A stretch of DNA of 61,396 nt, the filler included, from Nemertoderma westbladi (taxonomy: Eukaryota; Animalia; Xenacoelomorpha), in the NCBI GenBank assembly GCA_032718475.1. It is 3 parts of 3 records of this genome, joined end to end, with 100 filler letters (N's around TTAATTAATTAA, not from the genome) between each part and the next. Parts side by side here need not be neighbours in the genome. Positions count along the whole stretch, not along the records: positions 1 to 28,899 come from JAUCBJ010003234.1; 2 more parts are not named here. One strand, written 5' to 3'. The notes beneath the pieces are model-generated. The model searched no databases and was not told the origin of the DNA. It saw nothing but the letters and a program-made list of their open reading frames with translations. The position numbers and the translations under genes were made by a program. Below, piece by piece: positions 1-61,396 of this stretch; the first letter of the stretch is position 1, and every line of letters begins with the position of its first letter.

Positions 1-252
1 TACACAGATATTATTAAGAGCTCATTTGTTGGCGACGCTTTAGCTCCGCTCTTAAGAACCTGCCCTTTAACGCAATTAATTCGAAAATATATTAATCACG
101 AATACGAGAGCATTTGCTATTTCCCATTGTTGAATAAAAAACTAAAAACAATCTTAATTACTTTACGTGACGGCCAAGGCCAATTAATTAACTTCAGCGG
201 AGGTCGCACTGTTATAACACTTAAGTTAATACGGGGTGGCGGTGATGGATGA
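1..252 (+). CDS. C-terminal part of a minor capsid (penton-like) protein, 5'-truncated by the window edge
   Basis: Manual frame-1 translation (absent from the ORF track): YTDIIKSSFVGDALAPLLR...YFPL...ILITLRDGQGQLINFSGGRTVITLKLI..., TGA at 250-252. Matches the Polinton penton C-terminal pattern and parallels the C-terminus of the next ORF. Confidence 0.85.
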   Translation, partial: YTDIIKSSFVGDALAPLLRTCPLTQLIRKYINHEYESICYFPLLNKKLKTILITLRDGQGQLINFSGGRTVITLKLIRGGGDG

Positions 253-1102
253 GTTCTACGTTAGACTACCAAGTAATTCCTGTCCAATTGATTTTCCCCG
301 CAATAGCGCTAGTAATTATCAGATAAATTTCCACGGCGCCTTACCTATAAATCCAAACGAAAACTGGGTGGTAGGTATAAAAAGTATATTTTACTTAGCA
401 ACGTTGCCGTCCATGTATAACAATGTAGAGAATGTTATTTTATTAAAAAAAGGGAAAAAAATTTTTGAGGATACACTTCCATCTGGTTTATTCTACAGTA
501 TCAATGACATTATAGATTATTTTAACACAGGGGCGTTGAAAGATAAATTACAAATAGTTGAAAATACTCAGCAAAATAGATTGCAATTTATTTTAGGGAA
601 AACTGTGCGAGAGTTATTTATAGGCCAACAATTAGCCTATTATTTTGGAATTACTGAAAATAATCTCGGCGCGAATTTAAATCCAAATTTTAAAATTATT
701 TTGAAGACGAAAAATAATATAAAGGGTTATTTAATAAAGGTTATCGGAAATGGAGAAAAGGCTTACCAGATGGTATTTTTATGCCCTCAACCGCCCAACT
801 CTATTCCAGAACCTAAATCGAACATGTACGTGACTACTAATATAATTGAAAATCAATATATTAACGATTTTGGTTTAGCTTTACTTCGTCGTGTTGCGAT
901 ACCTGATGATGTGAAATATGGTAGCGTAATAAATAAAGAATTTGTCAAGGATACAATTCATTATATCCCTGTAAAAAAATCATATAAGATAACATACATT
1001 CATATTGAAATAACAGACAAAGAAGGAAAAGATTTGAATTTTGAATACGGGACAACATCTATTACATTACACTTTAAACGAATAAATTCAAATGGATTCT
1101 GA
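245..1102 (+). CDS. Minor capsid protein (penton, single jelly roll)
   Basis: N-terminal FYVRLPSNS...FPRNSASNY...WVVGI and C-terminal YVTTNII...LLRRV...HYIPV...IEITDKEGKDLNF...ITLHFKR, characteristic of Polinton/adintovirus pentons. ATG at 245 overlaps the end of the upstream ORF. Confidence 0.9.
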   Translation: MDEFYVRLPSNSCPIDFPRNSASNYQINFHGALPINPNENWVVGIKSIFYLATLPSMYNNVENVILLKKGKKIFEDTLPSGLFYSINDIIDYFNTGALKDKLQIVENTQQNRLQFILGKTVRELFIGQQLAYYFGITENNLGANLNPNFKIILKTKNNIKGYLIKVIGNGEKAYQMVFLCPQPPNSIPEPKSNMYVTTNIIENQYINDFGLALLRRVAIPDDVKYGSVINKEFVKDTIHYIPVKKSYKITYIHIEITDKEGKDLNFEYGTTSITLHFKRINSNGF

Positions 1103-1652
1103 TTTATTTCAAAGATGCAGTAAACCTCAATATGGGGGTTCAGACTCTAATCTTGCTGTTTTTAAAGGCGGAAGAAGTACCAGAGGCTCGACGCAAGTTC
1201 CTGTTTTTCGTGGTGGTTCATATATTGACCCTTACGGTCAACAAATTGGTGCATTTGGTCCAAACTTAAAACAACGTCGTTTTCAACGTTATCCTAGAGG
1301 TATGCGGGCAAATCAACACGGAGAAGGTATATTTACAGACGCTTTATCTACATTGAAAAAATTTGGTAAGCCATTAGCTAAAAAAGTTTTACAAAAAGCT
1401 TTACCATTTACCACAAAATTTATGAGACAACACGTAATACCAAAAGGTAAGCGGGTCTTACATCAGCAGGCTAATACGGTTATTAATAAAGCATTAAATA
1501 AAATGAAACCATCAACAAGATCGGTTGTAGAAAAAGTTTATAGAGATTTAAAGCGACCCGCTAGACCAATGTCTATGAACATACAACATCGACGTAGTAA
1601 AAAGAGAAATATAAAAGGCAAACTGAAACACTGCGAAAAAAGTATTTTTTAA
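1092..1652 (+). CDS. Basic core/pVII-pX-like virion protein
   Basis: K/R-rich, with repeated xxGG and QxGxG motifs (QYGG, FKGG, FRGG, QHGEG) followed by an amphipathic helix. Lies between penton and MCP, the usual position of this gene. Confidence 0.7.
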   Translation: MDSDLFQRCSKPQYGGSDSNLAVFKGGRSTRGSTQVPVFRGGSYIDPYGQQIGAFGPNLKQRRFQRYPRGMRANQHGEGIFTDALSTLKKFGKPLAKKVLQKALPFTTKFMRQHVIPKGKRVLHQQANTVINKALNKMKPSTRSVVEKVYRDLKRPARPMSMNIQHRRSKKRNIKGKLKHCEKSIF

Positions 1653-1654
1653 TA

Positions 1655-2914
1655 ATGTCAATTATTAAGGAATTAGATTTATTTTCTACACAACCAATAC
1701 AGACTGAATTTAAAGCAAAGCATTATGAAACAATTTACCCCGTATCTAATCTCCGTAGTGAATCTAGGGAGGTCACCTTCCTTGTACCCAGATCCAATGA
1801 ATTCTATACGAAACTGCAAGATGCGTTATTAATTACAAAATGTACAGTACGCTGGGATAGGCGACTTGAAAACTCTCATATATATATGCTGAATTACCCA
1901 GCTGAAACTATGTGGAGTGATATTAAAATAGACCTTAATGAGAAGCAGGTTGAAAATAGCAATAACCATTATTTCTACAAGTCGTACTTATCCAATTTAT
2001 TATTTACAACTTATGAGGATAAAAATGGGCTACTGGGTGCGGGTGGCTTTCATCAGCCTTTAACAGAACACGGAAATGAAATTGATCCCGGCGCGCATCC
2101 TATTGCCGATGCCTTTAGTAAACAAATGCAATTTGTAAGTGGATTGACGATTGATTTTGATACTGAAACTAAAATAATACAACCTGGGTATGATTTAAGA
2201 ATGCATTTTAGAAAAGTATCAAATTCGTTTATTTTTAAAATCACTCCAAACGCAAACGCTGTGACAAATCTTCGGCTAGAATTAGATGAAATAAAAATTC
2301 TAATCCCTAGAATGGAGGTTAATCCAGTAATAGAAAGCAGTCACCTAAAAGGTTTAGAGAGCTACGATATTGAATATCAATTTCAAAAAAAGGAGGTGAC
2401 TACATTTACTATTCCCGCTCAAACCACAAATTACACTCAAACAAACATATTTGATGGTAAAAAACCCAAATTAGTTATTATCGGCTTCATAACAAATAAC
2501 GCTTATTCGGGAGAATTAATTAGCAATCCCTTGAAATTTGAACATTTTAACCTTAGACACGCGGAACTGATTGTAGACAGTCTTCCAGTAGGGGGTGTAA
2601 TATACGAGCCTAATTTTACAGATGGAACATATATTTTTGAGTATACTCAATTAATGAAAAACATTAATACATATATTAACGGTTATGGAGGTAATAATAT
2701 AGACCATGAAACCTACTTAGGTAATTGCCCCATGCTATCCTGGGACCTAACCGCCGACGGCTACGTTAGAGATCCGCAACCGTCGATATATACTAACGGT
2801 CAATTAAAATTAAGATTTGCCGAACCGTTGGTTGAAACCATAAATGTAATCGTTTTTAATATTTATGATCAATCATTAAGTTTAAATAGCAGGAAAGAAA
2901 TACATATCGATTAA
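1655..2914 (+). CDS. Major capsid protein (double jelly roll, hexon-like)
   Basis: 419 aa with ELDLFSTQPIQT, IYPVSNL, YFYKSYL, PKLVIIGF...AYSG...NPLKFEHFNL, LKLRFAEPL, typical of Polinton MCP. Confidence 0.92.
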   Translation: MSIIKELDLFSTQPIQTEFKAKHYETIYPVSNLRSESREVTFLVPRSNEFYTKLQDALLITKCTVRWDRRLENSHIYMLNYPAETMWSDIKIDLNEKQVENSNNHYFYKSYLSNLLFTTYEDKNGLLGAGGFHQPLTEHGNEIDPGAHPIADAFSKQMQFVSGLTIDFDTETKIIQPGYDLRMHFRKVSNSFIFKITPNANAVTNLRLELDEIKILIPRMEVNPVIESSHLKGLESYDIEYQFQKKEVTTFTIPAQTTNYTQTNIFDGKKPKLVIIGFITNNAYSGELISNPLKFEHFNLRHAELIVDSLPVGGVIYEPNFTDGTYIFEYTQLMKNINTYINGYGGNNIDHETYLGNCPMLSWDLTADGYVRDPQPSIYTNGQLKLRFAEPLVETINVIVFNIYDQSLSLNSRKEIHID

Positions 2915-2916
2915 GT

Positions 2917-3369
2917 ATGTTATCTACAGAGGACCTTGATATGTTTCCAGTGGGTGGTCACTATTTGGGCGCGTTTCCAGCTAATAAATTACCTAAATTA
3001 GATAATAATAAGCGGCAGGATTATGGTTTGATAGTAAATACCGATAAAGAGCATCTGCCTGGGATTCATTGGATCGCGATATATATACGAGATAATGAGG
3101 CTGAAGTATTTGACTCGTTTGGACCAAAATATCCAAACAGATGCATCGAAAAATGGCTTGAGAAAAATTCCGCAAGGTGGCGTACTACTCGCAAACAATT
3201 TCAAGACCCAAGGAGGACCACATGCGGTCTGTACTGTCTGTATTATTTGGTAAATTGTATTCACACAATCTATCCAATGAGAGCGTTTACAAATAATGTG
3301 GAAATTAATGAAATTATATTATATAAATGGCTTGTTAATTATTATAAATTAAACCAACAAACTTTGTAA
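2917..3369 (+). CDS. Adenain-like cysteine protease (capsid maturation protease)
   Basis: YLGAFPANKLP, IVNTD, GIHW (His), FDSFG (Asp), Q...TCGLYC (Gln, Cys); catalytic residues intact. Confidence 0.95.
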   Translation: MLSTEDLDMFPVGGHYLGAFPANKLPKLDNNKRQDYGLIVNTDKEHLPGIHWIAIYIRDNEAEVFDSFGPKYPNRCIEKWLEKNSARWRTTRKQFQDPRRTTCGLYCLYYLVNCIHTIYPMRAFTNNVEINEIILYKWLVNYYKLNQQTL

Positions 3370-3400
3370 TTAATTATTTAACTTTTGTTTATCAGATAAA

Positions 3401-4024
3401 ATGGATAATATTATTTTTGTTGATTTTCAATATTATAAGATAGACAATAAAGAGTATCCGGTAGTATTTAAAGAATTTGCTATTTTCGATTCTAATTACA
3501 CCAAAACTAATGTAAAGACGTTTTTAATTAAAGGCCCGTCTAATATTAAGTTATCAGCTTTAGATGCAGCTCACGTAAACAATTTACGGGATATGACTTC
3601 TCACTTGCCCTGGGACTACGGGGACATTTCTCAAGATGACTTTAAAAAATATATGAAGAGACATTTAAAATATAAAAAAAATATTCATGTATTTGGGTTG
3701 ATGAAGCGGGCAATATTAGTTTCCCAACTCGATGTTCTCGAGCCAAATTCGGTGGAGAGATTGGGAATATATAAGCAATATCACGATTATTTAACCCCTT
3801 GCCGGTTCCACGACCGATTTATTCGGTTTCACGACCGATTTATTCCACTAGAAAATAAATGCGCGTTCCACTTAAACATAGGGGATAACTGTCTGCGATA
3901 CTGCTCAGCAAAACGTGTTGGGGGGTATGAGTTACTACACTTTTTCATGAGAAAGCGTTTAACTGCGACTCATGATGATGATGATAAACAGAAAGAAATA
4001 ACTGCGGTGGAAGATGTACTGTAG
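3401..4024 (+). CDS. Polinton accessory protein, possible DEDD/RNase H-fold nuclease-like with C-terminal Cys/His cluster
   Basis: IFVDFQ...FKEFAI...HLPWDYGD...IHVFG..K...C..H...C pattern resembles an accessory ORF of invertebrate Polintons. The fold assignment is inference. Confidence 0.55.
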   Translation: MDNIIFVDFQYYKIDNKEYPVVFKEFAIFDSNYTKTNVKTFLIKGPSNIKLSALDAAHVNNLRDMTSHLPWDYGDISQDDFKKYMKRHLKYKKNIHVFGLMKRAILVSQLDVLEPNSVERLGIYKQYHDYLTPCRFHDRFIRFHDRFIPLENKCAFHLNIGDNCLRYCSAKRVGGYELLHFFMRKRLTATHDDDDKQKEITAVEDVL

Positions 4025-4149
4025 GTTTACTCTAAGCATGTAATGTAATGTGATGGGATAATATAATTGTTTTAATGTCAATAAAAATAATAAAAACATT
4101 AAAATCTATTTTTTTATATCTCAGTTTGACTAAAGGTGTAGGACTTAAG

Positions 4150-4304
<155 letters not shown>

Positions 4305-4890
4305 CCCTGCACCTACCGGTAGCCGGCGGTTGTATCAGAGTTTAACTACCAGTAGCTAGCTGATTTTACTACATATGCCAACAACGCTAAACTGTAGAAC
4401 GACAGAATGGCCCCCGACAGCAACCACAGAGCTTTAGCGTTACCGGTACCGTACTTACTAATAATAAAATTAAATTAAGTCGACATGCGGGTTCGTGAAT
4501 ACAGCATTAGAGGAGGCTCACCTAACAATAGGCCTACTGGTACCAGCACCGTAGCACTCTTGTACCTGTATACTTGGATAGCGCAAGAGCATGCTGGTTT
4601 CTTTGATTTAAGGATTAGGCTATTACACTTGAATGCTTCCAATTTTCTGTTTACAACTTTAATTGGTCTAATCTACATTACTGCGTGCTACTGTTGCATA
4701 GGTAAGCCTATACAGCTATAGTTAACTTTATGCGGGGCCCTTTTTCGCATGTTGACCCAATATGGTTTACGGATAGGTAAGGTACACCTTCATTCGGTTA
4801 GGCATATAGGCCTAATGACTACTCCTCAACTGAAAGCTGACTACCTCACAGACGCAATAGGTGTAGTTAGGTACCGGTAGCGCTATTGGA

Positions 4891-5093
4891 CCTATAAAAT
4901 CCCCTCACACTCTCTGTTACTAACTTTCAACATTCACTTTATGTTGTATGCTATACCGTTAACTTTTAGTCAGGAACCCCATCATTCAACCAGTCATATA
5001 ATGGCTCCACGCGGATACAATAGGTGTGGCCCGCAGTATACCTAACTAAGCCTATATAAAATCCACCACATTCTCTGTTACTAACATTCACTC
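4891..5093 (+). promoter_or_regulatory. Duplicated TATA-Inr-like module
   Basis: CCTATAAAAT...TCTCTGTTACTAAC...AACATTCACT.TATGTTG at 4891-4946 and again from 5051 (split by the transposon, continuing at 8630). A third CCTATATAAAA is at 8647. Confidence 0.5.
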
Positions 5094-5387
5094 CCCTGCA
5101 AACCACCAACGTTAATCTAACGTTGGGTTTATGTTAGACATTCGTTAAAAAATGACAGTTAGAATTTAACCATAAACCTACGTTAAAATACGTTAGAATT
5201 CTGTCAATTTTTAACGTTAATTTTTTACAGTAATTATACGTCAAAAATTTACAAATATCGGACAATACCATATTTTTTAACGTTACTTTAACGTTAATTT
5301 TTAACGTTAATTTTTTACAGTAATTATACGTCAAAAATTTACAAATATCGGACAATACCATATTTTTTAACGTTACTTTAACGTTAA

Positions 5388-6420
5388 TTTATGAAACTGG
5401 ATGTACGTTTCGGTTAACTTTATGAAACTGGATGTACGTTTCGGTTAACTTTATGAAACTGGATGTACGTTTCGGTTAACTTTATGAAAGTGGATGTACG
5501 TTTCGGTTAACTTTATGAAAGTGGATGTACGTTTCGGTTAACTTTATGAAACTGGATGTACGTTTCGGTTAACTTTATGAAACTGGATGTACGTTTCGGT
5601 TAACTTTATGAAACTGGATGTACGTTTCGGTTAACTTTGTGAAAGTGGATGTACGTTTCGGTTAACTTTATGAAACTGGATGTACGTTTCGGTTAAGTTT
5701 ATGAAACAGGATGTACGTTTCGGTTAACTTTATGAAACTGGATGTACGTTTCGGTTAACTTTGTGAAAGTGGATGTACGTTTCGGTTAAGTTTATGAAAG
5801 TGGATGTACGTTTCGGTTAACTTTATGAAACTGGATGTACGTTTCGGTTAACTTTATGAAACTGGATGTACGTTTCGGTTAACTTTATGAAAGTGGATGT
5901 ACGTTTCGGTTAACTTTATGAAAGTGGATGTACGTTTCGGTTAACTTTATGAAACTGGATGTACGTTTCGGTTAACTTTATGAAAGTGGATGTACGTTTC
6001 GGTTAACTTTATGAAACTGGATGTACGTTTCGGTTAACTTTATGAAACTGGATGTACGTTTCGGTTAACTTTATGAAACTGGATGTACATTTCGGTTAAC
6101 TTTATGAAACTGGATGTACGTTTCGGTTAACTTTATGAAACTGGATGTACGTTTCGGTTAACTTTATGAAACTGGATGTACGTTTCGGTTAACTTTATGA
6201 AACTGGATGTACGTTTCGGTTAACTTTATGAAAGTGGATGTACGTTTCGGTTAACTTTATGAAAGTGGATGTACGTTTCGGTTAACTTTATGAAAGTGGA
6301 TGTACGTTTCGGTTAACTTTATGAAACTGGATGTACGTTTCGGTTAACTTTATGAAACTGGATGTACGTTTCGGTTAACTTTATGAAACTGGATGTACGT
6401 TTCGGTTAACTTTATGAAAC
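5388..6420. repeat. 31-bp minisatellite, about 33 copies (TTTATGAAACTGGATGTACGTTTCGGTTAAC)
   Basis: Head-to-tail near-identical units without spacers; preceded by a 90-bp duplication (about 5206-5390). Confidence 0.97.
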
Positions 6421-6932
6421 GGATGAGTCCGGTAGCAACCTACGGGTCTCTGAAGTATAGATCTAAGCCTCCCATTGATAAATAAAAATTCCACAAATTT
6501 CTAATTCCGAATTCCAAAAATTCCACATTTCTAAAGCCTACTTTATAGTGTTATAGAAATTAAATTCAGAATTTCATACAAGAAAAAATCATACATAATT
6601 TTTGATTTTTTCATTGATCAATTACACGAGATTATGAATTTAAGCTTATGGTTTTAACACTTGAATTTGTTCAAAATTACATTTCACTGTATGTAACTGG
6701 CAATTTGAAAATCTATCGTAATGTGATAATAACGTGTATTATTAATATTATATCTAATACATAATTAAAATATATACATAATTATTATATGTAATATTGA
6801 TTAATCATACGTAATGTGTTAATTGTGAGTTAATACAATATAATTTTGTAAATATTAAGTGGCAAAGTTGTCTTCGGCCGTTAGGCCAGGGAAAACATTA
6901 CGCACAAAGTCTGACGAATTGTTTCCAGATAA

Positions 6933-7444
6933 GGGGGCGTTCATAAAGTATGTCACGCACTAGGGGGGGGGGGGGTCGAGCTTGCGTGACATTTTGTGAC
7001 AGGTGGGAGGGGGTTGTCGACCTTTGTGACGGTCACGGCGATGCTCTACGGTATGCTTTAATGTTAGATTGACTTTGACTAACACATTTGTAGATGAGTG
7101 GGAAACTTTAAGGAAAAAACAATAAACTCAATAACATTGAATTTAGTCCCTAACTTTAACAGGGCACGCCTGTCTAGTCTGCCTTGTACATGTACAGTAC
7201 TGTAGTTTGAAGCTGCTAAAGTATGTATGTATAGGCTTTTAGTAAGAACTACTTCAGTCAAAATGTTTCACTTTCTATTGTACTTTCTAACTGTTATTAA
7301 ATTACTGAAATAGAATAGTTTTCGTCTAGGGGGGGGGGGGGGGGGGGGGTTATAAATTTACGAAAATAGGTATTTTGTGACAGGGGGGGGGGGGGGGGGT
7401 CAAAAAAATGGCAAATTTGCGTGACATACTTTATGAACGCCACC
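6933..7444. mobile_element. PIF/Harbinger-type MITE
   Basis: 27-bp TIRs GGGGGCGTTCATAAAGTATGTCACGCA / TGCGTGACATACTTTATGAACGCCACC with TAA target duplication (6930-6932, 7445-7447). Confidence 0.88.
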
Positions 7445-7447
7445 TAA

Positions 7448-7640
7448 TTCCACCATATTTTTATTCACCAGAGGATACTCCAGTACCCATTAAAGGACGC
7501 CCTTGAGAAATGCGCCCTAGCTCGTCCCTTTAAAGCGTTCGTCCTGAAACGAAAACTCCCCCGACCCCTTTGCGGGGATCGAACCCATGACCTCTGGAGA
7601 GATGTTAATTAAAGGCAACGGATTAACACTACACTACAAG
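7448..7640 (-). mobile_element. tRNA-derived SINE head (body probably continues left of the MITE)
   Basis: Minus strand reads GTAGTGTAGTGTT (A-box-like)...GGGTTCGATCCCC (B box); no full cloverleaf. Boundaries approximate. Confidence 0.5.
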
Positions 7641-8833
7641 GGCGGGAAGAACATAAAAAATGTTAGATTTTTGCTTGATCAAATGTCGCGTCGAATGCTG
7701 GACATTGACATTGACATTGACATATAGATTATCTATCATTACTAATATCAATATTAATCATAACAACACATTTTGATTTCTCTGAATGCTATTTTTAATG
7801 CAACCACGGCGACAATAAACCGAGAGGATCATAGATTCGAGCTGAGTTTCAGCAGAGTAAGTGCAATACAAAAGACCTCAACTAGTTAAATTTATGCAAA
7901 AAAACCGTAAGTTAACAAGACTTGCGGTTTTTTGTCATCAGAATTTAATGAGGATTTCACATCTGGAAATGGCTTGGCGAGATCTGTTGTATGCATTTTC
8001 AATAATTACCAGAAGTAGCTCCGATGAGAGAAAGCTTGTAATTAAACTATTGTTATTAATTCCATTAGTCACCTGAGGTCAACCAACCCTAACCTAACTG
8101 TTTAATATGAGAATGCCTTCTTAGGTTGTTTCGAGTTATCACTGTCTACCGGTCTGACCGTCAAGATGTAAATTTAGACAGAGCCAGATAAGATAATAGC
8201 AATTGTCTGGAATATGTGATTATTTGATGTAAATTAACGTTAAGGTAATTAAGCGTTAATTATTATAATTATGTTTTTATCACTGTCAGTTGTTTGTAAT
8301 TTTTTAACGTTAAACATATAATATATTTTGACGATCCAAACTGATCGTCAGTAATATGTCATTTTTTAACGTTAAACATACAATATATTTTGACGATCCA
8401 AACTGATTGTCAGTAATATGTCATTTTTTAACGTTAAACATACAATATATTTTGACGATCGAAATACCTACCGTTTAAAATTAACGTTAATTTGCGTTAA
8501 TTTTTAACGTTAAAAGGGCGGCCAAACTAACGTTATTTATATGTATTATTAACGTTAATAATTAACGTTGGCATTGTCAGAAAATAATGTATATTAATGC
8601 ATTATTAACGTTAAATTGTTTGCAGGGTCTATGTTGACGGGGGGGGCCTATATAAAACATAGTTAGTTTATTTATGTATTCGCTTTTTTTTTAATTAGAT
8701 ATAAAATATAAAATATACAATACAATACAATACAAAAACCTACTGATACTGGTAACACACATTAGCCCTCTACGTAAAAGACGTGACTAATTATATAGAC
8801 CTATGAGTCTACTTGCTGTACGAGCAGACGAGT

Positions 8834-9199
8834 CTACTGACGTATTCTCGGATCGGTGGGAAGTAATAGATTTGGTGTTGGAACTTGAGCTGCCGCGGCT
8901 ATATCTTCATGTTCATGTTCATCCCAGTTTTCTCCCCTACTATAATTATCTAGGCATATCTGATGCGTCGCTCCAGGTTGTACTCTAACGTTTAGATTGA
9001 AGTTTTTATTGGTCGTCAATCTGGTTTGGTGATCTTGGCTGCCCATGGTTTTATTTTTAACCATTATGGTTATTTCTCCGTTGTTGTTTTTTAAATGTAA
9101 TTCGGTTACATTTAAGGATGTAAAGTAAAGGTCGTCTCCATCAACATCAAATTTTAATAAACAGTCGCTGCTGCTATTTTCAATGAAAGAAAATGCCAT
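8834..9199 (-). CDS. Polinton orphan protein, 121 aa, beta-rich
   Basis: ATG in AAGATGG context, upstream TATATATAAA (9336-9345) followed by CAGT, downstream AATAAA near 8668-8673; no recognisable family. Confidence 0.6.
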   Translation of the reverse strand: MAFSFIENSSSDCLLKFDVDGDDLYFTSLNVTELHLKNNNGEITIMVKNKTMGSQDHQTRLTTNKNFNLNVRVQPGATHQICLDNYSRGENWDEHEHEDIAAAAQVPTPNLLLPTDPRIRQ

Positions 9200-9888
9200 C
9201 TTGGATGTTGGTTGTCGGAACTGAAGTTTGCTAAGGTTAGTTTTTCAAATATGAAGATAACTTAAGCCTAGTCTATACCGGTATTTATTTTACAGTAGGG
9301 AAACAAAATTATAGTTCACTGTTAGAAAAATTGAGTTTATATATATTTTTGTAGAGGGTCACAGATGTGTACATTACAAAATTCACATAATTAACAAAAT
9401 GCACAACATAAACCTTTCCCATGAGGATTAGCGATATATGCTCTGTTCATTGTTCTATTCTGAATGTAGGGAGATGCATAGCGGATGTTTTAATGATATG
9501 TACCGATATACAGACTAGTAACAGATAGGATGGCATCGTCTTTGACTATGAATACCAGCACATACCCCTAATCTTTTCTCACCGAGCTTAGCGTTGCCTG
9601 CTGTACACACGCACACTCATAAGTAACAGATGCGCTATTGTGGCTCACTCGTGAGCTACAATGCCAAGTTAGCTAGCTAGCTAGCCGCGGCTGCTGAGTA
9701 TACTATGTCTACTTGAGTGTTACAAGAAACAATCGCTCTACTGAAGTTAATTTCCCCCTCAAACTAGTTGTTGATTTTAAAAAAATATTCATAAATTTCT
9801 TCTCCCTTCAATTTAATCTATATATTTTACAGTAAAAATCTCCACCACCAAACAGCAACAATAACAATAAATTTCACTCGTACCGGTA

Positions 9889-10443
9889 CTAATTATATTT
9901 TACATCAAAAACCCCCACACCAAACAATAATAAATTATTAACCAGCTTGTTGAAAATAGGATAATATATATGAAATTTAAACGGGGAACACATTAATGTA
10001 CATTTACCAGTGTAGAAACAGCAAACAACAACAATATTATTTATTCTGACTTTACAGTTATTGAATATTTCAGGGTCGTATGAAATTTCTAGTTTAACAT
10101 TATCAAATATAACATAAAACCCGATATTATTTATAAGTAACCTATAAATTACAGTATCGATACTAAAAATATAAGTACACAAATTGATTGATTTAAAAAT
10201 CAAATTAATGTTTGTTTTTTCTAATATATGTTTTTTCACTTTATTAAAGTTATATTTTCTACCGAGAATTGTTATTCGTCCATTTGTAAACATTAATATG
10301 GTTGCACCAAATACCTTATATATAAACTGATTAGGTTTGAGTACAATTTTACCATTCAATTGATTTTTTAATTCTTTCAAATTAAGTCCATAAATAATCT
10401 GCTTACAACTTATATTTTTATTTACTATTTGATAATTCATCAT
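9889..10443 (-). CDS. Virus-encoded TATA-box-binding protein (TBP)-like protein
   Basis: Two-repeat TBP pattern: IVN...LNLKEL...ATILMFTNGRITILG and SIN...SYDPEIFNN...CFYTGKCTL (compare TBP IQN, LIFSSGK, YEPELFPG, LIFVSGK). Likely start MMNYQIVN at 10443; the ORF track starts at 10470. Confidence 0.8.
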   Translation of the reverse strand: MMNYQIVNKNISCKQIIYGLNLKELKNQLNGKIVLKPNQFIYKVFGATILMFTNGRITILGRKYNFNKVKKHILEKTNINLIFKSINLCTYIFSIDTVIYRLLINNIGFYVIFDNVKLEISYDPEIFNNCKVRINNIVVVCCFYTGKCTLMCSPFKFHIYYPIFNKLVNNLLLFGVGVFDVKYN

Positions 10444-13400
10444 CAACACCATCGTCTTTTGGTTCTTCATAAATTGGTATATTTGATATTTTTATAGGTT
10501 TTTTGAGGTTTGTTTTATAGTGCCCCCAAGGAAGCGATTGATTTTTATTAAGCCAATAAAGTTTATCATCAAAGCTGCTGAGTGCAAATTTATTTTGCTT
10601 TAAGGTATAAATACGATGTAATTTAGATTGAAATCTGTGTATGTTTTTTTTATTTCTTCATTTGAGTTATAGGCTTTTAAATATTCTTCATGTGTAATAT
10701 TCGTTTCCACAACAGCTCTTGTAATACCTTTTGCTCTACGAATATTTTTGTTATTCCATTCCAAAATTGAATATAATTTTGGTCTTAAAAATACTGCTTG
10801 TTTAATTTCACGTGAGGCTAGTTCGTCTTTACAGTAATAGAGTTGGGATTTATTTTTATCGCTGTAGAGAGGGTGATCCTTAGGGTAATTGGAAGTATCT
10901 AAAATATTATTTTTAATTAATGCTTTTAAAAAATTATTCTGCGATGTATTATAATAACAACCTATCAAAGAGTCGGTGTCTGATGCGGCAATTTCAATAC
11001 GACAGTTTAATTCTTTCTCAATAGGTAGCAATTTATTGTAAAACAGCTCATACATATCCAATTTAGCCAAGTCCAACACAGCGCTACCAATAAACATAGG
11101 CTTATCGAGAGTTACAGAGTCTTTCACTAATAAATGTCCCGATAATGTATTATTGTATATTATAAATTGTTCATGATTAATACGATTTACCAATTGATCG
11201 CATTTATCGTTGCTATTTGCGATACGAAAGTTACATCGGTCACGTATCCTCTCTATTGATTTGCCAAACAGTGAATTATTGAGCAATTTCGCAACAGCAG
11301 TTTCAATGTAACTTTTTGCTAGGCGCCTTTGATTAATATTAAAATCTATGTAATTTTTAAATACAAATTCTTGTTGAAAAGAATATAATTTATGGAGCTT
11401 AGTAACAATTAATCCATGTTTTATATAAAATTTTAACAGTTTCAAATGTAAATGATAAAACTCTTTATCAAATTGCGTCAGCAAGAGTTTTGGTGTAGAC
11501 ATCCTATATTTACGGGAGGTACCTCTTTGTATCGATAAATTATTAAATTGTTCCCGCATATAAGGCGAAAGCATTGTTTCATTTATACTTAAATGCTCAG
11601 GGGCTAACGGTAATTGTAATGTTTGATCGTGAATAGCCTTAGGATAATTTAAATCACATATTAAAAAATATCCAGTAGATCCATCAATGTCTAAATCTAC
11701 CAAATACTCGATTAGTTTTTCAGGAATTGCATTCTCTAAATGTTTAATACTTACTTCTTTGAATTGCGAGGTGGGTAGTTTTTTACTTAAATTCCCAGAA
11801 TATAAAGAGTTGAAATCAATATTAAAAATATGGCATTCTTCCTTAGTAGAATCATATGTACTTGTTCCAGGTATATTTGATTCTATATAATGCTTTCGAC
11901 AAAATGAAACACCACCCCTAATTGATTTTTCAAAATCTCTATATGTCTGATAATCCTTTATTAATTCTATTTTACATTTATTATATTTTAGCGCGCAATC
12001 ATAGGTAAATGACGCAATACTACAGTAAAAAACCACTTCTAAATCGTAATTTTGTTTACAAACATTCCTAAAATTCTCAAATATATCAGCAAGCAAACAA
12101 ACATCGAGTTTTAAATAGGCTAAAAGATAATCTTTGAGATTCACACAGTCGAATTCTACCCATGATATTCCCGCAAACCTATAATCTTCAATTGTGCATG
12201 TTTTTTGTGTTAAGTTACTAAAAAAATTATTTATAGACGGCAAACCAGTATCATTAAATTTATTAATATCTGTCAAGTACTCGTATGGAAATACTCCTTT
12301 CCGTTTAATTGTTGAGTTATTCAAGTTTGGATAAAAATATTTCATTTCTTGTAGAGTAATAGGTAAAATTGAGCTTATATCATGACTCGCTACATCCTTT
12401 GTTGAACACTCAACTAAATTACTTAGGGAAAAGCTTAAAAATTGATATGTGTCTAAGAAACGTAACTCAATTTTTTTAGAAGTGTTTTTAATGGGGATAA
12501 ACGCACTAAGTGAAATATATCGTTCTGTATTTCTCGGTATAACCTTTATATCCCAATCGGAGTATTTCTTATCTCTAAATCCGGTTTGTAATATACAATG
12601 TATATCGTAATTACTGGAATTGTGCCCGCAAAGTACATACAGGTATCGTTTCAATGATAAACTTCGGTTACAACTATTACAGGCTGCTGCAATATATTTA
12701 CCTGTAATATGTGAATGATGCCTGTTTTTCCCAACATTATTATTTAAAGTAACATTACAATAGAAACAAAATTTTGCTTGTTCAAAATTTACAAAATCAA
12801 TATTAGTAAATGACATAGTTTTATGAGTGTATATGTCTGACCAACAACATAATTCAGTTAAATCAAAATATAATGAATCTAAGAAATCTTGAATACAATT
12901 ATTATTATTATTTGACTTTACGAATGTTTTCAAATGACATTTTGGGGGGTTAATTAATTCAGTATTGGGAACAATTAAATAACTCGCAGCACACGGTATA
13001 TGCTCCTGTATAAATTGATTATTAACTGAAGGTTGTAAGATACATTCTATATCAAAGTAGGTGACAAACAATGGGGATAAGGTCCTATCTAAATTTGTAA
13101 AACTAATGTGTGTTCTTTTTTTATTAGGTAGTTTCTCTCGTTGACTTCTTCCTTGGTAGCATGCAAGACGGTGTCGTTGGAGAACTTCCGATTGAAAAAA
13201 ATGAGCCAAACACCTTTCACAATATTTCCTATTCCCGATATGAAGAGCTCTCGTATTCAGCAATCGATTCAAGTTAGTTATGCAAACATAATGATTCGGT
13301 TTAGGTACATTGTTATTTTTTACTACAAGTAATATATTTAATAACTCTTTATCGGGTGTAATTTTACTAAACGGTGGTTGTCTTAATATAGATACGGGGG

Positions 13401-14478
13401 CGCGTTTGTTGTCGTTATTCCAACATAGTAAATTAATTATATATTTTGAATTTTGTTTTTCAAAAAGTTTAATCGCTAACAGCCACTCTGTTGGATAATC
13501 TTTGTTCCCGTTGTCAAAAATGAAATGACTCATATAATTTTTGTACGATGAAGTACGGTTTTTATTGCTTTTCACTTTGCTACCAAATTTTGCGGATATA
13601 ATTGCCCATTTAAAACAGTCATTATCAGCCGATTGTACATTTATAACACACTGTTTACCTGATAGAGCCTTAGGTAATTCCATATATCCATGCCCCTTAT
13701 ATAGTAACGACTTACACTTAGATTCAGCTAATTTAATTTCAACCCTTAATAAAGATTTAATACGCCACCCCGAACCACGTGTGTTAAAGATGGCTATTTT
13801 TTGTAATATATTTCCCAGCACATACTCAAACCATGTGTCAAAACTTTGCGGCGAATCTACAGTATTAATAGCACCACCGGAAGAATTAAAATAAAAGGTT
13901 TCCAATTGCTCACCTTCTGAAAAATGTGATCTGTACATTAATACATTTAGACCTAACCACAGTCTAAGAACATTCATTTCTTTCAACCTGTCTAATATTA
14001 ACTGAAGAATATTACCTCGAATTTGTGTTAATGCTGTTTCTACATCGGGATAATCTCTAGAAGTTGGGAGGTCGTGGACATAAATTTCAAGACGATTATC
14101 GTGAGCTTCTTGTTCCTGCGTAAAAATTGTTGCGCATGTACCAAGAGCCACCCTTAAGTTTTTTCTGGATATTATATTTTTATGTTGCGGAAATTTACGC
14201 TTTCTTGTGTAGTAACATTTCAAGTGACAGTCGTGTCGTATATAATTCTCATATGTATACTCTTTATTACAGGTAGAACAAGTCAATTGATAGGTGCGGA
14301 ACTCCATTTCTTTACAACCAGTAGTCGATTCATGTCGTTTACAAATTTTGCTGCATGAAGTCACAACATGACACTTAAAACAAGAATAACTTTCAAAATG
14401 TGACCGTAGGTGGCGTAAGTAATTATGTTTAGTTACATTCATATGACAGAATGGACAACATATTGTTATTTTATCCAT
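10418..14478 (-). CDS. Protein-primed family B DNA polymerase (group 2 pPolB) with one frameshift near the C-terminus
   Basis: N-terminal C2H2 fingers, GSGW, NVQSADNDCFKWAI (OTU-like), YFDIEC, EndoVII-like CFYC...RHHSHITGKY...CNSCN, HNSSNYD, FLDT, KGVFPYEY, IRGG, DFNSLY, KLLNNSLFGK, DTDS. The conserved tail ALSSFDDK...PWGHY is in another frame after the 8-nt homopolymer at 10644-10651, with stop at 10418-10420. Confidence 0.96.
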
Positions 14479-14544
14479 GTTGAAGTTTGTTAGTTTGTTT
14501 AGATAAATAATAATAATAATAATAAAATATGTCCAAAGATTAAA

Positions 14545-14593
14545 ATGAAATGAAATGAAATGAATTTTATTAAAAACATTCAGTTATATATAA
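14545..14593 (-). promoter_or_regulatory. TATA-Inr promoter candidate for PolB
   Basis: TTATATATAA (14584-14593) followed about 30 nt downstream on - by (TCATT)-type initiator repeats, about 100 nt before the PolB ATG. Confidence 0.5.
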
Positions 14594-14799
14594 ATTTGTG
14601 ATGGAGCATAGTCAACGAAGAAGAGATGGGACGTGTCATAATCATCGACGAATAAGAAAAGAGATAGGGTGCAACGTGGTTGAATGGTTGGTTGGTTACG
14701 TGGATAGGAAATATGTGAAAGAATATGAATCATAGGGTTGTGTGTAATAATAATCAATAATTATTATAAAAACGTGCAGTATAATGTTAGTAGTAGTAG

Positions 14800-15485
14800 C
14801 CTTTCAATATGGCACAGATGCTGCGGGATCGGTTAGCTTGAGTAACTACTTGGAAATGTTCGTATACGTGTAGCTGGAACGTGGCGGAATTTCATGCACA
14901 TGTATCATACTGAGTGGTTGGTTTGGCGACAGCAGTTGAGTAGCTCTATCAATGGAGGGACGTAAATCGTTGAGTTGGCAATCGATATAATATACTGTAA
15001 TATAACGACTTGGTATATGCATCGTGTAGATGGCCACGTTATAGTTTTAGTCACCATATACAGTATGTGGAGGTGGTAGCGTGGCGAAAAGGGGGAATAA
15101 TCTGAGGGTGTATCGCTGTTGGTGGGTGGGTAACAGCAGTTGATCGAATAGCGATGGGATGGGGGCTAGCCATGCATCGAGAAGTTAGGCTACGCGAAGA
15201 TGAATATGCATTGGATGGTTGTTGCAGCAATGATACGAATCAATACTATCGGTTGGTAGGTAGGTAACAGCTGCCATCGAGTAAGGCGGGCAACGCGAGG
15301 TTAGGCTACGCATAGGTGAATACGCTACGATTGGTTGATGGTAACTACCGATGATGGTGACAGATGTGGCCAATTAAACACCGTAATTTAGCATCGGAAT
15401 TTGGCATTTTTAATAGTCCTCCGAGATGTAGCCCGTAGCCCAAGCTAGGGAGGACTTCGGCGGGGTCACCTATTCTTCTACTACT
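14800..15485. repeat. Probable right terminal inverted repeat region of the Polinton, with internal degenerate repeats
   Basis: Non-coding, GC-richer than the viral genes, ends CTACTACT; GTTAGGCTACGC at 15184 and 15300; GTTGGTRGGTRGGTAACAGC-like copies. The partner TIR is not in the window and the inner boundary is unknown. Confidence 0.55.
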
Positions 15486-16580
15486 AGCGTTCACGCTAAC
15501 GGAGAGTTGGGTGGCCGAGAAGATAGGATTAAAGACCAGGCCAAGTAAGATGGTGGTGACCACAATATCGAGCAAAGACGAGGTCATGAAGATGAGCACG
15601 GGATGATGTGAAATTGGAGCGATATAACACCAGGGTGCGACTATGGGGCTACCATCGAACCCATCCAAATAATAGAGTCGATAAACATAAACACCAGGCG
15701 ACCTACAAAGATCGAGGTCGAGCAATACCAGTACCTGGATGTCATCGACTTCTTCGTACCCGAACTAGATGTCCTGAAAGGCTTACTCATAGTCGGCATG
15801 AACTGTCCGACGGCCCATGAGAGGCTGCAAACCATCTTCAGCGACAACAAAGAGCGAGACCCGGTGGCCATTCTCACGCCATTCAGATGGACGCTCAGTG
15901 GCCCAATAAAGACGAAGATCCTGTTTAGCGTGTCCGAATCCTCAGGGTGCATGTTCGCAGGAACGATGAGGGAGATGAATGAATGAAGGAGCAGAGGAAC
16001 AACTCAAGAGGCTGCTAAGGCAGGACTTCGAGGGTTAAAGGAGACTGGGGTAGGAACCTCGGTAGAGGATAAACAGGCGCAGGAGAGCGTCAGGGGATCC
16101 ATGAAGTGTGAAGGGGGCGATATACCATAGGGATGGCATGGAAGGAACCGAATGTGCCCCTACCAGACAATAAAAGGATGGTCATGACGAAACTCCGAAA
16201 GTTAAAGCAAACGCTTAGGCGGAGTCCGGAGAAGAACGACTACATGCATAGGACCATCAAGAAGTATGTAGACCAGGGGTGGGCCGTGGAGCTACCAGTT
16301 GATGAACCAGATACCGACAGGACTTACTATATGTCACTTCATGTGGCCTTAGACCCCAAGAAGGGCAAGCTGAGGATGGTGGTTGATGCCTCTGCTAAGA
16401 CGACGGCAAAAGCTTTAATGATTACCTACTTGAAGGCCCCAATATTTACAACTCGGGGATAGAAGTTCGTTAAGGTTTAGAAATTGAAAACAGGCCTTCA
16501 CATGTGATATAGAGGGCATGTTTAACCAAGTGCGGGTGACTGAGGGGGATAGCGATAGCCAATGCTTCCTGTGGTACAAC
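15486..16580 (+). pseudogene. Decayed BEL/Pao LTR retrotransposon pol fragment (protease to RT)
   Basis: AFTLTESWVAEKIGL, LLIVGMNCPTA...PVAILTPFRWTLSGP, WKEPNVPLPDN...YYMSLHVALDPKKGKLRMVVDASAK, NDYLLEGP, DIEGMFNQV...FLW; several frameshifts and stops. Confidence 0.88.
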
Positions 16581-18584
16581 GGCGAAGAAGAACCATTCCC
16601 GACCCCAAGAAGAATTAACCCCGAGAAAAGAATTCCACCCCACATCCAATATTAGATTGGATTCCAGCGGAATTGGAGCGCACTTAAGGTTGATGCTATC
16701 TTCTCACCGGGAAGATAGCATGGGGGGAGGTGTAAGCGGATCCAATTCGCTGCACCACACAGCGGAAAATGGGTAAAGTGGCTTTTTACCAATTAAAGTT
16801 GGCTAGGTGACATTACCAATATAATGTCACCTAACAACCAATGAAGGCAATACACATTGCCAGCCACAAGGAGAGATGAGAGGCTACAAGCCATCTCAGG
16901 GGGACGAAGGAAGCTAGAACGTGGGTATCAGAGAACAGGGAGTGCCAAGGGAGGGAAGAATAGGTTAGCCAAATGGTGGGGCAGAACATCATCTGATTGG
17001 GATGCATCCATTGGCCAGGCCAAGTACCAAGTAGCAATATTCCATGTGTTAGTAATATAACCGTTGCCTTTATTACCTGTTGTTCAGTTGGTTTGTGTAG
17101 GGTTGTGGAAGCAGGACGGTTTAGACCATCGTCAGTAACCGTGCTATTATTGTATTCTGATTGTGCTATTATTGTATTCTGACATTACAAACAACTGCCA
17201 CTAAAAACTCAGTTACTCTTTCGGCCATTGGCCTTCAGATACCACAAGCCTTTCAGCAGCCAGCGGACGCAGCGACGTGTACTACCGAAACGCAAAACAC
17301 ACCGGTCGGGATTCCCTCGCCAACTCGGGGATCCCCGTCACAAAACGTCCAATAGACGACACGACAAAATGAGCAAAGAAAATGACGACAGTGTTCAGTA
17401 AAACTGAACGGACACAGACGGTGACTCAGTTTGCTTCAGTCAACTATAGTCAAGATTACGGTGGCTGAATTCGGCCAAAATTAATTATATTATGGAAACA
17501 CGTTTTTGGTGATGTTGTAAAATTAGTTATATTATGAAAACACGTTTCTGGTGATATTGTAAAATTAATTATATTATGAAAACACGTTTCTGGTGATTTT
17601 GTAAAATTAATTATATTATGAAAACACGTTTCTGGTGATTTTGTAAAATTAATTATAATATGAAAACACGTTTTTGGATGAACTTGCAAAATTAATTATA
17701 TTATGAAAACATGTTTTTGGATGAACTTACAAAATTAATTATATTATGAAAACACGTTTTTGGTGCTGTTGTAAAAATAATTATATTATGAAAACACGTT
17801 TTTGGTGCTGTTGTAAAAATAATTATATTATGAAAACACATTTTTGGATGAACTTACAAAATTAATTATATTATGAAATCACGTTTTTGGTTGAACTGGC
17901 AAAATTAATTATATTATGAAAACACGTTTTTGGATCAATTTTCAAAATTTATTCAATTCTGTAAACACGTTTTTGTTGTTGATTATTAGGCCTAGGCCTA
18001 ATGTACGATGCTATGCCTACTGCTGTACTGTGCTATGCCTATTACTGTACTACTACTACTATGCAGCTACATAGCAATGCGCAATAATTTTTCTTGTCCG
18101 TTTAAATCCTATTTTTGTCCTTTTTTTTTACTTTTTATGTCCTCCAAAAATCTACCGTTAGGTTCCTTGCTACTGGTTTCTCTACTGCTGTTCTATTAGG
18201 CTATAAGTACCGGTATTAGTATATATAGAGCACTATTTTGCAGTATTGCATTGTATGTAGGTATAAAGCATATAAATAATTATACTGTCTGACTGTATTA
18301 TACTACATTACAGCATTAGGTACTGACTCACTGATACTGTGATATGTGCAGTTGTAAATATGATAGGCCTAATTGCTGAAATGTGATAAGTCCATAGTAT
18401 AAGTCGTTTTGTTTTATTCACTGTTCAACTTTCTCCTGTTTTATTATGTGCAGTTTTATTTATACGCTTCTATGACAGCGGGTCTCCACCCACATAATAT
18501 AATAATAATAATGATAAAGGTAATTTCAGAATTTTAGTACCAGTACCGGATTTACATAGTTTTATTGTTTATGTTCATGACATA

Positions 18585-20070
18585 GTTTATTGTTTTGGTT
18601 AGAAAATCCCGCCTCTGTAACATGCTCCTTTCCCTGATTTGGTAAAGTGGCCGTTTATTGTTTTGGTTAGAAAATCCCGCCTCTGTAACCCGCTCCTTTC
18701 CCTCAATTAGTTAAATGATCGCGTTTATTGTTTTGGTTAGAAAAAAATCCCGCCTCTGTAACCTGCTCCTTTCCCTGATTTGGTAAAGTGACCGTTTATT
18801 GTTTTGGTTAGAAAGGCCTGCCTCTGTACCTGCTCCTTTCCTTCATTTGGTATAGTGACTGTTTATTGTTTTGGTTAGAAAATCCCGCATCTGCATGTAA
18901 CCCGCCCCTTTCCCTCAATTAGTTAAATGATCGTTTATTGTTTTGGTTAGAAAATCCCGCTTCTGTAACCTGCTCCTTTCCCTCAATTAGTTAAGTGATC
19001 GTTTATTGTTTGGTTAGAAAATCCCGCCTCTGTATCCTGCTCCTTTCCCTGATTTGGTAAAGTTATCGTATTGTTTTGGTTAGAAAAGCCCGCATCTTTA
19101 ACCTGCTCCTTTCCCTAATTGGTAATGTTATCGTTCATTGTTTTGGTTAGAAAAGACCATTTATGTAACCTGCTCCTTTCCTTCATTTGGTAAAGTGATT
19201 GTTTATTGTTTTGGTTAGAAAATCCCGCTTCTGTAACCTGCCCCTTTCCTCAATTAGTTAAATTATCGTTTATTGTTTTGGTTAGAAAGTCCCGTCTCTG
19301 TAACCTGGTCCTTTCCCTGATTTGGTAAAGTGACCGTTTATTGTTTTGGTTAGAAAGGCCCGCCTCTGTAACCTGTTCCTTTCCTTCATTTAGTAAAGTG
19401 ACTGTGTATTGTTTTGGTTAGAAAATCCCGCCTCTGAAACCTGCCCCTTTCCCTCAATTAGTTAAATGATCGTTTATTGTTTTGGTAAGAAAATTCCGCC
19501 TCTGTAACCTGCCCCTTTCCCTCAATTAGTTAAATGATCGTTTATTGTTTTGGTTAGAAAATCCCGCCTCTGTAACCTGCTCCTTTCCCTCAATTAGTTA
19601 AGTGATCGTTTATTGTTTTGGTTAGAAAATCCCGCCTCTGTAACCTGCTCCTTTCCCTCAATTAGTTAAGTGATCGTTTATTGTTTTGGTTAGAAAATCC
19701 CGTCTGTGTAACCTGCTCCTTTCCCTGATTTGGTAAAGTGACTGTTTATTGTTTTGGTTAGAAAAACCCGCCTATGTAACCTGCTCCTTTATCTCAATTG
19801 GTAATGTTATCGTTTATTGTTTTGGTTAGAAAATCCCGTCTCTGTAACCTGCTCTTTTCCCTGATTTGGTAAAGTGACTGCTTATTGTTTTGGTTAGAAA
19901 ATCCCGCCTATGTAACCCGCTCCTTTCCCTCAATTAGTTAAATGATCGTTTATTGTTTTGGTTAGAAAGGCTAGCCTCTGTAACCTGCTCCTTTCCTTAA
20001 TTTGGTAAAGTGACTGTTTATTGTTTTGATTAGAAAATCCGGCCTTAACCTGCTCCATTCCATCAATTGG
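18585..20070. repeat. 68-bp minisatellite, about 22 copies
   Basis: Unit GTTTATTGTTTTGGTTAGAAAATCCCGCCTCTGTAACCTGCTCCTTTCCCTCAATTAGTTAAGTGATC. Single related monomers occur near 24740-24790 and, inverted, near 61250-61303. Confidence 0.95.
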
Positions 20071-20159
20071 TAATTGTTTTTGGCTATAAAATGAGTGTTT
20101 TGCTACGTCATGTGGTAATCGATTATCGACAACAACCACAAACTATTAAATTTAAATAG

Positions 20160-23100
20160 TAGTAAATATAATTACTTGGTGGTCTATTTGATATAACTTA
20201 GTCATACGAAGTTAAGGTTCCAGAATACTACCAGCGCGGCATATAACTTAGTCATACGAAGTTAAGGTTCCAGAATACTACCAGCGAGGCATATAACTGG
20301 TAACAAACGGGGATACAAGTGTAGTAAATATAATTACTTGGTGGGATAAATATTTCTCCATTTGACGCAACACCGCCGCGGCCGCTATGAGGGAGGTGAA
20401 TACCGCGGCCGCTCCTAAAGCCGCAGGCCATCGCTAACTATATAGGTTAACTTGGGATTCTGGGGGACTTTTCGATGAAGGAACTGACCAAATTTTTTTA
20501 TTTTCTCACCAGGGGAGCGGATCGGAATTCTAAGATATTAGCAACTCTAACATTATTAAATCTAACCCTTCGACGGACACGGCGGACAAAAAACCGTCAT
20601 TTTTTCGACAATTTTAAAATTTTTTTGAAAGGCGCTCTACAGTGGCTCGAAAAAACCCTAGGTTATTGCTTAGCCGACGCCGGGATACGATAGAAGGGAT
20701 TAATTAGTGAATTCGTTTTTTTTTTCAAAAAAGATTACCACGCCTTTTTTCCGAAAATGTCCGTCAAAGTTGAAAAAACGGACAAAATGACTTTGCGGGA
20801 TCCGCTATAACTCGGCTAATATTAATCGTACGGGGACGAAAGTAACGCGGTTGGAAAGGGGAAGAGTGGTACTACCTTCGTATCGAATGGGGGTAAGATA
20901 TTTATTAAAATTTCGGGTGGAAAAAGGGGCTGTAAATTTGTACGTTTTTGTCCGTCTTTTTTGGAAAACTTATTTCCGAAATGTTTAATTCGACAACGCG
21001 GGTAGGAATCCACTAATTCTTTTATGAAACTCGTAGAAGACCATTGGGGCTACGTTCCTATCGAATGGGGGTACAAAAAATATGTCGGCAATAGGGGCCA
21101 AAAAGGGCCAGAATTTGTAAAGTAGTTTTTATCGAATAATTTTTTATTTTTAACTTTAGTTGGTTAAGGTACATTCTATACAGTCAATATCCATACGGGG
21201 AATTCAAATATGCTATCGGTTTTTCTCCAAGGATGATATTAAAAAAATGAGGGCTAAAATTATAATTTCGCGCTTCAAACTTGCTTCGCGGGAAATCGTC
21301 TAGCTCGAAAACTACTTAACTTACGGGAGATTTGTTTACACAGACTTATAGTGCGTTAAATTATCTATCTAACAGCGTTAATCACAGCGCCGGAGGTATT
21401 ACAGTATAAAACTGGAGCGGCAGGCGATCGTGTGAAATATAATATTTATAAAAAGGGACGAAAAATTTTTTTTTTTAACAAATCGCTATTCCATTATAAT
21501 TTAGCGTATTGCGCCAAAAGTACCTGTAAAAAGTATCAAATTAACTCCGCTATCTTTTATCTTAACATATATAATTAAAATTACGAATTTTAAGGGTCGA
21601 AAAATATCGCGTTATTTTGGCCCTTTTTTTTAATTTTTTTGGGGCCAAAAATAACCCCTTCTCAAAAGATTAAGAAAAAAATTACGGCAAAGAATATACC
21701 AATTTTATTGAATTTGGACCACCAGAACCGAAGTTAGAGCGATTTTAGTGAAAAAATAAAAATAATTTTTTTTGCAAAAAAATTAAGAATGGTCAGGTCA
21801 ATATTGGATTTCGTACCCACGAACTTAGGTTTCATTAACGTGATTGATAACCACTAGACTATGTGACCAAGAGAATTTGAAATTTTCGAGTGACTATTTT
21901 TAAACATAAATAACTTCGGTTCTACAGGGCCGTTTAATCTGAAACTTTTTTCATTGGATAGAGGATAGATTGTAGAGTGTGAAATAGGATACAACTTGGG
22001 AAAACGCATGTGCACTTAGTGCATAATGCACTTAAATAGTGAACATTTTTTCGATATTTCAAACACTATTATTTCCAGTTCTATTCATCGTAGAATGTTA
22101 TTTTTTGGATTAAAATGTAGTTTGGAATGATTTCTAACTATAATCGTAACATTTGTTTAACTTTTTATGTCTATAAAGTGACTTAAAATGTCCATGAATA
22201 TGGTCCAAAATCGCAAATCCTGATTTATTAAATTGGATTTTTGACACTTTTAGCGACTGACACTTGATCATACACCATCGTAGATCGGTAGAGGATAAAC
22301 ATAAGTTTGTTAAATAAGAGCCACCATTACGATCTGCTAAAGTGCATTTGTACAAATAAGTGTGCAAAAGTGCAAATTTTTTAATAAGGTCAAATTATAT
22401 AGTATTGGGTTATTTTCTTTGCAGATACTTTATTTTCATATTAATATGTTGTTTGAACCTTACTGAGCGCATTAGGGGATATGCGTACAAATAACCGGCC
22501 CTTATGAGGCTTCGATTGGGTAAATTAATAAAACATAAGGTTGTATAGTATAATATTCTAAAAACCAGTGTGATATTAAATGCACTTTAAATAATAAATA
22601 GAAATCAAATAACAATTGGACCACACAATTAAAAACTCGCACAATTTTGTACTTATTATATCGCTTCAAATTAATTCAACAGTGGATATTTGGGGGAAGG
22701 GGGAAGTTACAGTGTGCATTCGGGGGAAGTTTGGTGAACTGCATTTATGCAGTGAATCCAAACTTCCCCCTTTTAGATATCATATACTTAAGACATGCTA
22801 GGGTGACGGGGAAATATTTGTTACTGTCACACTTTGCTTCCATTTATCCTATCCTTTATTATTACCCCAGTCAGATAAGAGATAATAAATCAGTAAAAAC
22901 TAAACTAAACTGTCTTTCATGCAAACAAATTTCTAACTAAAGACGGGTGAATGACCATGACCATGGAAATAATTTTAAATATAATTGTATATCAACTATT
23001 TGGGGAGGCTTCCAAGTTCAACCCGAAAACAATTATTTTGTTACATAGTAAATAACGTTGTATGTTCTTCTTCCTCTCATAATAAAATATAAATGAAATA

Positions 23101-23570
23101 TCTCAGATCGCTATGCCCTGTAACATTTCACAACCAAAATATTTAAGTGTGAAAAGTGTAGGCCTACCACACTCCGCCCAAACAACCGCAAACGCATAGC
23201 CAACAAATTTAACAAAAGGTTACATACATGTTGGGTTCATGACGAGATGAGTGAAAATTGATCGCGTAATATAAAGTAAAAAATTAAGAGACGGGCTGGC
23301 TCTCCTCCACTTTCTTACCCAATGGATATGTTGTTGTAATAATCTAATATTGGGGCGGCTTTCTCTCGGTGGTCTATTTGATATATCTTAGTAATACGAA
23401 GTTAAGGTTCCAGAATACTCCAGTGGGGCATAACTGGTAACAAACGGGGATACAATGGTAGTAAATATAATTACTTGGTGGTCTATTTGATATAACTTAG
23501 TCATACGAAGTTAAGGTTCCAGAATACTACCAGTGGGGCATATAACTGGTAACAAACGGGGATACAATGG
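20160..23570. repeat. Direct repeats (GGTGGTCTATTTGATATAACTTAGTCATACGAAGTTAAGGTTCCAGAATACTACCAG) at about 20160-20345 and 23368-23570, separated by inserted non-coding DNA
   Basis: Same roughly 110-bp module repeated on both sides of a 3-kb segment that looks like non-autonomous transposon DNA. Confidence 0.7.
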
Positions 23571-25498
23571 TTATTATATTATATTATAATATTATTATAA
23601 TTTATTATTATATTATTATATATATTTACTATTGTCTTTTACCACAGGAGCATATGGAAATCTAGCTCATAGTCTATAAATCATGGAATTTTGAATGTTT
23701 TGGCACAGACATAGTGAAACCAACTGTCCGACAGACCAGAAATCAACAAATTTTGAATGTTTTGGCATAGGCATGTTGAAATCAACTGTCTGACAGTCCA
23801 GAAATCATCAGCCTTCAGTCATTTGAAGAAATACATACATAAAAAGTCATTAAAAGGACAATAAAAGTCATAAAAGGGACAACAAAAGTCATTATGCACA
23901 ATTCGTTAAAAAAGGACGACAAAAAGTCAAATAAAAGGACATAAAAAATCACTGCCATAGCAATGATAACCTAGGCCTATTGGCGTAGACAGGTTTTGTT
24001 AGATACAGCAGCTAGGCCTACTACAGTACTATGAATGGCTCTGCCTCACGCCCTGCTGTCCTACTGCAGTAGCCTACTAACTAAATGGCCTGCACACTTC
24101 AGCACTTGCAGGAATTATATCATTGGCGAATGAGTAGCGGTACATATTTGAATTCCCCTCCATGCCCCAACGACCCACCCCCCCCCCCCCCCCCCCCCAA
24201 TATGTAAAATAAGCAACAACAAAAACGTGTTTTCATAATATAATTAATTTTGAAAGTTCATCCAAAAACGTGTTTTCATAATATAATTAATTTTGTAAGT
24301 TCATCCAAAAACATGTTTTCATAATATAATTAATTTTTCAACATCACCAAAAACGTGTTTTCATAATATAATTAATTTTACAACATCACCAAAAACGTGT
24401 TTCCATAATAATGAATTTTGGCCGAATTCAGCCAAAACAGCAATTCAGCATGGATTAATGATTTATCACATCCATGTAGGAGATAACTTCCACTAAACTT
24501 TAATTAGTTTTAAATGTATAATTAATACTGTGTACCTGTTAATAAATTGCACTTATATTCGAAATAGTACATGATTAAAATGTTTAAATGACCATCCATG
24601 AAATCCTTAATCGCTTTCAAGTAGAAATGTATGTCCTGCAGCATGAGGCGGAGGGCCCCGGTAGTGTTTCTGGTCAAAGGATCGAAACTGTCAAGGGTCG
24701 AATGATGTCGAAATGTCCCCCTTATATATGATTTTATTATTACTCCTTTCTCACAATTAGTAACAGCATCGTTTATTGTTTCGGTTAGAGAGATATTAGC
24801 TTTTGACGCGTGGGCGGCCCTGTGATAAGGTGCATTTAATTTTTCGATCCTTTAACTCACATTCCTTTTGACCCGTTCGACTCTTTGTCATGAAATTGGT
24901 AACCGGAAGTCAACAAAGAACAATAACTATTACATGTAAAACAATTGTACTGAAAAAATAATGTCGCACTCCGATATAAAGTTGGAAATATGTCGCCCCA
25001 CGATTTAGTAGTACAAAATTTTTTCCACACAAATAAATAAATTATAAATAGGTATTTCGGTTTCTTGTTGAATATAGTGTCTGATTTGTTTTTGACATTT
25101 TAGGTGAGAGATCGCGCAGCAATATTATATTAAAAATTAATTTGTCAATAACGTATTAAAATATTATTTATCATACTATTAAAGTTCCAATTTAGACTTT
25201 GGATCAATATTCTGTTAACGACACTGTAGTTGCTTAGAAATGGTATCACGGGGTAACTTTCTGCAACACTCCCCTCTAAAGATGCTGTAGTACCCATTTC
25301 TATTGTTATGACATTCTTATATTATTTCTTTATTTCTTCTTTTCCAGTTGTTACTATCAATTTTTTGTCTGAGTTGCAAACAATACGTCTTCAACTTTCC
25401 ACTATGAACAACAGTTGATACCAAACCTACAGTTTGTAAAAAATAATAAACTAAGAAATTATAGAAGCGGATACAATTTATGTTGATTTTTTTCTAAT

Positions 25499-26540
25499 TT
25501 ACTCAGTTTGATAGCTATGAAATGTACTTGACCTTGGATTTAGTCGTTGGATGTTAATAAAAATGCTTGCTCTTGGATTTACTATCCGATGACTGAAAGC
25601 ATGTTTTAACAAATCCCAGAGACAGACACTGGAATGGAATCGAAAGAATATCGCCATCGGTGCAACTGTGTGGAGCATCATGTGCCAAGTTTTTATTCCG
25701 TAAAAATTCTTCTGCACCGGGTTGGCATCCACTTTTGTTTCAAAAATGCTGCTACACCACATTGCCATATTGGAAAGTAGAGCGAACACCATAAAACCTT
25801 TACTCCAAGTCTCGCCATTCGGCATTGGTCGTCGTTGTAATCCATCAAGTACAACACCTGCTTGAACTGTGATCTCTATGAAGTGAAATGTGTATATGGA
25901 GCCGGCCATTGCTTTTTCGTAAGGACTAGATGTATTATCAAATATTGCGGACACCAAACTGAATGCGTCTATAAAATACATACCAATAAGTGAAATTAAT
26001 AGAAGCTCATAATCTACACATGTAAGATCTTTCTGCTCATATTGATGTTTCAGTTTAAGAATGGCCCCAATGATCATCATAGTCAGTGTCATCACTATCA
26101 TCATGGCTATATTATAAGTCGCATACCACATCATGTATTTATTTGTTTCGTAGCTGCTGCCTTTGGATGAATTTCGGTCTAATAAAACTAAAAGGGAGAT
26201 CCGTGTCACTAGTGTAATAGTGCCGAGAACTAGACCAGTAGCCATTGCACGTGCGCCGCTGCCACTCAGAATAGCTACACGAACATCTTGAATGTTAACT
26301 GTTTCATACGACTCTCGTTCTTGCTGGGCATCAACACGGTTTAAATTTTTACGAGCTGCTTTAATGTTTTTGAACATGGAAATCAATATAATCGCGCCTA
26401 TCAAACAATACTCAACGCGACATGGCAACAGAAAATGCCTGATATTATAGGAGAATTCACGAAGATTTTGGGTTGAGTTTAGATATTTGCATTTGTAGTG
26501 GCGATGGTTTATGTGATCGTCAGTGGCAACTGTTGAGGTG
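25499..26540 (-). CDS. OTOP: Otopetrin-family proton channel, terminal exon
   Basis: FLLPCRVEYCLI, GLVLG, FALLSNMAMW, FYG..TW...APMAIFFRFHSSVCL otopetrin signatures; multiple TM helices; CAG acceptor at 26541-26543 with an open frame from there to the stop at 25499. Confidence 0.92.
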
Positions 26541-27284
26541 CTGTTTGAGGGTCAAACCATTTAAAAAATCAAAATGTAACTTTAGTCGAAACTAAAAATA
26601 ATTAATTCATTAAAAAAAACTATATTTTAAATCTATTTTCAGATGTTACGAAATTTGTAATTATGATAGTTTAACATTATTTCTTACTATTGGCCTTGCA
26701 TGGCCCGATTTTCCCATTTTCGACTTAATTCAACATTCACTTTCCTTGCTTATCATGATTTCTGCTTTTTCTGGGGGAGTAAAGAAAGAGTTTGGTAGTT
26801 CAAACTAGGGAGTTAGTGTGGCGCACTCTCTGCCTTACACGTAACAGCAACATAGATTCGAGTTGCCTCCGGTGGTTCTTGTTTCACACGTTCACCGATC
26901 ACTTTACTTTTTTTATACTATATACTACTTAGTCTGACCACTATTCGTTGTTAAAAATTAATTACATTCGTTCCAATAACCCACCGTTCCTAGTCATGTT
27001 CATGTTATATCTATTTATCCTGATTGTACGACCTTTCCTTATTCATGTCGTTACCTTGGGTGCAATCATTTCTTTCACTCTTTGATTGAGTTCAGTGACC
27101 TCCAGGATGGGACCTATATGTAGTCTTGCCTCTTATTCGGTGACACATCGTGGAGATCATGTTCCAATGTCCAGCTGGTGGTCTCCATTACAGGCACTTT
27201 CCTCCTACGTGGAACTTAAACTGGGTCAAGAATGCCCATGGCTGCCTTTCTGCGTCATGTAAAATTGACTAACTAGCATTGGGA

Positions 27285-28899
27285 AGAGATGCGTTGCAAA
27301 CTCCACCTCCCCACTAGTTTAAGGGATGCACTGCAAACTCCACCTCCCCACTAGTTTAAGGGATACACTACAAACTCCACCTTACCACTAGTTAAGGGAT
27401 GCGATGCAAACTCCACCTTACCACTAGTTAAGGGATGCGAGGCAAACTCCACCATACCACCAGTTTAAGAGATATGCACTACAAACTCCACCTCCCCACT
27501 AGTTTAAGAGATACACTGCAAACTCCACCTTCCCACTAGTTTAAGAGATGCACTGCAAACTCCACAATACCACTAGTTTAAGGGATGCGATGCAAACTCC
27601 ACCTTACCACTAGTTTAACAGATGCACTGCAAACTCCACAATACCACTAGTTTAAGAGATGCACTGCAAACTCCACCATACCACTAGTTTAGGGATGGAA
27701 TGCAAACTCCACCACACCACTAGTTTAAGGGATGCGATGCAAACTCCACCACACCACTAGTTTAAGGGATGCACTGCAAACTCCACCACACCACTAGTTT
27801 AAGGGATGCACTGTAAACTCCACCATACCACTAGTTTAAGGGATGCGATGCAAACTCCACCATACCACTAGTTTAAGGGATGCGATGCAAACTCCACCAT
27901 ATCACTAGTTTAGGGATGCGATGCAAACTCAGCCATACCACTAGTGTAAGGGATGCGATGTAAACTCTACCTCCCCACTAGTTTAAGAGATGCACTGCAA
28001 ACTCCACCATACCACTAGTTTAAGGGATGCGATGCAAACTCCACCATACCACTTGTTTAAGGGATGCGATGCAAACTCCACCATACCACTAGTTTAAGGG
28101 ATGCACTGTAAACTCCACCATACCACTAGTTTAAGGGATGCGATGCAAACTCCACCATACCACTAGTGTAAGGGATGCGATGTAAACTCTACCTCCCCAC
28201 TAGTTTAAGAGATGCACTGCAAACTCCACCATACCACTAGTTTAAGAGATGCACTGCAAACTCCACCATACCACTAGTTGAGGGATGTACTGCAAATTCA
28301 AGAGATGCACTGCAAACTCCACCATACCACTAGTTTAAGAGATGTACTGCAAACTCCACCATAACACAATTTTAGGGATGCGATGCAAACTCCACCTTCC
28401 CACTAGTTTAAGAGATGCACTGCAAACTCCACCATACCACTAGTTTAAGAGATGCACTGCAAACTCCACCATACCACAATTTTAGGGATGCGATGCAAAC
28501 TCCACCTTCCCACTAGTTTAAGAGATGCACTGCAAACTCCACCATACCACTAGTTTAAGAGATGCACTGCAAACTCCACCATACCACTAGTTGAGGGATG
28601 TACTGCAAATTCAAGAGATGCACTGCAAACTCCACCATACCACTAGTTTAAGAGATGTACTGCAAACTCCACCATACCACTAGTTTAAGAGATGTACTGC
28701 AAACTCCACCATAACACAATTTTAGGGATGCGATGCAAACTCCACCTTCCCACTAGTTTAAGAGATGCACTGCAAACTCCACCATACCACTAGTTTAAGA
28801 GATGCACTGCAAACTCCACCATACCACTAGTTGAGGGATGTACTGCAAATTCAAGAGATGCACTGCAAACTCCACCATACCACTAGTTTAAGAGATGTA
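27285..28899. repeat. 37-bp minisatellite (GCAAACTCCACCATACCACTAGTTTAAGAGATGCACT) running into the gap
   Basis: Tandem units with higher-order variant blocks. Confidence 0.96.
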
Positions 28900-28999
28900 N
28901 NNNNNNNNNNNNNNNNNNNNNNNNNNNNNNNNNNNNNNNNNNNTTAATTAATTAANNNNNNNNNNNNNNNNNNNNNNNNNNNNNNNNNNNNNNNNNNNN
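28900..28999. other. Assembly gap with TTAATTAATTAA six-frame-stop linker
   Basis: N-run, 12-mer, N-run; identical structure at 48305-48404. Confidence 0.97.
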
Positions 29000-29046
29000 A
29001 CTTATTGTTGCTAAAAATGGAGTCCATGGTCCTCTCTATAGAGCCA

Positions 29047-32000
29047 TCAGTACACTGTACCGTGGTAGTCGTTGATAAGGATGTAGTAGCGGTCGATGCG
29101 GTGGAAGCTATCATAGCTTGAGGCAATGTTGTTATCCGCATCTAAGGCAATTTCGCCACCAGATATAACGTTTGAGAGGGCGTTGCTCACACTGTACTGT
29201 GCCGTTCCAATAGCGTCGATGTAACGGGATGTCGTGGCCAAACTAGAATGGCCAAGTTGTTTCTGGGCATATGTCGCTGGTAGATGTTGGTCAACAATAG
29301 CTTGAGCAGTTGTCTTCCTATATGACATCGGGGTGATCTTGCGACCATCCGTGTTGATTCCAGAGCGTTTTACAACATCTTTCATTATCTGACCGAAGGT
29401 ATTCTTCCCAACGGGCTGGTTGCAAAACCATGATGCGCCATCCTTAGGTAGATTGGGTTTCGGGCGAACCCAATAGGGGTCTTCATCTATTATTTTCCCG
29501 TTGGGGTACCGTTTCTCCATGTATTTTTCGTGCAAGAACACGGGACATACATTGCGGTCTGTAGGTACCTCGTACGCCTTTGGGATAACCACTCTACCTG
29601 GCGTGGAACCCTTTCTGGTTTTAGTATTTCGCTCTTTGAGTTGTAGGAAGTGAAGACCCTTCTTTTGGTCAAAGTACTTCTTCACATCACCAACCATCAT
29701 GTTTCTCATTTCTAACCCAGGGCGGCAACCAAATTATGTTGTTAAAACAACGTACAATGTGTTTCGCAACCCCTGTGGGGTAGAATGTCCTAGCTGCCCA
29801 CTTGACTTCATGATGGAAAAATCATGGGAATCCATTGGGTCGCTGGAGTTTGGGTTATTACCCTTGCCATCGGCCTTGAGCTGCGACAGCCTGGCACGAA
29901 ACACCGCCTCTGTGTCTTTAAATTCTTTTAGCTCGAGGACATTCCCAATACATAGTTCCTTGTAATGACGCAATAGGCCATAGAAGTAACTCCTAAGGGT
30001 CGAGGTTTCCAGTTTTTCTCCTGATTTTTTTTTGTATCTCTTAATGAAATTATTTGTGTGGTATGCTAGTTCCTCCATACTCATACATGTTATTTGTGTG
30101 GTATGCTAGTTCCTCCTTACTCATACACATACATGTTATTTGTGTGGTATGCTAGTTCCTCCTTACTCATACATGTTATTTGTGTGGTATGCTAGTTCCT
30201 CCTTACTCATACATGTTATTTGTGTGGTATGCTAGTTCCTCCATACTCATACATGTTATTTGTGTGGTATGCTAGTTCCTCCTTACTCATACATGTTATT
30301 TGTGTGGTATGCTAGTTCCTCCATACTCATACATGTTATTTGTGTGGTATGCTAGTTCCTCCTTACTCATACATGTTATTTGTGTGGTATGCTAGTTCCT
30401 CCTTACTCATACATGTTATTTGTGTGGTATGCTAGTTCCTCCATACTCATACATGTTATTTGTGTGGTATGCTAGTTCCTCCTTACTCATACATGATATT
30501 TGTGTGGTATGCTAGTTCCTCCTTACTCATACATGTTATTTGTGTGGTATGCTAGTTCTTCCTTACTCATACATGTTATTTGTGTGGTATGCTAGTTCCT
30601 CCTTACTCATACATGTTATTTGTGTGGTATGCTAGTTCCTCCATACTCATACATGTTATTTGTGTGGTATGCTAGTTCCTCCTTACTCATACATGTTATT
30701 TGTGTGGTATGCTAGTTCCTCCATACTCATACATGTTATTTGTGTGATATGCTAGTTCCTCCATACTCATACATGTTATTTGTGTGGTATGCTAGTTCCT
30801 CCATACTCATACATGTTATTTGTGTGGTATGCTAGTTCCTCCTTACTCATACATGTTATTTGTGTGGTATGCTAGTTCCTCCTTACTCATACATGTTATT
30901 TGTGTGGTATGCTAGTTCCTCCATACTCATACATGTTATTTGTGTGGTATGCTAGTTCCTCCATACTCATACATGTTATTTGTGTGGTATGCTAGTTCCT
31001 CCATACTCATACATGTTATTTGTGTGGTATGCTAGTTCCTCCATACTCATACATGTTATTTGTGTGGTATGCTAGTTCCTCCATACTCATACATGTTATT
31101 TGTGTGGTATGCTAGTTCCTCCTTACTCATACATGTTATTTGTGTGGTATGCTAGTTCCTCCTTACTCATACATGTTATTTGTGTGGTATGCTAGTTCCT
31201 CCATACTCATACATGTTATTTGTGTGGTATGCTAGTTCCTCCTTACTCATACATGTTATTTGTGTGGTATGCTAGTTCCTCCATACTCATACATGTTATT
31301 TGTGTGGTATGCTAGTTCCTCCTTACTCATACATGATATTTGTGTGGTATGCTAGTTCCTCCTTACTCATACATGTTATTTGTGTGGTATGCTAGTTCCT
31401 CCTTACTCATACATGTTATTTGTGTGGTATGCTAGTTCCTCCATACTCATACATGTTATTTGTGTGGTATGCTAGTTCCTCCATACTCATACATGTTATT
31501 TGTGTGGTATGCTAGTTCCTCCATACTCATACATGTTATTTGTGTGGTATGCTAGTTCCTCCTTACTCATACATGTTATTTGTGTGGTATGCTAGTTCCT
31601 CCTTACTCATACATGTTATTTGTGTGGTATGCTAGTTCCTCCTTACTCATACACATACATGTTATTTGTGTGGTATGCTAGTTCCTCCATACTCATACAT
31701 GTTATTTGTGTGGTATGCTAGTTCCTCCATACTCATACATGTTATTTGTGTGGTATGCTAGTTCCTCCATACTCATACATGTTATTTGTGTGGTATGCTA
31801 GTTCCTCCATACTCATACATGTTATTTGTGTGGTATGCTAGTTCCTCCTTACTCATACATGTTATTTGTGTGGTATGCTAGTTCCTCCTTACTCATACAT
31901 GTTATTTGTGTGGTATGCTAGTTCCTCCTTACTCATACATGTTATTTGTGTGGTATGCTAGTTCCTCCTTACTCATACATGTTATTTGTGTGGTATGCTA

Positions 32001-33708
32001 GTTCCTCCTTACTCATACATGTTATTTGTGTGGTATGCTAGTTCCTCCATACTCATACATGTTATTTGTGTGGTATGCTAGTTCCTCCTTACTCATACAT
32101 GTTATTTGTGTGGTATGCTAGTTCCTCCTTACTCATACATGTTATTTGTGTGGTATGCTAGTTCCTCCTTACTCATACACATACATGTTATTTGTGTGGT
32201 ATGCTAGTTCCTCCTTACTCATACATGTTATTTGTGTGGTATGCTAGTTCCTCCTTACTCATACATGTTATTTGTGTGGTATGCTAGTTCCTCCTTACTC
32301 ATACACATACATGTTATTTGTGTGGTATGCTAGTTCCTCCATACTCATACATGTTATTTGTGTGGTATGCTAGTTCCTCCTTACTCATACATGTTATTTG
32401 TGTGGTATGCTAGTTCCTCCTTACTCATACATGTTATTTGTGTGGTATGCTAGTTCCTCCTTACTCATACACATACATGTTATTTGTGTGGTATGCTAGT
32501 TCCTCCATACTCATACATGTTATTTGTGTGGTATGCTAGTTCCTCCATACTCATACATGTTATTTGTGTGGTATGCTAGTTCCTCCATACTCATACATGT
32601 TATTTGTGTGGTATGCTAGTTCCTCCATACTCATACATGTTATTTGTGTGGTATGCTAGTTCCTCCATACTCATACATGTTATTTGTGTGGTATGCTAGT
32701 TCCTCCATACTCATACATGTTATTTGTGTGGTATGCTAGTTCCTCCATACTCATACATGTTATTTGTGTGGTATGCTAGTTCCTCCATACTCATACATGT
32801 TATTTGTGTGGTATGCTAGTTCCTCCTTACTCATACATGATATTTGTGTGGTATGCTAGTTCCTCCTTACTCATACATGTTATTTGTGTGGTATGCTAGT
32901 TCCTCCATACTCATACATGTTATTTGTGTGGTATGCTAGTTCCTCCATACTCATACATGTTATTTGTGTGGTATGCTAGTTCCTCCATACTCATACATGT
33001 TATTTGTGTGGTATGCTAGTTCCTCCATACTCATACATGTTATTTGTGTGGTATGCTAGTTCCTCCTTACTCATACATGTTATTTGTGTGGTATGCTAGT
33101 TCCTCCTTACTCATACATGTTATTTGTGTGGTATGCTAGTTCCTCCATACTCATACATGTTATTTGTGTGGTATGCTAGTTCCTCCATACTCATACATGT
33201 TATTTGTGTGGTATGCTAGTTCCTCCTTACTCATACATGTTATTTGTGTGGTATGCTAGTTCCTCCATACTCATACATGTTATTTGTGTGGTATGCTAGT
33301 TCCTCCTTACTCATACATGTTATTTGTGTGGTATGCTAGTTCCTCCTTACTCATACATGTTATTTGTGTGGTATGCTAGTTCCTCCATACTCATACATGT
33401 TATTTGTGTGGTATGCTAGTTCCTCCTTACTCATACATGTTATTTGTGTGGTATGCTAGTTCCTCCATACTCATACATGTTATTTCTTTTGTGCATTTGA
33501 TGAGACGCAGGTAATTTTTTAGTGCTGCTACTGCACTCTTTGTTGCCTCGTTTGTGTTGCTATTTTTATTGGTGGTAATATAGTTTATATCTTCTATTTC
33601 TTGAGAGAGCCGCAGAAGGTCTTCATCATTGATGAAATCATCGTCTATAGTTACTAAATCGTCATTCAGTGAAACAAACATCTCATCGAGATTATCTTGT
33701 TCCATCAT
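29047..33708 (-). pseudogene. Crypton-type tyrosine recombinase (DUF3504/ZMYM-QRICH1-like) gene disrupted by a satellite and a nonsense codon
   Basis: KKKSGE...STLRS, GKGNNPN, TPQGL, *FGCRPG (TAA at 29734-29736 in frame), ERNTKTRKG, CPV, WFCNQPVGKN, TPMSYRKT, LGH, SRY. The N-terminus (33708-33480) joins the 30089 side once the array is collapsed. Confidence 0.9.
30050..33485. repeat. 40-bp tandem array, 85 units, derived from Crypton coding sequence
   Basis: Unit TTATTTGTGTGGTATGCTAGTTCCTCCWTACTCATACATG; 3430 bp = 85 x 40 plus five 6-bp insertions. Confidence 0.97.
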
Positions 33709-34889
33709 TGTGAGCGAGGGATATTTTAGCGCGATCTAAGTGCGACGGCTGTGGTACTAGTTAGTTATGGCACGCTTACTAATGTCCTTTAAGTAAAAAT
33801 TTGTATAGTTCACAAAAGTTGGCTAACTTAATAACGATAAATAGATATTAAAGTTCCACCTGTGGCTACATTTATTTATTACAATGCGCTGCCACTAGTT
33901 GTCAGAAATTCGAGCTCTTAGAAATGTTTAAGAAAATAATTAATACGATCATTGTTTTAACATTAGCAGTGAATAATATATAAATTAATTAGTGTAAATA
34001 TTGCCCTCTTATTACTTTCGTACACAGCATGCCGGTACCTAGTATTACCGGTCAGCGCCAAGAACATAGCGTTATACATAAGTTTATTAATATTATTATT
34101 TAATTATGTTCTTGTAGATTTCGTTCTTATGGGTGTATCGTTCCGCCCGTGGCTACATTTTGTTCTTATAATTCCAAAAAAGTTTCTAGAACAAATAATA
34201 TTTATTCCAGAACATTAATTTCATTTAAATATCGCTAACATGTTCAAAACTTTTAAATAATTGCAAAATTAGAAAGCAAGAAAATTCTTCTGGAACAAAA
34301 AATAATTGTTCTAGAACATGTTAATATATGTTCTACAACAAATATTTTTGTCCTAGAATTGGATTGATTATTTTAATCAATGGCTAACAATTTATAGAAT
34401 AATTTAAAAGACAAAATGCAAAAAACTAGCTAGTATGAAAGTACCAGAAGAAATATTAATGTATCCATAGGCGGAACTGCCCCTTTAATTAATCAATGGC
34501 GAAATCTTATTAATTTCGGGATGTATAGCTCACTAGTACCACGCATGTACGTGCAATATTATCGTAGCAGTAGCGGATGTTAACGTGGCTATATCGAATA
34601 AATGCTGATGCGCTAAATGTTTTATTATGTTTAGCGGTAATATTATACTTGCTCACTGTTTGTATTCTAGAATACAGTAATTAAAATTAGTGTTATAGAA
34701 ACCGCATCTATAATTCAATAATATTTTCATGTATTTCTTTGTTGCTGAGTAACAGATTGTGATCAATTGTTATTGGTAGAATTACCGGGAACAACATGTT
34801 ATTTTGCCCGTGGGCAAATTGTGTTGTTTTTTTTTATAAAGACTGAATGTATTTGTTAATTTCCCGTGGGTAAAAGTGTAACAACAGAT

Positions 34890-35830
34890 TTTAATAGTTT
34901 GTGCGATGAATTTCCATTAAATGAGCCACCGTGGATAGCTTCACGCTCAATGTACAAAGATTTAGGCCATTAAATCACACCAGGCCATACTTTAAGCAAT
35001 CCATTATACATTGTGTTTACGGGTCCTAACATGAGATGTAACTCTGGGGGTGGTATCACATCAAGGAGCATGGTATCTTTGTCACTTATTGGGACTGGGG
35101 GATGGGCACAGTTTGCAAAGTCTTTGGCCTTCTTTGGATTCTTGGCAGCTTCTTCGTAGAAATCCCAAAATTTATTATCAATATTAGTAAGGGAACGTAT
35201 TTTGCCCACCTCACCAAGAGAATCCTTGTGAGCCTCACATCTGGTACAAGGGTAACACGAACTATGAGACATTAGCCCCAAAATAATATTAGCAAGTTTA
35301 AGATCCGTGGCTATAATATGAGTAGGGATAATCTTGGTTACAATGTCATTTAGTTTCATTTTCATCCAAACTTTGAGCACATTAGTATAGTTTTCCTGAA
35401 CATTAGGAGCAATGAACGGGATAAACAGCAGTTTTACTCCTGATTCATGATGTCTTCAAGCAGCGATACCATCTGTGTAATACTGCCTGGAAGCACAGTT
35501 TGACGTTTCAGACACAGTTTGAGGAATCCACCCCCTTCATCTAGACCAATCTTCCACTGACAATCTGACTCCCATTGGCGTTTCTAACTTCACTAGAAGC
35601 TCAACATCGATACAGAATACAGATTCTCTTTAAGTTAATTCATAGTTATTCGAATTAGCTTCCTTGAATATAAAGTTTACAGGTGATGAATCAAAGAACT
35701 CATCGACTTTGTTTTTTATATTGTGCAATTTGTCTTCCAAGTAGGTCTCAATACAATCTCTGCTGCTAATAGTTGTACGAATATGGGTTGCTAGGCGTAA
35801 TGTTTGGCAGTTTGGGTTGAACTCAGGTTC
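34890..35830 (-). pseudogene. Transib/RAG1-core-like (CMC-related) DDE transposase relic
   Basis: KIGLDEGGGFLK near 35520-35555, ESGVKLLFI, ENYTNV, DLKLANIILGLMSHSSCYPCTRC, PPPELHLMLGPVN, IHGGSFNGN; frameshifted. The superfamily call is inference from motifs. Confidence 0.7.
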
Positions 35831-36326
35831 ATGTCAACTTGGATACGTGATAATCCTATTGATTGATTGATTAATCCTATCCAGATGGATTCATACGGTG
35901 TAAACTATTAGTATTAGTCATATATTGATTTCTATTTGCAGCTATACAGCTATTTGTTAGTTTACCGAAACCACTATCCGTAGATGTAACGGCTGGTATC
36001 TAAGGTACCTTTTTAGTAGGAGAGTTTGTGTTGGTCTATCAGTTCGTTACTTTATTTCTTAAAACACACACCAATTATTTATTCATATAAACTGCTCCAT
36101 TTACTAACATTGCGCTACTTTGCTTCCACTACTGTAGCCTATGCAGCAGCAAGCATTTAATGTTTATTAGGTTGTGTTTTATATTGTTTAATTATGGCGT
36201 GTTAGTGTCGATATATTCATTCATTCGCAGAATATTGTATTTTAGTTCGTATTAAATTCGTATTCAATTTCAATTTTGTATTCAAGTAGTATTCAATATT
36301 CATTGAAGTATTCAATTTACCCTAAT

Positions 36327-36431
36327 ATGTTCAAGGAATCTCTTCTACTTTTAACTCTTGCAGCTCTTTTAGCTGTGGAGTGTCTTGGAGAGGACCATGT
36401 GAACTCAAACAAATTGGTTGAAAGAGGCAAT
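36327..36431 (+). CDS. First coding exon of a small secreted protein (signal peptide)
   Basis: MFKESLLLLTLAALLAVECLG-EDHVNSNKLVERGN, then phase-0 GTAAGT donor at 36432; TATAAA near 36086. Confidence 0.7.
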
Positions 36432-39400
36432 GTAAGTTTGTTATTTAATGTAGAATCAATGTGTTTGTAGAGCCATTGAAGTTCTAACTACATTTACAAT
36501 TAACTTTTGCTGTTAAAATATAAACCAAAACCTGCTAATTGCGTTCTACTGTAAGTACGATTGGTGCAAATCATGATTCCGTATTCAACGGCAGTAACCT
36601 TGTTAATTAAGGTACCGTATCAAGGTTTCTAATCAGACAATTTCGACAATACGTATGGTACTACATTCTGACTTACTGCCGTATGCTACCGGTACTGTGA
36701 AATTATTTCACTTAAGGAGCAGCGTTTTGCTTAAACAATTTTAAAATTATCTAAATTTATTTTCTATATTTCTGCAGTTTCGTAAATATTAATCAATATC
36801 TAATATATTTTGTTGGAAATATATCAAGTGGTCCGGTAGCTCAGCATATTGGTGTTAGGTTGTGTGTATAGTAGGTTTAAAGTTCGAATCCGACTTTGGG
36901 AATTGTATTTTTTTATAGTAGTTTATTTCAAATTTAAATATACCGCCTACTTAAATTACAGTTTGTTGAACAAATGCTGTGAATACACATTTGATTTATA
37001 GTTCGTTGGACCAATGAGATGCTTACATCTTTGATTTCATAATTTCCTGGACCAATGCGGTATTTAGGAATGTGATAGAATGTATAGAACTCGTTAGAAT
37101 GTATAGAATTCGATTCCACATCTGATTTTACTATAAAAGATGCGTTTGGCCTTTTTATCACTTCTTATTTGTAAAACTCATTTCTTATTAGTTTAAAACT
37201 TTATAAATTTGTTTGTAAATGTTTAGTTTTATATTTTGTAATTTTGTCCTTACGTATAATATACTTAAAACTCGAATTATGTAAGTTTTGAAACATTTAT
37301 TTGGGAAGACCCAGCCCGACATTGATCTATGGCGGCCTAAACCTTCAGACAACAGCGACGCAGGGGAGGGATTTCGGCAAGATGCGTAAGGAACCCACAC
37401 CAACGCCCTCACATTTTGGATATGAACCGCAAGCAAACAATGAGACTGCCCCCGCCCAGGTAAGACTTCTTTCGACGCCCTTCTGCCCACGTAAGACCTT
37501 AGATCGGGGTGGCTGTATTGACGTCCTGGGACGCCATAAAATTTAGGGACAATATCTTTGATCCAGGCAGATACCCCACAGTTGGCCTACACACATTTAC
37601 AGGTGCGAGCTGGTGCTAGCAGTGCGCATAGGTACACCAAGTGCAACTAGCACGCTCGATAATTTGATGACTGTAACGTACTAGCTATCGGTACCGGTTA
37701 GCAATGTAAGTAAGTGGCTGATCTGTCTGGGTTAAACGTTTTTATTGTCCAGGCAAAAGGGTAGTTTTCTTACTACTGACATACCATCTAGGCTAAAGGC
37801 GGTTACTAACATCTACCGCGCATTTGCCACGTACTGTACTGCTAGGTACTGCCGCATTAACACTGTGGCAGCAAAATTCTAGAACTAAATTTAAATACCA
37901 GATCAGCTAGCCGTACGGTAGTAAATTAACATCCTCTCTCAATTTCACAATCAGAATCTGGTATTAGGTGCCGATTACGGGCGTAGTATTAACACCGTAT
38001 TTACCTGATTGATTTGTGAATTCAGGAGGAGAGAGCCCTTTGACGTCATTTGTAAGTATTTTGTTTTTAGAGAGTGACTAGCTTATTCCAGCAGCTTAGC
38101 ACCCAATTATTTTAGTTAAAGGTCACCAACACCTAGTGAAATTATTGTGTACAAAATTGCGCTTTGCCATAACACACGCACACGCACACCCCCACACGCA
38201 TTTTAAGACTTCTGTTTGTCTACCTGATTCATTTAGATTTTGCCTGTCTTATTTGCCGACAGTACGCTAGTGGCCGCTAGCTAGTTACTTATACCCATAT
38301 AAATCACACCGCGGCAAGTCTACAGCAGTCGTAGGTCCATCAGCGTTAGATAGGATTCGCTGCGCGGGATTGATTCTCTGAGTTTGGTCTGTTTTCTGTA
38401 GACTGTATTTCTGCCTCACGGGTTAGAGACAGGTCATACCTGTTTGTCACGTTAGAACGGGCAATTGATACGCCCTAGTTCTAGCAGAAGACATCAGGCA
38501 CCGATCTCGCTAGCAGCAGTTTGTGTACTGTTAGTATCTATTAATAGGCTCTGACTGCGTTGTCATTCTACAGGTACAGGTGTACACAATAATATAAGGG
38601 CTATATAGCCAAAGCCTAGTACCAGGGGGATCCTGCATATAACTCCACATGCCTGAATATGTGTGTCATTAATAATTTTAGATCTGCAGTATATAGTTCA
38701 GCAATTGAATTTTCGAAATATATCAATATAAAAAATATATCTGGACTAAATCTTTGAAAGCACCTTTTTCAGCACCTTCAAAAGCATATTATTACAAATA
38801 TTGGATACTTTGGGTATATATTGGTAATTTTAAAAATTTTGGTCCTATCGTGCACACCAAAAAAACCACATTTTGCTAAAAAAAAATTTGAAATTTTACA
38901 TATTTCTGATCAGTACAGTTGAGACATTTGAATAAAACAAAGATTGGGTGTGGGCAATTTTTTTGAATAAAAAGTTGGTTCAGCTCCACTCGAGTGACAC
39001 CAAAAATAACAAATTTGGCTGAAAAAAATATGTCCATAAAAAATTTTAATTTTTTAATTTTTTTGATCAGTACAGCTAAGAGATCAAAAAAATTTTGGGC
39101 AATTTTTAACTAAATGTTTGTTCAAAGCCACTGTGAGATAATATTATATATCATAATCAATGGTCAGATAGCCCAGCATCAGTATCATATTTTAGCTCTT
39201 TAAATAATTTTTTAAATTAATTAATTTGTACTATTTTGTATATCTTGTATTAAAGAAGAAATAAAGTCGTTAATTGTAAGTTTTTGTGTTGACTAGTGAC
39301 GCTGCATTCTATGGCCTTACGTTTCGGGATATATAGAATATTCACCATCTTGTCCCTTTTAATACAACAACCTTAATAATACCACAGAGCATCCAAATCT

Positions 39401-40375
39401 TTTTTCTAATTTCAATTATATAGGCCTACTACGAAATTTGGTATGATGATAGTTCGACAAACCTTTCTTACTGCTAGCAGAGCCGGATTTTTCAATTTAT
39501 GACCTATTTCTATACAACAAGTCGTTAAAAATGGTCTCTTTTGCAATATTTAGCCACCTCTGTCTGCTTTATTTGTCATCTTTGTAATGTAATATAGATA
39601 GATATATATATATAATTAGAACCACCTTCATCAGCAGATTACGAATCTGAGAAATAACTTCCGGAGATATTATCATCAATTCAAATTTAAATACATGTTG
39701 ACACGTAAATCGATATAATTCTAATGTTTTTTTTTATTAAATTTTACAATATTTTTATGCATATTAATCAAGAAGCAAGATTGAAAGTAAGCTAAATAAA
39801 ATTTATATTCTAGAATAAAGACAAAAAAAACATTAGAATGATAGCTATTTGTGTCTCAAAATTGACACCTTAGTATTTTGATAATATCTCTGGTAGTTTT
39901 TGGTGAAATTTAAAACGGTTTTAAGATTCGGAATCTGCAGATGAAGGCGGTTCTAATGATATCCATATTACATACCAAATTGCGTAGCATATGATTGAAA
40001 TTTGAAAAAAAATATGGCATGGGGGGGGGGGGGGTGGTTGGCTCCGACTTGCTAAAAATGTTTGTTGTATTATTATGGTGGTAGATAGATTTATTAACAT
40101 ATTATGCAAAAACAAACAAATACACCAAACAATGTATATAGGATTACCCCTAAAGCTTTGCAGTTTATTTCCGAGGGGGTCTTTATATATGTTACTTGGT
40201 TATAAATATACCACACTGACCAAAAACTAAATATCAGTGAAAATAAGTCGTCAGACTTTGTGCATTACAATTTTACTTTAAATTATTTATTTAATTTAAT
40301 TGGTTTGTTGCAGCAGACCAGGTCTAATTGTAGTAGGTTATGTTGAAACTCAATGATATTTATTTGTATTTGCAG

Positions 40376-40519
40376 GACAATTTCTGGCCAGAAGACACGG
40401 GTCCTGCTGGTGATGTCATCGGGACATTCCCTAAAGATGGCACTACTGGGATTAAACGGGACGATGATAAAACTATTGTCTGTCCGCCAAGCATCATCAT
40501 ACCTTGCTACTACGAGTAG
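40376..40519 (+). CDS. Probable terminal exon of the same peptide precursor
   Basis: TTTGCAG acceptor, phase 0: DNFWPEDTGPAGDVIGTFPKDGTTGIKRDDDKTIVCPPSIIIPCYYE*; GC-richer than flanks. Confidence 0.6.
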   Translation, partial: DNFWPEDTGPAGDVIGTFPKDGTTGIKRDDDKTIVCPPSIIIPCYYE

Positions 40520-41029
40520 AAGAGTTTCATGTTTGTTTACATCAGATATCTAAACTTATTCCTACTGTTCTACAAATGAATATATAATATTAATTATAAA
40601 TACTCAAGTACCCATCCTTTTTACATAGTCCATTTCACTTGTTTTGCTGGTAAATCTGATACGATTATGCCACTTTTGGTGAGTGCTAGCTAGTGAATAT
40701 ACAATACAAATATAGGTACAAATTATTTACAAATATTGTATATATACAAATATATACAATGAATACATCAAACACTATGAAACAAATTATATTGAGAAAA
40801 AATATTGTATGATATTACAGTATGTATGATTATTTTTTTTGGTATACTCATTTTATTGGTTATTCGTGACCACAACTTTCCTGTATTTTTTCTGATGGTA
40901 GAGTGGAATGATATGCGTGTGGTGGTTCCACCAAATATTAACCTTTTCACTCTTTATTCGTGGGACAAAAATATTCGATATAGAGTTGTCACAAATGCTA
41001 AAGAGTACGAGTCTAAGGGTAGTATTATG

Positions 41030-41145
41030 TGAGTGTGCCAGAGAAGTAGATCTGGTATGACCTCGTCTTTACTTCGCCAGCAGTGCCCACTGAATCTTAA
41101 TCTGCGTTCACGGAGGGTGGTTGTATGTTGGGGGTGTAGTGGCAT
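41030..41145 (-). mobile_element. Short RTE-like LINE 3' fragment
   Basis: LRERRLRFSGHCWR...LLLW, the same motif as the larger copy at 50.7-51.4 kb. Confidence 0.65.
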
Positions 41146-43295
41146 CTAGTATGCAATCTCGTGCATTTCAACTATATAATACCGGCATATCAGATGACGT
41201 ACTGTAACGGTTGGTGGGTTGCTGTTTGCTGCATTCCTTTAGCTACTGCAGGCAGAAATGCTAGTTTATGGGGGATTTCCTAATATGGATTTATGTGTTT
41301 TTGACAGATATATTAGACCTGTTCCTGTATATTTATCACTTCTTTTAGCTTTTCATTACAATCTATTACAACTACATGCAATACAGCAGCTTAATGCTAA
41401 TAAATTTTATTCCCAAAAATTTTTGAATTATGAAACTGGCCTGCATAATACAGTATGTGTACAGTATGGCACTGCTACGTGAGATTAAGAGTGTCGCTCT
41501 GACGTCAGCTGGAGGATTTCAGACAGTTTGCAGAGCCGATATTCTAAGTATAGTTCCCCAGGGAAATAGTTCATGTTCATTATTCTATTCCCAACACTTC
41601 GTTCCAGCTTTAGGAATTGGTATAACAGGTGCATTTCATAATATTATTGTTAAATCAGTTGAGTTAATGGCGAAAAATGACCGCAAAGTCGCTAGTTTAG
41701 TTGCTACTAAATAAAGTCTTTGTTTATCCCACCAAACGAAATAATATGTTGGGCGCATATTATAGTGTTACTTGCCGAACATTCTTAAAAAACTTATTCG
41801 TTCGCACTTTGTCCTTGCTGTATATCGAAATATATTTGTTGCCAATTGGAAAGAATTTCAAAAAATCAAATTAACTAACCCAATGAATGCCCTTGAACAA
41901 TTTGCTGATAACAACTGGCCTTGCTCTCAATTGCATTTAAATTAATATTAATATGTCATATGACACGTGTCCCATAGGCCTTCTATCTTTACATATTTCA
42001 TTTTGTATTATTAGTACTAGGAATAATACGTCAACACAAAATCTAATATTAATATTAAAAGTCAGCTGGATATTGCAACTGTTTCTTTCCCTTTACAATA
42101 AATAATTCTGCCTCCCCGGGTGGAGTTTCAAGGCCATATAATAAACCGAGCACACATAGTGCTAATTGGACGTCATACGGGGCGATAAACGGACCTGAAA
42201 CCGCGTAGTAATTGTTGTATATTATTATTATATAATCTCCTGCGAACTTTAGTTTATAATTTCTGATATCAAATTGAAGACAATAAATTATTATATTGTA
42301 ATATAAAGAGGTTGTTCCGCCTACCATATTCTCTATTATGTATGTATGCACTGTATGTAACGCCTAATGTTATATACGGCAGATGGGGGGGGGGGGGGGG
42401 GGGGTTGAATTGTGACGTAATCGAAATGTATAATGAAGTTTCAGATTTAGAGAACATAAGGTGACATGACGAAATAAAATACATACCAAACTGATTACTC
42501 CCAGAAAAAATCAATACTCAATCAATTTATTCAAGTAAACTTACAGAGACACTGAAGTGCTTCAATCCGGTACATGTTTCTTATCGATGAAATTTATTTT
42601 CAATAATTTTCCAGAAAATTTATTATAAATGTATTTTTTTTTCACTAATTTCAAAATAAGTATGAAAGAGGGATAGTTCTGAAAGAGGACAATTACCGAA
42701 AGCTAACAAAAGCTACCGAAAGGATGCGAACGTTATCGAAAAGGATAAATTAGGGGTGTAAGTTATCCACCCATTAATTTTTTATGGTTAATCGCGAAAT
42801 ATAAATTCACTGACACGGTAAAGGCTCTACCGGGTGTTCCATAATGATCCCCCCCCCCTGGCCAGCCAAAACTGCCTAACTTGCACCTTGGTGTTAGTGT
42901 AATATATCATTCGAAAGAGAATTTAATTCTGAGCTTGCATGCGAAAATTTAGGGTCCAATTTAGGGTTTGGTTTGAGTTCAGTTTGATTATACCACAGAA
43001 TCACGACCCTCTCTAAAAGTAACATCTCTGATCCTGTCAACCATGCGTTTTTCTTCAGAGTCATCGAAGATTGCACTGGAAGTTATCATTCTAATTACAT
43101 ATGTTAGGCCTAATTCAGTAAAATTACCAAAGAAACACTAATACCAGTAACTGAAGACTGTAATATATTGCATTTACAGCAAAAGTCGGGCAGTAATAAC
43201 TGTTTAAACAGGGCTGCAAAGATGATGACTAACGCTGGATAAATTATATATTTTTTAATTGTGATTAAATCAAAAATATTGAAAAGTAAGATAGG

Positions 43296-46200
43296 TGATG
43301 TGTTGATAGATATAAAAGCAAATACTCTGCATGATAATTAATTATTATTTCCACTGACAGATAGAGCATACTGACTGACACTGACAGTTATATACCGGTA
43401 GTACGACCCGCCACCTATCTCCCTCAGACAAGTATTATAATTATATAATTATATAATTCATCAGTTTGAATTTCCCTCTCGCTCACTTTAAATCATTTAG
43501 ATTGATATCGTATCACGTCCCCCTCAAGTCGAAGGAGCATTAAAATGTGGATTCGATTTTTAGTCTCTTAAAGCATTGAAATTATGTAGATTGTTTCCAT
43601 GTAATTTATGTAGTTATTCCAAATCGTTGCACTGGGGAATGTTTTCTGGTACTACGACGAGGTGTCATTAGGATTTGGTTTTGTAATTCTGTTGGTATGT
43701 TTTGTTCTTTTGATGAGTTATTGTATGGACGCAAAAAGCGACGATTGCGCCAATATATGCGCCCACTACCGAGGCGAACCATATAATCCCGACGCTTCCC
43801 CACAGCAACAATAACACCGAGCTTGTCCCAAAGATGGTTACGTGGGTTTTGTATGTCAACTTGGCAACCAACCTTCAACTGTGTAAGGGAATGAGCCGTT
43901 CTATTGTAGTAATCTTTATAGTCATTACGGTACTGTTTATAGTTTGCATCAGCTTTATCAGCAGCTATTTGATAATCAGCTGTGAACGAATGGTGATGTG
44001 CCACCACAAATGATGAGAGAGGTCTACCAAATAGAATTTGTGCTGGGCTACGCCCATCGATTCTTGGGGTGTTTCTAAGCTCCAACAAACCTCTTTGTAG
44101 GGCTTCTTCTGGATCTGGTAGGTGAGCTGTTTTTTGAACTAATCGTTTTAGTGACTTCACAGCTGCCTCTGCATGGCCATTTGCTTTTGGATGATATGGA
44201 GATGATTTCTCATGATGTATGTTCCAGCGTTTGCAGAAATCAGTGAAACGTTTTGAATTGTATTGGGGTCCTCCGTCTGTTGTTAACTTTTGGGGTACAC
44301 CAACATTCGGGAACCAGTTACGCAATGATTGAATAACCTTTGTGCTGTTAGCTGATCCATGAAAACGGGTAAGACAGGGCCAACCAGATAACTTATCTAC
44401 AAAGGCAAGATAGTCATTACCTCCAAAGGTAAATATGTCGCTTGATGTTGATTGAAATGGTAATGATGGTGTTGGTTCAGATATAAGTGGCTCTGAAGGT
44501 AAATGACTTTGATATTTGCGGCAGCTACTGCAGTTAGAAACCTTGTTGTCAATATCATTATCAATATTGGGCCAGTATACTACTTGACGGGCTCTGCGTT
44601 TAGTGCGTTCTTGACCTTGATGTGAAGAATGCAATTCTTCTAATATTTTGCCGCGTAGTGCTTTGGGGATAAGTAGTCTTGCACCTTTGAGAATGATCCC
44701 ATTATCAGTGGTTAGTTCACCCCGTACTCCCCAATACTTATGCAGGGCAATGGGAAGGATAGATTTATTATCTGGAAAACCAGCGATTATGACTTCCAGG
44801 AGATCTTTGTATTCTGAGTCGGTGGTGGCAATTGAATGTATTGTATCAATACCAATATTTGGGAGGGCCACTATACCAAAGTCATCAACAGCTTGTAGGG
44901 TTCTTATAGATGGTGAAACTGTATCATGACATTCACCATCTTCATCTTCAGGATTGGAATGTTGAATTGGAGCCCGGGATAGAGCATCCGCTACCTTGTG
45001 TTCTTTGCCTGGGACCCAGGTTGCTTTAAATCGAAACTGTTGTAATTTAAGCAACATTCGTAGAAGTCTTGGATTTTCTACGTTATTAAGAGCATATGAG
45101 TTCAAGAATGGGAGTAATGGTTTATGATCAATTATTAATTGAAATTCTGTGCCCAGAAGGAAGTTTTGGCATTTTTTTGTAGCCCAAACCACAGCAAGAA
45201 GTTCTAACTCGATCATTGCATAACGTGTCTCCACGTCTGCAAGGTATCGACTTCCAACCTGTATGAGCTTCCAAGATGATCCGTCCAATTGCCATAAGGC
45301 ATAACCGAGACCCTTTGTCCGTGAAGCATCTGTTTCCAATTTTGTGGGAAGACGTAGGTCAAAAAATGATAAGGTCGGGGTGTCTGTGAGTGATTTGCAT
45401 GTTTTGTTAAAGGCATCCTGATGATTGGAATCCCATAGGAATTCTACTTGTTTGGTTAGTAATGAGCGAAGTGGTTCTGTAAGCTTTGCTACTTCTATAA
45501 ATTCTGCAAATTGTTGGGTAAGACCTAAGAAGGAACGTAGATCTGTCTTATTTGTGGGAATGGGAAAGTCTTGTATTGCTTTCAATTTGTCTGGATCTGT
45601 TTTCCAACCATCAGAATTAATAATGTATCCACAAAATTTAACTTCTGGTTTGGCAAATATGAATTTCTTAGCACTTAAAGTAATCCCATTATTTCGAGCA
45701 CATTGAAGGATCTGATGGACGCGTTCTAGATGTTTATTATAATCATTATCATATGCAATAGCATCATCCACAACTTTTTTGAAATTTTGTATCCCTTCAA
45801 AAGCTGCGTCTGTGCGACGATTATACTCATCCCCTGCACAAACAAAACCTTGTGGGTCACGAAGGTAACGATATCTACCCCATGGTGTTATGAATGTTGT
45901 TAATGCCCTTGATTTTTCATCTAAGGGGACTTGCCAATATCCATGTCTGGCATCGATTGTGGTAAAGTACGAAGAACCTCGTTGAATTCCTGAAATTGCA
46001 TCCTTTGGGGTTACACAGGGATGTATTACTGTATTTACCTGATTGTTGAGGTGAGTAAGATCCACTGTCATTCTTTTTTCAGTGGAGTGTGGCTTATCAA
46101 CTATAACAATAGGGTGACACCAGTTACAAGGTTGAGTTACTCTTTCAATGATTCCCTTCCCTTCCATATCATCGAGTTGGAGTTTTATCTGATCGCGATA

Positions 46201-48304
46201 AGCGTATGGGATGGTCCTGGCCCCATTAACATGATATGGGGTTGAATCTGGTTTTAATTGGATGGCCATTGAAGGGCCTGACATTGGTGGTAATGAGCTA
46301 TCATCGAAGACATCAGAATATTGTAATAAGAACTGTTCTCTTGTTGAATCTGTTGAAATGGTTCTAGAAGCTGTTGAAACTGCCAAATTCAGATGGTTAG
46401 GCCATTTTGGATGCAAGAGTCCAATGTCACGTAGTGTTTGACGACAAAGAAGTGGGTCAGTGAGTTTTTTATAGACATGGACTTGGATGTTATAAGTATT
46501 GTCATTATAAAGAAGTTCGCAAGTAGCAATACCCAGGCTAGGAATTGGCCGACCATCTGCCAGTTCAACAGGGTGATTGTCTGGTGAGAGGTTATCTTGA
46601 TGTCCCCCAAGTCGCTTGTATAAATTGTAATTTATGGCATTGTAATCAGACCCTGAATCTCCAATCCAGTGGACCGCTAATTCTGGGTTTCCAATGAGTC
46701 GGAGGTTGATCTTAATTGTTTCTTCCGTAACTTTAAGGGTATGTATACTTGCATATGACATTTTTAGGCGAAAGTTTTTATGATGGGGATTATGGTCTAT
46801 TTGCGATGATTTTGACCTACATACATTACTAAAATGACCTATTCTGCCACAATGAGGACATTGTTTGCCACTTGCAGGACAATTGCTTCTTAAATGTCGT
46901 TCTCCACCACAATGCCAACAAGTAGAATTTTGGTTCACGTAATTATTGGAAGCATCTGGTGTTTTAACTGGTCCTGCCAATTGGGCTGATTTTATAAATG
47001 TACTTCTTTGTTGTTTTTTATAAGCTGATATGTTTTTAAACCGGTTAATTACAGTTGTACCAGATAAAGAAGTAGAGGTTTTATGTGCAGCTTCCTCGGC
47101 TTTACAAATGCGAATTGCATCATCAATGGTAAGTTCTGGTGTTGAAAGGAGTTTATGTTGAGTTTCGTCATCGCAGATGCCAACTACGATCCTATCGCGA
47201 ATAAGTTCACTATTATGGAGTTGACATTGATGGCAATTGACGTCAAGTGCAAAATCTGAAGCCAAATGTAGTTCTCGTATAGAAGCTAAATATTCGTTAA
47301 ATGGTTCACCTTGTTCTTGTGAACGTTGGTAAAACGCCATCCGGTCCAAAAGAATATTTCGTTGTTGTCGAATAAATACTCGGACTGCCGTTATGAAATC
47401 ACTTAATGTTGGCTCTTCTGGGATAGCAATAATGCCACGTTGAATAAAACGTAATATTTCGTCATCGAAACATGACCGTATTGTTGCACGTTGTGTTTCA
47501 ATAGATTGGCGTGCTAAATGTTGACATTCATAGAAATCTGCCCACCTTTGTTCCCAATGCAAAAAGTCAGCAAAACTAGTAGTAGATACCAGTTGTGGGG
47601 CACTGGCGGTTGAAACAGGGCGTGGTGTTGGTGTTGTATTTCTGTCGGAAGTTGATGATGGCGATGGGTTGTCTTGGAGTCTTTTAAGTCGATTTGTTAA
47701 ACTAATGGAGACATCCATTATAACCTCCTGGAATTTCATAGAATTTTCTATTTCTTCCTCATATTCATCGTCATCAGATATTTTGTCTAAGATTTGTTGA
47801 TTAAAATCTTCGATTTTAATATTGTATGAATATAGTTTATCGCGGATGTTTTCTATGTTTTCGGAGTCCGCATTGGTGCCATCATTTAGGAATTGTTTCC
47901 CCTCTACTATTAGTTGTTTAGTATGTGAGCTAATGCCATTTCGTTGTTGTTTTAGTTTAGTCAATGTAGACGGCATTGTGGTTTTCGAATTAAGCAAATG
48001 ATGTATTGCAGTATTGTCCGAATAATTCTAAGGTTCCGATATTTCCAAGGCCCACAGCCTAGTGGTTTAGCAATACACTACTGCGCCATGATGTGTTGAT
48101 AGATATAAAAGCAAATACTCTGCATGATAATTAATTATTATTTCCACTGACAGATAGAGCATACTGACTGACACTGACAGTTATATACCGGTAGTACGAC
48201 CCGCCACCTATCTCCCTAAGACAAGTATTATAATTATATAATTATATAATTCATCAGTTTGAATTTCCCTCTCGCTCACTTTAAATCATTTAGATTGATA
48301 TCGT
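43296..48304 (-). mobile_element. Near full-length Ty3/gypsy LTR retrotransposon (Mag-like)
   Basis: 220-bp LTR TGAT...ATCA at 43296-43515; second LTR 48089-48304, cut 4 nt short by the gap; PBS TGGCGCAG ending at 48088; PPT GAGGGGGACG adjacent to 43516. Confidence 0.96.
43606..47976 (-). CDS. Gag-Pol polyprotein, single uninterrupted ORF
   Basis: Two CCHC knuckles, protease DSGS, RT (DARHGYWQ, TFITPWG, VVDD), RNase H (TDAS, ELELLA, DHKPL), integrase (HQG, TDGGPQ, SPYHPKANGHAE) in gypsy order; first ATG at 47976. Confidence 0.96.
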   Translation of the reverse strand: MPSTLTKLKQQRNGISSHTKQLIVEGKQFLNDGTNADSENIENIRDKLYSYNIKIEDFNQQILDKISDDDEYEEEIENSMKFQEVIMDVSISLTNRLKRLQDNPSPSSTSDRNTTPTPRPVSTASAPQLVSTTSFADFLHWEQRWADFYECQHLARQSIETQRATIRSCFDDEILRFIQRGIIAIPEEPTLSDFITAVRVFIRQQRNILLDRMAFYQRSQEQGEPFNEYLASIRELHLASDFALDVNCHQCQLHNSELIRDRIVVGICDDETQHKLLSTPELTIDDAIRICKAEEAAHKTSTSLSGTTVINRFKNISAYKKQQRSTFIKSAQLAGPVKTPDASNNYVNQNSTCWHCGGERHLRSNCPASGKQCPHCGRIGHFSNVCRSKSSQIDHNPHHKNFRLKMSYASIHTLKVTEETIKINLRLIGNPELAVHWIGDSGSDYNAINYNLYKRLGGHQDNLSPDNHPVELADGRPIPSLGIATCELLYNDNTYNIQVHVYKKLTDPLLCRQTLRDIGLLHPKWPNHLNLAVSTASRTISTDSTREQFLLQYSDVFDDSSLPPMSGPSMAIQLKPDSTPYHVNGARTIPYAYRDQIKLQLDDMEGKGIIERVTQPCNWCHPIVIVDKPHSTEKRMTVDLTHLNNQVNTVIHPCVTPKDAISGIQRGSSYFTTIDARHGYWQVPLDEKSRALTTFITPWGRYRYLRDPQGFVCAGDEYNRRTDAAFEGIQNFKKVVDDAIAYDNDYNKHLERVHQILQCARNNGITLSAKKFIFAKPEVKFCGYIINSDGWKTDPDKLKAIQDFPIPTNKTDLRSFLGLTQQFAEFIEVAKLTEPLRSLLTKQVEFLWDSNHQDAFNKTCKSLTDTPTLSFFDLRLPTKLETDASRTKGLGYALWQLDGSSWKLIQVGSRYLADVETRYAMIELELLAVVWATKKCQNFLLGTEFQLIIDHKPLLPFLNSYALNNVENPRLLRMLLKLQQFRFKATWVPGKEHKVADALSRAPIQHSNPEDEDGECHDTVSPSIRTLQAVDDFGIVALPNIGIDTIHSIATTDSEYKDLLEVIIAGFPDNKSILPIALHKYWGVRGELTTDNGIILKGARLLIPKALRGKILEELHSSHQGQERTKRRARQVVYWPNIDNDIDNKVSNCSSCRKYQSHLPSEPLISEPTPSLPFQSTSSDIFTFGGNDYLAFVDKLSGWPCLTRFHGSANSTKVIQSLRNWFPNVGVPQKLTTDGGPQYNSKRFTDFCKRWNIHHEKSSPYHPKANGHAEAAVKSLKRLVQKTAHLPDPEEALQRGLLELRNTPRIDGRSPAQILFGRPLSSFVVAHHHSFTADYQIAADKADANYKQYRNDYKDYYNRTAHSLTQLKVGCQVDIQNPRNHLWDKLGVIVAVGKRRDYMVRLGSGRIYWRNRRFLRPYNNSSKEQNIPTELQNQILMTPRRSTRKHSPVQRFGITT

Positions 48305-48404
48305 NNNNNNNNNNNNNNNNNNNNNNNNNNNNNNNNNNNNNNNNNNNNTTAATTAATTAANNNNNNNNNNNNNNNNNNNNNNNNNNNNNNNNNNNNNNNN
48401 NNNN
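48305..48404. other. Assembly gap with TTAATTAATTAA linker
   Basis: Directly visible. Confidence 0.97.
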
Positions 48405-49574
48405 CATTATAGACCACCTACTTATTAACTGATGTTCAGGTCCGCCCTCTAAGATCGCGTAGTTCCTTTCTGTAAACTGTTTACTAGCCATGTACTCATA
48501 ATGTTGTTGCCTATAACAACATTTGAAAAGCAAGAAAGAGAAAATGATTCCTAAATATATCACATCAACCTTAAAAAAAACATTCTTAAAAGTTTCATTG
48601 CGGAGGAGGTACTTATCTTTACCATTACCTTTACAGGTACCAAAACTAAATTAAATGTAGCCAGTTCCTCATGACGTTGTTGTGTGACAACAAGTGGAAA
48701 AACTGATATTACTCCTGAAGTATAAGACATATTCTCATAATTTTTGCATTGACTCTTTCCTTATGAAATTGGCCAATCGCGTGATTTTTCGTAGGAGCAT
48801 AGCTTTAGTGGTTTATCCAATGAGAGGCGCTCAAACATTTGGTAAATTTTAATGAGTTACACCTTTGTTTTTGATCTGTTACTATAAGCTATGTAAAAGA
48901 CAGCAGATTAGAAAAGATGCTGATTGGACAATGTCTTTAGATAGACAATTAAATAAGCTTTCAAATGATGTATTACAGTAAGTGTCTTGTCCTAATTGGT
49001 TATGGTTGATCAGGATTTTTGCTAATGTTGTTCCCTGACAACGCCATGCAGTAAAGGGTTTTAAGAGAGATGGTGTAATCAAACAATATGTGTGAGAATC
49101 GACACCAGTAACTCTAAGAGTAAAACTTACACCCCGGAGGTCACCAGTTCGATCCCACCAGGACGCCATTGCCGACTTTGCGAAACTGTCCCCAATTAAA
49201 GTTATATTAATATGAAACCACTCATTCAATCATAACCCCAATGGATTACGACCAAATAGATCAACAATAGCTCATACTACTAGAAGTGCTACAGTGTTTG
49301 GTTGAAGGAATTCACTCAAATCCCGCAGTACTGACCTTTGTGAACTTCAACTTCATGGAATACCAGAAGTAATCATTCATGGTTAGCTTTGGATTGTTAT
49401 ATTGTGACACAGAAGTTCAGGTACTCCCTCTGAAATATGCCACACCACTATCTAAGCAAAATAATATTTATTCAATTAACTATGATTTAATTAAATAACC
49501 AAAGTACCAAATGGTTCCATTTCCAAATTCCAAATAATTAGTAATTTCCATTAATTCCAAGTTTGATTCAGACC

Positions 49575-50675
49575 CATAACCTACTATATATACGACCCGC
49601 CAAGCTGCTGCAAGGCCTCTAAATTTAGTGGGCCAGTAATTTCTCTTAGATAGAATCCCTGAAACAATATGTCTAGCGCGTCGAAAGTACTTGTCCCTAA
49701 CTAAAATTATGTCCTCTTTCAGATGAGACACGTTCGTGGGGCCTTCGCGCAGCACGAAGTGAGCAAAGCCTTTAGCATATGGGCACCATTAACGAGTTGT
49801 CTGCCGTTAGTCAGAAGTCTTCAACACAATACTCGTCCTCCACTTGTGCCTCGTTGCGTTCGATCGTTTTTGACCAAACTTCAGATTCTTTCTAAACTTT
49901 TGACGGACTACATACGTACCAAGTTTCGTTTAAGGAATAACTGGAATAATTAAGGAATAACTGGAATAATTAAGGAATAACCGAGTTATTCGCGATCAAA
50001 AATTTACGACGACAGACGACGAGGACGACAGACAACTCGCCAATGGCACCCATATGCTAAAGCTTCGCTCACTTCGTGGCTCGCCCCACACATAAAAATT
50101 TAATAGCTCCAATAGTTTTCGAGATATGAGGAATTCCTGGCACCCATACCATATCATCAGCACTTTTCGAAATTGATAAAATTACTCAAAATACAACACC
50201 CGTAATGATTTTTGATTATCAAATTTGTGTTAGTTGAATTTTCGTGCCGCACATTGACACGTATCCAAAAAAGCCGTAATCAACAAGGTGCGATATTTTC
50301 AATTGTCATATTCGTGATCAGCATCCCAAAAAAACCACATGGTCATAAAATCAATTTGTTTTTGTGGTGATCTTTCATTATCATATTTCCCCTACTTGTT
50401 ATTTTCGCGCCCCAGGGGCAAAAATAACTGACTAATAACTAATATAACAAGATTTCTATGTTGTTATATTACAAAACTCTTCGATATGTTTGATGTAGGT
50501 AGAGGAATAAACCTTTCCAATGAAATCAGCTCATTCTAAAACCTCAGTAGCCAAACTGTAGGGCAAATTTACCACTTTTGAAAATGGAGCCACTTGCACT
50601 TTTGGTGCTAAAAATGAAAATTTTGCTTATAATCTTGCTTTCGATTACATATTAGCATAGTATGGTATGGTATCT

Positions 50676-50716
<41 letters not shown>

Positions 50717-51669
50717 GGATCGGCATGCTGCATTGCAGCTGCATTTTTAAGAATGCTGTGCCGGCTTGTCAACAAAATTGCACCGCCACAACTCCCTATC
50801 ACCCATGACATTTGCTAGATCATCCGCATCTTTAAGGCTAGTGTCCTTTAAGATGCGTCTCAAGAAAGTCATGGGCTGTCCACCATGCTTATTCAATCCA
50901 TGAGGCTGCCAAAGTACAAGATTATGCACTGGCTGGTCCTCACGGCGAAAGCAATGTCCTGCAAAGCGGAGGCGATTTTGTTCTAGTGTCAAGCTTGGGG
51001 GAACCAATGAGACACATCCAATGTTATATAGTGTCTGGTTGGAGATGTGTACATTGTACTTGACACAATGAACCCGGCGTAGCATTCTTGTGAATGTGCC
51101 ATCCAGAGATTTGGTGTCCTCAGTAGTTAGAGCCCAGCATGGACTCCCGTAGAGGAGTACTGGAACTACTGCTGCTCTAAATAACCGAAACTTAAGTTTC
51201 CGATTAATTCTCGGTGACTTCCAAATCCTGGAAAGCCTATTCAAGGCTGCCCATGCCTTTCCCTTACGTATTCGAAGGTCCTCACCTGACTTCCGGATCC
51301 ATGATCCCAGGTAACAGAAGTCATCCACATGCTCAAGCATACCATCCTTTGAGCTTTGAGATGGTATCTTAGCATAGTATGGTTTCATGGTTATACCCAA
51401 GTCTTTGAAAGGTGATGTATTTTGATTATTTTTATCAATTCCGAAAGGTGTTGATATGGTATGGAACTCCTCATATCTCGAAAACTACTGGAGCTATTCA
51501 ATTTTTATTTGTCTCATCTGAAAGAGAACATAATTTTAGTTAGGGACAAGTACTTTCGACGCGCTAGACCCATTGTTTCAGGCGTTCTCTCTAAGAGAAA
51601 TAACTAACTGGCCCACTAAATTTCGGGACTTTGCTGCAGCTTGGCGGGTCGTATCTATAGTAGGTCATG
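49575..51669. mobile_element. Non-autonomous DNA transposon with long imperfect TIRs, hosting two nested insertions
   Basis: 49575-49729 plus about 50091-50170 is the inverse of about 51420-51669 (e.g. CTAGCGCGTCGAAAGTACTTGTCCCTAACTAAAATTATG). An insert with its own inverted repeats occupies about 49730-50090. Confidence 0.75.
50678..51360 (-). mobile_element. 5'-truncated RTE-clade LINE
   Basis: DFCYLGS, IWKS, VLLYGS..W, RMLRR, RLRFAGHC motifs; (TAG)n 3' tail; 11-bp TSD ATGGTATCTTA at 50667-50677 and 51361-51371. Confidence 0.9.
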
Positions 51670-51780
51670 TCAGACCATAGACTATATGAATAATACTCAC
51701 AACCAATAGAAACATCATGTAAAGTTCGCAGTAAACCAGATCCACAAATGGTGGGATAATAATTGATGTTACTATTAATC

Positions 51781-53034
51781 CTACAATTCACCAGCTAAAT
51801 AAACCAAATGAGAACCAATCAGAAACCTACAACTTTCCCCGTTAACAACGTAAAGCTGCTCAGCGTCGACAACAAAAGTTGAATCACCGGGAATCTCGAT
51901 AGTTCCCTTTAGCGGGTCGCTAAACATCGGTAGACGACGGGGACCGAGAGTCGAATCCTCGAACCTACAGATTCGAACCTTCGAGTTCGATAAACCGAAC
52001 CGAGCGATGCGATTCGCTACCGAGTCTCCGGTCTCCCCGTCCAACACAATGACGTCACGGGAGAAGCAGCCCACATGCGGTTGGCGGTTAATCGCCAAGA
52101 CAACAGCGGACGCCGGGCAGGAGAACTCGGAGAACGGTTTCCCGGGGCAACACTCGTCGCGGATTCGATCACCGGCGTCCGCGGAAAATTTAACGAGAAT
52201 ATTATCGATCTTCAAGGTGCTGCGCAAATAATAAATATTTAATTCTAGAATTAGCTTTTCGTCGATATCAGAATGGATATCTAAAGCTTTTACTCCTAAT
52301 TTAGCAAATCTTTCTTTTACTATGGCGACGAAAGGCATTGATTTCTTTGAGTATCTCTTGAGTTCGGGGACTGCAGACAAGGATTTAGCGATGAGTTTAT
52401 TCTCTGGGAAGTCGTCGTTATTCTCCCTGACTAGTCGACGCAGTAGGTTGAGTATGGCGGCCTGCCAGGGCGGGTAGACCTCGGCGACGTAGACCACCAA
52501 CCGACCCGGATGCGACTTTCCCGGCTCCCCCCGGCGTCCCGGCTGTACGAAACCCCGCAGTCGCAACCGCAGGTCGTGCACCGTCTCCGCGAGATACTCC
52601 CCTTGCGCCAACACGACCCCGCTGTACTCCTCCACTAGCGGCCAATCCGCGCGGAGTATCGAACCCTCCCGCCCAATCAGCGTCCAGATGTGCTCGCACA
52701 CGTGCGGGCATATCGGGGACAGCAGTAGAACCTGCAGCTCGATGAACATGCGGACCAACTCGCGATGCATCCCAGTGGAGCAGCAGACCTCCCTGTACCG
52801 GTCCCGCGCCGTCTGGAACTCGAAGAACCCAGTTCGTAACGCCTCTTTATACATTGTCGCGTCGTAGAATCGCGTCGTCTCCGACACTCCTCGTCGCATC
52901 TCCGCGTCGAACATCCGATCCGCGAACATCTCGTCGATCGGCCCTTCGCGAAGCCCGGACTCCGAGGTCAGCGTTTCCTTCACCCAATCCAGGAAGGTGT
53001 TGAGTCGAAGGATCGCAACTTCCGCGGTTTGTAT
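51781..53034 (-). CDS. LARS1: Cytosolic leucyl-tRNA synthetase, terminal exon (anticodon-binding and C-terminal domains)
   Basis: TTCCAG acceptor; IQTAEVAILRL...YKEALRTGFFEFQ...LLSPICPHVCEHIW...YPPWQ...CCPGKP; phase 0. Confidence 0.96.
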   Translation of the reverse strand: MQTAEVAILRLNTFLDWVKETLTSESGLREGPIDEMFADRMFDAEMRRGVSETTRFYDATMYKEALRTGFFEFQTARDRYREVCCSTGMHRELVRMFIELQVLLLSPICPHVCEHIWTLIGREGSILRADWPLVEEYSGVVLAQGEYLAETVHDLRLRLRGFVQPGRRGEPGKSHPGRLVVYVAEVYPPWQAAILNLLRRLVRENNDDFPENKLIAKSLSAVPELKRYSKKSMPFVAIVKERFAKLGVKALDIHSDIDEKLILELNIYYLRSTLKIDNILVKFSADAGDRIRDECCPGKPFSEFSCPASAVVLAINRQPHVGCFSRDVIVLDGETGDSVANRIARFGLSNSKVRICRFEDSTLGPRRLPMFSDPLKGTIEIPGDSTFVVDAEQLYVVNGESCRFLIGSHLVYLAGEL

Positions 53035-54224
53035 CTGGAATAATAAGAAAAGAAATAAAGTTTCGTTAATAAATTAACGATTATGGTACATCGCCAACTA
53101 CTAACTGTAACCTGTCCATGTCCAAGTATCATTAACACAAGCACGTCGAAGGCCATACATTATCATTCATTAGCGTCTGTCTATTCTCCGCTAAATATAA
53201 CATCACCATCTACCAATAAATTATCCACATAAAGAACGAATATTGGCTGTGTCGAGTCAGTCTGAAACAATTAACAACTCAATTTAGTCAAACTATGACA
53301 AGACGACTTTATTAGGTATTCATTCCCATTTAGAATTCAAATAAATTGGTCGCGAACTTTTTATTAGTTCCTGTCTGATGATGGCCCTAACGGCAGAAAT
53401 TAATTGAGAAAGAGTCACTGCTTTTATTACGATTACAACATAATAGAGTGATCGCCAAATGTCACAAAACTCACGTTGTTTTACGCTGCTTTGTCCTACA
53501 TCTATAACATAAAATTAGGAAAATTATGTTCAGACAATACGTCATTTATTTCAACACACTCGTTAACTGCGTCCAATTGCTAATGCTTCCCATTGTTAAT
53601 TATAACCAGTTTATCGAACGATATAGGTAAAAGTCAACGTTACAACGATATTACTTTATTACTATAATACTTTATCAACGATATTATTTATTCTATTTAA
53701 TAAATACACAATATTCTGGAACAATTTGTTTATGTATGATTAGCTATGCAATATAGATATCGTATAGGAATTCCGCTGTTGCCAACCAACTCATAAAATA
53801 GATAAAACCGTTCTAGAATTTTGTGTATTTATTAAATAGAATAAATGGCCTTCAGCGAACAATAATTCTTGCAATCTTTGAACGCCTATATCTCAGCTGT
53901 TTCTCAACGAAATTCAGATATTGTTACATATTTTATTAATAAAGAATTTAAAGGGGAAATCGAAAATTCCGGCTTCATGGTAACAACCACGGTGAGTTGA
54001 ACTAGTTGTGTTTCAAATTTCAAGCAATATGATAAAGATTTGTAGAAAAATTGGGGGGGGGGGGGGGGGGGGGGGGGTCCGTGTCATCAGAAAATGACAC
54101 TATATTACGGGTCATGGTGTATTTGGGAAACAGTCAGATACAATAGGATTTAATGTACGTTCAGTTGAACAGCGCAAAATAATATCAGTTGAATAATAAT
54201 TAATCTGACCACACAAACACAGAC

Positions 54225-54656
54225 CTGGAAGTTAGCGTCGTCCACCGAGTCCCCCGAGTCTGCCAGCGCTAGTCGCGTCGCGTCTGCTGAGAAAGCCTCC
54301 AAGGCTTCTGTAAGCGTGAGGAAGTTACCGGTACTTTTAGACATCTTCTCGCCGTTGAGTAGAAGATGACCGTTTGCGCGGACACTGCGGGGCCAGCGGT
54401 CCGGCTCCGAGGGCCACATAGCGACGTGGTTATAGAGGAAGTAGGTTAGATGATTGGGGACGAGGTCCTTTCCGGAGGTGCGCATGTCTACCGGGTACCA
54501 GTAGGCGAACTCCCGTCGCATCGCGTCGAGCGTAGCGAGCGGGATCCCGCAGTCGTTGGGGGGAGTCGGGGCCGAGGAGAAGAAGACGTAGTCCCAGACG
54601 GCGGGGGTCAACAGGTGAGCGGCCACGGGTCCTGTAGAAGAGTCGTAGGAGCCGCC
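54225..54656 (-). CDS. LARS1: Leucyl-tRNA synthetase internal exon with KMSKS motif
   Basis: GGSY...[19 protein letters not shown]...[12 protein letters not shown]...DDANFQ; AG/GT boundaries, 432 nt, phase 0/0. Confidence 0.97.
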
Positions 54657-55364
54657 CTGAAAATAGTCAATAAACTTCCTCAGATAAGAGTTAATAAGAA
54701 ATTAATAAGAATGTGTTACATTTTTACAGCAAAGTGAGTAAAGTACACTTCGGAGTTACTTGAAGTCCCGCTTATTACAGCTGAGCGGATGAAAAAAACT
54801 GAAGAAGGATATAAGCCAGGAAAAAGCTTATTCTTTCAAAATGTTCGCGTAACTTTACAGCGAAGAAATTGTATCATTAAAAATAAAATTTTTACCAAAT
54901 ATCAAAATATAAATTAAAATAAAACATTTTGCAAGTTATTATATAAGTTTATTGTTTATGTAGACCAAGATCTAACTAGATGAGTAATAGAGGGAATGTC
55001 AATGAGGCGTTCAAAATGCAAGTAATACAAGTGGTGGAAAATTTGTACTATAAATTTGTCACACTATCTGAGCCATAACCTCTTACAGTTTTTTTTGGAA
55101 AATTTTTGTGATATTTTCAAAATCATAATCCAAATTTTACAACACAAAAGCAAAGTTTCACAATCATTTTCAAAGTGCATTTTCCACATTAATAAGTCAA
55201 CATTTTGACATGAAGTGGTAACATTATTATAGTTAATATTTCTCTGAATTAAAAATAAGGTTTACAACAATATTGGAAAAACATCAATTAATAATGATAG
55301 AGGAGAGTCAATAAACAACAAAAATAATCGACCCACGAATTTGTTAGGGCCACTAAAATGGTTA

Positions 55365-58125
55365 ACTGGTACACCCATGGTGTTCTATAAGTCTACTGGT
55401 AGACCCATGGTGTTCTATTACTCTACTGGACACCCATGGTGTTCTATAACTCTACTGGTACACCCATGGTGTTCTATAACTCTACTGGTAGACCCATGGT
55501 GTTCTATTGCTCTACTGGTACACCCATGGTGTTCTATTACTCTACTGGTAGACCCATGGTGTTCTATTACTCTACTGGTACACCCATGGTGTTCTATTGC
55601 TCTACTGGTACACCCATGGTGTTAAATAACTCTACTGGTAGACAGACCCATGGTGTTCTATTACTCTACTGGTACACCCATGGTGTTCTATAAGTCTACT
55701 GGTAGACCCATGGTGTTCTATTACTCTACTGGACACCCATGGTGTTCTATAACTCTACTGGTACACCCATGGTGTTCTATAACTCTACTGGTAGACCCAT
55801 GGTGTTCTATTGCTCTACTGGTACACCCATGGTGTTCTATCACTCTACTGGTAGACCCATGGTGTTATATTACTCTACTGGTACACCCATGGTGTTCTAT
55901 TACTCTACTGGTACACCCATGGTGTTCTATTGCTCTACTGGTACACCCATGGTGTTCTATAACTCTACTGGTAGACCCATGGTGTTCTATAACTCTACTG
56001 GTACACCCATGGTGTTCTATAACTCTACTGGTACACCCATGGTGTTCTATAATTCTACTGGTAGACCCATGGTGTTCTATTACTCTACTGGTACACCCAT
56101 GGTGTTCTATTACTCTACTGGTACACCCATGGTGTTTTATAACTCTACTGGTAGACCCATGGTATTCTATAACTCTACCCTTACACCCATGGTGTTCTAT
56201 AACTCTACTGGTACACCCATGGTGTTCTATAACTCTACTGGACACTCATGGTGTTCTATAACTCTACTGGTACACCCATGGTGTTAAATAACTCTACTGG
56301 TAGACAGACCCATGGTGTTCTATTACTCTACTGGTACACCCATGGTGTTCTATAACTCTACTGGTACACCCATGGTGTTCTATAACTCTACTGGACACCC
56401 ATGGTGTTCTATAACTCTACTGGTACATCCATGGTGTTCTATAACTCTACTGGACACCCATGGTGTTCTATAACTCTACTGGTACACCCATGGTGTTCTA
56501 TAACTCTACTGGACACCCATGGTGTTCTATAACTCTACTGGTACACCCATGGTGTTAAATAACTCTACTGGTAGACAGACCCATGGTGTTCTATTACTCT
56601 ACTGGTACACCCATGGTGTTCTATAACTCTACTGGTACACCCATGGTGTTCTATTACTCTACTGGTACACCCATGGTGTTCTATAATTCTACTGGTAGAC
56701 CCTTGGTGTTCTATTACTTTACTGGTACACCCATGGTGTTCTATAACTCTACTGGTACACCCATGGTGTTCTATAACTCTACTGGACACCCATGGTGTTC
56801 TATAACTCTACTGGAAGACCCAAGGTGTTCTATAACTCTATTGGCACACCCATGGTGTTCTATTACTCTACTGTTTCACCCATGGGGTTCTATAACTCTA
56901 CTGGACACCCATGGTGTTCTATAACTCTACTGGTACACCCATGGTGTTAAATAACTCTACTGGTACACCCATGGTGTTCTATAACTCTACTGGTACACCC
57001 ATGGTGTTCTATAATTCTACTGGTACACCCATGGTGTTCTATAACTCTACTGGTACACCCATGGTGTTCTATAACTCTACTGGTACACCCATGGTGTTCT
57101 ATATCTCTACTGGTACACCAATGGTGTTCTATAACTCTACTGGTACACCCATGGTGTTCTATAACTCTACTGGTACACTCATGGTGTTATATAACTATAC
57201 TGGTACACCAATGGTGTTCTATAACTCTACTGGTACACCCATGGTGTTCTATAACTCTACTGGTGCACCCATGGTGTTCTATAACTCTACTGGTGCACCC
57301 ATGGTGTTCTATTACTCTACTGGTACACCCATGGTGTTCTATAACTCTACTGGTGCACCCATGGTGTTCTATAACTCTACTGGTACACCCATGGTGTTCT
57401 ATAATTCTACTGGTACACCCATGGTGTTCTATAACTCTACTGGTACACCCATGGTGTTCTATAACTCTACTGGACACACATGGTGTTCTATAACTCTACT
57501 GGTACACCCATGGTGTTCTATAACTCTACTGGTACACCCATGGTGTTCTATAACTTTACTGGCACACCCATGGTGTTCTATAACTTTACTGTACACCCAT
57601 GGTGTTCTATAACTCTACTGGTACACCCATGGTGTTCTATAACTCTACTGGACACACATGGTGTTCTATAACTCTACTGGTACACTCATGGTGTTCTATA
57701 ACTCTACTGGTACACCCATGGTGTTCTATAACTTTACTGGCACACCCATGGTGTTCTATAACTTTACTGTACACCCATGGTGTTCTATAACTCTACTGGT
57801 ACACCCATGGTGTTCTATAACTCTACTGGTACACTCATGGTGTTCTATAACTTTACTGGCACACCCATGGTGTTCTATAACTTTACTGTACACCCATGGT
57901 GTTCTATAACTCTACTGGTACACCCATGGTGTTCTATAACTCTACTGGACACACATGGTGTTCTATAACTCTACTGGTACACCCATGGTGTTCTATAACT
58001 CTACTGGTACACCCATGGTGTTCTATAACTTTACTGGCACACCCGTGGTGTTCTATAACTTTACTGTACATCCATGGTGTTCTATAACTCTACTGGTACC
58101 CCATGGTGTTTATAACTCTACTGGA
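55365..58125. repeat. 30-bp minisatellite in LARS intron (CTACTGGTACACCCATGGTGTTCTATAACT), about 90 copies
   Basis: Tandem units with an internal ACACC-CAT-GGTGT inverted repeat; source of the many repetitive ORFs. Confidence 0.97.
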
Positions 58126-59311
58126 ATTAATTAGATTGTTAATATTGAATTATCCCCACAATTACCAACGTCATTCGCCCCTCTCAAAAATGATTGTTTT
58201 TTTATCTAGTCACAAACATCCTCGGATGGAGGCGGGCTGAATACTACTGGAGAACATTAATTGGGATGTGGACCAAACAGGAACATCGCGTGGGGAACAA
58301 AAAGAACAAATTCTTGAGAAATCCGTCGGCCGAAGCCGTAGGCGACCCGAAGTAAACGACGAAATAATAGGTCATGCAGCGAGTCTAATGCTGAAATTAG
58401 CGTGGGACGATCGTTTAAATAATAGGTCATGCAGCGAGTCTAATACTGAAATTAGCGTGGGACGATCGTTTTCCAATTTATGGCACTTTATTCATAATAT
58501 TTCCTTAGAAACTTCTTATATGCTACTTCGGTTAGGTGGATATGATTAAGGTTGATTGAAATGTAACAAAAGAAATGGTATAAATAGTAACCCAATTTAT
58601 AGGTCGATTATCTCCAAATATTTTTTTCATGAAATTGTCAACTTCAAAACCCTACTACTTCTACAATTTTTGAGTAATTAGTCTGAAACTTCCTGTGGGT
58701 GTCTAGATAGCCACCCTGCATAAAAGTATCAGACAACTTTTCGAAATTTTTTGTTAATAAAATTTAATATTATTTATAAAAAACTTAAAAATTCGCATAA
58801 ATTTGCAGCGCCACCTAGCGGTGCAGAATTATTTTAACAAAATTTCGCCTGATAGTTATGTTGCCCCATCTTTGATCTATCATATAAAAAAACTTTCATG
58901 TGATTAGATTCAAAACTGTAAAAGCCTTAGGGTTTTAAGCGCAACCAAGTTTTTTTTATTGTTAACTAGTATTAACTAATACTAAATAGCGAAAAATGTT
59001 TTTTTCTGACCTGTCATGTAGAATAGCATATTAGGCACCTATATGCCAAATTTTAGCCAAAACTAAACAATTTTGAAACGTTGAGAGTGATAAATCGAAG
59101 AGTTGTCCGAAAACGGTGTAGCCCCCCCCCCCCCCCCCCCTTATGATTAGAAACTTTTATCGTCTAGGATTACATGCCCCCAAAGTTAGAACTTTGCACC
59201 CAGTTACCTTGACAACAACAATATGATTATTCCAGAAATACATTTTATTACATTTCTATGAACCTTCCTTAGTCATCATATCCACCTAACTAAAGTAGCA
59301 TTTTTTACATT

Positions 59312-59951
<640 letters not shown>

Positions 59952-60672
59952 GTGACATTTTGCCCTATTTACTAATTATAATTGTGCACTAAGGCTCGCC
60001 CTGACTGCGTGGCTCGCCCCAAATTCTATAATTCAAATAAGCAGTTAGTGAACTGCACAAGAAATATATTACTATTGACAATATTGAAATATATTATTGT
60101 TGACAACGTTAATGTTAGTTAGTAGTAAAAGTAATTAAATATAACAGTAGAAAATGAATAGCGAATAATTATATTTGGGGCCACGTAATTTAACTACCAT
60201 TACAATATTGTTTTGTGGTAAATTCATGTTTGTTAACAATATTATCGATTTCATAAATCATGTCTTCGATGAAAATAATATGGAACCATTGTTTTATCTT
60301 AATTATTTATCCATCGAATTTATATCCATAGCAGAGAAAACTGCTCTCTGTTGCCGTTTCCCAGGTTGCGGATAGGGATAACATTACACTTCCACAAAAT
60401 ATTTTCTATGATCAATGATAAAAAAAGAGTGTTTATATTATATGAAATTTTTCTGTTTTTTTTGAATAAATTATATGAGATTAATTTTACTTTGTCTGTA
60501 TTTAAGCGCCTTAGAAATTGCCCGGGGCGGAAAGCATCTTTATAATAAATTACAAATAGCGTCAAACCGTTGTATTCTCATCAGTTCAACCAGATATTAA
60601 TTGAATTAATATTTACAAATTGTCGAAACTTCATAAATAAATAAAACATAATTTACGAAATAATCAAAATAC

Positions 60673-61071
60673 CTGTAAGTAATGAGCCACAGTGTAGTAA
60701 GCCATATACACAGTGGAGTCACTAAGCGCTTCTATCAGTGTCTCCGGTTCCCATGGCAACCGGGTCCCCAACCCGTAACTACGGGAACACGCGTGCTCCC
60801 TCAACCAATCGAGCGTGGCGACGAAGTTCCGCCGGGTATCCTCCGTGTAGGTCTCCAAGTCGGCCAGTAGACCCCGGGTATCCGCCTTCCATTGGGGCTC
60901 CCCGTAGTCCAGGTACCACTGGTCGCACAACGCGACCACGCATTGGTCCCCCGAGCGGGACACCACCTCCTTCTCGGGCTCCTGGTACACAGCCGCCTCT
61001 CCCCGGCCCACCATCAACTCCTGTATCTTCTTCTTAACGTCGGCAACTTTCTCCCCGGCGAAGTCGCCAAC
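60673..61071 (-). CDS. LARS1: Leucyl-tRNA synthetase internal exon
   Basis: VGDFAGEKV...[23 protein letters not shown]...[14 protein letters not shown]...[18 protein letters not shown]; TAG acceptor, GT donor, 399 nt. Confidence 0.97.
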
Positions 61072-61396
61072 CTAAGCAACAAAATAGTCACATTTACAAC
61101 AGGATCTCGAATCTTGCAAGGAAAGATTGCGGGCAGTAGATTCAGCCAATAACAATTTACTTATAGATACAGGGGGTGGGGGGGGGGGGGGACTGGACGC
61201 AAAACCCGCCTTGGCGAATTAATATCCCGCCTCAATGTTAAATTCTCAATTTAGGGAAAGGAGCAGGTTACAGTGGCACGATATTTTAACCAAAACAATA
61301 AACTAAACACAATAGAATAGGTTACAGTTTATTTTTGAGAGTAATCATCTGTTATTTCTATTTGCGTCGAATTTCCCCTGGAGAGGGATTAATTTT

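Follow-up and report, generated by a model that had tools for sequence, protein, structure and literature searches.

Gene organization of the locus

The DNA analysed is from Nemertoderma westbladi (GCA_032718475.1). The window, which is the whole stretch of 61,396 nt that was analysed, consists of three joined parts, and positions 1–28,899 come from JAUCBJ010003234.1. Its left part carries genes of a Polinton-type element, among them a gene for a protein resembling the TATA-binding protein (TBP). The features are as follows.

1–252, + strand: 3′ end of a penton-like gene similar to the next one, cut by the window edge
236–1102, + strand: putative minor capsid (penton-like) gene, similar to a 640-aa protein of the related locus L066 (E = 2e-5)
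1092–1652, + strand: basic 186-aa ORF, putatively core-protein-like from its position and make-up, with no family over the cut-off
1655–2914, + strand: major capsid protein, with 45 relatives, two of them named capsid or major capsid protein
2917–3369, + strand: adenovirus-type cysteine protease (Pfam PF00770, E = 1.3e-5, over the cut-off)
3401–4024, + strand: last ORF of the capsid block, 207 aa, with no known family
5094–8627, no strand assigned: 3.5-kb insertion between the capsid and TBP/polymerase blocks, ending in 10-bp inverted repeats and flanked by a 2-bp (TC) duplication
8834–9199, − strand: ORF of 121 aa, with no known family, downstream of the TBP gene, with a canonical TATA-like box at about 9337–9345
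9889–10443, − strand: TBP-like gene of 184 aa, intronless and two-lobed, matched by Pfam PF00352 and by an independent profile
10418–10657, − strand: frame with the polymerase C-terminal motif, overlapping the TBP start by 26 nt
10490–10520, − strand: two canonical TATA-like boxes, a candidate promoter, 53 and 76 nt upstream of the TBP ATG
10600–14478, − strand: Polinton-type family B DNA polymerase of 1292 aa, with 597 relatives, many with PF03175
14584–14592, − strand: canonical TATA-like box, 112–114 nt upstream of the polymerase ATG

The penton-like, basic, major capsid, protease, and 207-aa genes form a tightly packed block. The minor capsid (penton-like) label of the 236–1102 product is putative and does not come from a family match; the L066 640-aa protein that it resembles adjoins the L066 capsid gene. 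The major capsid protein matched a 450-aa protein of L066 (E = 9e-28).

The insertion at 5094–8627 splits the Polinton. Its terminal repeats begin with CCC, it contains an internal 31-bp satellite in 33.7 copies, and its ends are presumably EnSpm/CACTA-like. The presence of a bounded insertion between them suggests that the capsid block and the TBP/polymerase block belong to one element. No integrase or packaging ATPase gene was found in the window, where the element is cut at position 1, and neither a TFIIB nor an RNA polymerase gene was detected by family scans of the visible part of the element. Terminal inverted repeats of the element would need a partner arm, and none was present among the 25 longest of 74 inverted pairs; the window could include one end only.

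The polymerase is of the protein-primed family B class, and related loci carry integrase, ATPase, and protease genes. In a FastTree phylogeny, it grouped with proteins that include those of a sea spider assembly. In this copy, the main frame stops at 10600, a break close to its 3′ end. The frame at 10657–10418 carries the conserved C-terminal motif, with 46% identity to P0002 over 54 aa. As contigs of all four compared runs differ there, the break is probably peculiar to this copy or to its assembly.

Short AGT/ACT repeats at 14780–14950, with loose contig ends near 14851, may mark the end of the element or an inner repeat border. To the right of the Polinton, broken ORFs at 15345–17068 resembled, by eye, a BEL/Pao-type retrotransposon. 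Elsewhere, the window contains an otopetrin fragment (25499–26428), a tyrosine recombinase with DUF3504 (29047–29709), an intact Gypsy-type LTR polyprotein of 1463 aa (43606–47997), the C-terminal part of a leucyl-tRNA ligase (51781–52983), and N gaps near 28900 and 48303. The otopetrin, Gypsy, and leucyl-tRNA ligase sequences indicate an animal host.

Identification of the TBP-like gene

The initial annotation had described an intronless ORF of about 185 aa that contains both TBP repeats and overlaps the 3′ end of the polymerase gene. Both points were borne out, as the ORF encodes 184 aa on the − strand, matches PF00352 in two stretches, and shares 26 nt with the frame at 10657–10418. Its stop codon lies at 9889–9891, and in-frame ATGs are present at 10470 (giving 193 aa) and 10443 (giving 184 aa). 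The + strand of 9889–10443 is closed by many stops. The G+C content of the ORF is 23%, and an ORF of this length was obtained in none of 2000 shuffles of the surrounding 900 nt.

The Pfam PF00352 match scored 25.5 bits (E = 1.2e-5) against a curated cut-off of 22.9 bits. We also used an independent profile of 16 archaeal, viral, and eukaryote-type TBPs, from which the query was excluded. This profile picked two of the 4682 frames of the window and 112 related loci, namely the TBP of L066 (E = 2.6e-7) and the ORF described here (E = 3.6e-5). The ORF scored 21.1 bits with the profile, compared with 10.4 bits for the best of 2000 shuffles. A single profile alignment covered residues 7–150, so that both lobes lie in one chain. 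When the two Polinton TBPs alone (this ORF and that of L066) were combined into a profile, TBP chains accounted for 11 of 12 PDB matches (E = 0.007–0.03). A PDB search with a five-row alignment was not counted as evidence, since three of its five rows are archaeal TBPs. Searches with PF00352 and with an independent profile and the look-alikes in the ESM Atlas agreed on a TBP.

In the ESM Atlas, 29 of 30 matches were TBP clusters (score 0.94), with a low recognition value; the nearest cluster was half viral, with Nucleocytoviricota the commonest, which we treat as a lead only. The NCBIfam TBP model gave a weak match to residues 7–149 (E = 0.004), far under its cut-off. Single-sequence searches with the ORF found no relative in a 5.8-billion word search, a 1.84-billion phmmer search, viral contigs, or PDB sequences. 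AlphaFold2 models were of low confidence, with pLDDT values of 32 from one sequence and 33 from the five-row alignment. Foldseek found no match to the latter, a model too poor to inform on the saddle fold.

Copies of the gene and coding constraint

The stretch was matched in five runs of four studies, none of them listed as RNA, and many variant contigs aligned to it. Contigs bridging the TBP and polymerase genes were present in three runs (X3, X4, and X5). Among the 40 differences listed of 61 found among the copies, 36 fell within the TBP ORF; 17 were synonymous, 19 non-synonymous, and none created a stop, and 23 of the 36 were at third codon positions. The expected synonymous share was 0.19–0.26, against the 17/36 observed (p = 1e-4 to 5e-3), and dN/dS was roughly 0.27–0.40, a test that is rough because many differences come from one diverged contig and doubly hit codons were classed one change at a time. 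The sole length change listed within the ORF was in frame. One diverged contig carried 53 differences over 289 nt with no gap.

Taken together, the profile searches and the pattern of substitution confirmed the predicted product of 10443–9889 as a real, constrained, and strongly divergent two-lobed TBP of a Polinton-type element.

We rejected a processed paralogue of the host on the basis of the 20–23% identity, the overlap with the polymerase gene, and the bridging contigs in three runs. The need for an intron was also rejected, as both TBP lobes are within one frame.

Conserved and replaced residues

Residues were mapped in an 18-row TBP alignment, using the yeast reference positions given in Table 1 of PMC12529657. 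The motifs IVN, SIN, MFTNG, PEIF, and CFYTG, noted in the initial annotation, are all present. Three of the four DNA-intercalating Phe had been counted as kept; in the alignment, all four are kept (F40, F52, F127, and F143). Both strand-1 Asn had also been thought to be retained, which held for the first lobe (N8 or N10, the register being ambiguous between alignments) but not for the second. The second-lobe position is not N87 of SIN; it corresponds to Thr97 in the 18-row alignment and to Thr90 in the two-sequence profile. The spacing from Thr97 to the stirrup Tyr is 25 residues, compared with 26 in the eukaryote-type TBP L144, and this Asn has probably been replaced by Thr97.

L50 is kept. 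L60 and M151 stand in place of the base-reading Thr pair, N128 in place of the Pro that follows the third Phe, T58 and T149 in place of two Val, and C141 in place of one Leu. Among the non-Phe base-contact positions, only the equivalents of N69 and L114 are identical (positions from Table 1 of PMC12529657). The stirrup residues D123 and E125 are kept at both TFIIB-contact positions, as judged by aligning sequences only. The stirrup is the best-kept motif in the 18-row alignment, while the base-reading residues are changed. The two stirrup glutamates of TBP are TFIIB contacts (PMC7221094), and the Phe wedge bends DNA (PMC12529657).

The first two Phe are 12 residues apart, compared with 17 in cellular TBPs, indicating a 5-residue deletion in the first lobe. 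This deletion would presumably remove TFIIA contacts. The first-lobe helix stays basic, so that its composition gives no support for escape from Mot1-type regulators.

A second Polinton TBP and its distribution

We collected related-polymerase loci from three collections (80, 2, and 30 loci; 112 in total). The TBP survey consisted of a Pfam scan of 150 cluster representatives of mid-size ORFs, which left out five large known clusters and a few others, and a profile scan of all frames. A TBP was found in one of the 112 loci, and in one of the 17 loci of 10 kb or more. This locus, L066, is a near-complete Polinton: besides its 162-aa TBP (Pfam E = 7e-8), it carries polymerase, integrase, ATPase, protease, and capsid genes. 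The L066 TBP cluster has 33 members on contigs of up to 21 kb, and the gene is intact on contigs of 17–21 kb. The proposal of the initial annotation, a Polinton-type element with a divergent TBP of its own, is supported by the profiles, the linkage to the polymerase gene, and this second example. The initial annotation had named two refuting outcomes, the lack of a TBP fold in structure or profile searches and homologues not associated with Polintons; neither arose in the profile searches or the gene context, whereas the structure models were uninformative.

The L066 TBP retains all four Phe, together with the second Asn; of the two stirrup positions, the second still has Glu and the first has Asn. 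Its first lobe is still shorter than that of the 184-aa protein. As a single query, it retrieved no TBP from the PDB or from viral contigs. Among the 10 L066 ORFs scanned, there was no TFIIB gene. In the FastTree phylogeny, the L066 polymerase was not the sister of the polymerase described here, and the L066 TBP gene does not adjoin the polymerase gene of L066. The occurrence in one of 112 loci and the non-sister position of L066 mark TBP as an accessory gene of some Polinton lineages. The TBP tree joined the two Polinton TBPs (95/83), and the branch of the 184-aa TBP measured 6.4 changes per column; we do not claim a common origin, given the very long branches and the odd make-up of its alignment row.

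Some of the related loci have other features. Weak dUTPase-like and F-box-like genes and a DUF4326 gene lie at L066:9028–10850. A VLTF3-like gene is present at L007:5447–6085 (Pfam E = 1e-16), and a PC4/AT-hook-like gene, under the Pfam cut-off, at L021:12439–13191, both in other Polinton loci. The 30 Polinton-type polymerase loci L083–L112 come from bacterial and archaeal MAGs and are likely mis-binned eukaryotic elements.

Search for promoter sequences

The motif TATAWAW was present 30–150 nt before five of eight genes, including those for TBP and the polymerase, compared with a background of 0.24; this enrichment is weak and post hoc (p = 0.024). The two boxes upstream of the TBP gene sit inside the 3′ coding region of the polymerase.

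We searched the capsid block for a word of its own. Before its five visible genes, no exact 5–7-mer was common to four; the start of the penton-like gene was taken 3 nt late in these searches, which shifted one searched interval by 3 nt. When one mismatch was allowed, eight of nine span/length tests were at the shuffle level, and one gave p = 0.035. The L066 promoters showed no clear common word in a search run with no control.

Canonical TATA-like boxes are also present on the + strand at 4892, 5052, and 8648, two of them within a 37-bp repeat (89% alike). These boxes have no long ORF behind them and are antisense to the 121-aa ORF; they are possible promoters of small RNAs or short ORFs.

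Possible roles of the Polinton TBP

To our knowledge, how Polintons/Mavericks switch from silent integrated copies to capsid making is an open question, and we know of no transcription factor in their core gene set. Considering the TBP identity, the synonymous bias, the pattern of kept residues, and the second Polinton with the gene, we lean slightly toward reading the Polinton TBP as a viral promoter factor, which would bend element DNA and recruit host TFIIB and RNA polymerase II. The four kept Phe would bind AT-rich DNA in the promoters of the element and bend it, and the kept acidic stirrup would recruit host TFIIB and, through it, host RNA polymerase II. The target word may be the ordinary TATA boxes before five of the eight genes or a word outside the window. 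The protein may have a changed sequence preference and may be independent of TFIIA/TFIID control. Host TFIIB and RNA polymerase II are proposed as partners since neither TFIIB nor RNA polymerase was seen among the genes of the element. There are two precedents: the herpesvirus protein ORF24 is a viral TBP shown to work with host RNA polymerase II (PMC12529657), and the TBP and TFIIB of CpV-BQ1 have been proposed to redirect host RNA polymerase II (10.1101/2025.01.22.633263). The initial annotation had suggested that the TBP redirects host polymerase or serves as a decoy, which is plausible.

Several points stand against the promoter-factor reading. Canonical TATA boxes are readable by host TBP, which would leave a viral TBP with no obvious job. 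The changed base-contact positions could also mean weak or lost specific binding. Ravarani et al. (PMC7221094) argue that binding of host TFIIB by viral TBPs is in general unlikely. In addition, the gene is missing from most Polinton loci, L066 has Asn at the first stirrup position, and no private word was found before the genes searched.

The same residues can be read in other ways. A decoy for host shut-off would bind host TFIIB or Brf via the stirrup, or occupy host TATA boxes, and thereby block host transcription. This would fit the stirrup being the best-kept motif while the base-reading residues are changed, and the promoters of the element look canonical and could run on host TBP. However, the four Phe are kept in two distant Polintons, whereas a pure protein decoy would not need them, and a leaky inhibitor would be costly to an element that resides in many variant copies; we regard a decoy as unlikely. 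The overlap of the TBP and polymerase genes and the lack of a private promoter word in the searches would suit an architectural DNA-bending protein acting in replication, packaging, or integration-site choice and not in transcription, and TBP with Brf1 reportedly guides Ty3 integration. Such a role appears distinctly unlikely, as the L066 TBP gene is not beside its polymerase gene and the TFIIB-facing acidic residues are kept.

The changed base-reading surface recalls KSHV ORF24, and the protein might act in a herpesvirus-style late switch that uses a private non-TATA word and other viral proteins (e.g. the product of the 121-aa or 207-aa ORF) and bypasses TFIIB. Yet no private word was found in this element, nor clearly in L066, and ORF24 has large extra domains but no acidic stirrup, whereas the Polinton TBP keeps the stirrup and has no such domains, which makes a switch of this type quite improbable in our view. 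Finally, the gene could be a decaying passenger, that is, a TBP paralogue captured from the host that does nothing for the element. Its extreme divergence (6.4 changes per column), three sequence searches that returned no homologue, and the broken polymerase of this copy would be expected of a passenger. This explanation is very improbable and largely refuted by the open frame with its synonymous bias; moreover, the diverged contig has 53 differences and no gap over 289 nt, the key residues are kept, and a second lineage has an intact gene on contigs of 17–21 kb.

If the promoter-factor reading is extended, several Polinton lineages may use the smallest viral transcription switch yet seen, a bare rewired TBP that would plug into host TFIIB without a viral TFIIB or polymerase and would be interchangeable with captured factors such as the VLTF3-like protein of L007 and the PC4-like protein of L021. 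We consider this extension possible but doubtful. A conserved Polinton TBP is a single small protein whose target on DNA and partner in the host are open to in vitro study.

Comparison with known systems

Viral TBPs are well known, and a Polinton TBP is not undescribed, a point that the initial annotation had left open. The legend to Fig. 5 in Starrett et al. 2021 (PMC8502044; preprint 10.1101/697771) labels a TBP-like gene for MELD viruses with an adintovirus-like PolB. As in our locus, the gene belongs to a mid-size linear dsDNA element with the same polymerase class. The difference is that theirs is a legend label, and the accessible text of the paper gives no carrier element, residues, or role. 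In the literature searched, from which subscription papers and Repbase notes were excluded, this label was the only mention of a Polinton/Maverick TBP, and the protein had never been studied.

The Polinton TBP shares with cellular TBPs (PF00352; PDB 1qn3, 1rm1, and 1mp9) the two lobes, the four Phe, the G-K/R hairpins, the acidic stirrup, and a core of about 180 aa. In contrast, it is 20–23% identical to archaeal TBPs, with substitutions at the second Asn, both Thr, two Val, and the Pro that follows the third Phe. It would represent a natural TBP in which the bending wedge and the TFIIB contact are kept and the base-reading residues are changed.

KSHV ORF24 (PMC12529657), which works with host RNA polymerase II, has a TBP fold, four Phe, and a base-reading face that is altered, and the Polinton TBP is predicted to be similar in these respects. 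ORF24 has 752 aa, with RNA polymerase II-binding and extra DNA-binding domains, needs five partners, reads TATTWAA, and lacks the acidic stirrup, whereas the Polinton TBP is a 184-aa bare core that keeps the stirrup and for which no box was found.

The TBPs of Nucleocytoviricota and mirusviruses (PMC7221094; CpV-BQ1) are likewise divergent viral TBPs, and TBPs are also reported in probable mirusvirus relatives (PMC10675990). The former viruses are far larger and nearly always encode their own TFIIB (PMC7221094), whereas none was found in the visible element or the L066 ORFs. Most viral TBPs co-evolve with their own TFIIB (PMC7221094), and the combination of a kept wedge and TFIIB contact with changed base-reading residues in the Polinton TBP would be the opposite pattern.
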